Shown: positions 1-64,000, counted from the stretch's first letter. The stretch: DNA of 64,000 bases from an uncultured Gemmatimonadales bacterium (GCA_963704805.1 CAVPHS010000001.1:741694-805693); one strand, 5' to 3'. Program-made: numbers and translations. The notes: generated from the sequence alone by a model not told the origin.

Positions 1-8
1 GGGTGAAT

Positions 9-34
9 CGTCCGGGCGCTGCGGCGCCCGGACG
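9..34. terminator. GC-rich hairpin, possibly the terminator of the off-window upstream gene
   Basis: Read directly: an 11-bp stem CGTCCGGGCGC / GCGCCCGGACG with loop TGCG. A T-run (cgttttttc) appears only about 30 nt later, so terminator function is uncertain. Confidence 0.3.
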
Positions 35-88
35 GCTCGCCCGGCGGCCGTTTCGCCAGGATCGCGTTTTTTCTCAAGGAGACCGTCA

Positions 89-3000
89 ATGGCACGAGTA
101 TCGGTAAGCAATGGACTGCGGCTCGGCGCGCTGCTTGCGCTCGGGTTTGCCTTCGCGGTGCAGACCGCGCAGGCGACACCGCGCCCGCGTGCGCGTCGCG
201 TCCTACACCTCTTTTCGGGCTTCCTCGGCCGGCAGAACGTGAACCGCTTCGACTGCGGTCTCAACGCTGTCGGCATGGTGTGCGTCGATCCGAACGGATC
301 GACCACCGTGGGCGGCGGCTTCTGGCCCAAGGGCACGCCCGATCAATACGTCTTCAACTCCGGCCTGCAGCTCGCCGGTATCGTGAATCCGGCTATCTCC
401 GGCTTCACGTGGGCGGGGGACACGGTCGGCGCGTTCTTCTTCGACCCCAAGGGGACGACGGAGCACGGCGACCGGCTGTCGCTGGTCTGGAACTCTCTCG
501 ATGTCTCGGACAACGCCAGTTGGCCGCGCGATGCATACGTACCCAACGACTCGTCGCTGTATGACCCGATCCTCCAAAATTTGAAGGCCGCATCACAACA
601 GGACACGTGGTCGCGCTACTGGGACGGCAATCCGCAGAACAACGCCGGCCGCAAGCACCCGCTCGGGGTGCTCGTGAACCAGCGGGGCATGGGGTGGAAC
701 TTCCCGAGCGGTAACGAAGACATCCTCTACTTCCTCTACACCTTCACCAACATCACCGCGAGCGCGGCGTCGGTCTACACGGGACCCGATGCCGATTCGC
801 TGGCGCGCTATGGCGCTCGGTTCCAGGCGTTGAACGAAGCCGCCTTCGGCGTGCAGATCCCGGACTCGGGCTATACGATCACGAACATGTACGCGGCGTT
901 TTCCGCGGACATGGACGTGTCCGACGCGGCGCGCGAGAACTACTCGACGGCGTTCCTGCCCTTCAGCATGGGCACCGCGTTCAAGCGGAACTGGTACGCG
1001 CCGTCGATGGTCTTCCCGAGCACCATCTTCGGTCCGCCGTTTGCGCAAGCCCCGGGCATCGTGGGCGTGAAATACTTGAAGAGCCCAGTCGTGGCCGGCC
1101 AGGAAGTCGGCCTCACGATGTTCAGCAACACGATCAACGGCGGTCAGTTCGACGACGCGCAGAACACGACCCAGCTGTGGCGGTATCTGTCCGCCAAGCT
1201 CGATCCGACCGCGGGGGACGCACCCTGCAACAATCCGGGCACGCCCGCCGTCACCAAGGTCTGCTTTGTCACGCAGTCGAGCGACGACATCCGCTTCTTT
1301 CAGTCGTCGGGCCCGATGGACCTGAAGCCCGGTGAGTCGAAGACGATCGTGGTGGCGTACATCGCCGCGGCGCCCGTCAACACGCCCGCAATTGCCGCCC
1401 GCGGCCAGGCGCTCGATTTGAAGCCAGGCTTCCCGGCGCAACCCAGCGGCATGATCAACCCAACCGGTCCCGACTCGCTGCGTTCGGTGGATCGGGTCTT
1501 TGGCGCCATTTCGGTGAACGACGCCAACGGCAACGGGAAGATCGAGCAGAGCGAAGTGCGCACGGTCCCCCGCTCGCTGCTGAACAAGGGGCTTGTGGCG
1601 CAGGCCGTGTTCAACGCCCATTTCCTGCTGCCGTTCCCGCCCGCGGCGGCGGATTTCTTCCTGGTGCCCGGTGACAACTCCGTGACCATCGTCTGGAAGC
1701 AGAGTGCGACGGAGACCGACACGCTCGGTGATCCCTATTTCCAGATCGCCAGGAAGCCCAGGGTGCCCGACCTGACCACCCCTGACCCGGCCGATTCGGT
1801 GCCCAATGCGCTCTACGACCCGAATTACCGTCAACGTGACGTCGAGGGATACCGCATCTACCGCGGCCGCACGACGGGTGATCTCCAGCTGATCGCCCAG
1901 TTCGACTATTCCGGGACCCAGATCATTGATTCCACGGGCGCGTTCGACTACGGCAAGTGCGCGCCAGAGCTCGGCGTCACTGCGGATTGTCCGGTTCCCG
2001 TCGACTCAACCGGGAAGTTCACGGAGGGCGTGCCGCACGACCTGTTGGGCAACATCGTCCAGATTCCAGCGGGCGGCCGCATCGCCGCGTTGCCGGACTC
2101 CAGCATCATCATCGTCCAGGCTGACACCGCCCTCACCGGCGGCGGGGCCTCAGGTGCGTGCCAGCCCAGCCCCTGCTTGCCGCTGAGGGACACCGGCGTG
2201 CCCTTTGCCTACACAGACAATGGGGTGAAGAATTCGTTCACGTACTACTACGCCGTGACCGCGTACGACGTAAACTCGGTCAAGTCGGTGGGTGCCGGAA
2301 GCGCGTCACTCGAGTCGCCGCGCACGACGAAAGTGGCGACGCCGCGGAAGACCTCGGGCCAAACCGTCGCGGGGCAGCTGGCGCCGCCGCAGATCATTGG
2401 TTCCAACGGCCAGCCCGTTCCGGCCGGGACCGCGCCCACGATTACCGCGGCGACTGGTGAATTCTCCGGTCCATTCCAGCCGACCGATGGCTTGGAGTTG
2501 GGCCTGGCGGCGTTCCTGCCCGACGTGCTGGGCAACGGCTCGCTGACCCTCAAGATCGATTCGGTGCACGCCGGCAACGGCGATCCGGACGGTCTTGGGA
2601 CTGCCGCGAACGCTACGTATTTCATGACCGCGCAGGGCGCCGGCGCACCATCGTCCTTTGTGCTCAGCCTGCCGGTCGACTGCTGTGACATCCCGACCAG
2701 CGGTACGGCCAATTTCCCGGCCACCGCGATCACCCAGTCGAAGTCGGAGCGGTTCGGCGGCGACTCCACGTTCTCGCTGTACGGGAGCACGACGGTCACC
2801 ATGGCCCCGACGTGGTTCTCGACCGGGCCGGGCCGTGGCGACGCCAACGCCGATCCGGCAAACTCGGCGTTCAACGGCCCGCGCTGGTTCACGGGCACGA
2901 ACGAGAACACGGCGAACCCGAACGGCGCGAACTGCGCGCCGTCGGTGGGTGCCTGCGTGCCGGGCAACATGACCGGAAAGATCACCGCCGGCGCGATACC

Positions 3001-3970
3001 TGGCGTCGACGTCCTGTGGAATATTCAGTCGTACAACACGGTCCGCAGTCTGCCGATGCGTGACCTGGAGGCCGTCACCGCGTCAGTCACGCGTGCCGCT
3101 GACTTCAGCGTCTATTGGGGCACGGGCGGCGTGATCGATTCAGTCGTCGACGACGTGCACAAGGTCAAGGTGCCGAACAGCCCGAATCTCGAGGCGAGCT
3201 GGGGCATTCTCGACACCTCCTCATTCAACGGGTTCACTGCGTCGCGTTCGGCGGATGGCAACAACGCGCAGATCACCTGGTCGGACATCCTCTGCATCGA
3301 CCCGGCTCCCGCGTATACGCTGAACTGCGGGCCGGGAGCAGCGCCGGGCGCGCAGCTGAAGAGCACGGCGCATCTGTCGCCGGTCTCGGTGGTCTCCGCC
3401 GCCTACGGGACCGCGGTCGCGACGACCGGCAACGGCTTCATCTTCTATCTCGCAGGAAAGTTCTTCGTGATGCAGATGACCGCGCTGCCGGCGTCAGGCA
3501 CGATCTGGCACGCGCGTCTCTACACAGGGAACGTCACCGGTACAGCGGCGGTGGGGGACTTCGCCTTCCAGCCCGCCACGCGCACACCAGCGGTGCCGGG
3601 GTTGCGCATGCAGGTCGCGTTCACCGGATCGACGTTCGATCCGACGACGACGACCGCCGCCCAGCTGGAGCGGGTGCACACGGTGCCCGATCCCTACTAC
3701 GTGACGAACTCGCTCGAGCAGTCGGCGAACTCGAAGAAGCTGCGGTTCGTCAACCTGCCCAGTCAGGCGATCGTCCGGATCTATACGGTCAGCGGCATCC
3801 TGGTGCAGGTCCTGACATTGAACGATGCGACGGGCGGCGGTGAGCTGGAGTGGAACCTCCGCAACCGGAACGAGCAGTTCGTGGCATCGGGCGTCTACTT
3901 CTACCAGGTGGAAACACCGGACGGCAAGTCGAAGACCGGCCGGTTCACCGTGGTCAACTTCGCGCAATAG
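89..3970 (+). CDS. Large secreted protein (1293 aa) with an FN3-like domain and a T9SS-type C-terminal sorting domain (putative T9SS cargo)
   Basis: SD aaggag lies about 8 nt before ATG 89. The signal peptide is MARVSVSNGLRLGALLALGFAFAVQTAQA. There is an FN3-like stretch VTIVWKQS..GYRIYRG..FTYYYAVTAYD. The last ~85 aa (VPDPYYV..IVRIYTVSGILVQVL..ELEWNLRNRNEQFVASGVYFYQVETPDGKSKTGRFTVVN) fit the Por_Secre_tail / FlgD-Ig-like CTD pattern from memory; no HMM was run. Confidence 0.75.
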   Translation: MARVSVSNGLRLGALLALGFAFAVQTAQATPRPRARRVLHLFSGFLGRQNVNRFDCGLNAVGMVCVDPNGSTTVGGGFWPKGTPDQYVFNSGLQLAGIVNPAISGFTWAGDTVGAFFFDPKGTTEHGDRLSLVWNSLDVSDNASWPRDAYVPNDSSLYDPILQNLKAASQQDTWSRYWDGNPQNNAGRKHPLGVLVNQRGMGWNFPSGNEDILYFLYTFTNITASAASVYTGPDADSLARYGARFQALNEAAFGVQIPDSGYTITNMYAAFSADMDVSDAARENYSTAFLPFSMGTAFKRNWYAPSMVFPSTIFGPPFAQAPGIVGVKYLKSPVVAGQEVGLTMFSNTINGGQFDDAQNTTQLWRYLSAKLDPTAGDAPCNNPGTPAVTKVCFVTQSSDDIRFFQSSGPMDLKPGESKTIVVAYIAAAPVNTPAIAARGQALDLKPGFPAQPSGMINPTGPDSLRSVDRVFGAISVNDANGNGKIEQSEVRTVPRSLLNKGLVAQAVFNAHFLLPFPPAAADFFLVPGDNSVTIVWKQSATETDTLGDPYFQIARKPRVPDLTTPDPADSVPNALYDPNYRQRDVEGYRIYRGRTTGDLQLIAQFDYSGTQIIDSTGAFDYGKCAPELGVTADCPVPVDSTGKFTEGVPHDLLGNIVQIPAGGRIAALPDSSIIIVQADTALTGGGASGACQPSPCLPLRDTGVPFAYTDNGVKNSFTYYYAVTAYDVNSVKSVGAGSASLESPRTTKVATPRKTSGQTVAGQLAPPQIIGSNGQPVPAGTAPTITAATGEFSGPFQPTDGLELGLAAFLPDVLGNGSLTLKIDSVHAGNGDPDGLGTAANATYFMTAQGAGAPSSFVLSLPVDCCDIPTSGTANFPATAITQSKSERFGGDSTFSLYGSTTVTMAPTWFSTGPGRGDANADPANSAFNGPRWFTGTNENTANPNGANCAPSVGACVPGNMTGKITAGAIPGVDVLWNIQSYNTVRSLPMRDLEAVTASVTRAADFSVYWGTGGVIDSVVDDVHKVKVPNSPNLEASWGILDTSSFNGFTASRSADGNNAQITWSDILCIDPAPAYTLNCGPGAAPGAQLKSTAHLSPVSVVSAAYGTAVATTGNGFIFYLAGKFFVMQMTALPASGTIWHARLYTGNVTGTAAVGDFAFQPATRTPAVPGLRMQVAFTGSTFDPTTTTAAQLERVHTVPDPYYVTNSLEQSANSKKLRFVNLPSQAIVRIYTVSGILVQVLTLNDATGGGELEWNLRNRNEQFVASGVYFYQVETPDGKSKTGRFTVVNFAQ

Positions 3971-3992
3971 CGCTCAAGAGGGAGCATTCGAG

Positions 3993-5117
3993 ATGACGCG
4001 CATGATTCGAAGCTTCAGCGGTGCCCTCGCGGCGCTCGTCCTGGTCGCAGGGCCGGTCGCGGCGCAGGTCACCCTGCCGTCCGACAATACCGCCTATGGC
4101 ACCACCGCGGGTGAGTTCCTGCTGTTGGGAGCGGGCGCCCGCGGTCTGTCGCTGGGGGGCGCCTATGCGGCGCTCGCCACCGACATCAGCTCGCTGTATT
4201 ACAATCCCGCGGGCGTGGCGCAGATCGCGCGCCCCGGGGTCTCGGTTTCCACGTACAACTACGCGGTGAGCACCCGCTACATCTGGGCCGGTCTCGCGCT
4301 GCCCATGAGCGGTGGCGCGCGGAGCGTCGGCCTGCAGATCGGCAACTTCGGGTTCAGTGACCAGCCGGTCTACACGGTCGAAAACCCCGATGGAGACGGC
4401 ACCAAATACAGCGTGTCGCAGACTTTCGTCGGCGGGACGTACGCCCAGAACTTCAGCGACCGGTTCTCGGCCGGCATGACGTTGAAGCTGATCTCCGACG
4501 CGCTCGGTAAGACGTCGGCGAACGCCTTCGCCGTGGACTTCGGGACGAACTTCCACGCGCAGGCGATGGGCAAGCCGATCCGTGTGTCGTTCGTGATTCA
4601 GAACCTCGGCTCCGAGCTGAAGCACGACGGTTCGGCGCTCGATGCGACCGTCACGCGGCCCCCGGTTCCCGGTCAGGTCGACGTGCCGCAGGATCCGCAG
4701 CCGGCCGAGCTGCAAACGAAATCGTGGGGCCTGCCGGTGCTGTTCCGGGTGGGCGCCGCGTTCGATGCGTATTCCAACGAGCAGACTCGCGTCACGGTGT
4801 TGTCCGAGTTCACTCAGCCGAACAACAATCGCTCGGGCTTCGGCGTGGGCGCCGAGTTCGCGATGAACGACATCGGCAAGAGCGGGTTCTTCTTCGCCGG
4901 CCGGGGCAGCTGGTCGTATCAGCCCGATAACAATCTGGATCCGTCTGGCGCGGCGGGGTTCACCAGCAACAATGGCGACGAGAGCAAGGACGGTCTCGCC
5001 GCTGGTTTCGGCTTGGGCTATCGTCGCCCCAGCCTCGAGCTGGGTTTCGACTACGCCTACAAGAGCATGGGATTGCTGGGCGGCACCAACATGTTGACGT
5101 TCTCGGTCTCCTGGTAA
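3993..5117 (+). CDS. porV: PorV/PorQ-family-like outer-membrane beta-barrel protein
   Basis: The start was moved to ATG 3993 (MTRMIRSFSGALAALVLVAGPVAAQ signal peptide), with ggag upstream. The N-terminal motif FLLLGAGARGLSLGGAYAALATDISSLYYNPAG resembles the PorV family signature. The C-terminus has alternating beta-strand character ending ..LTFSVSW. It sits directly after a CTD cargo gene. Confidence 0.55.
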   Translation: MTRMIRSFSGALAALVLVAGPVAAQVTLPSDNTAYGTTAGEFLLLGAGARGLSLGGAYAALATDISSLYYNPAGVAQIARPGVSVSTYNYAVSTRYIWAGLALPMSGGARSVGLQIGNFGFSDQPVYTVENPDGDGTKYSVSQTFVGGTYAQNFSDRFSAGMTLKLISDALGKTSANAFAVDFGTNFHAQAMGKPIRVSFVIQNLGSELKHDGSALDATVTRPPVPGQVDVPQDPQPAELQTKSWGLPVLFRVGAAFDAYSNEQTRVTVLSEFTQPNNNRSGFGVGAEFAMNDIGKSGFFFAGRGSWSYQPDNNLDPSGAAGFTSNNGDESKDGLAAGFGLGYRRPSLELGFDYAYKSMGLLGGTNMLTFSVSW

Positions 5118-5153
5118 CGAGGAAGCCGAGCTGAACGAGCTGTAGGAGGAGAC

Positions 5154-6572
5154 TTGCGGGTGTTGTGGCTGATGCTGCTGGCCGTCGCGCCTCGCGCGGC
5201 GGCCACGCAGAGCCCCGTGCCGCCTCCTGCTCCTGTTTCCCCCGCCACGCCGTCGGCGTCACGCGATGTCGCCATCGGTGCGGTGCGGTCCTATCGGGGA
5301 GATCGGACGCTGATCAACGGCTTCGTGCGCGTGCCGCACCTGCTGTTGGATCCGGTGACGATCGGGGCGGGCGGGTTTGCGGAGTTTCGCCTGAATGTCG
5401 GCGTGGTGGATGCGCGAGGCAACGTGCTCGCAACCGACAGCTGGACGCGGCGCGTGCCGTGGACGGCGACACAGGCGCGGGGTGCTGCGAGCGTGGAAAT
5501 GGTGACGTTCACGGTCGATTCCGGCGCCTACGAAATCCGGGCGATCGTGAAAGACTCGGCGTCGGGCCGGCAGTCGACCGCGACGCTGCCCGTGCACGGT
5601 TTCACGGCGCGACCGCCGGCGTCCGACTTGTTGCTGGCATCGGAGATCCGCCGCGCGTCGACCGGAGATACGACCACCGGGCCGGGCGAGCTGCGCAAGG
5701 GTGATCTGTTGATCACCGCCGGGCCGGAAGTGGCGCTGTCGCCGACGCGGGCGACGCTGTTCTACTACTGCGAAGTGTATCGCGACAGCGCCGGTGAGGT
5801 CCCGTGGGCGTTGCGGGTACGCGGCGAGGATGGGAAGGCGATCGTGAGCACGCCGGCGACACGGGCTGCGATCGCCGCGGGCGGCGGGGCGATCACCGGG
5901 TCAGCGGATCTGACGGGATTACCGGAGGGGTCCTACCGGCTCGAGCTCGTGGTCGGCGCCGGAACGGATTCGCTGATACGTTCGGCGCCGTTCCGGATGG
6001 CCGGATTCGCAGTGGAGCAGGAGCTGGCGCAGCAGGCGCAGACGACGGCGAACGCCGGCGACCTGTTCTCGCTGATGACCGAGGCGAAGCTCGACACGCT
6101 GTTCGCGCCGCTGTTTTACCTGGCGACGACGGGTGAGTTGAGCGCGTACCGCGGCCTGTCGCTCGAAGGGAAACGACGGTTTTTGCGGGAGTTCTGGCGC
6201 CAGCGCGATCCCACGCCGGGGACGCCGGAGAATGAGCTCCAGGTCGGGTTCTATCAGCACCTGGCCGAAGCGAACCGGCGGTTCCGGGAGGGTGGGGCTG
6301 CGGAGATTCCGGGATGGCGCACGGATCGGGGACGCATCCTGATTCTGAACGGCGAGCCGGATGAGATCATGCGCCGGCCCTCCAACGGGACGAGCAATCC
6401 GTGGGAGGCCTGGAAATATACCCGGCCCCGGCCGCGCAAGTATGTGTTCTACGATCAGACGCGGCTGGGGAATTATCAGCTGATCTACACGGACGACCGC
6501 AAGGAGAAGGGCATGCCGGGGTGGGAGCGGTTGGTCGGTCAGGATGCAGTGGACGAGATCGCCAGGTTCTAA
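5154..6572 (+). CDS. GWxTD domain-containing secreted protein (472 aa)
   Basis: It has an N-terminal signal-like segment LWLMLLAVAPRAAA. The C-terminal region REGGAAEIPGWRTDRGRILILNGEPDEI..NPWEAWKY..YVFYDQTRLGNYQLIYTDD contains the literal GWxTD motif. The start (TTG 5154 or GTG 5160) is uncertain. Confidence 0.75.
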   Translation: MRVLWLMLLAVAPRAAATQSPVPPPAPVSPATPSASRDVAIGAVRSYRGDRTLINGFVRVPHLLLDPVTIGAGGFAEFRLNVGVVDARGNVLATDSWTRRVPWTATQARGAASVEMVTFTVDSGAYEIRAIVKDSASGRQSTATLPVHGFTARPPASDLLLASEIRRASTGDTTTGPGELRKGDLLITAGPEVALSPTRATLFYYCEVYRDSAGEVPWALRVRGEDGKAIVSTPATRAAIAAGGGAITGSADLTGLPEGSYRLELVVGAGTDSLIRSAPFRMAGFAVEQELAQQAQTTANAGDLFSLMTEAKLDTLFAPLFYLATTGELSAYRGLSLEGKRRFLREFWRQRDPTPGTPENELQVGFYQHLAEANRRFREGGAAEIPGWRTDRGRILILNGEPDEIMRRPSNGTSNPWEAWKYTRPRPRKYVFYDQTRLGNYQLIYTDDRKEKGMPGWERLVGQDAVDEIARF

Positions 6573-6603
6573 CGTGGACCATCACTCTGTCGGGAGACCG
6601 TAT

Positions 6604-7647
6604 ATGAAGCGATTGGATTTTCGTTCGGTGGTTGTGGTGCTCCTGGCGGCCGCTGCGGGGTGCAAAGGCGACCCCACGGCAGACCTCCGCACCGGCGTCA
6701 GCTCGCTGGCCATGAACCCCGATCTGATGTTCATCGATGACGGGGCGAGCAAGCCATTCGAGGTTGTGGTACGGGACCAGCAATTGAATCCCGTCGCCGC
6801 TGAGGTCACGGTGACCTCGTCCGATGCCGCGGTGTTTACGGTCGCGCCGGACACCACGGTGCCATCGGCCGACGGCGCTCACCACGATTACATCATCACG
6901 GCGGTCGGTACGGGACAAGCGGTGGTGCGCGTGTCTTCGGGCGGCGTGGCGGACTCAGCAACGATCACGGTACTGCCGGTGGCCTCCCCGGGCGTGCCGG
7001 TCGGCAGTCCCGTCGTCGGCCAGCTGTTTAAGATCGCCATGACCGACCCGCTGTTCTCGTTCGATCCTGCCGCGAATATCGACTTCGGCGGCGTTCTGGC
7101 CGACGTGATCAGCGTGACAGCGGAAACCCTCACCGTGCGCGTGCCCCAGCCAGACGCGGCACAGCCGGCTGTCGCCGATGTTCAGGGCATTGCCGTCGGG
7201 TACGTACCGGGCCTGGTGGTCACGCTGCCGACGGCGACGCCCCTCAACGTAGCCCCCGTGGGTGATCGCGAAACGCCGGGAACGGTAGTCATCACGCCTC
7301 CCGCGAGTGGCGGGCCGGACTTGGTCTTCTATGATGGATTCAAGTCGGGTGCCGATGGGAGCACAGTCATCGACTACTTCTACCAGTTTACGCTTGCCGT
7401 GACGGATACCTTGACGTTTACCGTGTCGTGGGACACGCCCGATCCGCCCGACGTCGGGGCCGATCTCGACGTGGTCAACTTCACGAGCGCCTTCGCAATC
7501 ATCGGCGGGCTTGGAGCGGCCACGGGCGCGAATCCGGAGACGTACAGCGTGATCTTCCCGGCTGGCACGTACCATCTGCTGGTCGAGTCGTTCGACGATC
7601 ACGACTTGCCGGCGCATCTGTTCAAGGTGACGATCCACAACCCGTAG
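6604..7647 (+). CDS. Lipoprotein with Ig-like (Big_2/IPT-like) repeats and a PPC-like (pre-peptidase C-terminal) domain
   Basis: ATG 6604 gives MKRLDFRSVVVVLLAAAAGC (lipobox AAGC). It has an Ig-like segment FEVVVRDQQLNPV..VTVTSSD..VRVSSGGVADSATITVLP. The C-terminal TLTFTVSWDTPDPPDVGADLDVVNF..YHLLVESFDD is PPC-like. Domain names rest on pattern recognition only. Confidence 0.55.
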   Translation: MKRLDFRSVVVVLLAAAAGCKGDPTADLRTGVSSLAMNPDLMFIDDGASKPFEVVVRDQQLNPVAAEVTVTSSDAAVFTVAPDTTVPSADGAHHDYIITAVGTGQAVVRVSSGGVADSATITVLPVASPGVPVGSPVVGQLFKIAMTDPLFSFDPAANIDFGGVLADVISVTAETLTVRVPQPDAAQPAVADVQGIAVGYVPGLVVTLPTATPLNVAPVGDRETPGTVVITPPASGGPDLVFYDGFKSGADGSTVIDYFYQFTLAVTDTLTFTVSWDTPDPPDVGADLDVVNFTSAFAIIGGLGAATGANPETYSVIFPAGTYHLLVESFDDHDLPAHLFKVTIHNP

Positions 7648-7676
7648 CGCTCGTCATCCCTGTTCCGATGAAGGGA

Positions 7677-7716
7677 CCGAGCCCCGGGGGGAACCAACCC
7701 CGGGGCTCGGTGTTTT
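7677..7716 (+). terminator. Rho-independent terminator after the lipoprotein gene
   Basis: A 13-bp perfect stem CCGAGCCCCGGGG / CCCCGGGGCTCGG with an 8-nt loop, followed by TGTTTTG. It overlaps the ORF-track start at 7715, which argues for ATG 7727 as the real start of the next gene. Confidence 0.65.
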
Positions 7717-7726
7717 GATCCGGGCC

Positions 7727-8296
7727 ATGGTCCGGTGGCTTGCCCTCGCGTTCGTTCCAGCCGTGCTCGCTGCGCAGCAAGACACCACCTTCTCCACCGC
7801 CGGCGAAGCGAAGCTCGATAGCCTGTACGGCCCACTCGTCTATCTCATGAAGGCCGAGGAGCGCGGGCGCTACGGCGGGCTCGACGTCGAAGGGAAGCGC
7901 ACATTCCTGCGGCAATTCTGGAAGCGCCGCGACCCGGCGCCGGAGACGGCGGCCAACGAGGCGATGGCGAGCTTCTACGAGCGGGTGGTGACGGTCAACC
8001 GCATGTTCCGCGAGGGCGGCGCGGCCGAGATCCCCGGATGGCGCACCGATCGCGGCCGGATCTACCTGAAGTACGGGCCGCCCAGCGCCGTGCTGAGCCG
8101 GCCGCAACCGGCCTCGACCAATCCTTATGAAGTGTGGCGCTACGAGAAGCGGCGGCTGCTCAAGTTCGTGTTTCTCGATCTGACCCGCTTCGGCAACTAC
8201 ACGCTCATCTGGACCGATGACCGCGAGGAGGCTACGCGGCCCGACTGGTATCTGCTCTTAGGACCCGAGGCCGTCGAGGACGCGATGCGGTTCTGA
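7727..8296 (+). CDS. GWxTD domain-containing secreted protein (short paralog)
   Basis: ATG 7727 gives MVRWLALAFVPAVLAAQ. The region REGGAAEIPGWRTDRGRIYLKYGPP..NPYEVWRYE..FVFLDLTRFGNYTLIWTDD is clearly paralogous to the C-terminus of the 5154-6572 product. Confidence 0.75.
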   Translation: MVRWLALAFVPAVLAAQQDTTFSTAGEAKLDSLYGPLVYLMKAEERGRYGGLDVEGKRTFLRQFWKRRDPAPETAANEAMASFYERVVTVNRMFREGGAAEIPGWRTDRGRIYLKYGPPSAVLSRPQPASTNPYEVWRYEKRRLLKFVFLDLTRFGNYTLIWTDDREEATRPDWYLLLGPEAVEDAMRF

Positions 8297-9157
8297 GCCT
8301 CGCCGGGGCTCGGCCGGCTGGCGCGACAACGTCGCCAGCACCACCGTCGCCCAGACTGCCGTTCCCACCGCGACGTGCGCGACCTGCAACCCGGTCGGGA
8401 GACCGAGGAGCACGACCCCCGCGCCGATGCTCATCTGCAGAACCACGAGACCCACCGTGATGAACGCCGCGCGAGCGCGCGAGCGGATCGCCCAGACCAC
8501 CGCAACGATCGCGAGTGAATAGGCGAGCAATCGGTGGATCCACTGAACCAGCGCCAGCGGGCCGGCGGTGATCCAGATCTGTCCATTGCACAGCGGGAAG
8601 CCGTGGCACGCGGCGGCGGCGCCGAGATTCGCGGTGAGCGCGCCAAAGAGAACCGTGAAGAACGTGACCGAAACCAACGCCCACATCCCCCCTCTCCCAA
8701 CGGGAGAGGGGGACAGGGGGTGAGGACGATCCACGCGCGACGCTATCACCAACAGGGTCGCGAGCAGCAGCATCGCCGTGCCGAGATGGAGAATCACCGT
8801 CCAGGCGGGCAGCTCGAGCTTTACGGTGATCGCGCCGAGCAGGATCTGTAGGATGAGCAGTCCGACGGCGACATACGACGGTCGGACGGTCGGACGGCCG
8901 GACGGCCGGCTGAGCCACCAATCGTAGGCTGCGAGCGCGACAACCAAGATGGAAACGAGCGCGGCCACGAGCCGATGACTCCACTCGATCACGGTGCCGA
9001 TGTCATCGAGCGGTGGAAAGAGATGGCCGTTGCACAGCGGCCAATGATCGCCGCACCCCAGGCCCGAGCCCGTGATGCGCACGACGCCGCCGAGGATGAT
9101 GAGGAGATACGTGCAGACCGCCGCGGACCAGGCGAGTGCGGTAAAGCGTCGCGTCAT
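8258..9157 (-). CDS. ctaA: Heme A synthase (COX15/CtaA family)
   Basis: Motifs GGVVRITGSGLGCGDHWPLCNG in the first half and ACHGFPLCNGQ in the second half, with multiple TM helices. It contains an embedded REP-like element encoding ..RPHPLSPSPVGRGG.. Confidence 0.8.
   Translation of the reverse strand: MTRRFTALAWSAAVCTYLLIILGGVVRITGSGLGCGDHWPLCNGHLFPPLDDIGTVIEWSHRLVAALVSILVVALAAYDWWLSRPSGRPTVRPSYVAVGLLILQILLGAITVKLELPAWTVILHLGTAMLLLATLLVIASRVDRPHPLSPSPVGRGGMWALVSVTFFTVLFGALTANLGAAAACHGFPLCNGQIWITAGPLALVQWIHRLLAYSLAIVAVVWAIRSRARAAFITVGLVVLQMSIGAGVVLLGLPTGLQVAHVAVGTAVWATVVLATLSRQPAEPRRGSEPHRVLDGLGS
8687..8726 (+). repeat. REP-like element copy A (hairpin + GGGGTGAGG tail) inside ctaA
   Basis: Read directly: CCCCCCTCTCCCAACGGGAGAGGGGGACAGGGGGTGAGGA. 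Stem CCCCTCTCCC / GGGAGAGGGG. Confidence 0.9.
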
Positions 9158-9186
9158 AGGCGGCGAAATGTATATTCTCGAACCTC

Positions 9187-10590
9187 ATGTCTGCACCCTT
9201 GATGCCGGCCGACCGTTGGGGTGAGCGGTTGGTCCGACGGCTCGGTTTGTGGAGCGCCGTCGCCGTACTCGTAGGCTCCACGATCGGCAGCGGCATCTTT
9301 CGCACACCCGCCGGCGTCGCGCAACGGATCGACGACGTACCGCTCTTCCTGCTGGCGTGGGTGCTGGGCGCTGTCGTGGTACTGTGCGGCGCGCTCACCT
9401 ATTCGGAGCTCGCGGCCGCGTTCCCACGATCGGGCGGTGTGTACGTGTTCGTGCGCGAGTCTTTCGGCCCGCTGCCCGCATTCCTGTTCGCCTGGGCGGA
9501 GCTGTGGATCATCCGGCCCGGCGCCTTCGGCGCGATCGGCATCACCGCCTCGGCCTACACCCTGCGCACCCTCGGCGCGGACCCCGCCGCCGTCGCCGCC
9601 GTCGTGGGGCCGATCGAGATCCGCGCGGAGCAACTCCTCGGCGCGGGATTCATCTTGCTGGTCGGAACGGTCAACTACTTCGGGATTCACCGCGGCGCGA
9701 TCCTGCAGAACGTGAGCACCGTGTTCAAGGTGGGGGCGCTGGCGTTGCTCGTGGTCGTGGGGTTTACGCTGGGAAAGCCCAGCGAGCCCATCGTCGGCGG
9801 CATCTTCGCACAGCGCGCGTCGGTAGGGCTGTCGCCGTTTCTGCTGGCCATGGTCGCGATCCTGTGGGCCTACGATGGATGGGCCGACCTGGCATTCGTC
9901 GGTGGCGAAGTCATGCACCCCCAGAAGACACTGCCGCGAGCCTTGCTGATTGGCACGTCGATCGTCGTCGTGCTCTATCTGGCGGCGAACCTCGTCTATC
10001 TCTACCTGATTCCGATTCAGCAGATGAAACACGCTGAGCTCGTGGCCGCGGACGTGGCGCAGTTGGTGATCGGGCCGGCGGGCGTCGTGGTCGTCTCCGC
10101 GGCGATCGCCGTGAGCACGTTCGGCACCCTGAACGGCTCGATGATGACCGCGCCGCGGATCTTCTTCGCCGCTGCGGAGGACGGCCTGTTCCCGACCGCG
10201 ATCGCGCGCGTCGATCTGCGCACGCACGCTCCCACCGGCGCCATCGTGCTGATGACGGTGATGGGCATGATCTTCATTCTGATTCGTACGTTCACCGCGC
10301 TCGCCGATCAATTCATCATCGGCATTTGGCCGTTCTACGCGCTCGCGGTGGCGGGGGTGTTCGTGTTGCGGCGTACGCGGCCGGGCCTCGAGCGCCCCTA
10401 CAAAACGCTGGGCTATCCCTTCGTCCCCCTCGTGTTTCTCGCGGGCGCGCTTTTGCTGCTCGGCAACTATCTGGTCTCGGAGACGGGCGCGTTCGCCGTC
10501 GATATCGGCATCATTCTCACCGGCATTCCCGCGTACGTGATTTGGCGACGGGTGCGTCGCGTTCCGCCGCCAGCAACATCAGTCCGCTAG
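9187..10590 (+). CDS. APC-family amino acid permease
   Basis: 467 aa with about 12 predicted TM segments. The N-terminal signature is LWSAVAVLVGSTIGSGIFRTPAGVA. Confidence 0.8.
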   Translation: MSAPLMPADRWGERLVRRLGLWSAVAVLVGSTIGSGIFRTPAGVAQRIDDVPLFLLAWVLGAVVVLCGALTYSELAAAFPRSGGVYVFVRESFGPLPAFLFAWAELWIIRPGAFGAIGITASAYTLRTLGADPAAVAAVVGPIEIRAEQLLGAGFILLVGTVNYFGIHRGAILQNVSTVFKVGALALLVVVGFTLGKPSEPIVGGIFAQRASVGLSPFLLAMVAILWAYDGWADLAFVGGEVMHPQKTLPRALLIGTSIVVVLYLAANLVYLYLIPIQQMKHAELVAADVAQLVIGPAGVVVVSAAIAVSTFGTLNGSMMTAPRIFFAAAEDGLFPTAIARVDLRTHAPTGAIVLMTVMGMIFILIRTFTALADQFIIGIWPFYALAVAGVFVLRRTRPGLERPYKTLGYPFVPLVFLAGALLLLGNYLVSETGAFAVDIGIILTGIPAYVIWRRVRRVPPPATSVR

Positions 10591-10617
10591 GAAACGATAT
10601 CGGTCCGCCAAAAAGAC

Positions 10618-10645
10618 GTAGGGGCGCAGCTTGCTGCGCCCCTAC
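10618..10645. terminator. Bidirectional hairpin terminator between convergent genes (permease and TonB receptor)
   Basis: GTAGGGGCGCAGC tt GCTGCGCCCCTAC forms 13 complementary positions. It is flanked by AAAAAGAC upstream and AGTTTT downstream. Confidence 0.6.
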
Positions 10646-10680
10646 AGTTTTCACCGTCTTATTGGCCGTCCGGCCGTCCG

Positions 10681-13600
10681 TCACCAGTTGAGCATGTAGC
10701 GCACGCCGAGCTGCATCCGCCACACGTCGCTCGTCGTGACCGCCTTCTGCAAGCTCTTGGAGATCAGCGGGCCTCCTTGCGACACCGTATTGAGCCGATA
10801 CAGGTTGGCCCCGGTCGCATCGACCCCCTGCGAGGCCAGCGGTCGGTTCGTGATCAGGATCTGCGACACGCCCCAGTTCTTGTTGAGCCAGTTGGTGAAG
10901 TTGAGCATGTCGAGCCGCACCTGGAGGCCGTGCGCCGCGCCGCCGATGTGCCGACTGAGGTCCTGCGACAAGCTCAAGTCTGCGCGGTAGACCATGGGGC
11001 GGAGGATCGCGTTACGTTGGGCGTACTCCCCGCGATGGGCGCGCAGATACGCGTCCTGATTGATGTACGCCTCCCACGATGCCACCTGCTGCGCGACCGT
11101 GTACACAGTCGGGGTGGTGCTCCCGGGCGGCGTCTGCGAATACTGCTGGAAGTTCATTTCGGCGGTGTTGCGCGGGATGTAGAGCAGGTCGTTGGTCGCG
11201 CCATCGCCGTTCATGTCGTTGCTGAAGATGTAACTGTCGGTGCCGGCGCTGCGGCCGTCCCAATACAGGGCGATACTCGACGGTCCGATTTTGAGGAAAT
11301 CACGCGTGTACGTGACGGCCGCGAATACCCGTGGTCCCGGGTTGAACTGCGAATACGCCGCGATCGGGTTGTTCGGATCGTTGGCAATGAAGTTGCCCGT
11401 CCAGGATCCCGATGCGATGGAGCCAGCGTCGACGGTGTTCTTGCTGACCCCGTAACTGTAGCCAACCTTCGCATACAGGCCCTGGGTGAACGAGCGCTCG
11501 AGCGTCGCGGAGATGTTCCACGACGATCCCTTCCCCTGGTTCGTCAGGACCGTTGCGTCGCTGACGTTGCCATAGATCCGATTCGAGGTCCACCGTGGCC
11601 GCCCGTCGGGTCCGAAGAACGCGGACTGCGCCGCCGGCAGGTTTGCGTTGATATACGCCATGCCGTTGACGTCCTTCGAGTACATGTACTCGGCGGTGCC
11701 CACCAGATCCCACGGCAAGCGCTGGTCGATGGCGAGGTTGCTCCGCCACAGCTGCGGGAACATGAAATTCGGATCGGTCAGCGCCAGCTGGAAAGTGGCG
11801 GCGGGTCCTCCCGTAATCAGCGAGTCTGGCGGCTTGTAGGCGTCTGGATTCGGGTTGAAGGGATACGCCGTCGTGTTGTCGGCGGAGATGAAGCCCGTCA
11901 GCACGCCGGTGTTGCCGATCTGGTTCGAGATCCACACGTATGCGGGCCTGCCCGTGAACACTCCGGTTCCACCGCGGATCTGCGTTTGCAGCTTGCCGCC
12001 GACGTTGTAGTTGAACCCGAGGCGTGGGGAGAATAGCACGTTCACGCCCGGCAACGCCCCGCTGTTGTAGTGCACCGGATTACCGTTCTGGTCCCGGAAG
12101 GTCATCGTGTCGGCCACCGGGTTGTCGTACGCCGTGTTCTTGAACTTGGGCGCATCGATCCGGAGCCCGGCGGTCAGCGTCAGGTTGTTCGAGGGCTTCC
12201 AGACATCCTGGACGTACGCGCCCGAGTACAGCACATCCAGCGGCTGCACCGGTTCATCCAACCCGGGGATATTCGAATAGCGGTACTGGAACCGCCGCAG
12301 CGCCACCGGCGAGACCGTCCGATTGGGGTTCGCGAGGAAACTGTCCGCCGCGGCGTAGAAATCGGCCAGTGAATTGAAGACGTACACGCTTTGCGCGCCA
12401 GGGAAGAACACGTTCTTCGAGTGATAGTTCTCCACGCTCACGCCCAGCGTGAGCGAATGTTGCGGCAGGTACACCGTGAAGTTGTCTTGCAGCTGAGAAC
12501 TGTGATAGTACAACTGGTTCTGCGGCGTGAACGGCTCGAAACCGAAGGTGGTGTAGTTGCTCGTCCCCTGGAAGATCTCGACTTCCGGGAACCACGGGCC
12601 TTGCACGTTCTTGCGGCTTTCGTCGCTCTTGTTGTAGCCGACAATCAGATTGTTGGACTTGTTACCGAAGGTCGAGTTCCATTCGCCGACGATCGAGCGA
12701 ATGTTCTCGAGAATCGCGTAGTTCGAATTGGCGAAGTTGAGCGACTGCAAGCTGCTCCGCCGATTACCAAAGCCCAGCGATCCGGAGTTGGAAATCAGCT
12801 GGTCGGAGCTCGAGTTGAGCAGGTTGTAACGGAGATTGAACTTGTTGTGCTCGTTCAGGTTGAAGTCGAGGCGCGCGAGGAACCGCGTCGAGGGGATCCT
12901 GAAGTCATAATTCTGGTAGGGCCCCGTCGCATAGCCGAAGTTGGTCTGCAAGTAGTTGCTGAGCGCGTCGAGATCCGAAGCCAGCACCCGCGTGGTGGTT
13001 CCTTTGACCGAATCAGCTCCGGAGTTCGCGATAAACGTCGTGCCGGGCTGCGTCTGCTTGTCGTCCTCGTAATTGGCGAAGAAGAACAGCTTGTTCTTGA
13101 TGATCGGTCCGCCGAGCGAGACGCCGATGTTCGTGTAGTCGAAGGTGCCGGGGTTGAATGTGTTCGGGCCGGCGTGCGTCCCGACGTAGTCGTTGTTGCG
13201 CGTGTTGTAGAACATCGAGCCGCTGAACTGATTGGCGCCGCCCTTCGTGACCATGTTGATGCCGGCGCCCACGAAGTTGCCCTGCCGCACGTCGTAGGGC
13301 GCGATGGCCACCTGTACCTGTTGCAGCGCGTCGATCGAAACGGGTGTGACACCGGTGCGGTCACCGGGCTGCCCGGCGAGGCCGAACGAGTTATTGAAGT
13401 ACGATCCGTCGATCGTCATGTTGTTCAGGCGGTTGTCCTGTCCGGCGAACGAAAACCCGAACGACATCGGACTGTACTGCGGCGTCAGGCGCAGCAGGTC
13501 CTCGACTCGGCGGCTGATCGTGGGAAGTTTCTGCAGCTGCTCGGTCGAGATGGTCGTCGCGGCGCCCGTGCGCCCCGAGCTGAAGATGTGGTCGGAGCTC

Positions 13601-13983
13601 GCCGTGACCGTGATCGCCTCCAGCTCGACGCTTGCAGGAGTCAAACGAAACCGCAGGTCGCTCGTGACCCCCAGGCCCACGTTGAGGCCGTCCTGGATCT
13701 CCGGCCGGTAGCCGACACGCGACGCGGTGACCTTGTAGGGCCCGCCCACGCGCATGCCCGGGAGCGTAAAGTGCCCATCGCTCCGGCTCGATGCCGAGTA
13801 CGTGGTTCCCGAAGGCTGGTGTACGGCAACCACTCGCACCCCCTCCAGGGGGGCGCCTGCCGAGTCGGTGGCCATTCCGGCAATCGCGCCGGTAGTCACG
13901 CCCTGGGCGCGCACGGCGCCCGAGAAGAACATCGCAAAGACCGCCGCCGCCACGGCGGCGCGGCTGCTAACGATCCAACGCAT
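10681..13983 (-). CDS. TonB-dependent receptor with an N-terminal carboxypeptidase-regulatory-like domain (Oar-like)
   Basis: 1100 aa with a signal peptide ending ..GAVRAQG. The CarboxypepD_reg-like segment is GMATDSAGAPLEGVRVVAVHQPSGTTYSASSRSDGHFTLPGMRVGGPYKVTASRVGY. It has a plug-like region and a C-terminal beta-barrel ending ..LGVRYMLNW. Confidence 0.8.
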   Translation of the reverse strand: MRWIVSSRAAVAAAVFAMFFSGAVRAQGVTTGAIAGMATDSAGAPLEGVRVVAVHQPSGTTYSASSRSDGHFTLPGMRVGGPYKVTASRVGYRPEIQDGLNVGLGVTSDLRFRLTPASVELEAITVTASSDHIFSSGRTGAATTISTEQLQKLPTISRRVEDLLRLTPQYSPMSFGFSFAGQDNRLNNMTIDGSYFNNSFGLAGQPGDRTGVTPVSIDALQQVQVAIAPYDVRQGNFVGAGINMVTKGGANQFSGSMFYNTRNNDYVGTHAGPNTFNPGTFDYTNIGVSLGGPIIKNKLFFFANYEDDKQTQPGTTFIANSGADSVKGTTTRVLASDLDALSNYLQTNFGYATGPYQNYDFRIPSTRFLARLDFNLNEHNKFNLRYNLLNSSSDQLISNSGSLGFGNRRSSLQSLNFANSNYAILENIRSIVGEWNSTFGNKSNNLIVGYNKSDESRKNVQGPWFPEVEIFQGTSNYTTFGFEPFTPQNQLYYHSSQLQDNFTVYLPQHSLTLGVSVENYHSKNVFFPGAQSVYVFNSLADFYAAADSFLANPNRTVSPVALRRFQYRYSNIPGLDEPVQPLDVLYSGAYVQDVWKPSNNLTLTAGLRIDAPKFKNTAYDNPVADTMTFRDQNGNPVHYNSGALPGVNVLFSPRLGFNYNVGGKLQTQIRGGTGVFTGRPAYVWISNQIGNTGVLTGFISADNTTAYPFNPNPDAYKPPDSLITGGPAATFQLALTDPNFMFPQLWRSNLAIDQRLPWDLVGTAEYMYSKDVNGMAYINANLPAAQSAFFGPDGRPRWTSNRIYGNVSDATVLTNQGKGSSWNISATLERSFTQGLYAKVGYSYGVSKNTVDAGSIASGSWTGNFIANDPNNPIAAYSQFNPGPRVFAAVTYTRDFLKIGPSSIALYWDGRSAGTDSYIFSNDMNGDGATNDLLYIPRNTAEMNFQQYSQTPPGSTTPTVYTVAQQVASWEAYINQDAYLRAHRGEYAQRNAILRPMVYRADLSLSQDLSRHIGGAAHGLQVRLDMLNFTNWLNKNWGVSQILITNRPLASQGVDATGANLYRLNTVSQGGPLISKSLQKAVTTSDVWRMQLGVRYMLNW

Positions 13984-14078
13984 GAATTGGACCTCGCTTC
14001 AGAAGGAACGGATGCAGGTTGCGGTTGGCCATCGAGACCGGGAGAAAGTCGCCCGCTCATGGGACCGCGTCAAGGAGA

Positions 14079-14243
14079 CTAGGTGGGTGCTTTACGCAGC
14101 AGATACACGGCCGCGACACCGACGAGAAGATTGGGAGTCCATGCCGCGAGCGCCGGGGGCAGCACGCCTCCGGGGCGGACTGCTTTGGCGAGCTGGAACA
14201 TCAGCAGCACGATGAACGTCGTCGCGACACCCAATGCCGCGCA
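14079..14243 (-). pseudogene. Orphan 3-prime fragment of an lptG-like gene (54 codons + stop, no 5-prime part)
   Basis: Hand translation of the minus strand gives CAALGVATTFIVLLMFQLAKAVRPGGVLPPALAAWTPNLLVGVAAVYLLRKAPT*. The intact LptG C-terminus reads GAAWGVAASLATTFIVLLMFQLAKAVGAGGVLPPALAAWLPNILVGGAAIYLLRRAPT*. An in-frame stop (tta on the plus strand at 14244-14246) bounds it upstream. Confidence 0.7.
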
Positions 14244-16159
14244 TTAGGTAACTACGCTCCGAAGATCTAGTGCTAAGAAATGAACTCCTCAATCCCTTGA
14301 GCGGTGGCATAGCTCAAACGCAATAGTATTGATTCCGTGTGTTAAAGAACTAGACCCACACGGAGAGGGGTTCTATATGCATCGCCGTCTTAGTTGTCTG
14401 GTTTTCCTTATTGCAATTGGAGCTGTAACTGGTTGCTCGATTGACCAAGCAAGCGCCCCTTCCTCACGACCAATTGACCAGACGACACAAGTCTCCCCGG
14501 TCGATCTCGTCAGCGTCCCACGATTTCATTTAGCGTTTGAAGCAATCGGAACCTTCAAACCTGGCGACGAAATTGTTTTGCAGGGCTCCGTAACGGCTGA
14601 CCTTTCAACCGCGGATATGGAAGTCCAGGTAATACTTCCGGAAGTCGAGGGATTTGCAAAGGCCGCATCCGGCAGGCTCCCCCTAATGATCTCGCTTGCC
14701 CCCTTGGTTCACGCGCGTTCGGCGCTCGCGAAAGGTCAGAATTATGCGTTCAGGAAATCACTGACCATAGCAGAGCCCGGTACCTATCGAGTCGCTCTAA
14801 GCGCTCGGAAACGCTCAAAGGAGCCCGTTGTAATAGGCGGCAGATGGGTGGAAGATGTCGCGTACTTGGAAGGTCGGATCATAGTAGATTATCAGCAAGG
14901 TCGATTCATTCTTCCAACAGATCCTGCAACACCACCGAGCGCTGCGCTTTCGCTGCCCGGACCTCGCCGACTGCAATCAGCAGGGTTTCGCAAGGCAGCT
15001 CCGAGAGTCCAGCCAACTGGCCCGGTACAAGGATGCGACGTGTACCACGTCACGTTCTGGAATCCTGACGCGAACGGTGGAGCGGGCGCGTTCGAAGTGA
15101 TGTCGGGTACTTGGGCGAATGTCAACATTACTGACGATCAGACTGGTCAGATCGTGAACAACTACGGTATGAGCATCGGTGAAGATGGTGAGTTCGCGGT
15201 GTGCACTTGGGCGGGGGTGGGATACAACGGCAGCATCAAGCTGATGGATCAGGGTGGCAACTCGGTCACACCTGACGGTGCTTTCTTTGCTGGCGGTAAC
15301 ACCCAGGACTACTGGGGCTACTATGAAATGGTCAGCGGCACAAATCAATCACTGCTATTCAAGAACATGGAAGCGACCATCCCAGAGTCACAGGCGCTTC
15401 TGGGTTATAGCAGGCCAATAATCTACGTCAACATGATGTCGAACATCAACAATTCATACTACTCCGAGGGTTCTGACGCCATTTTCATCAAGACGTCCCA
15501 CACACTACACGAGTTTGGAATATTCACGTTTGCCCACGAATATGGACATGCGGTCCATGACAAGGCATTGGGTGGAATCGCAGCGTACGGTGCATGCCCC
15601 GACAGTCATTACGTTGACGGCGCGTATAATCTGGGTTGCGCATGGAAGGAAGGTTTTGCCGATTTTCACGCTGCGTACACCCGCCGCGAGGTATTGACAA
15701 GTGGAGGCTTCGCAGACCACGAATTTGAATCCAATCAATTTTACCAGGGGGGAGATGGTTCGATTATCGAAGGCTCAGTGGCCGCTTTCCTGTACGACCT
15801 AGTAGACGGCCCCAATGATCCTGACGGACCCACGAACCAACCTGATGGTGACGACGACGCGGTGCAGTATCCAGGGAGTTACTTGGGAACGCTCATGCGT
15901 ACCTGCTTGATAACGCAGTTTGGCGGTGTGATTCGTGGTGAGAACGGAATTGACGACCTGATCTACTGTCTAGAGCGGCAGGTTGATCCAGCTGTGAAAA
16001 ACTCGTCAATCTACTTCGTTACAAGACCGGCAAATCTTGAAGCTGTGGGTGAGAGTGAGAGCGCGACCGAACCTACGAACTGGAGCCAGAGCGCAATACG
16101 CGCGCTGTGGACTCACAACCTGTACGGTCAATAGGGTCAAAACTTCACTACGCTTGTAG
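14244..16159. other. Low-GC islet (about 1.9 kb) inserted between two diverged copies of the lptG 3-prime end
   Basis: Hand counts: the line starting 14281 has 28/60 G+C and the line starting 15361 has 31/60. The flanking line starting 14101 has 41/60. The islet carries a single gene, and no integrase or transposase was seen. Confidence 0.55.
14377..16134 (+). CDS. Lipoprotein zinc metallopeptidase (gluzincin-like HExxH...E), atypical base composition
   Basis: ATG 14377 is preceded by ggagagggg. The lipoprotein signal is MHRRLSCLVFLIAIGAVTGC. The motif is FAHEYGHAVHD (HExxH), with a candidate third ligand in AWKEGFADFHA 33 residues downstream. The peptidase family is not assignable without a search. 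Confidence 0.6.
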   Translation: MHRRLSCLVFLIAIGAVTGCSIDQASAPSSRPIDQTTQVSPVDLVSVPRFHLAFEAIGTFKPGDEIVLQGSVTADLSTADMEVQVILPEVEGFAKAASGRLPLMISLAPLVHARSALAKGQNYAFRKSLTIAEPGTYRVALSARKRSKEPVVIGGRWVEDVAYLEGRIIVDYQQGRFILPTDPATPPSAALSLPGPRRLQSAGFRKAAPRVQPTGPVQGCDVYHVTFWNPDANGGAGAFEVMSGTWANVNITDDQTGQIVNNYGMSIGEDGEFAVCTWAGVGYNGSIKLMDQGGNSVTPDGAFFAGGNTQDYWGYYEMVSGTNQSLLFKNMEATIPESQALLGYSRPIIYVNMMSNINNSYYSEGSDAIFIKTSHTLHEFGIFTFAHEYGHAVHDKALGGIAAYGACPDSHYVDGAYNLGCAWKEGFADFHAAYTRREVLTSGGFADHEFESNQFYQGGDGSIIEGSVAAFLYDLVDGPNDPDGPTNQPDGDDDAVQYPGSYLGTLMRTCLITQFGGVIRGENGIDDLIYCLERQVDPAVKNSSIYFVTRPANLEAVGESESATEPTNWSQSAIRALWTHNLYGQ

Positions 16160-17302
16160 CTACGTCGGTGCTCTTCGTAGCAGGTAGATCGCCGCTCCAC
16201 CGACCAGGATGTTGGGCAGCCACGCCGCGAGCGCCGGGGGCAGCACGCCGCCGGCGCCGACCGCTTTGGCGAGCTGAAACATCAGCAGCACGATGAACGT
16301 CGTCGCGAGACTCGCGGCCACGCCCCATGCCGCGCCGCTCTTGGGCGAGGAAATCGCGAGCGGCGCCCCGAACAGGGCGATCAGTAAGCAGATAAAAGGA
16401 ATGGCGATCTTGAGCGACAGCTCCACCTGCAGCTTCTTGGCGTTCGAGCCGCTGCGCGTCAGCGCGTCGATGTAGCGCCGCAGCTCGGAGTAGCGCATCT
16501 CGTCCGGCGCCTTCGGTTGCGCCAGCAGGTCAGCCGGGCTCTCGCGCAGCGTGCGGGACTGCAGCGAATCGAACTCGAACGCGTACTCCCCCACAGGATC
16601 GGTCCCCTCGAGGTAGCGCAGCGTGCCGCGCAGCAACGTCCAGTAGGCGGGCCGTGTGCTCTTTTTCCTGCTGCTGTCGCTGTACAGCGCGCTCTGGGCG
16701 GCGAGCACGATGGTGGGATAGTCGAGGCCCGAGCCTTCACGCTCGAGCATCAAGTCCACCATCTGGCGGGAGCGCAAATCGAGGTTGCGAATCGCGTACA
16801 CCCAGCCGCCATCCGCACGGTACACGAAGTTGTCGCGCGTCGGCAGTGACTGCACCGCCTTCTCACCCAATAACTCGAGCCGCTTCGACGTGGTCCACGG
16901 CGCGATCTCGCCGAGCAGCAGGCCCATCAAAAAAGAAACGGCGCCGGCCAGGAACAACGGCCGGACCAGGCGATGGAACGAGATCCCCGACGCCTTGGCG
17001 GCGGTGAGCTCGGAATTGCGGCCCAGCGTCCCCACCGTGAAGACGGTGCCGAACAACACGGCGACTGGCAGTACCAGAAACATTTTTTCGGGCAAATCGA
17101 ACACGTACGACACCGCGACCGTCATCGGCTTGAGGCCCCGGCTCAGGTACGTATCCATCTTGTCCGTCAGATCGATCACGATCACCAGGATGGGGAACCC
17201 CAGCAGCGTGATCAGGAACACACGCAGCCATTCGCGCAGCAGGTAGCGGTCGAGCGTACGGAAGGCGGAAGTCGGAACGCGGAACGCGGAACGCAATGAC
17301 AT
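16160..17302 (-). CDS. lptG: LPS export ABC permease, LptF/LptG (YjgP/YjgQ) family
   Basis: 380 aa. The N-terminus LDRYLLREWLRVFLITLLGFPILVIVIDL is typical of the family. It has 6 TM segments with a periplasmic insert and is adjacent to a paralog. Confidence 0.7.
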   Translation of the reverse strand: MSLRSAFRVPTSAFRTLDRYLLREWLRVFLITLLGFPILVIVIDLTDKMDTYLSRGLKPMTVAVSYVFDLPEKMFLVLPVAVLFGTVFTVGTLGRNSELTAAKASGISFHRLVRPLFLAGAVSFLMGLLLGEIAPWTTSKRLELLGEKAVQSLPTRDNFVYRADGGWVYAIRNLDLRSRQMVDLMLEREGSGLDYPTIVLAAQSALYSDSSRKKSTRPAYWTLLRGTLRYLEGTDPVGEYAFEFDSLQSRTLRESPADLLAQPKAPDEMRYSELRRYIDALTRSGSNAKKLQVELSLKIAIPFICLLIALFGAPLAISSPKSGAAWGVAASLATTFIVLLMFQLAKAVGAGGVLPPALAAWLPNILVGGAAIYLLRRAPT

Positions 17303-17342
17303 GGTCAGCCCCCTGTTCCGCGTTCCGCGTTCCGACTTCCGC
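17265..17342. repeat. Perfect 28-bp inverted repeat (22-nt spacer) spanning the lptF stop / lptG start junction
   Basis: The left arm GCGGAAGTCGGAACGCGGAACGCGGAAC (17265-17292) is the exact reverse complement of the right arm GTTCCGCGTTCCGCGTTCCGACTTCCGC (17315-17342). The arms contain GGAACGC heptamer repeats. The spacer holds the lptG start (17300-17302), the lptF stop (17305-17307) and an AGGGGG SD on the minus strand. Confidence 0.95.
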
Positions 17343-18825
17343 TTTCACGAAAGCTCGTGGTCCATCCCAGCAACGCCCGCTTCATGTCCTGCCAGTCACC
17401 GCCGTGCGCGCTGCCGCCCGCCCGCCCCACCGTCCACAGCAGGGGAATCGAGACGAGCAGGAAAATGAGATTGGGCATCCACATGGCAAAGAAGGGCGGC
17501 ACGATCAAGCGGTCGCCGAATTCCTCGCCCCCGATCAGGCCCACGTAGTAGACCGAGAAGACCGCCAGGCTCGTGCCGATCACGAGGCCCACGCCGCCGC
17601 GCGGGAAGCGGATCGCCAGCGGCACACCGAGCAGCGCGAAAATGACGCACGCCGCCGAGATCGCCAGCTTCTTCTGGATCTCGACTTCGTAGATCGCGGC
17701 GCGCTGACGGGCGCCGCGCAGACGCTGATCGTACGCCGTCATGGCCGCTTGCTGGGCCACATAGGGGACCACGGTGGCGGGTCGCTGCGGCGGTTTGCGT
17801 ACGCCCTGCGCCTGCGCGGGCGTGGGCGTGACCAGCCGCGCAATCGCGCCGAGGGCCCGGCAGTAGAGCGTCGCCGGGGGCGGTGCCGTGTCGGCGGCGG
17901 ACGCAGGTGGCGGTGTGAGCGGTGCCAGTTTGATGAGCCGCCGCAGCTCCCCCCTGACCGCCATCAGCCCGTCGCGCTGCACCCGCTCCATGTCCTTGCG
18001 CGCGCGCGCGACGACTTCGTCCATCGCGCAGATCGTCATCTCGCGGTCGCCGCGGTAGTCGTCCCCCTCGGTCTGGGTGAACGTATTGCTCACACCGGCG
18101 ACCTTGATGCGGTTGACGGTATAGAATGTCCGGTTGAAGTGTTGTGGATCGCTGCGCTTGATTTCATGGACCTCGCCGTCGCGCAGCGTGAGGTACAAAT
18201 CGGTACCGCCGGGGGTATAGGCCATACGACCCGAGTCGGCCATGATGATGCGGCGCCGGTCAGGGTCCTGTAGATCGTAAATCGTCACGTCACTCATCGT
18301 GTTCGCAGCTGGATCGATGCGGGCGGCGCGCAGGAAGAACTGCCTCGTCACGACCTCATTGATCACCTGTTCCTTCAACTGGAATGTCGGCTTCTTGCGC
18401 TGGATGTCGACGAGGAGCGTCCGCAGCTCGTGATTCGACCGCGGCAGGACCTGGTCGTTCCAGACGAAGGCGATCAGGCCGACCAGCGTCGCGCCGCCGA
18501 CGACCGGCCGGAGCAGCCGGCCGACGCTGATACCGCTGGCTTTCATCGCGGTGATCTCGTTGTCGGCGGCCAGGTGGCTGAACGTGTAGAGCACCGCGAC
18601 GAGCACCGCCATCGGCAGCGTCATCGCGACGATGAACGGAATCGAGAGCGCGAACACCTCGAAAACGACGCCCCACGGCAGTCCCTTGCCCACAAAATTG
18701 CCGAACTGCTTCGCGATCTGATTGACGAGCATCGCGAAGGTGAGCGCCGCGAGCGCGTATCCGAGTGGAGGAACGTGCTGCCGCAGGATGTAACGGCTGA
18801 GGATGCGCACGATGGGTCGCGCCAT
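17305..18825 (-). CDS. lptF: LPS export ABC permease, LptF/LptG family (long form with an enlarged periplasmic insert)
   Basis: 506 aa. The N-terminus ILSRYILRQHVPPLGYALAALTFAMLVNQ is typical, and there are C-terminal TM helices. It lies 2 nt upstream of lptG. Confidence 0.7.
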   Translation of the reverse strand: MARPIVRILSRYILRQHVPPLGYALAALTFAMLVNQIAKQFGNFVGKGLPWGVVFEVFALSIPFIVAMTLPMAVLVAVLYTFSHLAADNEITAMKASGISVGRLLRPVVGGATLVGLIAFVWNDQVLPRSNHELRTLLVDIQRKKPTFQLKEQVINEVVTRQFFLRAARIDPAANTMSDVTIYDLQDPDRRRIIMADSGRMAYTPGGTDLYLTLRDGEVHEIKRSDPQHFNRTFYTVNRIKVAGVSNTFTQTEGDDYRGDREMTICAMDEVVARARKDMERVQRDGLMAVRGELRRLIKLAPLTPPPASAADTAPPPATLYCRALGAIARLVTPTPAQAQGVRKPPQRPATVVPYVAQQAAMTAYDQRLRGARQRAAIYEVEIQKKLAISAACVIFALLGVPLAIRFPRGGVGLVIGTSLAVFSVYYVGLIGGEEFGDRLIVPPFFAMWMPNLIFLLVSIPLLWTVGRAGGSAHGGDWQDMKRALLGWTTSFRESGSRNAERGTGG

Positions 18826-18855
18826 TATATTCGGAACCCCAAGTCTCTACAAGGG

Positions 18856-21800
18856 ATGCGTCGTCTCGCCACGCTAGCGCTACTCGGTTTCACGCTCGGC
18901 GTACCCCAGGTACATGCGCAGGCTCCTGTGTACACGTTTGGCGTGCCGCCGCTCGCTCCGCCACGGAATCCGGCACTCGAGCCAGGCGGACGACTCGGCG
19001 CACGCGTGCCGCCCGCACTCGTCGCCGCGGCGTGGATCGATGCCGTACTGGCACGCCGGCGTCCCTGGTTCACTGTGCCCGCGACGCTCGCCGAAGCGCC
19101 TCCGCCGCCCTCCGCCGCCCCATCGCCGCCCCCCGCCGCCGGCCTCTTAGGCCCCTATGCCGACATCGGCATGCAGCTCAACCTTCGCTTCGAGCTGAAG
19201 GCCGATCAGTTCCGCAACCTGCGATGCACCGCCGCCGATCGCCAGGTGGCACTGTCCGGGTGCCAGAGCGGCTTCCCGACCATCACGCCCAATCCGTTGT
19301 ATTCCTTGCGCACGAGCGGCGTCGTCGCGCAGCGGCTCCACGTGGACGTCGACTTCGACAGCCAGCGCGAATTCGACGCCAACAACAACCTCCGGTTGTG
19401 GTACGAAGGACTGGAAGACGAGATCCTGCGGCGCGTCGAAGCCGGCAACGTCACGTTCCAGATGCCGTCGTCGCGCTTCATCAGCGCCGCCATTCCCGCG
19501 AACAACTTCGGTGTGCAGGCGATCGCCCAGGTCGGACCGATCGAGTTTCGCGGCATCTTTGCCCAGCAGAAGGGCAACATGGTGACGGACCGTATCTACC
19601 ACGTGGGGGAGACGACGAGCCAGCCGATCGACCGCGACGCCCGCGACCTCGACTTCGAGCCGGGCCGGTTCTTCTTTGTGATCGATCCCGCGGCGCTGCC
19701 GGGGTATCCGGCCGTCGATATTTTGTCGCTCGACCAGACGGTGCGGCCCGACTCGCTCACGGTCGCCGCGCTGCGCGTCTACCGGCGCCGCTCGGTCGCG
19801 CCCGGATCCACCGGCAATCAGAACGCGGGCGGCGTCCGCGCAGTCGCGTGCGCCCCGGGTCCACAGGGTCAGGCGATCGACTGCAGCGGGCAGCGCGCCG
19901 GACCCTTCGAGTGGGAGATCCTCGAGGAGCGCAAAGACTACTACGTCGATCCGTCGGGGACCTGGTTCGCCCTCGCGAACCGGCTCGATCAGAACGACAA
20001 CCTCGCGGTCTCGTATATCACCGCCAGCCGGGCGGACTCGATCGGCACGTTTCCCATCGAGGTGAACGCCGACACCTCCGTGGTCGATACGCTGCGGTTG
20101 ATCTACGATCCCAATCCCGGCCTGACAGCGGCTGCGCCGTCGTTTCGCTTCGAGATCCGCAACGCGTATCGCGTCGGCGGCCGCGAGGTGAACCGCGAGT
20201 CGCTGGCGCTCGCCTTGATGGTCAACCAGCGCGAGCGCTCGCCCGCCGGCCAGCCGTACCTCAGCGTGCTCGGCGTCGCGCTCGAGACCGACCCGAATCA
20301 GTTCGATCAGTACAACCGGCTGTTTCCACGCTCGCGCGATCCCAGTCAAGGCGATCCGGTGCGCGATCTGTTCGTCATTTTCCCCCACCTCACGCCGTTC
20401 GCCGATGCCACGAAACTCTCGGCCAGCGAGCGCAACGATTCGCTGTATCGCACACCGCGCGTCTACCTCACCACGCAGGCGCCCCCGTCGGTGTTCGCCC
20501 TGCGATTGCACCTCGAGGCGGCGGCCTCGGATGACCGGTCGGTGCTGTCGCTCAACAGCTTCCAGATCCGCGAGGGCAGCGAGCGGATCTACGTGGGTAA
20601 CGCCCTGCTGGTGCGCGACGTCGACTACTCCATCGACTACACCACGGGGCAGGTGCAATTCACGCACGCCGATTCGCTGTTTCCCGCCGGCAGGGCCGAC
20701 GTGCGCGCCCAGTTCGAGGAGCGGGCCGCGTTCAGCCTCGCCCCGACGTCGATCTATGGGCTGGCCGCCCGCTACGACCTCGGCGCGGTGGGACAGGTCA
20801 ACTTTACCGGCCTGTTTCAGAACGAGCAGAGCTCGTTCAACCGCCCGCCGCTGGGCTTCGAGCCGTCGTCCAGCTTCATCGGCGGCCTTTCCACCCAATT
20901 GCATTTTCAGCCGGCGTGGCTGACGCGCTTCGCCGATCTCCTTCCGGGCGTCCGCACCGACGCCCTCTCGTCCCTCGCGATCTCGGGCGAGGTCGCGATG
21001 TCGAAACCGAGTCCCAACCGGTTTGGCCAGGCGTACATCGAGGAGTTTGAATCAGGGGCGGCGCGGTTTATTAGCCTGGCCGAGAACGCCTGGCATTGGG
21101 GCAGTATCCCCTCGTCGACCCGCGGCGCCGAACCGTCTGGGATCGTGGCGAGCTTCGATCCCACCCAGGCCGGGTTCCTGACGTGGCAGAGCCTACCGTA
21201 CAACAACAACAACGGCACGCTGCAGCCGATTCAGTTCTTTCCGCAGCAGATCGATCCGACCATCCGTCTCGCCGGCCAGACGACCGCCGCCGAGCCGGTG
21301 CTCTGGCTCATGCTCAAGCCGGATACGGTGCTGGGGCTCGCGAACAACACGCCGAGCTCGCCGAGCTTCGGCGTGCCGAACTGGGTCCAGCCGCCGACCA
21401 ACGCGCCGCGCTGGCGCTCGATCACGCAGACGCTCTCGCCGACCGGCGTCGACCTGTCCCGGACGGAGTTTCTGGAGTTCTGGGTGTGGGAGAACGGCTC
21501 GCGCGTCGCCAAGCAGAACCGCACGGTCGTCATGTTCGACTTCGGGTCTGTGTTCGAGGATGCCCTCGCGTTCGTACCCACTTCGTTCACTGTCAGCCCG
21601 ACCGGCGATACGACCTACACTGGTATTCGCCAAACCGGCGTGGGACGGCTCGACAGCGAGCGCGACCCGCGCACGCAGACCTGGAGCGCCACGATCAACG
21701 ACGAGGGCATCCTCTCGGACCGCGTCGTGGACGGCATCAACGACGCGACGCACGCAACCACGATCGACACGCTGCCGTTGTGCAGCCTGACCGAGGATGG

Positions 21801-24800
21801 CCAGCTCATTCCGTTCGTGTTCGGCGACGTACGGTCGCGCTGCGGCCGGCACAACGGCGTGGCCGACACGGAGGATCAAGACGGCGACTTTGCGCTCGAT
21901 TCGGCGAGCGGAGTGAAGACGGCCGAGAACTTCGTACGGTACGTCTTCCTGATCGGCGACGACCGCTTTTACGTGCGCGACGGCGGCATGTTGCCCGATC
22001 CCGCCGGCGGGACAGCGGGATGGCGCCTGTATCGCATCCCCTTCCGTACCGACTCACTGCAGATCGGCACCCCCAACCTCCGTCAGGTTCAAGCGCTGCG
22101 CATCACCGTCATCACTCCGGCGACGGGCATTCCAGGTCCCGCGCCGCAGGTGTACTTCGCGCTGTCGCGCGTGCGACTCATCGGGAGCAGCTGGGTCAAG
22201 CGGAGCGATACGCCGATCAAGGGCATCGCCGGCCAGCGCGGCACCGGCAGCGGCGAGGTCGTGGCCTCGATCGTGAGCACCGAGAACACCGATCTCGGCT
22301 ACACGCCTCCTCCCGGCGTCGTCGATCAGGCGGGGCGCCGCGACGCGTCCTTCCAGCTCGGGGCCGTCCAAATCAACGAGCGCTCGATGCGGGTGCTGGC
22401 GCGCGGTCTGGGCCAAGGCGAGCGCGCGGAAACGTATCTGCGCTTCACGACCGAGGGCGACAAGAATTTTCTCAAGTACCGGTCGCTGCGCGCCTGGGCG
22501 CGAGGCCGAGGACCGGGGTGGGAAGACGGAGACCTCGAGTTCTTCATCAAAGCGGGGAAAGACCAGGACAACTTCTATCTGTATCACGCACCGGCGCGGA
22601 CGATCTCTTGGGAGCCCGAGGTGCACGTGGACTTCGATCGCTGGCTGGCGCTGCGCGCCCGGATCGAACAGGCGTGGCTCTCGGGGGATACGCCGCAGGT
22701 CTACGCCGGCTGTCCCGATACCACGCTCGTCCCGTTCGATACCGCGTACGTCATGTGCGATGGGCCGTACATCGCGCATGTGAAAGACCCCGGCACGGCC
22801 CCTCCCAATCTTGCGGGCGTCCAGGAAATCGCCGCCGGCATCTTTCGCGTGAACAGCAACGTGTTCATCGACCAGGCGGAGCTCTGGGTTGACGACATTC
22901 GGTTGGACGATGTCGTGCAGGAAACCGGTATGGCGGGCGCGCTGGATGTCTCACTCACGGCGGCCGACGTCGCCGACGTTGCGGTGAGCGTGTCGCGACG
23001 CGACGGACAGTTCAGGCAATTAGGCCAGGACCCCAGTTACCTCACCGACAACGCCGCGAACATCGCCGGGACCGTGCGATTCGACCGGTTCCTGCCGCAA
23101 ACCTGGGGCGTGTCGATTCCAATCACCCTCAGCCATACCATCGCGGCGAGCGATCCGTTCTATCTGACGAATACGGACATTCGCGCGGACGCCTTGCCGG
23201 GCCTGCGCCGCCCACACGCCACCAGCTCGACCTACACGTTCTCCGCACGAAGAATTCGCCGTTCGAGGCGCCTCCTGGGTCGCTGGCTGGTCGACCCGCT
23301 CTCGCTCAGCGGCGCATTCAACACCGGCGGCTCGCGATCCGAGCTCGCGCAAGCCTCCGGCACGAGCTACGGCTTCAACCTCGACTACACGTTGCTGCCC
23401 GGCGCGCGCACCGTGCGCATCGCCGGCGCGAATCTGCGGATCAATCCGTCGGCCGTGACAGTCCGGTCCGGACTCGCGGGGAGTGACGCCGAGCGGTTTA
23501 CGTTTACCGTGCCAATCCCGCGCGGCGACGACACGTTGCCGCCCTCGCTGTCCAAAACGCGGCTGTGGCGCAACTCGGCACGGGTGGACCTGCTCCCCCT
23601 GACCGGTCTGCAGTTCAACGTCGAGGCGGCATCCACGCGCGACCTGCGCGACTACGGCGATTCGACCACGATGGGACGGCTGCTGCGTCAGGAGCGGGAG
23701 ACATTCCTGGGGATGGACGTTGGCGTCGAGACGCAACGGTCGCTGACCAGCGGTCTCAGCCTGACGCCGCGCATTGCCGCGTGGATACGGCCCCGCTTGT
23801 CGGCGATCTCGGGCTTCAACTTCTCCCGCGATCCCAACGCCCGGCAGCCCATCCGTACGACCGGCGACAGCGCGGGAGAGTTCCGCGTCCCCGCGGCGTT
23901 CAGCAACACGCGGCGAGTCGACCTGGGAGCCCAGCTCGACATCGGCCGGCTGGCCAAGGCGATCTTTGGCGACTCCTCAGGCGTCGGCATCTGGCTTACC
24001 CGGATCGCCCCGGTCGATGTCTCCTACGGCCGCCAGCGGGGCTCGAGCTATAACCTCGCGACCGATCTGCCGGGGCTCGGCTACCGGCTCGGCTGGGGCG
24101 GTTTGGAGGATTTTCAGAGCGTCAACGGACAGCTCGCCACGTCGGCGGTGCAGAACTCGGTGCTCACGGCTGGTGGCGGGGTGAGTCCGGGCCTCGGCCT
24201 GCGCGTGACGGCGACGTACCGCCAGACGAACAACGTCGCCTGGACGCTGCGCGCGGATGAGCAGGTGCCGCTCCGCTCGAGCATTCGAGACTGGCCCAAT
24301 GGGCAGATCGCCTGGACGGTGACGCCGTCGAAGCAGAGCATCGGTCGGATCATTCCGCGTATTCTCGCCCAGGTGTCGTACCGCAAGTCGCAGACGGCCA
24401 ACGAGCAGCCCACTTTCCAGGACGGGAGCAGCGTGATCACGCGCACGATCGACGAGGCGTTGAATCCTTCGGTGTCGCTGTCGCTGCCCGCCGGAATCCT
24501 GGTGACCACCGACTGGGCGCGCAGCAACGGCGATCGCCTCGCGGCCGGAAGCCTGTTCCATACGGAGCGCAACTCGCAGAATACCTCGCTGACGTTTTCG
24601 TTCCGGCCTCCCGGTGGCTCGAGCCGCTGGCGCAACGTCATCCGGACGACCGGAGGGTACAACGTGACGGCCAATACGACCTGCCTGCGGGGTGCGGGGC
24701 AGAGCGCCTGCGTGCCGTATGTAGACAGCCGTCAGGCGCAGGCGCAGCTTACCATGGACACCGATCTCCCCTCCAACATGAGCGCGGGGCTGCAAATGGC

Positions 24801-24900
24801 CTACGTACTGAACGAAGAGCGGCAGACGAACCGGAAGATCTCGCAGTTCGTGATTACGGCATTCGTCCAGTTGTCGGCGAGTGTGGGGCAACTGAAATGA
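18856..24900 (+). CDS. sprA: Very large (about 2014 aa) outer-membrane protein, SprA-like (candidate T9SS translocon)
   Basis: The start was moved to ATG 18856 (MRRLATLALLGFTLGVPQVHAQ signal peptide). The segment EAGNVTFQMPSSRFISAAIPANNFGVQAIAQVGPIEFRGIFAQQKGN resembles, from memory, the conserved SprA-family N-terminal block. Size, beta-rich composition, and nearby CTD cargo and PorV-like genes support the call. No HMM was run. Confidence 0.5.
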   Translation: MRRLATLALLGFTLGVPQVHAQAPVYTFGVPPLAPPRNPALEPGGRLGARVPPALVAAAWIDAVLARRRPWFTVPATLAEAPPPPSAAPSPPPAAGLLGPYADIGMQLNLRFELKADQFRNLRCTAADRQVALSGCQSGFPTITPNPLYSLRTSGVVAQRLHVDVDFDSQREFDANNNLRLWYEGLEDEILRRVEAGNVTFQMPSSRFISAAIPANNFGVQAIAQVGPIEFRGIFAQQKGNMVTDRIYHVGETTSQPIDRDARDLDFEPGRFFFVIDPAALPGYPAVDILSLDQTVRPDSLTVAALRVYRRRSVAPGSTGNQNAGGVRAVACAPGPQGQAIDCSGQRAGPFEWEILEERKDYYVDPSGTWFALANRLDQNDNLAVSYITASRADSIGTFPIEVNADTSVVDTLRLIYDPNPGLTAAAPSFRFEIRNAYRVGGREVNRESLALALMVNQRERSPAGQPYLSVLGVALETDPNQFDQYNRLFPRSRDPSQGDPVRDLFVIFPHLTPFADATKLSASERNDSLYRTPRVYLTTQAPPSVFALRLHLEAAASDDRSVLSLNSFQIREGSERIYVGNALLVRDVDYSIDYTTGQVQFTHADSLFPAGRADVRAQFEERAAFSLAPTSIYGLAARYDLGAVGQVNFTGLFQNEQSSFNRPPLGFEPSSSFIGGLSTQLHFQPAWLTRFADLLPGVRTDALSSLAISGEVAMSKPSPNRFGQAYIEEFESGAARFISLAENAWHWGSIPSSTRGAEPSGIVASFDPTQAGFLTWQSLPYNNNNGTLQPIQFFPQQIDPTIRLAGQTTAAEPVLWLMLKPDTVLGLANNTPSSPSFGVPNWVQPPTNAPRWRSITQTLSPTGVDLSRTEFLEFWVWENGSRVAKQNRTVVMFDFGSVFEDALAFVPTSFTVSPTGDTTYTGIRQTGVGRLDSERDPRTQTWSATINDEGILSDRVVDGINDATHATTIDTLPLCSLTEDGQLIPFVFGDVRSRCGRHNGVADTEDQDGDFALDSASGVKTAENFVRYVFLIGDDRFYVRDGGMLPDPAGGTAGWRLYRIPFRTDSLQIGTPNLRQVQALRITVITPATGIPGPAPQVYFALSRVRLIGSSWVKRSDTPIKGIAGQRGTGSGEVVASIVSTENTDLGYTPPPGVVDQAGRRDASFQLGAVQINERSMRVLARGLGQGERAETYLRFTTEGDKNFLKYRSLRAWARGRGPGWEDGDLEFFIKAGKDQDNFYLYHAPARTISWEPEVHVDFDRWLALRARIEQAWLSGDTPQVYAGCPDTTLVPFDTAYVMCDGPYIAHVKDPGTAPPNLAGVQEIAAGIFRVNSNVFIDQAELWVDDIRLDDVVQETGMAGALDVSLTAADVADVAVSVSRRDGQFRQLGQDPSYLTDNAANIAGTVRFDRFLPQTWGVSIPITLSHTIAASDPFYLTNTDIRADALPGLRRPHATSSTYTFSARRIRRSRRLLGRWLVDPLSLSGAFNTGGSRSELAQASGTSYGFNLDYTLLPGARTVRIAGANLRINPSAVTVRSGLAGSDAERFTFTVPIPRGDDTLPPSLSKTRLWRNSARVDLLPLTGLQFNVEAASTRDLRDYGDSTTMGRLLRQERETFLGMDVGVETQRSLTSGLSLTPRIAAWIRPRLSAISGFNFSRDPNARQPIRTTGDSAGEFRVPAAFSNTRRVDLGAQLDIGRLAKAIFGDSSGVGIWLTRIAPVDVSYGRQRGSSYNLATDLPGLGYRLGWGGLEDFQSVNGQLATSAVQNSVLTAGGGVSPGLGLRVTATYRQTNNVAWTLRADEQVPLRSSIRDWPNGQIAWTVTPSKQSIGRIIPRILAQVSYRKSQTANEQPTFQDGSSVITRTIDEALNPSVSLSLPAGILVTTDWARSNGDRLAAGSLFHTERNSQNTSLTFSFRPPGGSSRWRNVIRTTGGYNVTANTTCLRGAGQSACVPYVDSRQAQAQLTMDTDLPSNMSAGLQMAYVLNEERQTNRKISQFVITAFVQLSASVGQLK

Positions 24901-25817
24901 GGTGCGTGGTGCGTGGTGCGTCGTGCGTCGTACTGCTCGCTGGGTTGGCGTGTCAGGCGCGCGCGGGAGCTGATAAGGCCGTGGGCCCCGTGGAGTTCAA
25001 CGGGCGTACCGCGTTCACGTATGTCGAGAAACAGATGTCGTTCGGGCCACGCATTCCGAACAAGCCGGGTCATCGCCAGACCGGCGACTGGCTGCTGGGC
25101 GAGCTGCGAGCTCGCGCCGACACGGTCATCGTGCAGGAAATCCGCCACGTCACGCATAAGGGCGACACACTCCACCTGCGCAACTTCTTCGCTCGCTTCC
25201 GCCCGCAGGCGACCGAGCGCGTGTTGTTCCTGGCGCATTGGGACACGCGACCGATGGCGGACCGCAGCATGAACGTCGCGCAGCAGCGTATGCCGGTGCC
25301 AGGGGCCAACGACGGCGCATCGGGTGTCGCCGTACTGTTGGGCGTCGCCGATGCCCTCAAAGCGCAGCCGCCGGCTAATGGCGTGGATCTGCTGTTTGTG
25401 GACGGCGAGGACTTCGGCGACTTTGCGGACACGAACGATGTGCTGATTGGCTCACGCTGGTTCGCGGCACACCAGCCACCGGGTTACCAGCCGCTGTATG
25501 CCGTCCTCTTCGACATGGTGGGCGACAAGGACCTGCAGATTCACCAGGAGGGCAACTCGGCTGCGTTCGCCCCCGAGGTCGTGCAGCGCGTCTGGAGAGT
25601 CGCCGCGGCTCGCGGTCATGAGCGCCAGTTCGTGCCCGATGTGCGCCACACACTCACCGACGATCATGTGTCGCTACAGAAGGCGGGGATCCACGCGATC
25701 GATGTCGTTGATTTCGATTACCCTTATTGGCATACGACCGAGGACACGATCGATAAGGTAAGCGGCGAGAGTTTGCAGATTGTTGGTGATGTCGCCGTTG
25801 CTTTGGTACGGCAGTAA
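24897..25817 (+). CDS. M28-family peptidase / glutaminyl-cyclase-like protein
   Basis: Motifs FLAHWDTRPMAD, GANDGASGVAVLLGVADAL, LLFVDGEDFG and YWHTTEDT. It has an N-terminal signal-like segment. Its ATG overlaps the stop of the SprA-like gene (ATGA at 24897-24900). Confidence 0.7.
   Translation: MRCVVRGASCVVLLAGLACQARAGADKAVGPVEFNGRTAFTYVEKQMSFGPRIPNKPGHRQTGDWLLGELRARADTVIVQEIRHVTHKGDTLHLRNFFARFRPQATERVLFLAHWDTRPMADRSMNVAQQRMPVPGANDGASGVAVLLGVADALKAQPPANGVDLLFVDGEDFGDFADTNDVLIGSRWFAAHQPPGYQPLYAVLFDMVGDKDLQIHQEGNSAAFAPEVVQRVWRVAAARGHERQFVPDVRHTLTDDHVSLQKAGIHAIDVVDFDYPYWHTTEDTIDKVSGESLQIVGDVAVALVRQ
24901..24931 (+). repeat. Heptamer-repeat arm 1 (GGTGCGT)n
   Basis: GGTGCGTGGTGCGTGGTGCGTCGTGCGTCGT, read directly. 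It encodes residues 2-11 of the M28 protein and is in direct orientation with arm 2. Confidence 0.9.
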
Positions 25818-25826
25818 CGGTACACA

Positions 25827-25855
25827 GTGCGTGGTGCGCAGTACGTGGTGCGTAG
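25827..25855 (+). repeat. Heptamer-repeat arm 2, the left arm of an inverted repeat bracketing the four-helix-bundle gene
   Basis: GTGCGTGGTGCGCAGTACGTGGTGCGTAG. It matches the reverse complement of 26273-26304 at 26 of 29 positions (blocks of 12 and 13 bp plus one further match). Confidence 0.9.
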
Positions 25856-25918
25856 TTTTGCGAGCCGACGCGTTAGTTCGATGATCGGTAAGACTGAGTG
25901 AGCGACATCTTGTGCTGA

Positions 25919-26308
25919 ATGGACAGCTATCGCTCACTCGAAGCGTGGAAACACGCGCACGCCGCGGTAATCCTTCTTCATAAGGCCACCGAAGATCGAA
26001 ATCGCCCGAAATACTGGGCCATTCTGGATCAATTGCGACGCGCCGTTATCTCGGTAGAAACCAACATTGTTGAGGGCTACGCACTCGCGACACAGGCACA
26101 GTGTCGCCGCCACCTCTGGATCGCCTTCGGTTCTGCTGCCGAGTCCGAGTGCTTGGTTCGTGCAGTTGTTGAGCTTGGGTATCTCGATGTGGCAGTCACG
26201 CGCGAATTGGAAGCTCTCCTGAGCGGAGCACTGCGAACCCTTCGAGGCTTACTGCGTGCGCCGCCACGCAATCCCACGCACCACGTACCACGCACCACGC
26301 ACCCGTAG
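25919..26308 (+). CDS. Four-helix-bundle protein (23S rRNA intervening-sequence protein family)
   Basis: 129 aa. SLEAWKHAHAAVILLHKAT..LDQLRRAVISVETNIVEGYA..HLWIAFGSAAESECLVRAVVELGYL is the typical pattern of this family. The C-terminal 12 aa are encoded by repeat arm 3. Confidence 0.75.
   Translation: MDSYRSLEAWKHAHAAVILLHKATEDRNRPKYWAILDQLRRAVISVETNIVEGYALATQAQCRRHLWIAFGSAAESECLVRAVVELGYLDVAVTRELEALLSGALRTLRGLLRAPPRNPTHHVPRTTHP
26273..26304 (-). repeat. Heptamer-repeat arm 3 (inverted), the right arm bracketing the four-helix-bundle gene
   Basis: CCCACGCACCACGTACCACGCACCACGCACCC, the reverse complement of GGGTGCGTGGTGCGTGGTACGTGGTGCGTGGG. Confidence 0.9.
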
Positions 26309-26719
26309 ATGGATGACAAACGCGCCGCGCTCCTGCTTGCCTGCCTCGCATTAGCCGGCGCAGGCGTTCGTCATTTCCTCTCACCCTCACCTTCTTCTCC
26401 GCCTGGTGACGTTCAGCTCCAATCCGCTTCAGCCCCGAGGCCTCTCGGGTTGCAAGAGACGGCCCGGCGCGCGGCGCAGCTCTCCCGATCCCTGTTGCCG
26501 GGAGAGCGCATCGACCTCGATCATGCCGACGTGAGCGAAATCACACGCCTGCCGCGCGTCGGCCCGGCGCTGGCCCAACGCATCGTCGCATGGCGCACCG
26601 AACACGGTCCATTTGGCAGTGTCGCCCAACTGGATAGCGTATCGGGTGTTGGACCCAAGCTGCTCGACGCAATTCGTCCCTTCATATCGTTTTCGGGGGA
26701 GCCCGCCGCAAAACCTTGA
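26309..26719 (+). CDS. comEA: ComEA-like helix-hairpin-helix DNA-binding (competence) protein
   Basis: It has an N-terminal TM/signal segment. The C-terminal IDLDHADVSEITRLPRVGPALAQRIVAWRTEHGPFGSVAQLDSVSGVGPKLLDAIRPFISF is a tandem HhH of the ComEA type. The ATG immediately follows the stop of the preceding gene. Confidence 0.7.
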   Translation: MDDKRAALLLACLALAGAGVRHFLSPSPSSPPGDVQLQSASAPRPLGLQETARRAAQLSRSLLPGERIDLDHADVSEITRLPRVGPALAQRIVAWRTEHGPFGSVAQLDSVSGVGPKLLDAIRPFISFSGEPAAKP

Positions 26720-26765
26720 CCCGATAAGTCCAGAAACACATGTTAGTCCCCTCATTTTCAACGAG

Positions 26766-28475
<1,710 letters not shown>

Positions 28476-28487
28476 GGAGAGGAAGCA

Positions 28488-29633
28488 ATGCCAGTCAACC
28501 TCCGGGGACTGCTCGAGGAGATGATCGAGAAGGACGCTTCCGACCTCCACCTCGTGGCGGGCGAGCGTCCCAAGGTCCGCGTCGATGGCGACATCGTGAA
28601 TGCCTCGAGCGACGAAGTCCTGACTCCCAAGGACACCCTGTCGCTGGCGTACTCCGTGCTGACCGAGAACCAGAAGAAGCGGTTCGAGACCGAAAACGAG
28701 CTCGACTTCTCGTTCGGCATTCAGAACCTCGCGCGCTTCCGCGGCAACGTCTTCAAGCAGCGTGGCTGCGTGTCGGTCGTCATCCGGCAGATTCCGTTCA
28801 ACGTGAAGACGTTCCAGGAGCTGGGGTTACCCCATGTGGTCGCGCAGCTCTCGGACCGGCCGCGCGGCCTCGTCCTGGTGACGGGACCGACCGGCTCGGG
28901 CAAGAGCACCACGCTCGCGGCGATGATCGACAAGATCAACAAGGAGCTCAAGGGTCACATCATCACGGTGGAAGACCCGATCGAGTTCATTCACCGCCAT
29001 CAGGCGTGCATCGTCAACCAGCGCGAAGTCGGCACCGACACCAACAGTTTCCAGTCCGCGCTGAAATACGCGCTGCGCCAGGACCCCGACGTGGTACTCG
29101 TCGGCGAAATGCGCGATCTCGAGACGATCCAGGCCGCCCTGACGATCGCCGAGACCGGTCACCTGGCGTTCGCCACCCTGCACACGAACTCGGCCGCGGA
29201 ATCGATCAACCGTATCATCGACGTCTTCCCCTCGCACCAGCAGGCGCAAGTCCGCGCGCAGCTCGCCTTCGTGCTCGAAGGTGTGGTTACGCAAACGCTG
29301 CTACAGCGGGCCAAGGGCAGGGGCCGCGTCATGGCGGCTGAAATCATGATCTGCACGCCCGCGATCCGGGCGCTGATCCGCGACGACAAGGTGCACCAGA
29401 TCGAGTCGTCCATGCAGGCGGGCAAGAAATACGGCATGCAGACGCTGAACGACGCGCTCTATCAGCTCTACATGAGCCGGGAAGTCACCAAGGACGAATG
29501 TTTGCGCGTGACGTCGAAGCCCCATGACTTCCTGCGGTCGATCGGCGAAGCGCCACCCGAAGACGAAGGCAAGCCGGTAGGCGGGGCAGGCGCCGCGCAG
29601 GCCGGTCCACCTAAGGTCGCAGTCCGGAGGTAA
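28488..29633 (+). CDS. pilT: Twitching-motility retraction ATPase PilT
   Basis: Walker A GPTGSGKSTTLAAMI, plus GHLAFATLHTNSAAESINRIIDVFP and the typical PilT N-terminus LLEEMIEKDASDLHLVAGERP. Confidence 0.85.
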   Translation: MPVNLRGLLEEMIEKDASDLHLVAGERPKVRVDGDIVNASSDEVLTPKDTLSLAYSVLTENQKKRFETENELDFSFGIQNLARFRGNVFKQRGCVSVVIRQIPFNVKTFQELGLPHVVAQLSDRPRGLVLVTGPTGSGKSTTLAAMIDKINKELKGHIITVEDPIEFIHRHQACIVNQREVGTDTNSFQSALKYALRQDPDVVLVGEMRDLETIQAALTIAETGHLAFATLHTNSAAESINRIIDVFPSHQQAQVRAQLAFVLEGVVTQTLLQRAKGRGRVMAAEIMICTPAIRALIRDDKVHQIESSMQAGKKYGMQTLNDALYQLYMSREVTKDECLRVTSKPHDFLRSIGEAPPEDEGKPVGGAGAAQAGPPKVAVRR

Positions 29634-29635
29634 CC

Positions 29636-30844
29636 ATGCCGGTCTTTGAATACACCGCGCGCAACCTGAAGGGCGGTCTCGTCCACGACAAGATCGACCT
29701 CGCCTCGCGCGATGACGTCATTGCCCACCTGCGCAAGAACCGCATGATCGTCGTCCAGGTGCGCGAGGCCAAGGCGAAGGGCGGCGGGCTCGCCGACTTC
29801 TTCAAGCCGGGCGTCAAGACACGCGACGTCGTGATTTTCACGCGCCAGTTCGCGACGATGATCAACTCCGGACTGCCGCTGGTGCAGGCGCTCGACATCC
29901 TGTCGCAGCAAACGGAAAACAAGGTTCTTGCCGACGTCACGCGCCAGGTGGTGTACGACGTCGAGAGCGGGCACACGCTGGCGGACGCGCTGCGCAAACA
30001 CCCCAAGGCGTTCACCGATCTGTATGTGAACATGGTGGCCGCCGGTGAGGCGGGCGGTATTCTCGACACGATTCTGCTGCGCCTGGCGCAGTTCCTGGAA
30101 AAGAACGACGCCATCGTCCGGAAAGTGAAAGGCGCGATGATCTACCCGGCCGTGATCTTTTCGGTCGCGGCGATCGCCATCGCCGTGCTGCTCATCTTCG
30201 TCATTCCGACGTTCCAGAGCATGTTCGCCTCGGTGAACCTCGCCCTGCCGCTGCCGACCCGCATCGTGATCGGCGCGAGCAACATCCTGAAGAATTTCTG
30301 GTGGGCGCTCATCGGCATCGCGGTCTTCGGCGTCGTCGCGATCAACCGCTACTACAAGACGACCGACGGCAAGCTGCAGATCGACAAGCTGCTGCTCAGC
30401 CTGCCGGTATTGGGCGACCTGCTCCGCAAGTCGGCCGTCTCCCGCTTCACGCGTACCCTCGGCACGCTGATTTCGTCGGGCGTCTCGATTCTCGATGGTC
30501 TCGAGATCACGGCGCGCACGGCCGGCAACATGGTGATCCACAACGCGGTGATGGAGTCCCGCGCCTCGATCGCCGGCGGCGAGACGATCGCCGCGCCGCT
30601 CCAGAAGTCGAAAGTCTTCCCGCCGATGGTGATCTCGATGATCGCCGTGGGCGAGCAAACCGGCGGTCTCGACGAGATGCTGACGAAAATCGCCGACTTC
30701 TACGATGATGAAGTCGATGCCGCGGTCAGCGCGCTGCTTTCGCTGCTCGAGCCGATCATGATCGTCGTGCTGGGCGTGATCGTCGGCGGCATGGTGGTCG
30801 CGATGTACCTACCCATCTTCGACATGGTGAACGCGGTGCAGTAG
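29636..30844 (+). CDS. pilC: Type IV pilus platform protein PilC (GspF family)
   Basis: 402 aa with two T2SSF repeats (FTRQFATMINSGLPLVQAL.. and FTRTLGTLISSGVSILDGL..) and 3 TM segments. Confidence 0.85.
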   Translation: MPVFEYTARNLKGGLVHDKIDLASRDDVIAHLRKNRMIVVQVREAKAKGGGLADFFKPGVKTRDVVIFTRQFATMINSGLPLVQALDILSQQTENKVLADVTRQVVYDVESGHTLADALRKHPKAFTDLYVNMVAAGEAGGILDTILLRLAQFLEKNDAIVRKVKGAMIYPAVIFSVAAIAIAVLLIFVIPTFQSMFASVNLALPLPTRIVIGASNILKNFWWALIGIAVFGVVAINRYYKTTDGKLQIDKLLLSLPVLGDLLRKSAVSRFTRTLGTLISSGVSILDGLEITARTAGNMVIHNAVMESRASIAGGETIAAPLQKSKVFPPMVISMIAVGEQTGGLDEMLTKIADFYDDEVDAAVSALLSLLEPIMIVVLGVIVGGMVVAMYLPIFDMVNAVQ

Positions 30845-30866
30845 GCGCCACAGCTGCTGGCGAAAA

Positions 30867-30900
30867 CCCCGTCCACGAGAGACCGTGGACGGGGTTTTTT
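30867..30900 (+). terminator. Rho-independent terminator after pilC
   Basis: Stem CCCCGTCCACG / CGTGGACGGGG with loop AGAGAC, followed by TTTTTT. Confidence 0.8.
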
Positions 30901-31033
30901 CTTGTGTCCAACCATAGCCGCAATTAGCAACTAAAACCGCATATTGCAAGGATCGAATCCAATGCTGAGCACGGCGCGCAAATCGAGCGCGGCGCGCGTC
31001 TAAGTCGTTGATCTGTAGCACGTTGAAACCAGG

Positions 31034-31049
31034 TGGTGTGGTTTTTGCC
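31034..31049 (+). promoter_or_regulatory. Candidate sigma54 (-24/-12) promoter
   Basis: TGGTGTGGTTTTTGCC has GG-N10-GC spacing with a TTTGC -12 element. It lies about 120 nt upstream of ATG 31171. This is a pattern match only. Confidence 0.25.
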
Positions 31050-31170
31050 CGCACTCCGCGTGCTGCTCAGAGCAAAGCCGCTGAAAGGCGGTGGCGCAAA
31101 GCTCCGGGACTACGGCGAGAAATACTCGCTAAGTCGGCCGAGCTGCCAGCGACTCACTCGGGAGACAACG

Positions 31171-31836
31171 ATGCGCCTCCTCGTGTTCCTTGCACTCTTG
31201 ATCGCGACGCCGCTCGTCGGCGCTGGCGCGCAGCACCGCCAGAACCGCCGCGACGATCGCCGCGAATACCGCGACGACCGCCGCGACGACCGCCGCGAAT
31301 ACCGCGACGACCGCCGCGACGACCGCCGCGACGACCGCCGCGACCACGACCGTGGCCGCGGCCACGACCGCGGCCACCGCGGTCACGACAATGATCGGAA
31401 CTGCGACCGACGTGGCCACGATAGTCATGGCCACGACCGCGACTGCGGGTCGGCGCCACCGCCTCCGGCGCCTCCGCCGCCTCCGCCGCCGCCGCCCCCG
31501 CCGCCTCCTCCTCCGCCGCCCCCCCCGGGTGACGCGATGATCGAGGGGAACGTCTTTGATGCATCTGGGGCCGCGCTCGAGGGTTGGACCATCTGGCTCT
31601 TCGGTCCGGTCAACGTCTCGACGATGACGAGTTCGAGTGGCTACTACGCGTTCATGAACCTGCCTGATGGTGATTATCAGGTCTGCGAAACGCTCCAGGC
31701 AGGCTGGTCAGAGCTGTCTCCGGATGCGAGTTTTGGGTCGCAGTGCGCGGACGGCAATTTCGGTTGGGCGTTCTCGCTGCAAGGCTCGGTTTTGGCGAGC
31801 TTTGCTGACTTCACCAACAGCCCGCCCAAGCCCTAG
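31171..31836 (+). CDS. Secreted protein with an Arg/Asp tandem-repeat + His-rich region, a ~25-residue poly-Pro linker and an SdrD-B/CarboxypepD_reg-like C-terminal domain
   Basis: ATG 31171 gives the signal peptide MRLLVFLALLIATPLVGAGAQ. Next come RRDDRREYRDDRRDDRREYRDDRRDDRRDDRRDHDRGRGHDRGHRGHDNDR and then a P-run. The C-terminus is IEGNVFDASGAALEGWTIWLFGP..SGYYAFMNLPDGDYQVCE. The gene sits between two strong terminators. Confidence 0.6.
   Translation: MRLLVFLALLIATPLVGAGAQHRQNRRDDRREYRDDRRDDRREYRDDRRDDRRDDRRDHDRGRGHDRGHRGHDNDRNCDRRGHDSHGHDRDCGSAPPPPAPPPPPPPPPPPPPPPPPPPGDAMIEGNVFDASGAALEGWTIWLFGPVNVSTMTSSSGYYAFMNLPDGDYQVCETLQAGWSELSPDASFGSQCADGNFGWAFSLQGSVLASFADFTNSPPKP
31246..31350 (+). 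repeat. In-frame tandem DNA repeats (12-nt CGCCGCGACGAC and a 33-nt unit) encoding the RRDD/RREYRDD repeats
   Basis: Read directly from 31246-31350. A CCG/CCT-rich poly-Pro tract follows at 31456-31527, including a C8 run at 31519-31526. Confidence 0.85.
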
Positions 31837-31859
31837 TCGATCTGCACGACGAAACACTC

Positions 31860-31890
31860 AGGCCCCGGCGCATTCGCCGGGGCCTTTTTC
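31860..31890 (+). terminator. Rho-independent terminator
   Basis: Stem AGGCCCCGGCG / CGCCGGGGCCT with loop CATT, followed by TTTTT. Confidence 0.8.
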
Positions 31891-31912
31891 GTTGCCTAGG
31901 TGACGCCCGCTC

Positions 31913-31941
31913 TTGCATTTTGCCACACCACGTCCAATAAT
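31913..31941 (+). promoter_or_regulatory. Candidate sigma70-type promoter for pilS/pilR (would give a near-leaderless transcript)
   Basis: TTGCAT, a 17-nt spacer, then AATAAT. The -10 element ends 8 nt before ATG 31950, and a C7 run lies in between. Confidence 0.3.
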
Positions 31942-31949
31942 GCCCCCCC

Positions 31950-33611
31950 ATGCGCTGGTTGAACATCAAATCGCGCGGGTCCGCGATTCCCACAACGACC
32001 CAGCTTCTCCGGTTCGTCTACCTGGGCCGGATGTGCCTCGCGACGGCCATTTATGTCACCACGGCCCTGAAGATCCGAGTGGCTGCGCCGCTCGACATTC
32101 TGGCCACGTCGCTCCTGCTCGTAACCGCGACTGTAGTCACCCTGACCTCGTACTGGCACACCCATTTCCGCCGCAGGCTCCCCGGACCGACGTTCCTCTA
32201 TCTCCAGGCGCTGTTCGACGTCGCGCTGATCACGGCGGTCGTGCACATGACAGGCGGCGCCGAAAGCGACCTCGCCAGCCTGTACGTGCTCCTTATCGCC
32301 GTCACCGCGGTGCTCATGCCGCCCGCCAACGCCGGTCTCGTCACCCTCTTCGCCGGGCTCGTCTACGTCGCTGACGTCTTCTGGGGGCACGACGCCACCG
32401 TCGGTCCGGGCGTCTGGGTGCAGCTCGCCGTGTTCGTGCTTGTGGCGCTGGTGACCGCCTACGTGGCCAGCAGGGTGAACGTGATGGGTGCGGAGCGTGA
32501 AGCGCTCGCGGCCGAGGTCCGGCAGGTGCAGCTCGAGGCCGATGACGTCCTGCGCAACATCCGCACGGGCGTCCTCACGGTCGACGCCGACGGCCGCCTG
32601 CTGTACGCCAACCCCGCGTCCGAGGAGATCCTGGGGTTTAAGGCGCGGGAATGGCTCGGGCGGTCCGTCATGCCGGAGTTCGCGCGACTCGCCCCCGAGT
32701 TTTGGGCAGCGATGACCTCGACCGCGCGTCGCGGCGTGCGCCTCATGCGGGTCGAGGCGACGGTCCACCGGCCGGATCGGACGTTCCCGATCGGGGTGAC
32801 GACGACGACCCTCGACGGGCCGACCGGCTCCCGGCCGCGGGTCTCGGCGATCTTCCAGGACATCTCCGACTCGAAGCGGCTCGAGCAGCTGCACCTGCGC
32901 GCCGAGCGGCTCGAGGCGGTGGCAGAGCTCTCCTCGAGCCTGGCGCACGAGATCAAAAACCCGCTCGCGTCGATCCGCAGCTCGGTCGAGCAGCTGTCGC
33001 GTTCGTCGCGGTCGAATCCGGACGAAAAGTTCCTCGCCAATCTGATCGTACGCGAAAGCGACCGGCTCTCCCGTCTTTTGTCGGAATTCCTCGATTTCTC
33101 CCGCGTGCGCGTGACCGAATGTCGCCCCGTGGACCTGCATCAGGTCGCGGGGGCCGCCATTCGCCTGGTCAAGCAGCATCCTGATTGCGGCGCGACGGTG
33201 AAGATCTCCCTCGAGGGTACGCCGACACCCATGGAAGGAGACGAGGATTTGTTGCACCGCGTCGTGTCGAATCTGGTGCTCAACGCCGTACAGGCCGCCG
33301 GCCCTCGCGCGCACGTCTTGGTGCGCACCGGTCGTGCCTCGCTCAACGAGGTGCCCGGCGGAGCCGGTATCGACAACCCCGTCGCGCTGCGCGTGACCGA
33401 CAACGGGCCGGGGATTCCCGAAGAGCTGCAGCACCGGCTGTTCGAGCCGTTCGCAACGGGCCGCGTCGGCGGGACCGGACTCGGCCTCGCCATCGTGCAG
33501 CGTGCCGTCGAAGCGCATCGCGGTCTCGTGCTCGTGGAGAGTGATGCAGGCAAGGGCACGACATTTACGATCTACTTCCCAGCCGCCCGTCGAAAGGAGG
33601 AGGCTGCCTGA
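31950..33611 (+). CDS. pilS: PilS-like sensor histidine kinase (multi-TM N-terminus, PAS, HisKA, HATPase)
   Basis: It has about 6 N-terminal TM helices, H-box SSLAHEIKNPLASI, N-box LVLNAVQA, and G-boxes DNGPGIP and GTGLGLAIV. Confidence 0.65.
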   Translation: MRWLNIKSRGSAIPTTTQLLRFVYLGRMCLATAIYVTTALKIRVAAPLDILATSLLLVTATVVTLTSYWHTHFRRRLPGPTFLYLQALFDVALITAVVHMTGGAESDLASLYVLLIAVTAVLMPPANAGLVTLFAGLVYVADVFWGHDATVGPGVWVQLAVFVLVALVTAYVASRVNVMGAEREALAAEVRQVQLEADDVLRNIRTGVLTVDADGRLLYANPASEEILGFKAREWLGRSVMPEFARLAPEFWAAMTSTARRGVRLMRVEATVHRPDRTFPIGVTTTTLDGPTGSRPRVSAIFQDISDSKRLEQLHLRAERLEAVAELSSSLAHEIKNPLASIRSSVEQLSRSSRSNPDEKFLANLIVRESDRLSRLLSEFLDFSRVRVTECRPVDLHQVAGAAIRLVKQHPDCGATVKISLEGTPTPMEGDEDLLHRVVSNLVLNAVQAAGPRAHVLVRTGRASLNEVPGGAGIDNPVALRVTDNGPGIPEELQHRLFEPFATGRVGGTGLGLAIVQRAVEAHRGLVLVESDAGKGTTFTIYFPAARRKEEAA

Positions 33612-35023
33612 TGAATCCACCTTCCGCCGCCGCGCCCTCGATATTGGTCATCGACGACGAGCAGGGAATCCTGGAGACCCTCAGGATCCTGCTCAAGAAT
33701 GAAGGGTTCGACATCACCACCGCGCAGGGCGGGAAGGCCGGTCTCGAGCAGCTCAAGGCCTCCGCGCCGGACATCGTCCTGACGGACCTGAAAATGCCGG
33801 GGGTCACCGGCATCGAGATCCTGTCCGCGGTGCGCGGTCAGGATCCGGAGACGCCGGTCATTCTCATGACGGCGCAGGCCTCGTTGCAGACGGCCATTCA
33901 GGCCGTGAATGAGGGCGCCTTCTACTATATCCAGAAGCCGTTCTCCAACGACGACATGGTGGCGATCTGCCGGCGTGCCGCCGAACACCGCCGCCTGCGT
34001 GCCGAAAACAAACAGCTCAAGCAGGAAATCCGCCGGCGCGAGCGTTCCGGCCTGGTCAAGCCGCTCGGCAAGTCGCGGCTGTTCAGCGACGTGCTGCGGC
34101 TGGCCGAGCAGGTTGCGCCGACCGAAAGCACCGTGCTGATCCAGGGCGAGTCGGGCACCGGGAAAGAAGTCATCGCCCGCTATCTGCATGAGTTGTCGGC
34201 CCGCGCCGAAGGGCAATTCCTTTCCATCAACTGCGGCGCGCTGCCCGAGAGCCTGCTCGAATCCGAGCTTTTCGGTCACGTGAAGGGATCGTTCACGGGC
34301 GCCGTGCGCGACAAGCAAGGACTGTTCGCCGCCGCCCGGGGCGGGACGTTCTTCCTCGATGAAATCGGCGAAATGTCGCCCGCGACCCAGGTGAAGCTGC
34401 TGCGCGTGTTGCAGGAACGGGAAGCGATTCCCGTCGGCGGTACGGAAGCCATTCCGGTTGACGTGCGGGTGGTGGCGGCGACGAACCGCGACCTGGAAGA
34501 CGACATCAAGCGCGGCCGCTTCCGGACGGATCTGTACTATCGGCTCAACGTCATCAACATCCACCTGCCGCCGCTGCGCGACCGGCGCGAGGATATCCCG
34601 ATCTTCGTCAAGGAATTCCTCGCTCACATCGCCGGTGAGCGCAGCGAAGGCGTGAAGACGCTGTCCCCCGAAGCGGAGGAAGTCATCCTCGCCTACGATT
34701 GGCCCGGCAACGTCCGCGAGCTCGAGAACGCGCTCGAGCGGGCCGTCACGCTCACCAAGAGCGACGTCATTCCGCGCACCGCCATCCCGGAAAAGATCAC
34801 CGAGCGTAAGGCGGAGCCGCTCGTAGCGGAGCGGCCGCACAAGAATCCGTCGCTCGATGTGATCGAGCAGGCCTACATCACCTGGGTGCTGCAAAGCGAA
34901 GGCGGCAACAAGACCCGGGCGGCCGAGGTTTTGGGCATCGATCCTTCCACGTTGTACCGGAAATTGAGCCGCTACGAGGGCTCGACTTCTGGAGCGGAGC
35001 CCAATAACCACCGGGGCGAGTGA
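33611..35023 (+). CDS. pilR: Sigma54-dependent response regulator (NtrC family, PilR-like)
   Basis: Receiver domain ILVIDDEQGI..DIVLTDLKMPG, AAA+ domain GESGTGKEV and GSFTGA, and C-terminal HTH NKTRAAEVLGIDPSTLYRKL. The start overlaps the pilS stop (TGATG). Confidence 0.7.
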   Translation: MNPPSAAAPSILVIDDEQGILETLRILLKNEGFDITTAQGGKAGLEQLKASAPDIVLTDLKMPGVTGIEILSAVRGQDPETPVILMTAQASLQTAIQAVNEGAFYYIQKPFSNDDMVAICRRAAEHRRLRAENKQLKQEIRRRERSGLVKPLGKSRLFSDVLRLAEQVAPTESTVLIQGESGTGKEVIARYLHELSARAEGQFLSINCGALPESLLESELFGHVKGSFTGAVRDKQGLFAAARGGTFFLDEIGEMSPATQVKLLRVLQEREAIPVGGTEAIPVDVRVVAATNRDLEDDIKRGRFRTDLYYRLNVINIHLPPLRDRREDIPIFVKEFLAHIAGERSEGVKTLSPEAEEVILAYDWPGNVRELENALERAVTLTKSDVIPRTAIPEKITERKAEPLVAERPHKNPSLDVIEQAYITWVLQSEGGNKTRAAEVLGIDPSTLYRKLSRYEGSTSGAEPNNHRGE

Positions 35024-35081
35024 CCCGGTCGGAGCGGAAACGCTTGATCGCCTGGCCGACGCGGTCCGCTACAACGGCTGG

Positions 35082-35711
35082 ATGTTCGACCGCATCCGTC
35101 CCTGGATCGGCGCGCGCGTCCTCGAGATCGGCTCGGGGATCGGCACCCTGTCGGCATTTCTGGTCGATCGCGCGCGCCTCGTGCTCACCGACACGCGCGC
35201 CGAATACCTCGAGCGCCTGCGTCGGCGCTTCGCCGGACGGCCCAACATCTCGGTGGCCCGTCTCTACCTGCCGCATGACGATGGCGCGGTCCGAGGCGAG
35301 CGGTTCGACTCGATTATCTGTCTCAACGTGCTCGAGCATGTGGACGACGACGTCGGTTCGCTCACGGCAATTCGCAAGCTGCTCGAGCCGTCCGGGCGGC
35401 TCGTCCTGCTGGTCCCGGCGCTGCCGGCGCTGTACGGGACGCTCGACCGCGCGCTCGGTCACCACCGGCGTTACACGCGCGCCGAGCTCGAGTCCAAGTT
35501 CGAGCGAACGGGATTTCGCGTCGCGCACGTCGAGTACTTCAATCTTGCGGGCGTGCCGGGATGGTTCCTCGCGGGACGGGTCTTGCGGCGCCAGATGATT
35601 CCGGCCGGCTCGCTCGGCCTGTACGACGTGCTCGTGCCGCTGTTCAAGCTCGAGCGGTTCCTCCCCTGGCGCGTCGGGCAGTCACTGATCGCGATCGGTG
35701 AGGCCCGGTGA
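35082..35711 (+). CDS. Class I SAM-dependent methyltransferase
   Basis: Motif I VLEIGSGIGTLSAFL and post-I/II motifs FDSIICLNVLEHV. 209 aa. Confidence 0.65.
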   Translation: MFDRIRPWIGARVLEIGSGIGTLSAFLVDRARLVLTDTRAEYLERLRRRFAGRPNISVARLYLPHDDGAVRGERFDSIICLNVLEHVDDDVGSLTAIRKLLEPSGRLVLLVPALPALYGTLDRALGHHRRYTRAELESKFERTGFRVAHVEYFNLAGVPGWFLAGRVLRRQMIPAGSLGLYDVLVPLFKLERFLPWRVGQSLIAIGEAR

Positions 35712-36460
35712 TGATCACTACCACTGCATCCCGCAATCTGCTGGTTTCCGTCGTCGTGCCCGCCTACAACGAGGCCGAGACGGTGGAAACGGCATTGCGG
35801 CGTGTGCGTGGCGTGCCGCTGCGTCTCGAGATCATCGTCGTCAATGACGCCTCGACCGACGGCACGCGCGAGATCCTGGAGAAGCTCGCCGCCGCCGGGT
35901 TGGTGGATCGCCTCGTGCACCACGAGAAGAATCGTGGCAAAGGCGCAGCGATTCGGAGCGGCGTCGCAGCCGCGACCGGCGACGCCCTCGTCGTCCAGGA
36001 CGCGGATCTCGAGTATGACCCCGCCGATCTGCCCGCCCTCATCAAACCGATCAGCGACGGAAAGGCCGACGCGGTCTACGGCTCCCGCTTTCAAGGCGGA
36101 GCGCACCGCGTGCTGTATTTCTGGCACTATGCTGGAAACCGCTTCCTGACGCTGCTGTCGAACATGTTCACCAATCTGAACCTCACCGACCTGGAAACCT
36201 GCTACAAGCTCGTGCGGATGGACCTGATCAAGCGGCTGCCGCTCACGTCCAACCGCTTCGGCTTCGAGGTCGAGATCACCGCGCGTCTCGCGCAGGCCCG
36301 CGCGCGCATCTGGGAGATGCCGATCTCGTACAGCGGCCGCACGTATGAGGAAGGCAAGAAAATCACCTGGCGTGATGGCGTCGCGGCCCTGTTCCACATT
36401 CTCCGCTACAATCTGTTCGTCCCCTCGAATTCCAACGGTTGGCGCTCGCCGACGAAGTAA
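35708..36460 (+). CDS. GT2 glycosyltransferase, polyprenyl-phosphate sugar synthase-like (Dpm1/GtrB/ArnC type)
   Basis: Motifs VSVVVPAYNEAETV, VVNDASTDGT, HEKNRGKGAAIRSG and VVQDADLEYDPAD. The start overlaps the methyltransferase stop. Confidence 0.75.
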   Translation: MMITTTASRNLLVSVVVPAYNEAETVETALRRVRGVPLRLEIIVVNDASTDGTREILEKLAAAGLVDRLVHHEKNRGKGAAIRSGVAAATGDALVVQDADLEYDPADLPALIKPISDGKADAVYGSRFQGGAHRVLYFWHYAGNRFLTLLSNMFTNLNLTDLETCYKLVRMDLIKRLPLTSNRFGFEVEITARLAQARARIWEMPISYSGRTYEEGKKITWRDGVAALFHILRYNLFVPSNSNGWRSPTK

Positions 36461-37929
36461 AAGGTGCGGGTGTCGCGGCGGCCGTGACGCTGGCCGTCGG
36501 GATCATCGCCCTCAATCAGGCACTCGTTGGTGTCTTTTATGACGATGGGTTGTACGCGGGTCTGGCTACCGCACTCGCGACCGGTCTCGGCTACGTGCAC
36601 CCCAGCCTGCCCGGTACGCCGGCAGCCGTGCATTACCCGCCGCTCTATCCCGTCGTGCTGGCGCCGTTCTTTGGCGTGCTGTCCGTCAACGGCGCGGCGC
36701 TGGCCGCGAAGCTGCTGAATGCGCTCCTCGGCGCGGCCGCCTCGGGGTTGATTGCCTGGCATGCGACGAAGATTCGTCTCCTGGGGCCCAGCGCGCCGCG
36801 CTGGCTTGCTCCGCTCATCGTCGGTGCGGCAGCGGTCGCGATCCCGGTTCTCGCCACACAGACGGTGCTCTTCGCAGAGCCGTTGTTCGCGGTGTTGCTT
36901 GCCGGCGTCATTGTCTTGGCCGATCGCGCCGATCGTCCGTGGACGCTGGGCATTGTCGCCGCGCTCGCGTTGCTCACCCGCTCCATTGGAATTGCAGGCG
37001 CGGCCGGAGTGGCCGCCTTCCTACTCGCCCATCGGGCCCCGCGCCGCGTGATGCTGGCCGTCCTGGTGCCCGTCGTCGTGGCCGGTCTTGCATGGGCGGT
37101 CTGGGTCAAGACGCACGAGCACGGGATCGATCCGGAGCTGGCGCTCGGTTATGGGAACTACTCGGCTCACCTCAGCCAGGCGGGCCTTTCGGCAATCGCC
37201 GTGAACGTTCCAGATCTGTCGCGGCCGCTCGAAGCGATCACCCTGGGATGGATTCCCGTGCGCTGGTTGTTCGAGGTCCTGGCCACGATGGCGCTTGCCG
37301 TTGGCCTGTACGGGATTGCTCTGCTGGCACGTCGCTCCGCCATCGGGCTGTCGCTGATCTTCTACCTGCTCATCCTCGCGGTATGGCCCCACCCACCCGA
37401 CCGCTTCCTATGGGCGGTGCTGCCCTGGCTTGGTTTGGCATGGGCGGCCGGGGGTCTCGAGCTGTGGGGGCGCTGGCCGCGCGCCCGACTCCCGCTCGCG
37501 CTGCTCGTGACGTTGATCGTGGGCGGCTACCTCTATTATGAGGTGCGCGGCTTTGCGGGCCGCTGGTGGGATGCGCAGGCGCGCAACATCTCGGCCAATT
37601 TCGCCGAGCTGCTTCCGGTCGTGAAGAATTTGCCGGTCTCAGGCGTTATCGCGACCGATGATGAGCCGCTGGTGTGGTTGTACAGTCGCCGCCAGAGCGT
37701 GCCCTTCTATCTCGAGCGGTATCGGGGGCGCGAGCTGGTCAAGCCCACGCCTGCCGAGCATCTCTCATACCTCGATCGGATGCGCGTCACACATGTCTTG
37801 CTGGCGAGCTCGAGCTCCCCATCGGCCGGCCAGCTCAAGGTGCTGCTCGACGCCTATCCGACGAGGTTTACGGCGTTGTACCGGTGGTCGGACGGTCGCT
37901 GGCTCTTCGCGGTGAACCGTGGACAGTAG
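36439..37929 (+). CDS. Polytopic membrane protein, possible GT-C-fold glycosyltransferase
   Basis: 496 aa with more than 10 hydrophobic helices and an acidic first-loop motif GVFYDDGLYAG. It overlaps both neighbours (coupled). The function is inferred from context and topology only. Confidence 0.4.
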   Translation: MALADEVKGAGVAAAVTLAVGIIALNQALVGVFYDDGLYAGLATALATGLGYVHPSLPGTPAAVHYPPLYPVVLAPFFGVLSVNGAALAAKLLNALLGAAASGLIAWHATKIRLLGPSAPRWLAPLIVGAAAVAIPVLATQTVLFAEPLFAVLLAGVIVLADRADRPWTLGIVAALALLTRSIGIAGAAGVAAFLLAHRAPRRVMLAVLVPVVVAGLAWAVWVKTHEHGIDPELALGYGNYSAHLSQAGLSAIAVNVPDLSRPLEAITLGWIPVRWLFEVLATMALAVGLYGIALLARRSAIGLSLIFYLLILAVWPHPPDRFLWAVLPWLGLAWAAGGLELWGRWPRARLPLALLVTLIVGGYLYYEVRGFAGRWWDAQARNISANFAELLPVVKNLPVSGVIATDDEPLVWLYSRRQSVPFYLERYRGRELVKPTPAEHLSYLDRMRVTHVLLASSSSPSAGQLKVLLDAYPTRFTALYRWSDGRWLFAVNRGQ

Positions 37930-39442
37930 AGACCGCCGGCTCTACATCGGCGTCGCGCTCTGTGCGCTCGTTCCACACGTCGGCGCGCTGTGGAATGGCT
38001 TCGCGATGGATGATCTCTACATCATCGCCTGGAATCCTCTGGTGCACTCGATGAGCGGTGTGTGGAAGGCGTTCGCCGCTCCCTACTGGCCGCCCGACCT
38101 CGGTGGTCAGATGTACCGGCCCCTGCCGCTTGCGACCTATGCGATCGATTGGGCGATTGCCGGCGGTCATCCCGCCTGGTTTCACGCGCTCAACCTCCTG
38201 TGGCATGCTGGAATGGCGATAGCTGTCACGGCACTCGCACTGCGTCTCCCCTCTCCCGACGGGAGAGGGGGACAAGGGGTGAGGACTGCTGGGCTCGTTG
38301 CCGGGTTGCTCTTTGCGGTGCATCCGGTGCACGTCGAAGCGATCGCCAATGTGATTGGGCGCGGCGAGCTGATGGCCGCGCTCGGGGTCTGCCTCGCGGT
38401 GTACGCTGCGGTGGTCAAAGACAGCATCGGATGGAGCGCGCTGGCGCTTGCCTGCGGATTGCTGAGCAAGGAGAACGCCGTCGTGGCGCCGGGCCTCATC
38501 GCGTGGGCGTGGATCGTGGGACTTCGCCGTCCGCCACGTGCCCGCATGGCGGCGTACGCGGGAAGCTGGCTCGTGATCACCGTCGGTTACCTGGCCGTGC
38601 GAGCGGTGGTACTGCATCCCTACGCGCGCCTGCACGCCACGGCGCCTGCGTTCGTCGGCGAATCCTTTCTCGCCGGCCGGTTGACGGCCCTCGCTGAACT
38701 GTGGGATGTACTGCGTCTGTTGATCGCCCCGCTCATACTGCGGGTGGACTACTCGCCCGCTGAGCGAACCATCGTCCACAGCCTGATCGACGGCCGATTC
38801 GTTCTCGGCATTGCCTGTTTCGCGCTTTGGGCTGCGCTCTTGGCGGCAGCCTGGCGGCGTGAGCGCCGGGTCGAAGCGTTCGGATTGGGCTGGATCGCGA
38901 TCGCGTTCTTCCCAGTCGCCAATCTGCTCTTCTCGACCGGCGTGTTGATGGCCGAGCGCACGCTGTATCTCCCCTCGGTTGGCTTGGCGCTCGCGCTGGG
39001 GACGGTGCTGTCACGTCTCTCTCCTGATCGCCTGCGTCTGGCCGCCGGCCTGCTCGTCCTTGCTGGCGGCATTCGTTCGGCGCTACGCGTGCCCGTGTGG
39101 CGTGATGACGTAACGGTCACGATGAGCATGCTCGAGGATTCGCCGCGTTCCTATCGCGGTCACGCGCGGGTGGCGGCGATCTATCAGAGCCATCGCCAAC
39201 CGGAGCGCGCCCTCACCGAGCTGCGCACGGCGATGCACACGTACGATCGTGATCCCACGTTGTTCATCGCTGGGGCCGATGCGGCATTCACGCTGGGACG
39301 GCCAGGACTGGCGGATTCGATGCTCGTCCGGGCCGAGCAGCTCTGTTTCCGCTGCGCCGGTGCGTATCGGACGCAGGCTCTCGCTGCCCGCTCCCGCGGC
39401 GACAGCGCCGTCGCGGATTCCTTGATGGCACGCGCGCCGTGA
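37919..39442 (+). CDS. TMTC/PMT-like GT-C membrane glycosyltransferase with a C-terminal TPR-like domain (paralog 1)
   Basis: First-loop motif FAMDDLYIIAWNP, YRPLPLATYAIDW, HALNLLWH, AVHPVHVEAIANVIGRGEL and a helical-repeat C-terminus. It contains REP-like copy B (..LPSPDGRGGQGVRT..). Confidence 0.5.
   Translation: MDSRDRRLYIGVALCALVPHVGALWNGFAMDDLYIIAWNPLVHSMSGVWKAFAAPYWPPDLGGQMYRPLPLATYAIDWAIAGGHPAWFHALNLLWHAGMAIAVTALALRLPSPDGRGGQGVRTAGLVAGLLFAVHPVHVEAIANVIGRGELMAALGVCLAVYAAVVKDSIGWSALALACGLLSKENAVVAPGLIAWAWIVGLRRPPRARMAAYAGSWLVITVGYLAVRAVVLHPYARLHATAPAFVGESFLAGRLTALAELWDVLRLLIAPLILRVDYSPAERTIVHSLIDGRFVLGIACFALWAALLAAAWRRERRVEAFGLGWIAIAFFPVANLLFSTGVLMAERTLYLPSVGLALALGTVLSRLSPDRLRLAAGLLVLAGGIRSALRVPVWRDDVTVTMSMLEDSPRSYRGHARVAAIYQSHRQPERALTELRTAMHTYDRDPTLFIAGADAAFTLGRPGLADSMLVRAEQLCFRCAGAYRTQALAARSRGDSAVADSLMARAP
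38248..38286 (+). repeat. REP-like element copy B inside a GT-C-like CDS
   Basis: CCCCTCTCCCGACGGGAGAGGGGGACAAGGGGTGAGGAC-type sequence, read directly. Confidence 0.9.
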
Positions 39443-40995
39443 AGCGCGAGCTCATCGTCGTGTTTGTCTTCGCGGTGGCGCTGTATCTGCCGGCAGCGCG
39501 GTACGGCTTCGTCCAGGACGACCGCGCGATCATCGTATCGAACCCCGCCGCTCATTCTATAGGGAATGCGCTCCGCGCATTTGACGACCCCTACTGGCCG
39601 CGCGAAACGGGAGCGGGGTTGTATCGGCCGGTGACGATCCTCAGCTACGCGGTCGATTGGGCGGTCTCCGGCGGGCGCGCCGGATGGTTGCATCTGATGA
39701 ACGCGCTGTGGCATGGCCTGGCCACGGTGCTATTCGTGTGCGTCATCGCGCGCTGGCTTCCGCCGCTCGGCGCCGCGGCGGCAGGGTTGATCTTCGCTTG
39801 GCACCCCGTGCACGTCGAGGCGGTCGCGAGCCTCGTGGGACGGGCCGAGCTGCTCGTTGCCGCCGGCATTCTCGGAGCGGTCCTCGCAGCACGGCGTGGC
39901 TGGTGGCTCGTCGCAGTGCTGTGTGCGGCGGTCGCGATGTTCAGCAAAGAGCACGGTGTCATTACCGGTGTCGTCATACTGCTCGACCAGTGGCTCTGTC
40001 CTCACCCCCTGGCCCCCTCTCCCTTCGGGAGAGGGGGTACGGTGGGGAGATACCCGGGTGGGCTCTGGATCGCGCTCGGGATCGTGACGGCGGGTTTTGT
40101 TGCCGCGTGGCTTGCCGTTGGTTGGGTCGGAGAGAACGACGCCGCCGCGGTCTTTTATGGAAGGGGAACGTGGGGACGATTGGCGATCGCGCTGCCGGCG
40201 GTGCTACGCGCCGCGTGGGTGCTCGTGTGGCCCGCCTCATTATCGGCCGATTACGGCCCGCAGGTGATTCCAGCGCGCGCCGGCTTCTCGCTCGCGGCGC
40301 TGCTCGGATTCTGCGTCGTCCTCTTCGTTCCAGCGCTCGCGCTGTGGTGCCGGCGGCGGGCGCCCGCGATCTCATTCGCGGCCGGACTGGCGACGCTCTC
40401 TTATGTGCCGACGGCAAATCTGTTTTTTCCTTCCGGCGTGGCGCTGGCGGAGCGCAATCTCTATCTCGCCGTTGCCCTTCCCGCAGTGCTCGTCGGCTTA
40501 GCCGGCACATGGCTCGCCACTCGGCGAGGTGCGCGGCAGGCGGCAGTCGCTACGGCGATTCTCGTCGTCGCGGCTGGAGCGCGCTCGCTGGCGCGGCTGC
40601 CTGCCTGGGAGGACAACCGGTCGCAGCTGCTCACGTTGCTGGCCGATCATCCCGAATCGTATCGAGCCCACGCGTCCGCTGCGGCGGTGCTTGCCGGACT
40701 GCATGACACCGCCGGCGCTCGACGCGAGTATCGAACAGCGGACTCGCTGTTCCCGGACGATCCGTATCTCGATGGGGCGCACGCGATCTTTCTGATCGGC
40801 ATCGGGGACACAACGGCGGCGGTGCCGCTGATCGATCGACGCAGCGACACGCAGGTGGGCGAGCGAATGGCGTGGCGAGCGCGCTTTTTGCTCGAGCTGG
40901 CTCGCCAACATCCCGCTCGGGCGCGCGCCATGGCCGACTCGGCAGCCACGCGGTGGCCCCGCGAAGGGGAGTGGTACCGTGCGTACCTGCCGTGA
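39439..40995 (+). CDS. TMTC/PMT-like GT-C membrane glycosyltransferase with a C-terminal TPR-like domain (paralog 2)
   Basis: Motifs FVQDDRAIIVSNP, YRPVTILSYAVDW, LMNALWH and AWHPVHVEAVASLVGRAEL. GTGA overlaps the preceding gene. It contains REP-like copy C (..PHPLAPSPFGRGG..). Confidence 0.5.
   Translation: MKRELIVVFVFAVALYLPAARYGFVQDDRAIIVSNPAAHSIGNALRAFDDPYWPRETGAGLYRPVTILSYAVDWAVSGGRAGWLHLMNALWHGLATVLFVCVIARWLPPLGAAAAGLIFAWHPVHVEAVASLVGRAELLVAAGILGAVLAARRGWWLVAVLCAAVAMFSKEHGVITGVVILLDQWLCPHPLAPSPFGRGGTVGRYPGGLWIALGIVTAGFVAAWLAVGWVGENDAAAVFYGRGTWGRLAIALPAVLRAAWVLVWPASLSADYGPQVIPARAGFSLAALLGFCVVLFVPALALWCRRRAPAISFAAGLATLSYVPTANLFFPSGVALAERNLYLAVALPAVLVGLAGTWLATRRGARQAAVATAILVVAAGARSLARLPAWEDNRSQLLTLLADHPESYRAHASAAAVLAGLHDTAGARREYRTADSLFPDDPYLDGAHAIFLIGIGDTTAAVPLIDRRSDTQVGERMAWRARFLLELARQHPARARAMADSAATRWPREGEWYRAYLP
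40000..40037 (-). repeat. REP-like element copy C (inverted orientation) inside a GT-C-like CDS
   Basis: CCTCACCCCCTGGCCCCCTCTCCCTTCGGGAGAGGGGG, read directly. This is the reverse orientation of copies A, B and D. Confidence 0.9.
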
Positions 40996-41125
40996 GTAGC
41001 CCCCGCGTCCGGCGTGGCGAATTGCAAAAAGCATGAGTTTCTGATCCCTTTTGGGTGGTCAGCAAAGGCTTACTAGACGTGTTAACTTGTTGAGCTCATG
41101 ATAGATAACCTCAGATACCCATCTA

Positions 41126-41142
41126 AGGCATGATTCGTGCTT
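41126..41142 (+). promoter_or_regulatory. Candidate sigma54 promoter of pilin copy 1
   Basis: AGGCATGATTCGTGCTT has GG-N10-GC spacing against the consensus TGGCACG-N4-TTGCW. It lies 62 nt upstream of ATG 41204 in an AT-richer spacer. Confidence 0.4.
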
Positions 41143-41203
41143 CCTACGGGGTCCGGACCGTAGATGTGCCCGTGTTTCAGATCTCTTCAGGGAGGTAGTC
41201 CAG

Positions 41204-41572
41204 ATGAACCGCAAGGGCTTTACACTGATCGAACTTCTGATCGTCGTCGTGATCATTGGTATTTTGGCCGCGATTGCGATTCCGAAGTTCGCGAACACGA
41301 AGGAGAAGGCGTATCTGGCGTCAATGAAGTCGGACCTGCGGAACCTGATCACAGCCGAAGAGGCGTATTTCGCCGACTCGGTGAAGTACACGACCAACCT
41401 CGGCACGGCGTATAACGTGACCAGCGGTGTTGTCGGCCCCACCATTGCGGTGACGGCTGACGGGTTCACGGCGACGGTGTCGCACACCACGACCACGAAG
41501 ACGTGCGCGGTGTACGTTGGTTCGACGCCGCTTGCCCCGGCCAACAAGGAAGGCGAGCCGAAGTGCGCATAA
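41204..41572 (+). CDS. pilA: Type IVa major pilin (copy 1)
   Basis: MNRKG/FTLIELLIVVVIIGILAAIAIP is the class III signal with Glu at mature position 5. It has a C-terminal Cys pair (KTC..EPKC). SD gggagg lies upstream. Confidence 0.85.
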   Translation: MNRKGFTLIELLIVVVIIGILAAIAIPKFANTKEKAYLASMKSDLRNLITAEEAYFADSVKYTTNLGTAYNVTSGVVGPTIAVTADGFTATVSHTTTTKTCAVYVGSTPLAPANKEGEPKCA

Positions 41573-41595
41573 GGCCTATGGCCTAAGACACGAAG

Positions 41596-41628
41596 AGCGG
41601 CGGGGGACACAAATCCCCGCCGCTTTTT
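41596..41628 (+). terminator. Rho-independent terminator after pilin copy 1
   Basis: AGCGGCGGGGGA..TCCCCGCCGCT stem (one bulged G), followed by TTTTT. Confidence 0.7.
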
Positions 41629-41699
41629 GTGTGACCAAACGTTTCATGCCCGAGTCCTAGCGAAGCGCCTGTGTCTGTGTCCCGTAAATGGAGGTCGCA

Positions 41700-42068
41700 G
41701 TGAACCGCAAAGGCTTTACCCTGATTGAGCTTCTGATCGTTGTCGTGATCATCGGCATTTTGGCCGCGATTGCGATTCCGAAGTTCGCGAACACGAAGGA
41801 GAAGGCGTATCTGGCGTCGATGAAGTCGGACCTGCGGAACCTGATCACGGCCGAAGAGGCGTATTTCGCCGACTCGGTGAAGTACACAACCAACCTCGGC
41901 ACGAACTACAACACGACCAGCGGCGTGGTTGGCCCCACCATTGCGGTGACGGCTGACGGGTTCACGGCGACGGTGTCGCACACCACGACCACGAAGACGT
42001 GCGCGGTGTACGTTGGTTCGACCCCGCTTGCCCCAGCCAACAAGGAAGGCGAGCCGAAGTGCGCATAA
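41700..42068 (+). CDS. pilA: Type IVa major pilin (copy 2)
   Basis: GTG 41700 gives MNRKGFTLIELL.., identical in leader length to copies 1 and 3. ATG 41688 (MEVAVNRKG..) is the alternative start. The mature protein is identical to copy 3. Confidence 0.8.
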   Translation: MNRKGFTLIELLIVVVIIGILAAIAIPKFANTKEKAYLASMKSDLRNLITAEEAYFADSVKYTTNLGTNYNTTSGVVGPTIAVTADGFTATVSHTTTTKTCAVYVGSTPLAPANKEGEPKCA

Positions 42069-42091
42069 GGCCTTTGGCCTAAGGCACGGAG

Positions 42092-42126
42092 AGCGGCGGG
42101 GACTTGAATCCCCGCCGCTTTTTTTT
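42092..42126 (+). terminator. Rho-independent terminator after pilin copy 2
   Basis: AGCGGCGGGGA cttgaa TCCCCGCCGCT followed by T8. Confidence 0.8.
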
Positions 42127-42309
42127 AATGGACCTTCGTCAACCACGGGTCCATGGCTTCCTGGTATCGCACGCCTTAGCGGTTCAACGCGTTAACCCAC
42201 TATCGTTGCAGATTGCGTCTACTCCCAGCAGGGTTTCCGCTGCCGTTTTCTCTCTGGTACGCTGCGTAACCTATTGTCCTTACATATTATAGAGTAAGCA
42301 GGCATGTGT

Positions 42310-42325
42310 GGGCATGCTAGCTGCC
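42310..42325 (+). promoter_or_regulatory. Candidate sigma54 promoter of pilin copy 3
   Basis: GGGCATGCTAGCTGCC shares the GGCATG-N5-TGC pattern seen upstream of copy 1. It lies 79 nt upstream of ATG 42404. Confidence 0.35.
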
Positions 42326-42403
42326 TATACTAAGCTCAGAACATTGGCAATTCCTTATGATTGACCCACTCAATTTGCTGCTTTCGGCGAGGAGCGAGTA
42401 CCG

Positions 42404-42772
42404 ATGAACCGCAAGGGCTTTACACTGATTGAGCTTCTGATCGTTGTCGTGATCATCGGCATTTTGGCCGCGATTGCGATTCCGAAGTTCGCGAACACGA
42501 AGGAGAAGGCGTATCTGGCGTCGATGAAGTCGGACCTGCGGAACCTGATCACGGCCGAAGAGGCGTATTTCGCCGACTCGGTGAAGTACACAACCAACCT
42601 CGGCACGAACTACAACACGACCAGCGGCGTGGTTGGCCCCACCATTGCGGTGACGGCTGACGGGTTCACGGCGACGGTGTCGCACACCACGACCACGAAG
42701 ACGTGCGCGGTGTACGTTGGTTCGACCCCGCTTGCCCCGGCCAACAAGGAAGGCGAGCCGAAGTGCGCATAA
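42404..42772 (+). CDS. pilA: Type IVa major pilin (copy 3)
   Basis: MNRKG/FTLIELLIVVVIIGILAAIAIP. By hand alignment it differs from copy 2 at only 3 synonymous positions within the CDS, plus one change in the terminator loop. Confidence 0.85.
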   Translation: MNRKGFTLIELLIVVVIIGILAAIAIPKFANTKEKAYLASMKSDLRNLITAEEAYFADSVKYTTNLGTNYNTTSGVVGPTIAVTADGFTATVSHTTTTKTCAVYVGSTPLAPANKEGEPKCA

Positions 42773-42794
42773 GGCCTTTGGCCTAAGGCACGGA

Positions 42795-42829
42795 GAGCGG
42801 CGGGGACTTGAGTCCCCGCCGCTTTTTTT
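42795..42829 (+). terminator. Rho-independent terminator after pilin copy 3
   Basis: AGCGGCGGGGA cttgag TCCCCGCCGCT followed by T8. Confidence 0.8.
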
Positions 42830-42846
42830 TGGCCCATATTCAGTAA

Positions 42847-43992
42847 GTGGCCGGAAAACCTTCCCTCCGCGCGCTCGTACTGGTGCAGCTCGCTTTCCTC
42901 GCCGCGACGGCGCTGATCCTCGGCGCGGCGACGAGCCTGCTTGCGAGCACGGTTGCACCCGAACGCACCGTTCCGCTGGTCCTCGCCGTCGTCATCGCCG
43001 ATGTTGCCATCTTCATCGGCTTCGGCCATTACCTGGTTACACGACTCGTGCTCCAGCCGCTCGATCGCCTGATCGCCGCAGCGGATTCCGTCGTGGCGGG
43101 CGATTTCGCGGCGCGGGCCCCCGAGGCGGAAACCGCCGATCTCACCGCGCTGAGCCAGCGCATCAACCGCATGACCGACCACCTCCTCGACGCGCAGGGC
43201 CAGCTCGTACGCGCCGAGAAGCTCGCCAGCATCGGCCGGCTCGCCGCGGGCATCGCGCACGAGATCGGCAATCCACTCGGCAGCGCGACGACGTATCTCG
43301 AGGTGCTGCGGCGGCGCGAGCCGCAGGCCCGCGAGGTCATGGAGGGGCTGAACCGCGAGCTCGAGCGCATCGATAAGATCGTCCGCAGCCTGCTCGACTA
43401 CGCCCGGCCGCAGGAGGACAATGTGCAGCCGGTCGATCCGCGAGCCGTCATCCAGGCCGCGTTCGATCTCTTGAACGCGCAGGGGGCGTTCCGGCGGGTT
43501 ACCGCCTCGCTCGACTGTCCCGATACATTGCCACGGATCATGGGGCGTGCCCATCCACTCGAACAGGCGCTCGTGAACCTGCTCCTCAACGCGACATTCG
43601 CCGCGGCAGGAGGGGTTGTCGTTCTGGGTGCACGGCCGTGGGCCTATGAGCCCGGCCGGGTGGGGCGCCCGCGGCGCGCCAACGATCCGGTCGACCGCGC
43701 TTTTCCGCGCGCGCCAGAGCGCCGGCCGACTCGCGCGGAGTTCACCGCGGGACTGAACGGCGTGTTGTTCTACGTCGCCGATTCCGGACCCGGCGTCCCA
43801 CCGGAGAGCCGCGAGATGATCTTCGACCCCTTCTACACGACCAAAGACCCCGGTCAGGGGACCGGACTGGGTCTCGCCATCGTCGCGCGCGTGGTCGACG
43901 ACATGGGGGGCGTGGTATGGGTCGACACCGCGCGGGAAGGAGGCGCCGTCTTCAAGATGTTCTTCCCGGCCGCGTTGCCGACTCCCCAATGA
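42847..43992 (+). CDS. Sensor histidine kinase (2 TM + HAMP + HisKA + HATPase)
   Basis: H-box GIAHEIGNPLG, HAMP-like segment LDRLIAAADSVVAGDFAARA, and G-boxes DSGPGVP and GTGLGLAIV. Confidence 0.7.
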   Translation: MAGKPSLRALVLVQLAFLAATALILGAATSLLASTVAPERTVPLVLAVVIADVAIFIGFGHYLVTRLVLQPLDRLIAAADSVVAGDFAARAPEAETADLTALSQRINRMTDHLLDAQGQLVRAEKLASIGRLAAGIAHEIGNPLGSATTYLEVLRRREPQAREVMEGLNRELERIDKIVRSLLDYARPQEDNVQPVDPRAVIQAAFDLLNAQGAFRRVTASLDCPDTLPRIMGRAHPLEQALVNLLLNATFAAAGGVVVLGARPWAYEPGRVGRPRRANDPVDRAFPRAPERRPTRAEFTAGLNGVLFYVADSGPGVPPESREMIFDPFYTTKDPGQGTGLGLAIVARVVDDMGGVVWVDTAREGGAVFKMFFPAALPTPQ

Positions 43993-45335
43993 GCCGCGTC
44001 CTGATCGTGGACGACGAGCCCGGGCTCAGGCAGTCGCTCGGCCTTTTGCTCAGCGACGCCGGCTACGAGGTCGCCGCGGAGAGCGATGGCCGGGGCGCGC
44101 TCGCGCGCGCCATCAGCGAGCCGGTCGACCTGATCCTGTGCGACGTGCGCATGCCCCAGCTCGACGGGCTCGCATTCCTGCGCGCGTATCGTGCAAAAGG
44201 GGGATCCGCGCTCGTCATCATGATGAGTGCGTACGGCGGTGAGGACGCGGCGCTCGCCGCGATGAAAGAAGGCGCCTACGACTATATCCCCAAACCGTTC
44301 CGCTCCGACGAGGTCGTGCTGACGCTGCGCAAGGCGGAAGAGCGCGAACGGCTGCGCCGCGAGGTGGCGGGCCTGCGTGCCCAGCTCGCCGACGGCGGAG
44401 ACTCGGCGCGGGAGCTGGTGGTGGAAAGCCGCGCGATGCGGGCGGCCCTCGACGTCGTGGCGCGCGTCGCCGAGCACAACACCACGGTGCTCATCACGGG
44501 TGAGAGCGGTACGGGCAAGGAGATGATCGCCCGCGCGATCCACCGCGCGAGTCCGCGCGCGGGTCGTCCATTCATCGGCATCAACTGCGCGGCGATTCCC
44601 GACGCACTGCTCGAGTCCGAGCTGTTCGGCCACGTGCGCGGGGCATTCACCGGCGCCACCGCCGACAAGGCGGGACTGTTCGAGCAGGCCGACGGCGGAA
44701 CGTTACTGCTCGATGAAATCGGCGAGCTCCCCGGCCCCTTGCAGGCGAAGTTGCTGCGGGTGCTCCAGGAAAACGAGATCCGCCGCGTCGGCGACCACAA
44801 GATGCGGCCCATCGATGTGCGTGTGCTCGCGGCGACCGCTCGCGACCTGCAGGCGGAGGCCGCCGCGGGGCGGTTCCGTGAGGATCTGTTCTACCGGTTG
44901 AACGTCGTTGCCATCGCGCTCCCGCCCCTGCGCGAGCGGCGGGACGACATCCGGCCGCTCGCGCAGCACTTCGTCGCCAGTCTGGCGCGGCGCTTTGCCC
45001 GGCCCCTGGTCTTGAGTGATACAGCCCTCGCCTGGCTCGAGGAACAGGAGTGGCGGGGCAACGTGCGCGAGCTCGAGAACGCAATCGAGCGCGCCGTCGT
45101 GCTCTCGGACCGCGATACCGTAGAGCCAGCAGCGTTCGCCAGTGCTCCGGCGGCAAGCGCGCAGGCGCCGGCCAGCACCGTGGGCACACTCGACGACGCT
45201 GTGTCGGCGGCGGAACGGACCGCGATTACGGCCGCCCTGAAGGTCGAGGATGGGAATCGGCGCGCGGCGGCGAAACGGTTGGGGGTGAGTCTGCGGACCC
45301 TCTTTTACAAGATGACGCGCTACGGTATTTCGTAG
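43989..45335 (+). CDS. Sigma54-dependent response regulator (NtrC family), second copy
   Basis: ATG 43989 overlaps the kinase stop (ATGA). Motifs are VLIVDDEPGL, GESGTGKEM, GAFTGA and the HTH NRRAAAKRLGVSLRTLFYKM. Confidence 0.75.
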   Translation: MSRVLIVDDEPGLRQSLGLLLSDAGYEVAAESDGRGALARAISEPVDLILCDVRMPQLDGLAFLRAYRAKGGSALVIMMSAYGGEDAALAAMKEGAYDYIPKPFRSDEVVLTLRKAEERERLRREVAGLRAQLADGGDSARELVVESRAMRAALDVVARVAEHNTTVLITGESGTGKEMIARAIHRASPRAGRPFIGINCAAIPDALLESELFGHVRGAFTGATADKAGLFEQADGGTLLLDEIGELPGPLQAKLLRVLQENEIRRVGDHKMRPIDVRVLAATARDLQAEAAAGRFREDLFYRLNVVAIALPPLRERRDDIRPLAQHFVASLARRFARPLVLSDTALAWLEEQEWRGNVRELENAIERAVVLSDRDTVEPAAFASAPAASAQAPASTVGTLDDAVSAAERTAITAALKVEDGNRRAAAKRLGVSLRTLFYKMTRYGIS

Positions 45336-45367
45336 TGCAATTCTCTGCACAAACGCAGAGAATTGCA
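45336..45367. promoter_or_regulatory. Perfect 13-bp inverted repeat (possible operator or weak terminator) directly after the regulator gene
   Basis: TGCAATTCTCTGC acaaac GCAGAGAATTGCA. No T-run follows. Confidence 0.4.
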
Positions 45368-45423
45368 ATCGTTTGATTAGGTCCCACCCATCATAAGCTC
45401 TTGTCAAATCACGTGTTACATCG

Positions 45424-45439
45424 TGGCACGAGCCATGTA
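45424..45439 (+). promoter_or_regulatory. Candidate sigma54 promoter of minor-pilin operon 1
   Basis: TGGCACGAGCCATGTA has a perfect -24 TGGCACG but a non-canonical -12 (TGT instead of TGC). SD GGAGGG at 45457-45462 and ATG 45466 follow at a plausible distance. Confidence 0.4.
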
Positions 45440-45465
45440 TAGGAATTCCCCAACCTGGAGGGTGC

Positions 45466-46053
45466 ATGGGTCGCTGGGATCGCTGGGGTGGCTATCGCAA
45501 TCGCGCAGGCTTTACGGTGATCGAGCTGGTCATCGTCATGGTCCTGATCGGCCTCATTGTCGCGATCGCGGCACCGCGGATCGATACGACCAAGTACAGG
45601 GTCGAGAGCGCCATGCAGGGGTTGGGAGTGGGTCTGCTGGCGCAGGAACGGCTCGCGATCACCAAGCAGCACGACATCATCATCCTCTTCGACCAGGCGA
45701 ACAACTCGATTCGCATTCACGAAGATCGGAATAACAACGGGCTGATCGATGCAGGTGAGCGCGTGCGCGGCATGCCGCTCGGCGAAGGAATCGTGTTTGG
45801 CCGAGGAGCAGCGCCGGCGCGGCCGATGGGGGCCGGGCCGATCACGTTCGTGAAACACATCGGCACCTTCCCGGCCCTGGTGTTCCACCGCGACGGCAGT
45901 GCGAGCGAAGCAGCGGGTTTCTACATCACGTCGGTGCGCGCGGCAGCCGGTACGATTCGCGCGACCGACGCGCGAGCGATCGAGCTCGAAGCGGCAACGG
46001 GACGGGCGTCCTGGTACCGCTACAACGGCTCCAAATGGCTGAGGGCGTTCTGA
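45466..46053 (+). CDS. Minor pilin, GspH/FimT-like (prepilin N-terminal methylation domain)
   Basis: ..NRAG/FTVIELVIVMVLIGLIVAIAAP. 195 aa. Confidence 0.6.
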   Translation: MGRWDRWGGYRNRAGFTVIELVIVMVLIGLIVAIAAPRIDTTKYRVESAMQGLGVGLLAQERLAITKQHDIIILFDQANNSIRIHEDRNNNGLIDAGERVRGMPLGEGIVFGRGAAPARPMGAGPITFVKHIGTFPALVFHRDGSASEAAGFYITSVRAAAGTIRATDARAIELEAATGRASWYRYNGSKWLRAF

Positions 46054-46054
46054 C

Positions 46055-46432
46055 ATGAGAGGACAAGGCGGCTTTACGCTGGTCGAGATGCTCATCGCGC
46101 TGGCGATCCTGCTGATCGTGATCGTCGGCATGGTGAGTACGACGGGCAAGACGACGCATGTCGCGGCGACGAGCGAGCGCGAGTCGGCGGCAACCGAGCT
46201 CGTGCACGACCGGATCGATCAGGTCCGCGTTGACCCCGACTACGGCGGTCTGGACACCACGTACGGCACCACCGAGCTGTCGTTCCCGACGCTGCCGGGA
46301 TTCCAGCGCGTCACGACCGTGACGCGATTCACCTCGTCGAACAACGACTACAAGAAGGTGACCGTGAAGGTGACTGGCCCCGGGCTGCCGGCGGCCGGCA
46401 TCAGCCGCACGATCACCGTGGCGGCTCCATGA
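46055..46432 (+). CDS. Minor pilin, PilV-like
   Basis: MRGQGG/FTLVEMLIALAILLIVIVG. 125 aa. Confidence 0.6.
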   Translation: MRGQGGFTLVEMLIALAILLIVIVGMVSTTGKTTHVAATSERESAATELVHDRIDQVRVDPDYGGLDTTYGTTELSFPTLPGFQRVTTVTRFTSSNNDYKKVTVKVTGPGLPAAGISRTITVAAP

Positions 46433-47595
46433 CACAGCGTCTGAAGTCCGAGCGCGGTTTGACGCTCATCGAAATGCTGGTCGCGCTGCTCGTGTTCTCG
46501 TTTGTCATGGCGGGTGCGCTCGCCTTCCTGCGCGCCCAGGGCCGCAGCTTCCAGCTCGCGAACCAGCGGGTCGGCATGTACCAGAACGGCCGCTACGCGT
46601 TTAACGAGATGGAGAAGGATCTGCGCACGGCGGGCGCCGCGGCGCCGGACATTCAGCCGCAAATCATCTACGCCGGCGTGAACGTCGTGGCGTTCAATGC
46701 CAACTACTGGACGGACGTGCAAAACGATCCGTTCGCGGTCTACTACAACCCCGATGCGCCCGCCGGCAGCGTGACCGCCATGGACAAAGCCGATCGGATG
46801 GTGATTCCGCTGACGACGTTCTTCTACCCCGACACGAACTACCGCACGGGCGTGGTCAACAGTCCGTCGGAGACGATCATCTTTTTCTTCGAGCCCGACA
46901 CGAGCACGGCGCGTGCCGATGACTATGTGCTGCGGCGCAAGGTCAACACCCTCCCGCCCGACGTGGTCGCGCGGAACGTGCTCCAGACACCCGGCGTGCC
47001 GTTCCTGCAGTACTTCCGCCATGTCTCGGTCGCCGGCGGCGGACTGCAACTGCAGCAAGTGCCCAATGCATCGCTGCCGTTCATGCACAGCATACCGATC
47101 CACTTGGCGCTGACTGATACCGGCCCGGCCTCGCGCATCGACAGCGTGCGGGCGGTCCTGGTCAGCTTGACCATCACGAATGGCCTGACCGGCACGGCGG
47201 AGCGGAAGCGCACGCTCGGGCGCCTCATTCGGCTGCCGAACGCCGGGTTGGCGAACAAGAAGACGTGTGGCGACCAGCCGCTCCTGGGCACGGGGCTCAA
47301 TGCAGTCTACGTGGCAATGCCAACCGGCGAACCGTCGGTCCTGCTGACGTGGAGCAAGGCTACCGACGAGAGCGGCGGGGAAAAGGACGTCGAGCGATAC
47401 GTCATTTGGCGGCGGCTCGCGGCGGATCCGGACTGGGGAGACCCCTATCTGAGTATTCCGGCCGGCCAGGCGACCTACAGCTGGACGGATGCCGCGGTGG
47501 CATCCGGGGACCGGTATTTCTACGGTCTCGCGGCGCAGGACTGCACGCCGACGCTTTCCAATCTGACGTCGAGCGTGCAGGTCATCATTCCTTGA
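46429..47595 (+). CDS. Minor pilin, PilW-like
   Basis: ..SERG/LTLIEMLVALLVFSFVMAGAL. 388 aa. ATGA overlaps the preceding gene. Confidence 0.55.
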   Translation: MTQRLKSERGLTLIEMLVALLVFSFVMAGALAFLRAQGRSFQLANQRVGMYQNGRYAFNEMEKDLRTAGAAAPDIQPQIIYAGVNVVAFNANYWTDVQNDPFAVYYNPDAPAGSVTAMDKADRMVIPLTTFFYPDTNYRTGVVNSPSETIIFFFEPDTSTARADDYVLRRKVNTLPPDVVARNVLQTPGVPFLQYFRHVSVAGGGLQLQQVPNASLPFMHSIPIHLALTDTGPASRIDSVRAVLVSLTITNGLTGTAERKRTLGRLIRLPNAGLANKKTCGDQPLLGTGLNAVYVAMPTGEPSVLLTWSKATDESGGEKDVERYVIWRRLAADPDWGDPYLSIPAGQATYSWTDAAVASGDRYFYGLAAQDCTPTLSNLTSSVQVIIP

Positions 47596-47618
47596 ACACA
47601 GGGGACGAGGGTACGGCT

Positions 47619-49478
47619 ATGAACATGGGGACGTTGCATCGCAATGAGCGCGGCGTGGCGCTGGTCGTGGTACTGCTGGTCGTGCTGGCGGTCGCCGCCA
47701 TCGCCGCCGGTGCGGCGTTGCTCAGCTCGAGTACGAGCTTGATCGACAAGTATCATACGCGGCTGAGTACCGTCGAGACCGTGGCGGATGCGGGACTCGA
47801 AGAGGTGCGGTCGGCCGTCAACGCGAACAAGTCGATCTACCCGGATACGGGATTTAGGACCATTGAAAGCGGCGTCGTGGTCTACGACGCCAGCGGTGCC
47901 GTCATCCCCGGCGTGAAGCGCTGGAGCTATCTCGGCCCGATCGGGTCGACGTCCGGCCAGTACGGGGTGTTCGGCAGCGTCGTCACGGTGGTGCAGGACG
48001 CGCAAGGCAACAAAGTCGTGCGGCGTGGTGAGGTCTTCCAGGAAAGTTTCGCCAAGTACGCGTACTTCACCGACGTCGAGGGCTCGATCCAGTTTGCGGC
48101 CGGCGACCAGCTGTTCGGGCCGGTGCACAGCAACGATAAGATCAACATCGGATCGGGCAGTCCGGGAGCCACCTTCTGGGGACCGCTGTCCACCGCGAAG
48201 AACATCGCCAACCGGACCAACGGCACCTATAAGCAGGGCTACACGGAAAACGGCCCGACCATTCCATTCCCGCAGACGGCCGACCTGGCGAAGCTGCAGA
48301 CGCAGGCGGCGGCAGGGAGCATGTCGTTCGTCGGCAGCACCGCCGGCCTCGCAGGCCAGGCGACGACGCGCATCGAGTTCACCGCCCGCGACTTGAACGG
48401 CGACGGCGACTCGACTGACGACAACGAAGGCTTCATCAAAATCTATCAGGTCACCAATGCCGCGAACGTCTGGTGGGTCGTGGCGGACACGAACCAGTAT
48501 GGCGCCGCGGCGCCCAACGGCGGCGTCCGCAACTCACCGAATTGCGGTCACATTTACACGACTGCCGGCCAGTCGAACCATGCGGCGGGCGGATTCGTTA
48601 CGTTCGCTAACCACGCCGTGGCGTGGCCCGCCGGGAACGACTCCAAGACCAACGCCCCCACGACGACCGGCGCAGGGGTCGTGATGCGGCGCTGCTACCT
48701 CGGCGGTGCGGACAGCTTGTACGGTCCGTACGGCACTGCGCAGGCCAAGAAGTTCCCGCTGGACGGCATCGGCGACGATACGCGTGGGCGTTGGTTGCCC
48801 TGGCCCGGCGCGGTAAGTGCCCTGATCCCGGCCACCCCGGATCGCGCGTACCTGTGGCCGATCACCCGCTCCCTGAACCCCAACTTCAAGGGCGTGATCT
48901 ACGTCGCGGGCAAGGTCGCCATCAGCGGCCGCGTGCGGGGGCAAGTCACGCTCGCGGCGACGGACAATATCATCATTGCCGACGATCTCACCTACATGAC
49001 CAACCCCGGCTCGAGCGTGCAGTGCAACTCGAGCGCGCGCGACATGCTTGGCCTGTTCAGCGGCACCGACGTCGTGGTTGCCGACAACCTGATCAACGAC
49101 CCGATTCCAGCGGTGCCCGTCGGGGTCAACGTCACGTGGGACGAGACCCAGGACGAGTTCATCCATGGCACCATCCTCGCGCTGAGCAACTTCACCGTGG
49201 AGCGCTACAACAGCGGGCCGACCAACTTCGAGAAATGCGGTACGACCAACTGGGGACGCGGCTGCCTGTTCCTGACCGGCGGCGTCATTCAGCTACAGCG
49301 CGGTGCGGTCGGCACGACCGGCGGAACGGGGAACATCAAGCGGTATTCTTACGACGCGTGCGCGGCCACCAACCCGCCGCCGTATTTCCCGACGACGGGT
49401 CACTTCGCGCGCGGGCATTATTACGAAGTGGAACCAACCGGATTCAACATCGCCACCTTCTGGACGCTGCTGCACTAA
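47619..49478 (+). CDS. Large PilX-N-domain pilus protein (619 aa; possible tip/adhesin component)
   Basis: ATG 47619 gives MNMGTLHRNERGVALVVVLLVVLAVAAIAAGAALL (PilX_N-type ERG-x-AL motif + TM). It is followed by a long Gly/Thr/Asn-rich beta-type region. Confidence 0.5.
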   Translation: MNMGTLHRNERGVALVVVLLVVLAVAAIAAGAALLSSSTSLIDKYHTRLSTVETVADAGLEEVRSAVNANKSIYPDTGFRTIESGVVVYDASGAVIPGVKRWSYLGPIGSTSGQYGVFGSVVTVVQDAQGNKVVRRGEVFQESFAKYAYFTDVEGSIQFAAGDQLFGPVHSNDKINIGSGSPGATFWGPLSTAKNIANRTNGTYKQGYTENGPTIPFPQTADLAKLQTQAAAGSMSFVGSTAGLAGQATTRIEFTARDLNGDGDSTDDNEGFIKIYQVTNAANVWWVVADTNQYGAAAPNGGVRNSPNCGHIYTTAGQSNHAAGGFVTFANHAVAWPAGNDSKTNAPTTTGAGVVMRRCYLGGADSLYGPYGTAQAKKFPLDGIGDDTRGRWLPWPGAVSALIPATPDRAYLWPITRSLNPNFKGVIYVAGKVAISGRVRGQVTLAATDNIIIADDLTYMTNPGSSVQCNSSARDMLGLFSGTDVVVADNLINDPIPAVPVGVNVTWDETQDEFIHGTILALSNFTVERYNSGPTNFEKCGTTNWGRGCLFLTGGVIQLQRGAVGTTGGTGNIKRYSYDACAATNPPPYFPTTGHFARGHYYEVEPTGFNIATFWTLLH

Positions 49479-49497
49479 CGTTCCGCAAGTAAGCGAC

Positions 49498-49540
49498 ACG
49501 CTCCCTGCGCGCGGCTGTTGCGCGCAGGGAGCGTTGTTTT
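49498..49540 (+). terminator. Rho-independent terminator separating the two minor-pilin operons
   Basis: A 15-bp perfect stem ACGCTCCCTGCGCGC / GCGCGCAGGGAGCGT with loop GGCTGTT, followed by TGTTTT. Confidence 0.8.
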
Positions 49541-49612
49541 GGCCGCGCTCGTTCGATGCGTCGCGCGTTCGTTGGGGCGTGATTTCCGGCTCGCTCCTCA
49601 TACGTTGTCGCG

Positions 49613-49984
49613 ATGCTCCGCCGCGAAAACTCGGGATTCACGCTTCTGGAACTGCTGATGGCCGTCACCCTTCTCACCGGAGGCCTTCTCGCGAGCGTCG
49701 CCAGTGCGGCGCTGGTCTCTCGTCTGATCGGCCAGGGCCGGCAGGCGGAGCGCGTCGCCGCGTTTGCGGCCAGACGCCTGGAACGGCTGCGCGTGACCGC
49801 GTGCGGCAGCGGACCTTCACAGGGCACGGAGGAGCTGCGCCTCGGTAATGGATGGCTCGCGACTAACGACTGGACGATGACGCGCGGTCCCGCCGCGACG
49901 GTCCGCATTCTGATCACTACGCGGTTCGCGACGCGCCCTGGAACAGCCCGGAGTGATTCGATCGAGTCGGCCGTCGTATGCTGA
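49613..49984 (+). CDS. Minor pilin (second set), PilV-like
   Basis: MLRRENSG/FTLLELLMAVTLLTGGLL. 123 aa. Confidence 0.55.
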   Translation: MLRRENSGFTLLELLMAVTLLTGGLLASVASAALVSRLIGQGRQAERVAAFAARRLERLRVTACGSGPSQGTEELRLGNGWLATNDWTMTRGPAATVRILITTRFATRPGTARSDSIESAVVC

Positions 49985-50796
49985 ATCGCCGGGCGGTGAC
50001 CCTCATGGAATTGCTCGTCGCACTCACGGTACTCGGCATCGTGAGCTCGATCGTCGGAGGGATCGTCGTCCGCGCGCTGCGGGCCTCCACCAAACAGGCG
50101 CGGCTCATCGATCAGCAGCAGCAACGGCGTGTGCTGACCACCGTACTCCCCGCGGAGCTGCGCGCGCTCGATGCGGCCGATGGGGATATCGCGGCGATGT
50201 CCGCCGGCGAGATCGACATGCGCGCCATGCGCTGGCTTGGCTTTACGTGCGCGCGCCCGCGATTCGATGCGAGTTTGCCCGACCGGGTCGAGATCACGTT
50301 GACGCGACGTCGCTTCTTCGGACTGCGCGACATCGACCCAGGCACCGATTCGATCCTGCTGTATCGTGGCCCCGGTTCAAGCCACGCGAGTGCAGATCCC
50401 TGGATCCGGGGAAAGAGCATCGCGGTGGTACCGACGACGTGCTCGGACGGAGGCCCAGGGGTCCGCGTCACGATCGCTGCCATGCCCGCCGACGGACCTA
50501 ACCTCGCCGCGGTCACCGGAGCTGTGCCCGTTCGCGGCTTCGAGCGGGTTCGCTATCGGCTCTACCGGCCCGCGAGTGACAGCGGCTGGTATGTCGGGCT
50601 GCAGACCCCCGGAGGCACGCTGCAGCCGCTCGCCGGTCCGTTCCCACTTGGGTCCGGTTTTGCGCTCAGCTACGCGGACGCCGCGGGGAATCCCACGCTG
50701 GACACCAGGCGAGTGGCACGCATCGACGTCTTCGTCCGCACCGAGACCGAGAGTCTCGCGACGTCCGTGGCGCTCCGGAACAACCGACGGCCGTGA
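49978..50796 (+). CDS. Minor-pilin-like protein (second set), PilW-like with a non-canonical cleavage site
   Basis: MLNRRA/VTLMELLVALTVLGIVSSIV has Ala instead of Gly at -1. 272 aa. It overlaps both neighbours. Confidence 0.45.
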   Translation: MLNRRAVTLMELLVALTVLGIVSSIVGGIVVRALRASTKQARLIDQQQQRRVLTTVLPAELRALDAADGDIAAMSAGEIDMRAMRWLGFTCARPRFDASLPDRVEITLTRRRFFGLRDIDPGTDSILLYRGPGSSHASADPWIRGKSIAVVPTTCSDGGPGVRVTIAAMPADGPNLAAVTGAVPVRGFERVRYRLYRPASDSGWYVGLQTPGGTLQPLAGPFPLGSGFALSYADAAGNPTLDTRRVARIDVFVRTETESLATSVALRNNRRP

Positions 50797-51785
50797 GGGC
50801 GCGGTCCGCACTGGGGGGGGGCGAGCGCGGCATCGCGCTCGCGCTTACCCTGTTCGCCCTGGTCGTCGTCGGAATCCTGGTCGGGGCGGCATTCGTGGTC
50901 GGACTGCAGGAGCAGCGGATCGGGCAATCGATGTACGGCCGCGAGCAGGCGTTCGGCGCCGCGGAGACCGCGATCGCGGCCAAACTGCGCGCCTGGCCCC
51001 GGCGGGAGGGCGGCGGGGACCCCTCAGCCATAGACGGGGTGCACCGCGTGGACGCCGACCTGTTTCTGATCGATGCGACCGGCATGGCAGGCGGTAGCCA
51101 GCGTGCGCGCGTCGGGTTGCTCGTGGAATTGGTAAGGCCCGCGCTCGACATCCGCACCGCCGTCCGTACCGCCGACCAGTCTGGACCGGGGTCAGCCACG
51201 GCCTCCGGCGGCGACAGCATTCCGCCAGGGTGGCAAGACTGCCCCCCGCCCCCGCCCCCGCCCCCGCCTCCCGCCGGTCGGGGGGACAGCACGACCGGCA
51301 GCGGATCGGAGGTCGGTTCGGACCTCGCAGCCGACAGCCTGGAGGCCGACGTGACGCTGCCCTCGGGCACCTACCACCCCGGGCCCGCGATCGTGGGCGG
51401 GAGGTGCGACACCGCCCAGCCCACCAATTGGGGGGACGGGCTCGAGCCTGGCCGACCGTGCCACGCTTATCGGCCGACCGTCCGAATTGCGGGCCCGGCC
51501 ACGATCACCGGCGGCCAGGGCCAAGGGATTTTGCTGGTAGCGGGCGATTTATCGGTTTCGGGCGGCTTCCAATTCTCCGGAATCGTGATGGTCCAGGGTA
51601 CCCTGACTGCGGAAGCGACCGATTCTGGGGCCGTTGGATTCTGGGGTGGCGTCGTGGCGCGCCGCGTTCATGGGCCGCAGACGTTCGTGTACTCCAAGTG
51701 CGCCATTGATAACGCGTTAGCTGCTGCGGCCCGGCCGAAGCCGCTGCCTTCCCGAGCGTGGGGGGAGCTCTATAGCTGGCCCTAA
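50793..51785 (+). CDS. PilX-N-domain protein (second set) with an internal poly-Pro tract
   Basis: GGERGIALALTLFALVVVGILVGAAF (PilX_N-like) and an internal CPPPPPPPPPPPAGRGDS. The start has a GTGA overlap. A G9 run lies at codons 7-10. Confidence 0.45.
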   Translation: MRARSALGGGERGIALALTLFALVVVGILVGAAFVVGLQEQRIGQSMYGREQAFGAAETAIAAKLRAWPRREGGGDPSAIDGVHRVDADLFLIDATGMAGGSQRARVGLLVELVRPALDIRTAVRTADQSGPGSATASGGDSIPPGWQDCPPPPPPPPPPAGRGDSTTGSGSEVGSDLAADSLEADVTLPSGTYHPGPAIVGGRCDTAQPTNWGDGLEPGRPCHAYRPTVRIAGPATITGGQGQGILLVAGDLSVSGGFQFSGIVMVQGTLTAEATDSGAVGFWGGVVARRVHGPQTFVYSKCAIDNALAAAARPKPLPSRAWGELYSWP

Positions 51786-51836
51786 GTCTAGGCTGGTAAA
51801 TTACTTGTTCGGTTCCCCCTCAAGTTGGTTCGAGGC

Positions 51837-51865
51837 TTGACAGGATAAGGGGCGAACCATACTGT
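51837..51865 (+). promoter_or_regulatory. Candidate sigma70-type promoter of pilMNOPQ
   Basis: TTGACA, a 17-nt spacer, then TACTGT. It lies about 40 nt upstream of ATG 51906. Confidence 0.4.
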
Positions 51866-51905
51866 AGTTTGCCCTCGCCCCCTTCTCTCTTGCAGAAACG
51901 GGACC

Positions 51906-52958
51906 ATGGCTCTTTTTGGGTTATTCGGTGGCAAGAAGACGTCGGTGGGTCTCGATATCGGCTCCGGTATCGTCAAACTCGTCGTGGTAGACCACGGCGG
52001 GAGCGAACCGGAACTGACTAAAGTCGCCACGACCGAAGTTGCGGCCGACGCCATCGTCGAAGGCGAGGTAATGGACCCTGGCCTCGTTTCGGAGGCTATT
52101 CGGGGGTTGTTCGAGGCTGCCGGCGTGAAGCGCAAATCCGTGGTCACGGCGGTGGGCGGGCGCGACGTCATCGTCAAGAAGATCCAGATGGATCGGATGA
52201 AAGAGGCGGATGCCCGCGAAGTCATCCGCTGGGAGGCCGAGCAGCACGTGCCGTTCGACATGGCCAACGTCGAGCTCGATTTCCAGATCCTCGATCCCGA
52301 CGCCGAAGGCCTCCAGATGAACGTCCTGCTCGTTGCCGCCAAGCGCGAGCTGGTCGAGAGCCGCGTGGGTCTGCTCAGCGAAGCGGGTCTCGATCCCTCG
52401 ATCATCGACGTCGACGCCTTCGCCATTCATAACGCGTTCGAGCTGAATCACCCCGACGCGATGCAAGGCGTCGTGGGTCTCGTCAACATCGGTCATGAAG
52501 TCACCAATGTGAACATCCTCGAGGACGGCGTGCCCGTGCTCACCCGGGACCTCTCGGTTGGCACGCGACGCTTCCGCGAGGATCTGCAGCGCGAAAAAGG
52601 TCTCGCCAGCGACGAAGCCGAGCGGGTCATTCAGGGTGCATCACAGCACGCTGATCTGGCCGGCTATGTCGGCGCGCGCGGTGAGGAAATTGCTGTCGGC
52701 GTGGAGCGCGCGGCGGCGTTCCTGGCGACGGCGTCCCGCAATGCCGGCGGGTTGTCGCGCGTCTACACCACTGGTGGCGGGGCTCGGATCCCGGGGCTGA
52801 ACGATGTGCTGGGAGCCCGGCTCAAAGTGCCGATCGAGCTGGCCAATCCGGTACAGCGGCTGCGCGTAAAGGACGACGTGTTTGAGACGGTCCCGGTCGA
52901 TGAAATCGCGCCGCTGTTGATGCTGGCGGTAGGTCTGGCGCTGAGGCGCGCCACATGA
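51906..52958 (+). CDS. pilM: Type IV pilus assembly protein PilM (actin-like ATPase fold)
   Basis: VGLDIGSGIVKLVVVDH.., 350 aa, with the typical PilM length and motifs. Confidence 0.85.
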   Translation: MALFGLFGGKKTSVGLDIGSGIVKLVVVDHGGSEPELTKVATTEVAADAIVEGEVMDPGLVSEAIRGLFEAAGVKRKSVVTAVGGRDVIVKKIQMDRMKEADAREVIRWEAEQHVPFDMANVELDFQILDPDAEGLQMNVLLVAAKRELVESRVGLLSEAGLDPSIIDVDAFAIHNAFELNHPDAMQGVVGLVNIGHEVTNVNILEDGVPVLTRDLSVGTRRFREDLQREKGLASDEAERVIQGASQHADLAGYVGARGEEIAVGVERAAAFLATASRNAGGLSRVYTTGGGARIPGLNDVLGARLKVPIELANPVQRLRVKDDVFETVPVDEIAPLLMLAVGLALRRAT

Positions 52959-53662
52959 TTGAAATAAACCTACTGCCAGGGAAGAAGAAGGCGCCAAAGG
53001 GAGCAGGCATGAGACTGAGCATGCCCGACTTCAAGGCGCTCTTCGCGCAGGTCAAGGATCCCTGGCTCATCGCGGCGGTGGTCGCATGGGTGATCGTCGG
53101 TGGCGGCGGCGCGCTGCTGTTCATCACCGAGCGCGCGCGGCTCGCGCGCGCCGAATCGCGGCTCGAGAACATCCGTGACGAAAAGCGCCGCTACGACATC
53201 GTGATCGCCCAGAAGCGCCAGCTCGAGAAGGTTCGCGATTCGCTGCTCTTTCAGATCAACGTCATCCGTCAGATTGACGCGGACCGCTACATCTGGCCAC
53301 ACATCCTCGACCAGACGACGAAGGCGCTGCCGCCCTACACATGGATCACGCGCGTGCAAGCCGCGAGTGCCGCGCCGCCGGCCCCGGGTCAACCGAACAC
53401 GGGTCCCGTCGTCACCCAAACAGAACCGATGGGTGCCAATGTGCGCGTGTCCATCGATGGCCGGACGGTCGACATTCAGGCCTACACGACGTTTCTGCGT
53501 CAGCTCGCGGCGTCGCCCTGGTTTACGGACGTGACGCCGGCCAGCTCGCAGACGGTGATCGAATCGGACCGTCCGGTGACGGCGTTCAACGTCACGGTGC
53601 GCTACCGCGTGGCGGACTCCGTCTACATCCGCACAGTCCCCTTCGTGCAATCGCTGAGGTAA
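52955..53662 (+). CDS. pilN: Type IV pilus assembly protein PilN
   Basis: MIEINLLPGKKK.. plus a single TM segment. ATGA overlaps pilM. Confidence 0.75.
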   Translation: MIEINLLPGKKKAPKGAGMRLSMPDFKALFAQVKDPWLIAAVVAWVIVGGGGALLFITERARLARAESRLENIRDEKRRYDIVIAQKRQLEKVRDSLLFQINVIRQIDADRYIWPHILDQTTKALPPYTWITRVQAASAAPPAPGQPNTGPVVTQTEPMGANVRVSIDGRTVDIQAYTTFLRQLAASPWFTDVTPASSQTVIESDRPVTAFNVTVRYRVADSVYIRTVPFVQSLR

Positions 53663-53668
53663 GTCGCC

Positions 53669-54292
53669 ATGGCATTCGGGTTACCCACCGACCAACGCAG
53701 CCAGATCATGGCGCTGCTCGTCCTCGTCGCCCTGGCGGGCGGCTATTTCTTCTGGACGAAGGTGCACCAGCCGCAGAGCGCGCAGATCAGCAGCGCAAAT
53801 CAGGAGTCGGACAGCCTCGAACGAATCGTGGCCGCCGCGAAAGCCGATCTGGCGAGCGGCACCACCGCCGACCTCCAGCGCCGCGTCGAGGGCTACCAGG
53901 GGTCGCTCGAGCTGATGCGTCGCCTGGTGCCGGACAAGAATGAGGTCCCGACCCTGATCGACGACATCTCGACCAAAGCCAAAGTGCGCGGTGTGACGGT
54001 CGGCAAGATTCAGCCGATGCCGCCCGAACCCGGTTCGCCCTTCGACACCTACCGTTACCGGCTCGAGGTGTACGGCCATTACGACCAGCTTGGCGAGTAC
54101 CTCGCCGATATCGCCTCGCTCCCGCGCATCATCGTGCCCGGGGACCTTGCGCTCTCGCCCGCGTCGGGCCAGGCGCAGAAGCTGCTCGCGGATACGGCCG
54201 GTGCGCTGCTCCTGGCGGAATTCTCGATCCGCACCTTCGTCAAGTCCACCCTGCCGCGGCCGCCCGCGGGAGCTCCTCGTGCGCGTAGTTAA
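53669..54292 (+). CDS. pilO: Type IV pilus assembly protein PilO
   Basis: 207 aa with an N-terminal TM segment, a coiled-coil and a ferredoxin-like C-terminus. The call rests mainly on its position between pilN and pilP. Confidence 0.65.
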   Translation: MAFGLPTDQRSQIMALLVLVALAGGYFFWTKVHQPQSAQISSANQESDSLERIVAAAKADLASGTTADLQRRVEGYQGSLELMRRLVPDKNEVPTLIDDISTKAKVRGVTVGKIQPMPPEPGSPFDTYRYRLEVYGHYDQLGEYLADIASLPRIIVPGDLALSPASGQAQKLLADTAGALLLAEFSIRTFVKSTLPRPPAGAPRARS

Positions 54293-54695
54293 TGTCGCGC
54301 TTGCGCTGACGGCACTGGCGGCGCCGGCCGCGGCCCAGGAACAGGGCCCCGACTCGGCGGCCGCGCAGACGACCTCGCTGGTCCGCGAAGTGTTCGCGTA
54401 CGAAGGCGGCGGGCGCGATCCGTTCATGTCGCTGCTCAAGTCGGGCGACGTCCGCCCGCTGATTTCCGACTTGAAATTGACGACGATCGTGTATGACGGG
54501 CGGTTCGCCGCGCGCAGCGTCGCGGTGCTGCGCGACATCACGAACCGGCACATCTACCGCGTGAAAACGGGCGACATTGTGGGGCGATTGAAAGTCACGC
54601 AGATCCGGCCCCGTGAGGTCGTATTTACCGTGCAGGAATTCGGGTTCGAACGACAGGAAACCCTGTCGCTCACCAAGCAGGAGGAGACGCCATGA
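54279..54695 (+). CDS. pilP: Type IV pilus assembly protein PilP
   Basis: GTG 54279 gives VRVVNVALALTALAAPAAAQ (signal). It has the GGRDPF motif and a C-terminal beta-domain GDIVGRLKVTQIRPREVVF. The start is uncertain. Confidence 0.55.
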   Translation: MRVVNVALALTALAAPAAAQEQGPDSAAAQTTSLVREVFAYEGGGRDPFMSLLKSGDVRPLISDLKLTTIVYDGRFAARSVAVLRDITNRHIYRVKTGDIVGRLKVTQIRPREVVFTVQEFGFERQETLSLTKQEETP

Positions 54696-56611
54696 CGGCC
54701 ATTCTTCCCCTGGCGGCCCTGCTCGCGGCTGTCGCTCCCGGGGCCCTTGCCGGGACGACGGTCCGCGACGGGGAAGTGCGGGGTGTGAGCGTGTTGCCGG
54801 CTACCGGCAAGGTCGAAGTCTTGATCGATCTGCAGGGTGCCGCCGAGGTGCGGGACTTCACGCTCACCAGTCCGGCGCGCCTGGTCATCGATCTGATCGG
54901 CACGCGACTCACGGTGCCGGCGGCCATGTACGACGGTCTGAATCGCGGCGGCGTGAAAAACGTGCGCTATGCGCAATTCAAACCCGACGTCGTCCGCATC
55001 GTGATCGATCTCGATGCGCTCAAGGACTACCAGGTCGATCGCTCGGGCGGCCAGGTGCGCGTGCGCATCGGCAGCGAGCGGACGGGCTTTGCGGCGTGGT
55101 CGAGCAGCACGGTGGCTCCCGCCGCGCCCGTTGCCGTCGCGAGCCGGGATCCCGCGCCCCCCCCGCCCCCCCCGCCCCCCCCGGTGACCGGCGGCCCGGA
55201 CCAAGCGGTGCGCGTGACGACACCCGCCGTCGGCCGGTCGCTGTCGATCGACGAGTACCTCGCCGTGCACCGCGCTGACGCGGCGCAGTCGCAGGCACCG
55301 CGGATCACGGTGCAGTGGGACAACGCGTCGATGGAGGACGTCATCGCCGGGTTCGCAGCGTTCAGCGGCCGGACGATCATCCTCGCCAAGGGCATCACCG
55401 GGAACGTCACCGCCGAAATCAAGAATCAGCCGTGGGACCTCGCGCTGAATGCCGTGCTCGAATCGCAGGGACTCGCGGTCCAAACCCTGCCCGGCGGCAT
55501 CCTCAACGTCGTGAGCAAGGTCGAGCTGGCGCGCGCCGACTCCACCGTCCCGATCACGACGCGCCTGGTCCGGATCAACTACGCCAAGGCGACGTCGCTC
55601 GTCCCGGCCGTGGCGTCGATCGTCACCAAGCGCGGCCAGGTCGTCGCCGACTCGACCAGCAACGCCCTCGTGATCACCGAGGTCAGCTCGCGCATCGATG
55701 AGGTCGTGGAGTTCGTGAAGGGCCTCGACCTGCGTACGCCGCAGGTCTCGATCCAGGCCAAGATCATCTTCGTCGATCGCACCGACGTCGAGGAGCTGGG
55801 CGTCAAATACGACCTCGGGACGACGAACCAGTTCTTCAACAAGCTCGTGCAGCGGCCCGATCCGCGCAGCGCGCAGCCCGTGGATACCGACCTCGACGGC
55901 GTCCCGGACGCGCTGGTGCCGACGGAGAACTTCCCGGCCGACCAAACCGTCGTGGCACTGGGCGGCAACTCGCTCTCTGCGCTCGGCAACGCCAGCCAGC
56001 AGGTGATCAACCCGGCGCTCGAGCTCATCTTTTCCACGGCGATCGGGAACTTCGATCTCACCACGTTCGTGCAGGCGCTGCAGCGCGTCGAGCTGGCCGA
56101 TATTCAGGCGGAGCCGACCATCACGACGCTGGATAACCGCGAAGCCGAGATTCTGGTCGGCGACCGCGTGCCGATCCGCGTGATCGACGTCAGTGCGACG
56201 TCGACGGCGGGCGCGGCGGGGGCAAACAACGTGCCGCGCGCCACGGTGTCGTTCGAGCAGACCGGTATCAACCTGCGGGTCACGCCGCACGTCACGGCCA
56301 ATCGCCAGATCCTGATGGAAGTGCATGCCGAGCGCTCCAACGTCCGGCCGGCGTCGGTGGACATCGGATTCACCTTCCAGACCCAGCAGGCGGACAATCA
56401 GCTCCTGGTCAACGACGGCGAAACGGCCGTAATTGGCGGACTTACGGTGACTGAGGTCACGGTCACAAAGTCCGGAATCCCTTTCCTTGTAGATCTGCCG
56501 ATCCTGGGCAAGCTGTTCGGCTTCACGCAGCAACAGGAAAACCGGCGTGATCTCCTGATTCTGATCACGCCTCACATCATCGACGATCTCGTCTCGCCCA
56601 CCGGGCAATAA
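54692..56611 (+). CDS. pilQ: Type IV pilus secretin PilQ (AMIN domain + secretin)
   Basis: AMIN-like VEVLIDLQGAAEVRDFTLTSPARLVIDLIG, a poly-Pro linker, and the secretin C-terminus GIPFLVDLPILGKLFGFTQQQENRRDLLILITPHII. Confidence 0.85.
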   Translation: MTAILPLAALLAAVAPGALAGTTVRDGEVRGVSVLPATGKVEVLIDLQGAAEVRDFTLTSPARLVIDLIGTRLTVPAAMYDGLNRGGVKNVRYAQFKPDVVRIVIDLDALKDYQVDRSGGQVRVRIGSERTGFAAWSSSTVAPAAPVAVASRDPAPPPPPPPPPVTGGPDQAVRVTTPAVGRSLSIDEYLAVHRADAAQSQAPRITVQWDNASMEDVIAGFAAFSGRTIILAKGITGNVTAEIKNQPWDLALNAVLESQGLAVQTLPGGILNVVSKVELARADSTVPITTRLVRINYAKATSLVPAVASIVTKRGQVVADSTSNALVITEVSSRIDEVVEFVKGLDLRTPQVSIQAKIIFVDRTDVEELGVKYDLGTTNQFFNKLVQRPDPRSAQPVDTDLDGVPDALVPTENFPADQTVVALGGNSLSALGNASQQVINPALELIFSTAIGNFDLTTFVQALQRVELADIQAEPTITTLDNREAEILVGDRVPIRVIDVSATSTAGAAGANNVPRATVSFEQTGINLRVTPHVTANRQILMEVHAERSNVRPASVDIGFTFQTQQADNQLLVNDGETAVIGGLTVTEVTVTKSGIPFLVDLPILGKLFGFTQQQENRRDLLILITPHIIDDLVSPTGQ

Positions 56612-56641
56612 CCCGGCGGGCGGGCGCAGGAGAGGGTGAAC

Positions 56642-59236
56642 ATGCGGCTGGTCACACGCGGCACCGCAGTCTGGGGGATCATCGCGCTTGCGCTCGCCGT
56701 CTGGTCGTGCGAGACGACGCGCCATCCGGGTGGGATCCAGACGGACGCCCAGCCACCGGCCATCCTTCTGGTCAATACGGTCGGCGATACGCAGGACATC
56801 GCCGGCGGCCTGCGCTTCGGCATCGACGCCGTCGATAACTTGGCGCTGAAGGTGGTCAGCCTGCGATTCAGCGGCGGTTTCATCGACACCATCAACACGA
56901 ATTTCACCGGCCAGGTCAAGACGTATACGGTCAGCCCCACGATCACGTTCGGCCCGAACTCCGGCGTTGGCGGCAATATCCAGATCATCGGTCGCGCGGT
57001 CGACGGGGCCGGGAACTTCGCCGAAGACACGATCTCCATTTTCCTGTCCAACGTGCAGGCGCTGCGCGTGACGCTGGTCCTGCCGTCGCCGGGTGCACTG
57101 GCGTCGACGGGCAAAGGCCTCGCGGTCGACGTCATCGCGGTCCAGAATTCGGGCATCGCGAAGATCGGATTCCTCGTCTCACCGCCGGCCAGTGTCACCA
57201 ATCCGACGACGCCACCGGCCGACTCGATGCTCTTCGGGTCGCCGTTCGCCGATTCGGTGGAGTACGTCGACACCCTCATCGTGGTGCCGTCGAGCGGCAC
57301 GTTCACCGTCCAAGGCTTTGCGGAGGACTCGGCGGGCCGGCGCGGATTCAGCAATACCGTCACCGTCCTCATTCAATCGGTGGCCACGGACAACCAGGTC
57401 CCGGTGGTTGCGCACCGCATCGCCGCGCGGGTCGAAGTGGACGACACCGTGCACGTGCGCGCGCAGGACCCGAGCGCCATCTCGTGGATCGGCTTCCGCG
57501 TCGACACCGGCGGCGTGATGATGAAGTTCGACACCGTGAACGTCGCCGCCGGCAATCTGACCGACGTCACGCGCCACTTCTCGCTCGGGCTCCAGGGGTT
57601 GCAGCCGCTGCCGCACACGATCGTGGTGAAGGGGTATGCCTGCGACGCAGCCACCGCACGGAACTGTGACTTCACGAACAGCACCACGCTGATTCCCAGC
57701 GCGCCCATCAAGTTCGGCAACCTGCCCACCAGGGGAGCCGGGCCGCTTCCGGCGCCCGCGGCATTGATCGATACCGTGATCGTGGTTGCGGGCGTGACGC
57801 GAGCGCTACCGTTCGGCGGCCGGATCGCGGACGCGATCTTCAACGGCAACGACTCGAGTCTCTACCTCACGAACCCGCAGCTCGGTCGTGTCGAGGTCTT
57901 CCAGGTTGCGAACACGTCGTTCGTCGCCGCGGGGATTCAGACCGCCGGACCGCAGCCGTGGGGTATCGCGCTCTGGCCGCTCGATACGCTGGGCAACTAC
58001 AAAGACACGATCATCGTGGCCAACTCGGGCGGCCTGGAGCTCTCGATCATCGACGTGCGCGCCGGCGTGCGTCGCCTCGCGTGGCGCCAGGACCTGCCCG
58101 ATTACCTGATCGAAACGTATCGCGTGCTGACCTCGCCGCTGCGCGAGAACATCATCATCTACGATGTGTCCGACCGCCCGCAGTATGTCGCGTCCGTGTG
58201 CCGGGTCACGACAGGGACACCCAACTGCCACGCGGACTCGGTTTTTGCGATTTATTCGACGCTGCCGACCGCCAGCAGCAGCGCCCCGTTCGCCGGGCGC
58301 GCGACGCTCCGGATGGAGAAGCTGATCGACACGCCCAACCCGGCGTTGTTGTTCAGCCATCTCTTCTGGGAGCTGGCCGGAGACAGCACGCTGTCCAGCG
58401 ACAGCCGGGACACGTTGCGCATCGAGATGCGGCGGGGCCGGCCGTACAACGTGCAGGAGCTGCAGCTGACCGCGTGCGCCGGGGTGACGATCGAGCTGGC
58501 GCGGTTCGGGCTGGGGGATTCCACCTACGTACGTAACTCGGGGAACTTCACGCACGGAATCATGGGTGAAGGCGGAAATATCACGACCCAGTTCGCGCGG
58601 GTGGTCGGCTACACCACCAAAGCGGCGCTGCTGCACGGTCCGAGCACGGCACGTTTTTGCGCAACGAACGCAGCCGTCGATCTCTTTGGTAACCCAATCG
58701 TCAGTGACAGCGGCGAAAACCACCGCGATCTCGGCGTCACGCCGGCGATTGACGTCAGCGACTTCATCAGCAATACCGGCGTCACCCTCCATTCCATCGC
58801 CACGAACTTCAACGGCGGGACGAACCTCGTCCGCGCCGACTCGATCTACTTCCTCGACGAGGGGATGAAGCTCAAAGGCACCGCCGAGGCGCCGCTCGGG
58901 GCGTTCGGCATGGACATGAACTACAACCATGCCTTCCTCGCTGGTGACCCCGGGACGCCGACGTTCCCGCCCGGCACCGGCAACCCCAACGACCGCATTG
59001 CGTTCTCGGCCCGGCCTGACGGCAACATCGACGTCTGGGATACATTCTTCTACGGCAAGGTTGGCGGAATCGTGGTCCGCGACCCCATCATTGGACCATT
59101 GCGCGTCGCCCGGAACAGGGCCAATACGCGGCAATGGCTGTTCGGGGTGACTGCGGCCGGGGTGGTGGTGGTCGAGCTGCCCGTGATCACGAACCCGTTC
59201 CCGTCCCAACCGCCTTGGGGGCCGCCGATTCGCTGA
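56642..59236 (+). CDS. Large lipoprotein of unknown function encoded immediately after pilQ (Ig-like repeats + beta-propeller-like region)
   Basis: ATG 56642 is preceded by aggagagg. The lipobox is ALALAVWSC. It has repeated Ig-like segments and a stretch LYLTNPQLGRVEVFQV..PWGIALWP reminiscent of YVTN/NHL propeller blades. No family was assigned. Confidence 0.5.
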   Translation: MRLVTRGTAVWGIIALALAVWSCETTRHPGGIQTDAQPPAILLVNTVGDTQDIAGGLRFGIDAVDNLALKVVSLRFSGGFIDTINTNFTGQVKTYTVSPTITFGPNSGVGGNIQIIGRAVDGAGNFAEDTISIFLSNVQALRVTLVLPSPGALASTGKGLAVDVIAVQNSGIAKIGFLVSPPASVTNPTTPPADSMLFGSPFADSVEYVDTLIVVPSSGTFTVQGFAEDSAGRRGFSNTVTVLIQSVATDNQVPVVAHRIAARVEVDDTVHVRAQDPSAISWIGFRVDTGGVMMKFDTVNVAAGNLTDVTRHFSLGLQGLQPLPHTIVVKGYACDAATARNCDFTNSTTLIPSAPIKFGNLPTRGAGPLPAPAALIDTVIVVAGVTRALPFGGRIADAIFNGNDSSLYLTNPQLGRVEVFQVANTSFVAAGIQTAGPQPWGIALWPLDTLGNYKDTIIVANSGGLELSIIDVRAGVRRLAWRQDLPDYLIETYRVLTSPLRENIIIYDVSDRPQYVASVCRVTTGTPNCHADSVFAIYSTLPTASSSAPFAGRATLRMEKLIDTPNPALLFSHLFWELAGDSTLSSDSRDTLRIEMRRGRPYNVQELQLTACAGVTIELARFGLGDSTYVRNSGNFTHGIMGEGGNITTQFARVVGYTTKAALLHGPSTARFCATNAAVDLFGNPIVSDSGENHRDLGVTPAIDVSDFISNTGVTLHSIATNFNGGTNLVRADSIYFLDEGMKLKGTAEAPLGAFGMDMNYNHAFLAGDPGTPTFPPGTGNPNDRIAFSARPDGNIDVWDTFFYGKVGGIVVRDPIIGPLRVARNRANTRQWLFGVTAAGVVVVELPVITNPFPSQPPWGPPIR

Positions 59237-59270
59237 TGCCGGGCGCCAGGTGGGCCCGGGTGTGAACACG

Positions 59271-59301
59271 CGAGCCCGACCCAACGTCGGGCTCGTCTGT
59301 T
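59271..59301 (+). terminator. Possible terminator of the pil operon
   Basis: Stem CGAGCCCGAC / GTCGGGCTCG with loop CCAAC, followed by a weak U-tract TCTGTT. Confidence 0.4.
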
Positions 59302-59341
59302 ATGGGGCTCACCCCTGACCCCGTTAGGAGATTAGAACACG

Positions 59342-60568
59342 ATGCCTTTTCGGTTCACAACGGCGGGCGAATCACATGGCCGCGGCCTCGTGGGGATCGT
59401 CGAGGGCATCCCCGCCGGCCTGCCGCTATCCGCCGCCGACGTGGACGCGGAGTTGAAGCGGCGCCAGGGCGGCTACGGCCGCGGCGCCCGCATGAAGATC
59501 GAGTCCGACCGCATCGAGTGGCTCTCCGGCGTGCGCGCGGGTGAGACCCTCGGCTCGCCCATCGCCATGCTGATCTGGAACCGCGACTGGGAGCACTGGC
59601 AGGACGTGATGGCCCCGGAGGCCGATGCCACTCCCGATCCGTTGGGGCGCCGCCGTCAGGTGACCAGGCCGCGGCCGGGCCACGCCGATCTCGCTGGGTC
59701 GCTGAAATACGATCGCCAGGACGCGCGCGACATCCTCGAGCGCGCGAGCGCGCGCGAGACAGTCGCGCGGGTGGCATGTGGGGCGGTGTGCAAAAAACTC
59801 CTACGCGAGTTCGACATCGACGTGGGTTCTCATGTTGCGGAGCTCGGCGGCGTCACCGCCAAGCACCAGTCCTCACTCCCCACTCCCTTAAACGAGCGCG
59901 CCGACCAGAGTCCCGTCCGTTGCCTGGACCCCGAAGCCGAGCAGGAGATGATCCGCCGCATCGACGCGGCGAAAGCAGCCGGTGACACGCTGGGCGGCAT
60001 CGTTGAAGTCGTCGCCCTGGGCGTTCCGGTAGGCCTCGGCTCGCACGTTTCGTGGGACAGGAAGCTCGACGGCCGCCTGGCCCAGGCCCTCATGTCAATT
60101 CCGGCCGTGAAGGGCGTCGAGCTGGGGCTCGGTTTCGAGGCGGCGCGCCGCAAAGGCTCGGAAGTGCACGATGAGATCATGCCCGGTTTCACACGTGCCA
60201 CGAACCGCGCCGGCGGCACCGAGGGCGGCATGACGACGGGCGAGCCGCTGGTCATGCATGTCGCGATGAAGCCGATCTCCACGCTCATGTCACCACTCAA
60301 GACCGTTGATTTGAAGACGGGCGGGCCCGCGCAGGCGCAATCGGAGCGGTCCGATGTGACCGCCGTTCCCGCGATGGGCGTCATCGCCGAAGCAATGTTG
60401 GCGATCGTGTTGACCGAGGCCCTGCTCGAGAAATTCGGCGGCGACGCGCTGAGCGAGCTGAAACGCAACGTCGATGGGTACCTCGCACAGGTGCGCGTGC
60501 GCACCCGAAAAGATTCTCCCGTTCCCCCTCTCCACGTCGTGGAGAGGGGGTCAGGGGGTGAGGCGTGA
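59342..60568 (+). CDS. aroC: Chorismate synthase
   Basis: MPFRFTTAGESHGRGLVGIVEGIPAGL.., RPGHADL, and GGMTTGEP. The last ~13 codons are supplied by REP-like copy D. Confidence 0.9.
   Translation: MPFRFTTAGESHGRGLVGIVEGIPAGLPLSAADVDAELKRRQGGYGRGARMKIESDRIEWLSGVRAGETLGSPIAMLIWNRDWEHWQDVMAPEADATPDPLGRRRQVTRPRPGHADLAGSLKYDRQDARDILERASARETVARVACGAVCKKLLREFDIDVGSHVAELGGVTAKHQSSLPTPLNERADQSPVRCLDPEAEQEMIRRIDAAKAAGDTLGGIVEVVALGVPVGLGSHVSWDRKLDGRLAQALMSIPAVKGVELGLGFEAARRKGSEVHDEIMPGFTRATNRAGGTEGGMTTGEPLVMHVAMKPISTLMSPLKTVDLKTGGPAQAQSERSDVTAVPAMGVIAEAMLAIVLTEALLEKFGGDALSELKRNVDGYLAQVRVRTRKDSPVPPLHVVERGSGGEA
60524..60563 (+). repeat. REP-like element copy D forming the 3-prime end of aroC and the region just upstream of the aroK start
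   Basis: CCCCCTCTCCACGTCGTGGAGAGGGGGTCAGGGGGTGAGG, read directly. GTG 60565 follows 1 nt later. Confidence 0.9.
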
Positions 60569-61083
60569 AGAAGCACCTCATCCTCATCGGCCTGCCGGGG
60601 GCGGGGAAGACGACCGTCGGACGTCTCGTGGCCGAGCGCCTGCAGACGACCTTCGTCGACATCGACTCCGTTCTGGTTCGCAAGGAAGGCAAGCCGATCA
60701 CGATGATCTTCGCCGAGAAGGGCGAGCCGGCGTTTCGCGACATGGAGCGCAAGGAAGTGGAGGCCACGCTCACCCAGCCGCCGGCGGTGATCGCTCCCGG
60801 CGGCGGATGGGCCGCGCAGCCGGGGGCGCTCGAGAGCGCAAGGTCTCACGCGTACGTGATTTATCTGAAGGCGCGCGCCGAGCTTGCCGCCTCCCGCGCG
60901 GCCCCATCGGGAACCCGCCCCGTTTTATCGGGTGATGATCCTGCGGCGGAAATGCGCGAGCTGTTCAAAGCGCGCGAGCCGTACTATGCGAGGGCAGACG
61001 CGGCGGTGCAAACCGAGGCGAAAACGGCGGAGCAGGTAGCTGCCGAGGTCATCCGACTTGCGCAAACGAGTGCCGGTTGGTAA
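60565..61083 (+). CDS. aroK: Shikimate kinase
   Basis: Walker A LIGLPGAGKTTVGRLVAERL. 172 aa. GTGA overlaps aroC. Confidence 0.85.
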   Translation: MKKHLILIGLPGAGKTTVGRLVAERLQTTFVDIDSVLVRKEGKPITMIFAEKGEPAFRDMERKEVEATLTQPPAVIAPGGGWAAQPGALESARSHAYVIYLKARAELAASRAAPSGTRPVLSGDDPAAEMRELFKAREPYYARADAAVQTEAKTAEQVAAEVIRLAQTSAGW

Positions 61084-61096
61084 AGATGCGAACCCC

Positions 61097-61131
61097 TAGA
61101 CGTCTACACGTCTAGACGTCTAGACGTCTAG
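61097..61131. repeat. Tandem 8-bp array TAGACGTC x4 (one TACACGTC variant) made of AGACGTCT palindromes, between aroK and topA
   Basis: tagacgtc tacacgtc tagacgtc tagacgtc tag, read directly. CTCTTTTT follows, and GTG 61156 of topA lies 25 nt downstream. Confidence 0.9.
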
Positions 61132-61155
61132 CTCTTTTTGAATAGAGGTTGATGC

Positions 61156-63549
61156 GTGCCTGATAACGAAGAAGAAGTGAAACCCAAAAAGAAGAGAGCG
61201 CCCCGCAAGAAGAAGGATGCGGAGGCGATTCTCCCGACGGCGGATGACGAAGTGACCGACGCCGCTCCTGCAAAGGGCGGCGCACTCGTCATTGTGGAGT
61301 CCCCGACCAAGGCCAAAACCATCGGCAAATACCTGGGCCGCGGCTACACGGTCAAGGCGACTGTGGGGCACCTGCGCGATCTGCCCAAGCGGGAGCTGGG
61401 TGTCGACGTCGAGAATGGCTTCACGCCGAAGTACGTCACTATTAAGGAAAAGGCGAAGACCCTCGCCGAGATCAAGAAGGCCGCCAAGACCGCCGATCGC
61501 GTGCTCCTCGCGACCGACCCTGACCGCGAAGGGGAGGCGATCGCCTGGCATGTGGCGTCGCAGTTGAATGGCAACGGCAACGTGCGGCGAGTGCTGTTCC
61601 ACGAGATCACGAAAGACGCGGTTGCCGAAGCCCTGGCCCACCCCCTCGATATCGACCAGCGCAAGGTGGACGCGCAGCAGGCGCGTCGTGTGCTCGACCG
61701 CCTGGTGGGCTACAAGGCCTCGCCGGTGCTCTGGAAAAGCATCAAAACCGGGCTTTCCGCGGGCCGCGTGCAGACGGTGGCCCTGCGCCTGATCATCGAG
61801 CGTGAGGAGGAGATCCGGAAGTTTGTGCCGCAGGAGTACTGGACCGTCGCGGCCGATCTCGAGAAAGACGGCCAGCCGTTCCAGGCACGTCTCCAAAAAC
61901 TCGCCGGCCACAAGCCCGAGATCAAAACCGAGGCGGACGCCCGCGCGATCGTCGCTGAAGTCGAGAAGCTGCCGTTCGTCGTCACAGCGGTGGAGCGCGG
62001 GGAGCGGCGGCGCAAAGCGCCGGCGCCCTTCACCACCAGCACGATGCAGCAGGAAGCGGCAAAACAGCTGGGCTTTTCCGCGGGCCGCACCATGCGCGCC
62101 GCGCAAAAGCTCTACGAGGGCGTGGAGCTGGGCGACCAGGGCTCGGTGGGTCTCATCACCTACATGCGCACCGACTCGGTCCGCGTGTCGGACGCCGCGA
62201 TCAAGCAGGCGCGCGAGTACATCAACGCGCAGTTCGACAAGCGGTATCTGCCCGACGAGCCCAACGTCCACAAGGGGGGCCGCGGCTCGAAGGTCCAGGA
62301 CGCCCACGAAGCGATTCGCCCCACCGAAGTCGGCTACAAGCCTGAAGACCTGAAGAAGTATCTCGAGCGCGACCTGTTCAAGCTCTACCAGCTGATCTGG
62401 CGGCGCTTTCTCGCCTCGCAGATGACACCGGCGGTGTACGAGGCGACCAAAGTCGACTTCGACCTGGCCGGCGGGCGATTCCTGTTCCGCGCCACAGGCT
62501 CACGCCAGCTGTTCGACGGCTATCACGCCCTGTACCGCGAGGCTCACGAAGCCGAAGACGCCAAGACCTTGGACAGCCTCGCGGAAATCCCGCTGCTGAA
62601 GGAAGGGGATCGAGCCACGCTCAAGCAGGTCGTTCCCAGCCAGCATTTCACCGAGCCGCCGCCGCGCTACAGCGAGGCGAGCCTGGTGAAGGAGCTCGAG
62701 CGGCTGGGGATCGGACGGCCGTCGACGTACGCCGCGATCATCTCCACCCTGCGCGCGCGCTGGTACGCGACCGCCAAGGACCGCCGCTTCCAGCCCACGC
62801 CTCAGGGCGAAATCGTCTGGAAGGTGCTGAAGCGCTCCTTCCCCGAAGTGTTCGAGGTCGGCTTTACGGCGCTGATGGAGAACGAGCTGGACAAAGTCGA
62901 GGAGGGCGACCTCGCCTGGCAGCAGGTCCTCGGGGACTTCTGGAAGCCGTTCAACCTGGCGCTCTTAGCCGTGGACGTGAACAAGATCATCCACGAGGTG
63001 CATGATCTCTCGGGTCTCGATACGGAGAAGTGCCCCAAGTGCGGCAGCCCGCTCGAGGTGAAGAGCGGTCGCTTTGGGCCGTACATAGCATGCGTCCGCT
63101 ACGCGACCAAGGAGTGCGACTACTCGCGTTCCATCAAGAAGGACAAGGTGCCCGATCGTCCGTCGGACGAGATCTGCAAGGAGTGCGGCGCGCCGATGGT
63201 GATCAAAACCGGCCGCTACGGCGAGTTCCTCGCCTGCACGCGCTACCCGAAGTGCAAGTACACGCAGCCCGTCCCCATGGGCATCAAGTGTCCCAAGTGC
63301 GGCGTGGGCGACCTCGCCGAGCGGCGTACCAGGAAGGGCCGGACGTTCTACGGTTGCCTGCGCTACCCCGATTGCGATTATTCCACCTGGAACAAGCCGG
63401 TGGTGGTGCCGTGCCCCAATTGCGGCTTCGTCGGGATGGAAGAGATCAAGTCGAAGACGACGGGAGAGACGACACGCAAGTGCCTGAAGTGCGGACACAG
63501 CATGATCGCGGAGGACGCCGCCCCGGAGCCGGAGGAGGTGGCGTCGTAG
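61156..63549 (+). CDS. topA: DNA topoisomerase I
   Basis: Toprim LVIVESPTKAKTIGKYLG, an active-site region, and four C-terminal zinc ribbons (CPKCGSPL, CKECGAPM, CPKCGVGD, CPNCGF). Confidence 0.9.
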   Translation: MPDNEEEVKPKKKRAPRKKKDAEAILPTADDEVTDAAPAKGGALVIVESPTKAKTIGKYLGRGYTVKATVGHLRDLPKRELGVDVENGFTPKYVTIKEKAKTLAEIKKAAKTADRVLLATDPDREGEAIAWHVASQLNGNGNVRRVLFHEITKDAVAEALAHPLDIDQRKVDAQQARRVLDRLVGYKASPVLWKSIKTGLSAGRVQTVALRLIIEREEEIRKFVPQEYWTVAADLEKDGQPFQARLQKLAGHKPEIKTEADARAIVAEVEKLPFVVTAVERGERRRKAPAPFTTSTMQQEAAKQLGFSAGRTMRAAQKLYEGVELGDQGSVGLITYMRTDSVRVSDAAIKQAREYINAQFDKRYLPDEPNVHKGGRGSKVQDAHEAIRPTEVGYKPEDLKKYLERDLFKLYQLIWRRFLASQMTPAVYEATKVDFDLAGGRFLFRATGSRQLFDGYHALYREAHEAEDAKTLDSLAEIPLLKEGDRATLKQVVPSQHFTEPPPRYSEASLVKELERLGIGRPSTYAAIISTLRARWYATAKDRRFQPTPQGEIVWKVLKRSFPEVFEVGFTALMENELDKVEEGDLAWQQVLGDFWKPFNLALLAVDVNKIIHEVHDLSGLDTEKCPKCGSPLEVKSGRFGPYIACVRYATKECDYSRSIKKDKVPDRPSDEICKECGAPMVIKTGRYGEFLACTRYPKCKYTQPVPMGIKCPKCGVGDLAERRTRKGRTFYGCLRYPDCDYSTWNKPVVVPCPNCGFVGMEEIKSKTTGETTRKCLKCGHSMIAEDAAPEPEEVAS

Positions 63550-63554
63550 TACAC

Positions 63555-64000
63555 GTGGTGGGTGGCGGGCTCGCGGGATGCGAGGCCGCCTGGGCGCTCG
63601 CCGAGCGCGGCCTGACCGTCACGCTGCACGAGATGCGCCCCGTCCGGATGACTCCGGCACATCAGACCGACAACCTCGCCGAGCTGGTCTGCAGCAACAC
63701 CTTCAAATCCGTGGAGCCATCGCACGCGCACGGCCTGCTCAAGGCCGAGATGCGCATGCTCGGCAGCATCGTCCTGCAGGCCGCGGATCAGGCGCGTATT
63801 CCGGGCGGCAGCGCGCTCGCGGTCGATCGTGTCGCGTTCGCGAAAGGTCTCGAGGCGAAAGTATTGTCGCATCCGAACGTCACCCTGGTGCGCGAGGAGG
63901 TCACGGACCTCCCGTCGTCGCCGGGCATCATCGCCACCGGCCCGCTGACGTCGGACACGCTCGCCACGGCAATCGCCAGCCGCCTCGGCGTTCAATCGCT
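63555..64000 (+). CDS. trmFO: tRNA (uracil54-C5)-methyltransferase TrmFO (Gid), 5-prime partial at the window end
   Basis: Not in the ORF track because the window ends before a stop. Hand translation from GTG 63555 gives VVGGGLAGCEAAWALAERGLTVTLHEMRPVRMTPAHQTDNLAELVCSNTFKS.., an FAD-binding GxGxxG with the typical TrmFO continuation. topA-trmFO adjacency is common. The exact start (63555 or 63558) is uncertain. Confidence 0.75.
   Translation, partial: MVGGGLAGCEAAWALAERGLTVTLHEMRPVRMTPAHQTDNLAELVCSNTFKSVEPSHAHGLLKAEMRMLGSIVLQAADQARIPGGSALAVDRVAFAKGLEAKVLSHPNVTLVREEVTDLPSSPGIIATGPLTSDTLATAIASRLGVQS

Follow-up and report, generated by a model that had tools for sequence, protein, structure and literature searches.

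Organization of the lptG locus

The window, a 64,000-nucleotide stretch of DNA, comes from a soil Gemmatimonadales bacterium in which foreign DNA is spliced into the tail of lptG, an essential gene of LPS export. Directly upstream of lptG lies lptF (17305 to 18825, minus strand; Pfam LptF_LptG, E = 3.9e-84), which provides context and is outside the element. The native body of lptG, encoding the LPS export permease, follows on the same strand (16250 to 17302; Pfam LptF_LptG, E = 2.6e-72), and LptG of this locus is 86% identical at the protein level to LptG of the relatives L001 to L003. Toward its 3' end, the gene continues through a 26-nt block (16224 to 16249) into its last 20 codons (16160 to 16223, minus strand; stop codon at 16160 to 16162). 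A 25-nt spacer (16135 to 16159) separates this stop codon from that of a convergent open reading frame on the plus strand (14377 to 16134), referred to here as the cargo gene, which encodes a 585-amino-acid predicted lipoprotein zinc peptidase. The spacer has no counterpart in relatives whose site is empty and is element derived. A noncoding leader (14244 to 14376, plus strand) precedes the cargo gene and contains the Shine-Dalgarno sequence GGAGAGGGG 7 nt before the ATG.

Next to the leader lies an orphan copy of the lptG end on the minus strand. It is made up of a segment at 14169 to 14243, which has a 12-nt gap relative to lptG, a further copy of the 26-nt block (14143 to 14168), and a terminal segment of 20 codons (14079 to 14142) with its own stop codon (14079 to 14081). 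Beyond the orphan come intergenic DNA (13984 to 14078, minus strand) and a TonB-dependent receptor gene (10681 to 13983, minus strand; Pfam CarboxypepD_reg and OMP beta-barrel), the native downstream neighbor of lptG.

A low-GC gene lies between direct repeats of the lptG end

Alignment of the two lptG ends revealed an ungapped direct repeat (14079 to 14242 and 16160 to 16323) with 82% nucleotide identity and a spacing of 2081 bp from start to start, in line with the same orientation proposed for the two ends in an earlier note on this DNA. When the 12-nt (4-codon) gap is allowed, the repeat reaches 14243 and 16336. The earlier note had described the orphan as a copy of the last 54 codons of LptG with about 84% amino acid identity and a 4-codon gap; in a gapped protein alignment, counted from the translations, 45 of 54 residues (83%) were identical. 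Exact blocks shared by the copies, also claimed previously, were recovered as well: the 26-nt block, GCCGCGAGCGCCGGGGGCAGCACGCC, occurs in the window only at the two positions given above, with no occurrence expected in shuffled sequence, and a 29-nt exact block is common to both copies. The orphan (14079 to 14243) exceeds the Pfam LptF_LptG gathering threshold (E = 9e-8; profile positions 305 to 353 of 353). Differences between the copies number 9, 5, and 17 at the first, second, and third codon positions, respectively, and this third-position bias indicates that the element's version of the lptG end, hereafter the mimic, accumulated its changes while it was still coding lptG sequence. In an independent soil metagenome (run X1), contigs cross each junction without a mismatch (14099 to 14271 and 16096 to 16258). 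No inverted repeat was found at the insert boundaries.

The insert between the lptG copies is foreign in composition. Its GC content (14244 to 16159) is 52.8%, compared with a window mean of 64.8% (z = -4.6), making it the lowest 1.9-kb stretch in the window and bearing out the lower GC that had been estimated for the approximately 1.9 kb between the copies. GC at third codon positions (GC3) is 0.555 in the cargo gene, compared with 0.82 ± 0.04 (minimum, 0.74) in 41 other gene-like open reading frames, so that GC content and codon usage both lie far outside the range of the window. The insert holds the cargo gene only, and the features that the earlier note had ascribed to a single gene, namely, a lipobox (AVTGC), HEYGH, and a downstream EGFAD-type motif (CAWKEGFADFHA), are all present between 14377 and 16134.

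The repeat copies are reciprocal chimeras

Comparison with relatives revealed that the affinities of the two copies are exchanged at the 26-nt block. On its 5' side, the intact copy is closer than the orphan to all 45 relatives (identities of 0.75 to 0.97 versus 0.70 to 0.86), while on its 3' side the orphan is closer to most relatives (0.84 to 0.93 versus 0.59 to 0.77 for most close relatives). The terminal segment of the orphan (14079 to 14142) is 84 to 93% identical to the lptG ends of most closer relatives (74% for L003 and L050); it is 90 to 92% identical to those of L001 and L002 and exhibits no excess decay. In contrast, the terminus of the working gene (16160 to 16223) is only 59 to 77% identical to the lptG end of any relative. 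Counted as native in the intact copy versus native in the orphan, informative sites number 15:0 upstream of the block and 3:16 downstream of it (Fisher P = 4.5e-7). When the locus is aligned pairwise with the empty-site relatives L001, L002, L004, and L006, the match shifts at about 16218 to about 14136, and the DNA at 13984 to 14078 can be aligned to the intergenic region of the same four loci and to that of L090, L080, and L128.

As judged from these alignments, the comparisons show the two copies to be reciprocal chimeras. Reciprocal chimerism of this kind is the signature expected when the resident lptG end recombines once, reciprocally, with a circle of approximately 2081 bp carrying the mimic and the protease gene. 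The affinities directly support a foreign origin for the final 20 codons of the working lptG and a native one for the final 20 codons of the orphan and the intergenic DNA still joined to them, and they sustain the surrogate-end model put forward earlier for this locus. The segment at 14169 to 14243 would then be the element-derived 5' part of the mimic, and the two 26-nt blocks, within which the switch between native and foreign sequence falls, would mark the crossover region, with an attR-like junction on the TonB-receptor side and an attL-like junction on the lptG side. With its surrogate end, the working lptG keeps its reading frame, length, and stop codon. The locus offers a clean, sequence-resolved example of how one accessory gene can be inserted at the end of an essential gene and leave it unharmed.

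The site is empty in most relatives and recurrently occupied in others

In approximately 45 Gemmatimonadales relatives (species representatives), lptG is followed by a TonB-dependent receptor gene, orthologous or paralogous and either co-directional or convergent, which starts or ends approximately 75 to 165 bp past the lptG stop codon. No insert and no second lptG end was found among these relatives, and in none of them is the segment corresponding to 14079 to 14243 part of a longer gene. The site is also polymorphic among close relatives, since LptG of the occupied locus L078 is 97.5% and 96.4% identical to LptG of the empty-site loci L033 and L036, respectively.

Seven other metagenomic loci (L078/L079, L080, L082, L090, L128, L129, and L133) carry a homologous protease gene convergent on the lptG stop codon. 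Since at least seven further lineages have related cassettes at this position, the insert is a recurrent gene cassette without an integrase and not a one-off. The inserts at all eight lptG-linked loci are single-gene and span approximately 1.9 to 2.8 kb, and their proteases share 26 to 60% identity. Protease divergence is discordant with that of the hosts: between the window and L090, the proteases are 26% identical and the host TonB receptors 77%, and between the window and L078, the corresponding values are 52% for the proteases and 74% for LptG. All cassettes have a GC3 of 0.55 to 0.73, compared with 0.75 to 0.90 for host genes.

The flanks of the occupied loci differ. The lptG-end repeat is 156 nt long (81% identity) in L090 and 42 nt long (83%) in L080, while L128 and L078 are clean insertions without such repeats, giving repeat lengths of 165, 156, 42, and 0 nt across occupied loci. 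In L128, the TonB-receptor gene is co-directional, as in the window, yet there is no orphan lptG end. The element-derived lptG termini of the window locus, L090, and L080 are mutually dissimilar, whereas the 5' boundaries of the mimic in the window locus and L090 lie within approximately 12 nt of each other. The L090 insert contains, directly upstream of the protease gene, a frameshifted fragment corresponding to the last ~100 codons of a TonB receptor of the L078/L133 type (E = 5e-24). Signs of decay were seen in L129, which is frameshifted, in L133, which has lost the HExxH region, and in the L090 orphan, which is frameshifted.

Origin of the cassette

We consider it likely that the islet is a horizontally acquired 2081-bp unit that entered by one Campbell-type crossover and belongs to a family of lptG-linked cassettes. 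The unit would comprise a mimic of approximately 165 to 177 nt of the lptG 3' end and one lipoprotein zinc peptidase gene, and the incoming DNA, in circular form, would have recombined once and reciprocally, through its mimic, with the resident lptG terminus, in or beside the 26-nt block. The final 20 codons of the working lptG would thereby come from the element, and the displaced terminus, together with its stop codon and the native intergenic DNA, would become the orphan beyond the cassette, beside the TonB-receptor gene. The family would consist of protease cassettes tied to the lptG 3' end in soil Gemmatimonadota and lacking a recombinase, at least one of them visibly excerpted from a donor chromosomal locus in which a TonB-receptor gene precedes a protease gene convergent on lptG. 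Most likely, the lptG end serves as a portable homology arm for host homologous recombination: where only lptG homology is available, a single crossover would produce a direct repeat, and where both flanks match, a double crossover would leave none. A recombinase acting in trans is a less likely agent of the crossover. The circular intermediate we infer from the chimeric repeats.

Several observations weigh against the crossover model. No circular form, excision product, or joint was seen in the reads at approximately 1 to 5x coverage, and the closest match to the foreign 3' segment, which should point to the donor of the mimic, reaches only 77%. The co-directional receptor gene of L128, found there without an orphan, is not predicted if single crossovers occur where only lptG homology exists.

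Other explanations were weighed against this one. A chimeric contig of two strains or organisms has a negligible probability: the contigs of L034, L035, L128, L129, and L133 break inside the lptG end, indicating that the region is hard to assemble, but the X1 contigs contradict an artefact by crossing both junctions error-free, and the same architecture is present in L090 and L080 from other samples. Copies in the same orientation and the lack of mobility genes would also suit a local origin, either by tandem duplication of the lptG end and a later unrelated insertion or by homology-facilitated illegitimate recombination duplicating recipient DNA. From an identical start, however, even decay would be expected, and local duplication is contradicted both by the reciprocal split of the differences around one block and by their codon-position bias; in addition, divergence is not elevated in the 3' part of the orphan, but the 5' part differs from the intact copy by 14% and has the 12-nt gap. 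We regard a local origin as highly improbable. It also seems quite improbable that the protease gene is ancestral and vertically inherited, with an old duplication of the lptG end, and that most lineages lost the cassette by repeat recombination, leaving the hybrid end that appears native. Deletion between repeats gives the same chimeric relationship as insertion, so that the symmetrical pattern would look alike in either case and only distribution and composition oppose this account; cassettes do decay, as noted above. Against it stand the many independent losses required over approximately 45 lineages versus eight scattered retentions, a GC3 deficit of 0.12 to 0.35 in every cassette, the discordance between protease and host divergence, and the lack of excess decay in the orphan's native segment. 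The dissimilarity of the element-derived termini argues that they do not come from one ancestral surrogate. Occupied loci scattered among empty ones, with incongruent cassette divergence, would tell against vertical descent, and this is already largely the case.

CIMEs are cis-mobilizable elements of streptococci, found, for example, at the 3' ends of fda, rpsI, and rpmG. A CIME-like remnant, left after deletion of a larger ICE, IME, or prophage whose tyrosine integrase was specific for the lptG 3' end and whose attP carried the surrogate end, or alternatively a satellite using an integrase in trans, is an unlikely alternative. The architecture equals the published definition, in which att repeats lie at the 3' end of a gene and enclose cargo alone, with neither recombination nor transfer genes (PMC7563491, PMC6323972). 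The similar 5' boundaries of the mimic in the window locus and L090, despite 26% protease identity, fit a defined attP better than random chromosomal excerpts, and one remote member of the family, P0020 (30% identity), is encoded 1 kb away from a gene that weakly matches tyrosine recombinases. However, an integrase or other island gene was found in none of the eight lptG-linked loci, and none of the approximately 45 relatives has a larger element at lptG. No IMG/VR viral contig contained the protease or either of the conserved lptG-end motifs, and no att-like repeats surround the integrase-like gene of L136. The repeat lengths vary widely, and what the L090 insert retains is part of a TonB-receptor gene from a donor chromosome, not island DNA. 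At the window locus itself, no integrase or recombinase domain was found among the neighbors tested on both sides (window positions 89 to 28475), as the earlier note had claimed, and searches of the locus for a tRNA, an Rfam match, or a hairpin found none. That note had left the choice between an acquired cassette and the decayed remnant of an island. Composition, empty sites, and discordant divergence uphold acquisition, while the remnant becomes less likely because other island genes are missing from every locus and one insert was visibly excerpted from a donor chromosome.

An extension of the crossover model, possible but tentative, is that these are self-contained, integrase-free mobile cassettes that use the lptG 3' end as a homology arm and move among Gemmatimonadota, being excised by host recombination as circles of approximately 2 kb and reintegrating in Campbell fashion, with the mimic refreshed by host sequence in each cycle. 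If so, the nearly constant position at which the mimic begins on its 5' side would be a relic of a single founding excerpt of a TonB-receptor/protease/lptG locus, and the cassettes would form a distinct class of minimal mobile DNA with part of a host gene as its sole "mobility function."

Relation to known mobile elements

We read the islet as a homology-anchored or CIME-like cassette. To our knowledge, the soil phylum concerned is poorly studied, and almost no mobile elements have been described from it; we also know of no parent ICE or IME with specificity for the lptG end, and none was found at lptG in the approximately 45 relatives or the seven other occupied loci, nor any viral contig with the motif. 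Like CIMEs, the islet is small, consists of cargo only, and adjoins the 3' end of a housekeeping gene; the protease gene is its sole gene, it has no integrase, conjugation, or mobilization genes, and it is flanked by attL/attR-like direct repeats (the 165-nt, 82% identical lptG-end repeat with its crossover signature). Its 2081-bp unit falls within the 1.2 to 13 kb of "classical" CIMEs (PMC7563491, PMC6323972). It differs in that its repeats are long, diverged, and coding derived, whereas the CIME core is short and identical, and in that one lptG cassette is a donor-chromosome excerpt; the phylum and the target gene are new as well.

Classical islands and prophages with a surrogate gene end integrate in Campbell fashion by means of tyrosine integrases at the 3' ends of tRNA or protein genes. 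As in those elements, an element-encoded terminus appears to restore the target, the original end is displaced as a direct repeat, and the reciprocal crossover would lie inside the shared segment. Unlike them, the lptG cassette lacks an excisionase, an integrase of its own beside the att site, and any further gene of an island; it measures 2.08 kb in all, and homology extends approximately 75 nt upstream of the crossover (approximately 87 nt on the lptG side with the gap), which gene restoration does not need.

The minimal mobile elements of Neisseria, mentioned in PMC3787668 and PMC1797815, are gene cassettes swapped between conserved flanking genes by homologous recombination. The lptG site is similar in lying between conserved genes, in having contents that vary by lineage (approximately 45 loci empty and eight occupied, with different protease alleles), and in the absence of mobility genes, and the clean insertions of L128 and L078, with unduplicated flanks, match this type. 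In contrast, the lptG flank is duplicated in the window locus, L090, and L080, and a double crossover does not make reciprocal chimeras. An integron gene cassette was rejected, as there is no leader hairpin (z = -1.45), no boundary inverted repeat, and no integrase. Repeated occupation of one site by divergent, recombinase-free cassettes raises the question of how much gene transfer in uncultured bacteria uses host recombination and "borrowed" gene ends as opposed to integrases.

The cargo is a predicted lipoprotein zinc peptidase

The cargo protein begins with MHRRLSCLVFLIAIGAVTG|C, which, judged by eye, is a signal peptide ending in a lipobox with its cysteine; lipoboxes are also present in the homologues of L078 (GASC) and L090 (AVAC). 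Sequence and sequence-profile searches of Pfam, NCBIfam, and PDB gave no match for the protein, while its homologue P0002 spans 100% of its length. The AF2 model has a pLDDT of 86 over the full length and 93.7 in the C-terminal domain, and its best Foldseek matches were thermolysin (probability, 1.0; TM-score, 0.47 to 0.50; E ~ 6e-3) and then M9 and M1 peptidases. Residues H387, E388, H391, and E425 are nearly invariant among 51 homologues. The first three form the HExxH motif in a helix at 378 to 397 of the model, and E425, of EGFAD, lies in the downstream helix 419 to 435 and is a candidate third zinc ligand.

The model predicts N-terminal beta-sandwich domains and a C-terminal thermolysin-like (gluzincin) zinc-peptidase domain, and the cargo is predicted to be a surface-anchored lipoprotein zinc protease, with activity and substrate likewise at the level of prediction. 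The HExxH helix and the conserved glutamate downstream are shared with the thermolysin-like gluzincins (MEROPS clan MA(E): M4, M9, and M1), and the best structural matches are thermolysin, the peptidase domains of clostridial collagenases, and M1 aminopeptidases. The cargo departs from these in having no counterpart at the sequence level in Pfam, NCBIfam, or PDB, in a TM-score of only 0.47 to 0.50, and in its order of a lipobox, two beta-sandwich regions, and a cysteine-rich catalytic domain.

The cargo family comprises approximately 580 clusters at 50% identity (E <= 1e-30) and has no Pfam model, representing a large, unstudied family of predicted lipoprotein zinc peptidases with a probable thermolysin-like fold. 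It is accessory, patchy, and often decaying, which suggests a role in niche adaptation or antagonism. The leader (14244 to 14376) contains no significant secondary structure (z = -1.45) and no Rfam match. Within the cargo gene, a metatranscriptome contig maps to 15785 to 15948.

A low-GC protease gene lies between two copies of the lptG end

The locus, from a Gemmatimonadales bacterium, comprises a TonB-dependent receptor gene (10681-13983, minus strand), an orphan lptG fragment (14079-14243, minus strand), a 585-aa ORF encoding a putative protease (14377-16134, plus strand), lptG (16160-17302, minus strand) and lptF (17305-18825, minus strand). The closest relatives of the encoded LptG are in Gemmatimonadales MAGs, at no more than 86% protein identity. 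An earlier note had described the orphan as a second copy of the lptG end, in the same orientation as the intact one and sharing exact blocks with it. In line with this, 14079-14242 and 16160-16323 form an ungapped direct repeat of 82% identity, extending to 14243 and 16336 once a 12-nt gap is allowed, and a 26-nt exact block has its only copies at 14143-14168 and 16224-16249. The orphan by itself exceeds the Pfam LptF_LptG threshold, indicating a coding origin. Computed GC and codon usage confirmed the lower GC that had been counted by hand between the copies: inter-repeat DNA has a GC content of 52.8% against 64.8% for the window (z = -4.6) and is its lowest-GC 1.9 kb, while the GC3 of the protease gene is 0.555 against 0.82 ± 0.04 for the 41 other gene-like ORFs of the window. 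The insert carries, as had been read from the sequence, a single gene with a lipobox, HExxH and EGFAD. Both junctions are covered with zero mismatches by contigs from an independent soil metagenome run, and a metatranscriptome contig maps within the protease gene.

To compare the lptG-receptor junction with that of related genomes, as the earlier note had proposed, about 50 Gemmatimonadota loci with an LptG orthologue were scanned, one genome per species. Wherever the contig runs on, a TonB-dependent receptor gene follows within ~75-165 bp after lptG, and neither the protease nor a second lptG end is present there. The closest relatives are likewise empty, both by LptG (L001-L003, 86% identity) and by the receptor (L004 and L005, 83%). 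The gap between lptG and receptor lacks an insert in these relatives, which means that the window has an insertion compared with each relative sampled.

Related cassettes recur at the lptG stop codon

Protease homologues convergent on the lptG stop codon were found in seven further metagenomic loci. The protease is 52% identical to that of the window in L078/L079, which have no significant orphan; a candidate orphan in L078 was dropped, its local alignment score being no better than that of shuffled sequence. L128 (60%) has no orphan and a junction exactly at the stop codon, and in L082 (41%) the far end is outside the contig. Repeats of the lptG end were found in L080 (protease 31%; 42 nt, 83% identity) and in L090 (protease 26%; 156 nt, 81% identity), where the copies are 2775 bp apart and the orphan is frameshifted. 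In both, as in the window, the orphan end is native and runs on into native intergenic DNA. The remaining two proteases are broken, that of L129 (about 49%; 3525-5349) being split by a frameshift and that of L133 (about 51%; 3789-5233) missing residues ~308-413 including HExxH. Evidently, the cassettes decay in some hosts.

Could these cassettes descend vertically from a common ancestor, with many losses? Empty relatives surround every occupied locus: L078 shares 97.5% and 96.4% LptG identity with the empty loci L033 and L036, and L080 shares 90% with the empty L049. Protease divergence is also out of step with host divergence, since the window and L090 have proteases 26% and host receptors 77% identical, while the window and L078 have proteases 52% and LptG 74% identical. 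Furthermore, GC3 is depressed in all cassettes (0.55-0.73; host genes 0.75-0.90), and in the three loci with repeats (the window, L090 and L080) the lptG termini that came from the element are mutually dissimilar. Collectively, these findings make vertical descent unlikely.

Five metagenomic contigs break inside the 3'-terminal part of lptG, three of them (L128, L129 and L133) 84-120 nt from the stop codon and two (L034 and L035) 14-26 codons before the lptG end. These positions are near the crossover region, where such breaks are to be expected if those samples contain both occupied and empty haplotypes, or repeated lptG ends. Another contig, L050 of MAG SMAG_U4502, opens with the last 72 codons of an lptG (2-217) 94% identical to that of the window, followed by a TonB receptor; the same MAG holds a complete, different lptG on L033, and the L050 piece may represent either an orphan end or contamination of the bin.

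Distant family members (about 30% identity) occur in unrelated genomic contexts. One, P0020 (30% identity; L136 4903-5982, GCA_034680565.1), adjoins an rpsF-rpsR-rplI operon, and a gene that weakly matches Phage_integrase is about 1 kb away, but no flanking repeats or tRNA were found in this 9.6-kb contig, which is too short to follow the lead. Another, P0027 (L131/L132), has on its two sides the copies of a 53-nt direct repeat of 87% identity (L086 5499-5550 and 8553-8605) and adjoins an S8 peptidase gene and an IS3-family transposase (rve).

The repeat copies are reciprocally chimeric

Both repeat copies were compared with the lptG ends of 45 relatives. In lptG orientation, the 63 nt 5' of the 26-nt block are invariably more native-like in the intact copy (identity 0.75-0.97) than in the orphan (0.70-0.86). 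Over the 61 nt 3' of the block it is the orphan that looks native for most close relatives (0.84-0.93; intact copy 0.59-0.77). The informative sites divide 15:0 5' of the block and 3:16 3' of it (Fisher P = 4.5e-7). Empty loci, aligned pairwise, match the window along lptG as far as about 16218; the match then resumes at about 14136 and runs on across the native intergenic DNA into the receptor gene. Counted by codon position, the two copies show 9/5/17 differences, from which it follows that the foreign segment evolved as coding lptG sequence.

This pattern is most readily read as the product of a single reciprocal crossover within or adjoining the 26-nt block. Its partners would have been the resident lptG end and a foreign lptG-end homologue of ~165-177 nt, the mimic, on a putative 2081-bp circle that also bore the protease gene. 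The working lptG now takes its final 20 codons from the element, with frame, length and stop kept and the original terminus displaced. The surrogate-end model raised in the earlier note fits what was found, namely foreign last 20 codons in the working gene and the native end in the 3' part of the orphan. The two longest runs of identity in the repeat measure 26 and 29 nt, and the crossover falls at the former, a position that suits homologous recombination and is also compatible with a site-specific core. No donor of the mimic was matched, the best identity among sampled lptG ends being 77%.

Two other origins of the repeat were considered and ruled out: local duplication, because the 5' part of the orphan is foreign and its 3' part shows no excess decay, and homology-facilitated illegitimate recombination copying recipient DNA, again because the 5' part of the orphan is foreign.

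Mechanism of insertion

The eight occupied loci lack a recombinase and any second gene. The absence of an integrase, reported previously from the sequence, was upheld in the neighbours tested on both sides (89-28475), none of which has a recombinase domain; these encode GWxTD-domain proteins, CtaA, an amino-acid permease, the TonB receptor, LptG, LptF, an SprA-like protein, an M28 peptidase and a T2SS/T4P ATPase. The window contains no tRNA, and the islet has no Rfam match, hairpin or terminal inverted repeats and no promoter or terminator consensus above chance. IMG/VR yielded no protease relatives and neither of the two conserved lptG-end motifs, and the plasmid collection, searched with the protease, gave a single weak Streptomyces match only. 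No reads of an excision or empty-site joint were seen, at a coverage too low for them.

The L090 insert bears on the source of the lptG end. Directly upstream of its protease lies a frameshifted TonB-receptor piece of ~300 nt (5510-5801), which corresponds to the last ~100 codons of a receptor of the convergent L078/L133 type, through its own stop codon (E = 5e-24). The chromosomal order in L078, L129 and L133 is receptor (+), protease (+), lptG (-), which identifies the L090 insert as an excerpt of a donor locus of this kind, cut within the receptor gene and within lptG. The receptor piece is a fossil of that locus. The insert favours the lptG end being a piece of an earlier host's gene that acted as a homology arm. 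With a match on both flanks, a double crossover would insert the cassette cleanly; with a match in lptG only, a fragment that had circularised would enter by a single crossover and leave the repeat behind.

Taken together, the window islet is probably a foreign cassette integrated by a Campbell-type crossover, a member of a recurrent recombinase-free family. Within this reading, host recombination and a recombinase acting in trans are about equally plausible. The main rival, that the islet is a CIME (as defined in PMC6323972 and PMC7563491), the remnant or satellite of an integrase-bearing element, is considerably less likely. The islet looks like a CIME but has no known parent element. Two points speak for a more defined element, namely that the start points of the mimic relative to lptG agree to within about 12 nt between the window and L090, and that L128 has a co-directional receptor gene yet no orphan.

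The islet works like a surrogate-end integrative island but differs in lacking the integrase. The lptG site resembles the polymorphic sites of the minimal mobile elements of Neisseria in its behaviour, from which the islet is distinguished by its duplicated, reciprocally chimeric flank. None of the papers in the literature library searched connects lptG with a genomic island or with a site of integration. The case, from an under-explored phylum, is real, clean and recurrent; it overturns nothing, and poses a testable mechanistic question.

The cargo is a predicted membrane-anchored zinc endopeptidase

The source genome's gene call, P0001, uses an internal Met start and yields a 364-aa C-terminal version that leaves out the signal peptide and N-terminal domains. 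The full-length 585-aa model is supported by P0002, a protein sequence covering 100% of it, and by confidently modelled N-terminal domains; a strong Shine-Dalgarno sequence precedes the start codon at 14377. The N-terminus carries a lipobox (AVTG|C), followed in the model by beta-sandwich regions at residues about 45-180 and 220-320. The C-terminal domain (pLDDT 93.7) was modelled separately because these domains swamped the full-length Foldseek search, and its best structural matches are thermolysin (TM 0.47-0.50), clostridial collagenase peptidase domains and M1 aminopeptidases. Across 51 homologues, H387, E388, H391, E425 (in EGFAD) and several cysteines are nearly invariant. The product is predicted to be an exported, membrane-anchored zinc endopeptidase.

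Pfam, NCBIfam and PDB sequence searches, including profile searches, gave no family match, and these, PADLOC and PHROGs returned only weak HExxH-local matches. Among clusters at 50% identity, a full HMM search recovered 580 at E ≤ 1e-30 and 3975 at E ≤ 1e-3; the protease belongs to a large unnamed family. The frequent decay of the gene (L129, L133) fits an accessory role.

Other features of the window

A near-perfect palindrome (17259-17346) lies exactly at the lptF stop and lptG start. Its 32-nt arms, 97% complementary and 22 nt apart, are made of GGAACGC heptad repeats; the motif has five overlapping matches, all inside the palindrome and none elsewhere in the window, against 0.1 expected. 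Divergent from lptF is an ORF of at most 2156 aa, counted from the first start codon (18430-24900), which matches SprA_N (type IX secretion translocon) and whose first ~400 bp overlap lptF on the opposite strand; an M28 peptidase gene (24897-25817) comes after it. Three tandem, nearly identical pilin-like genes of 122-126 aa occupy 41204-42772 (41204-41572, 41688-42068 and 42404-42772). They have a common prepilin-type N-terminus, FTLIELLIVVVIIGILAAIAIPKF, and form the stretch of second-lowest GC in the window (about 54-58%).
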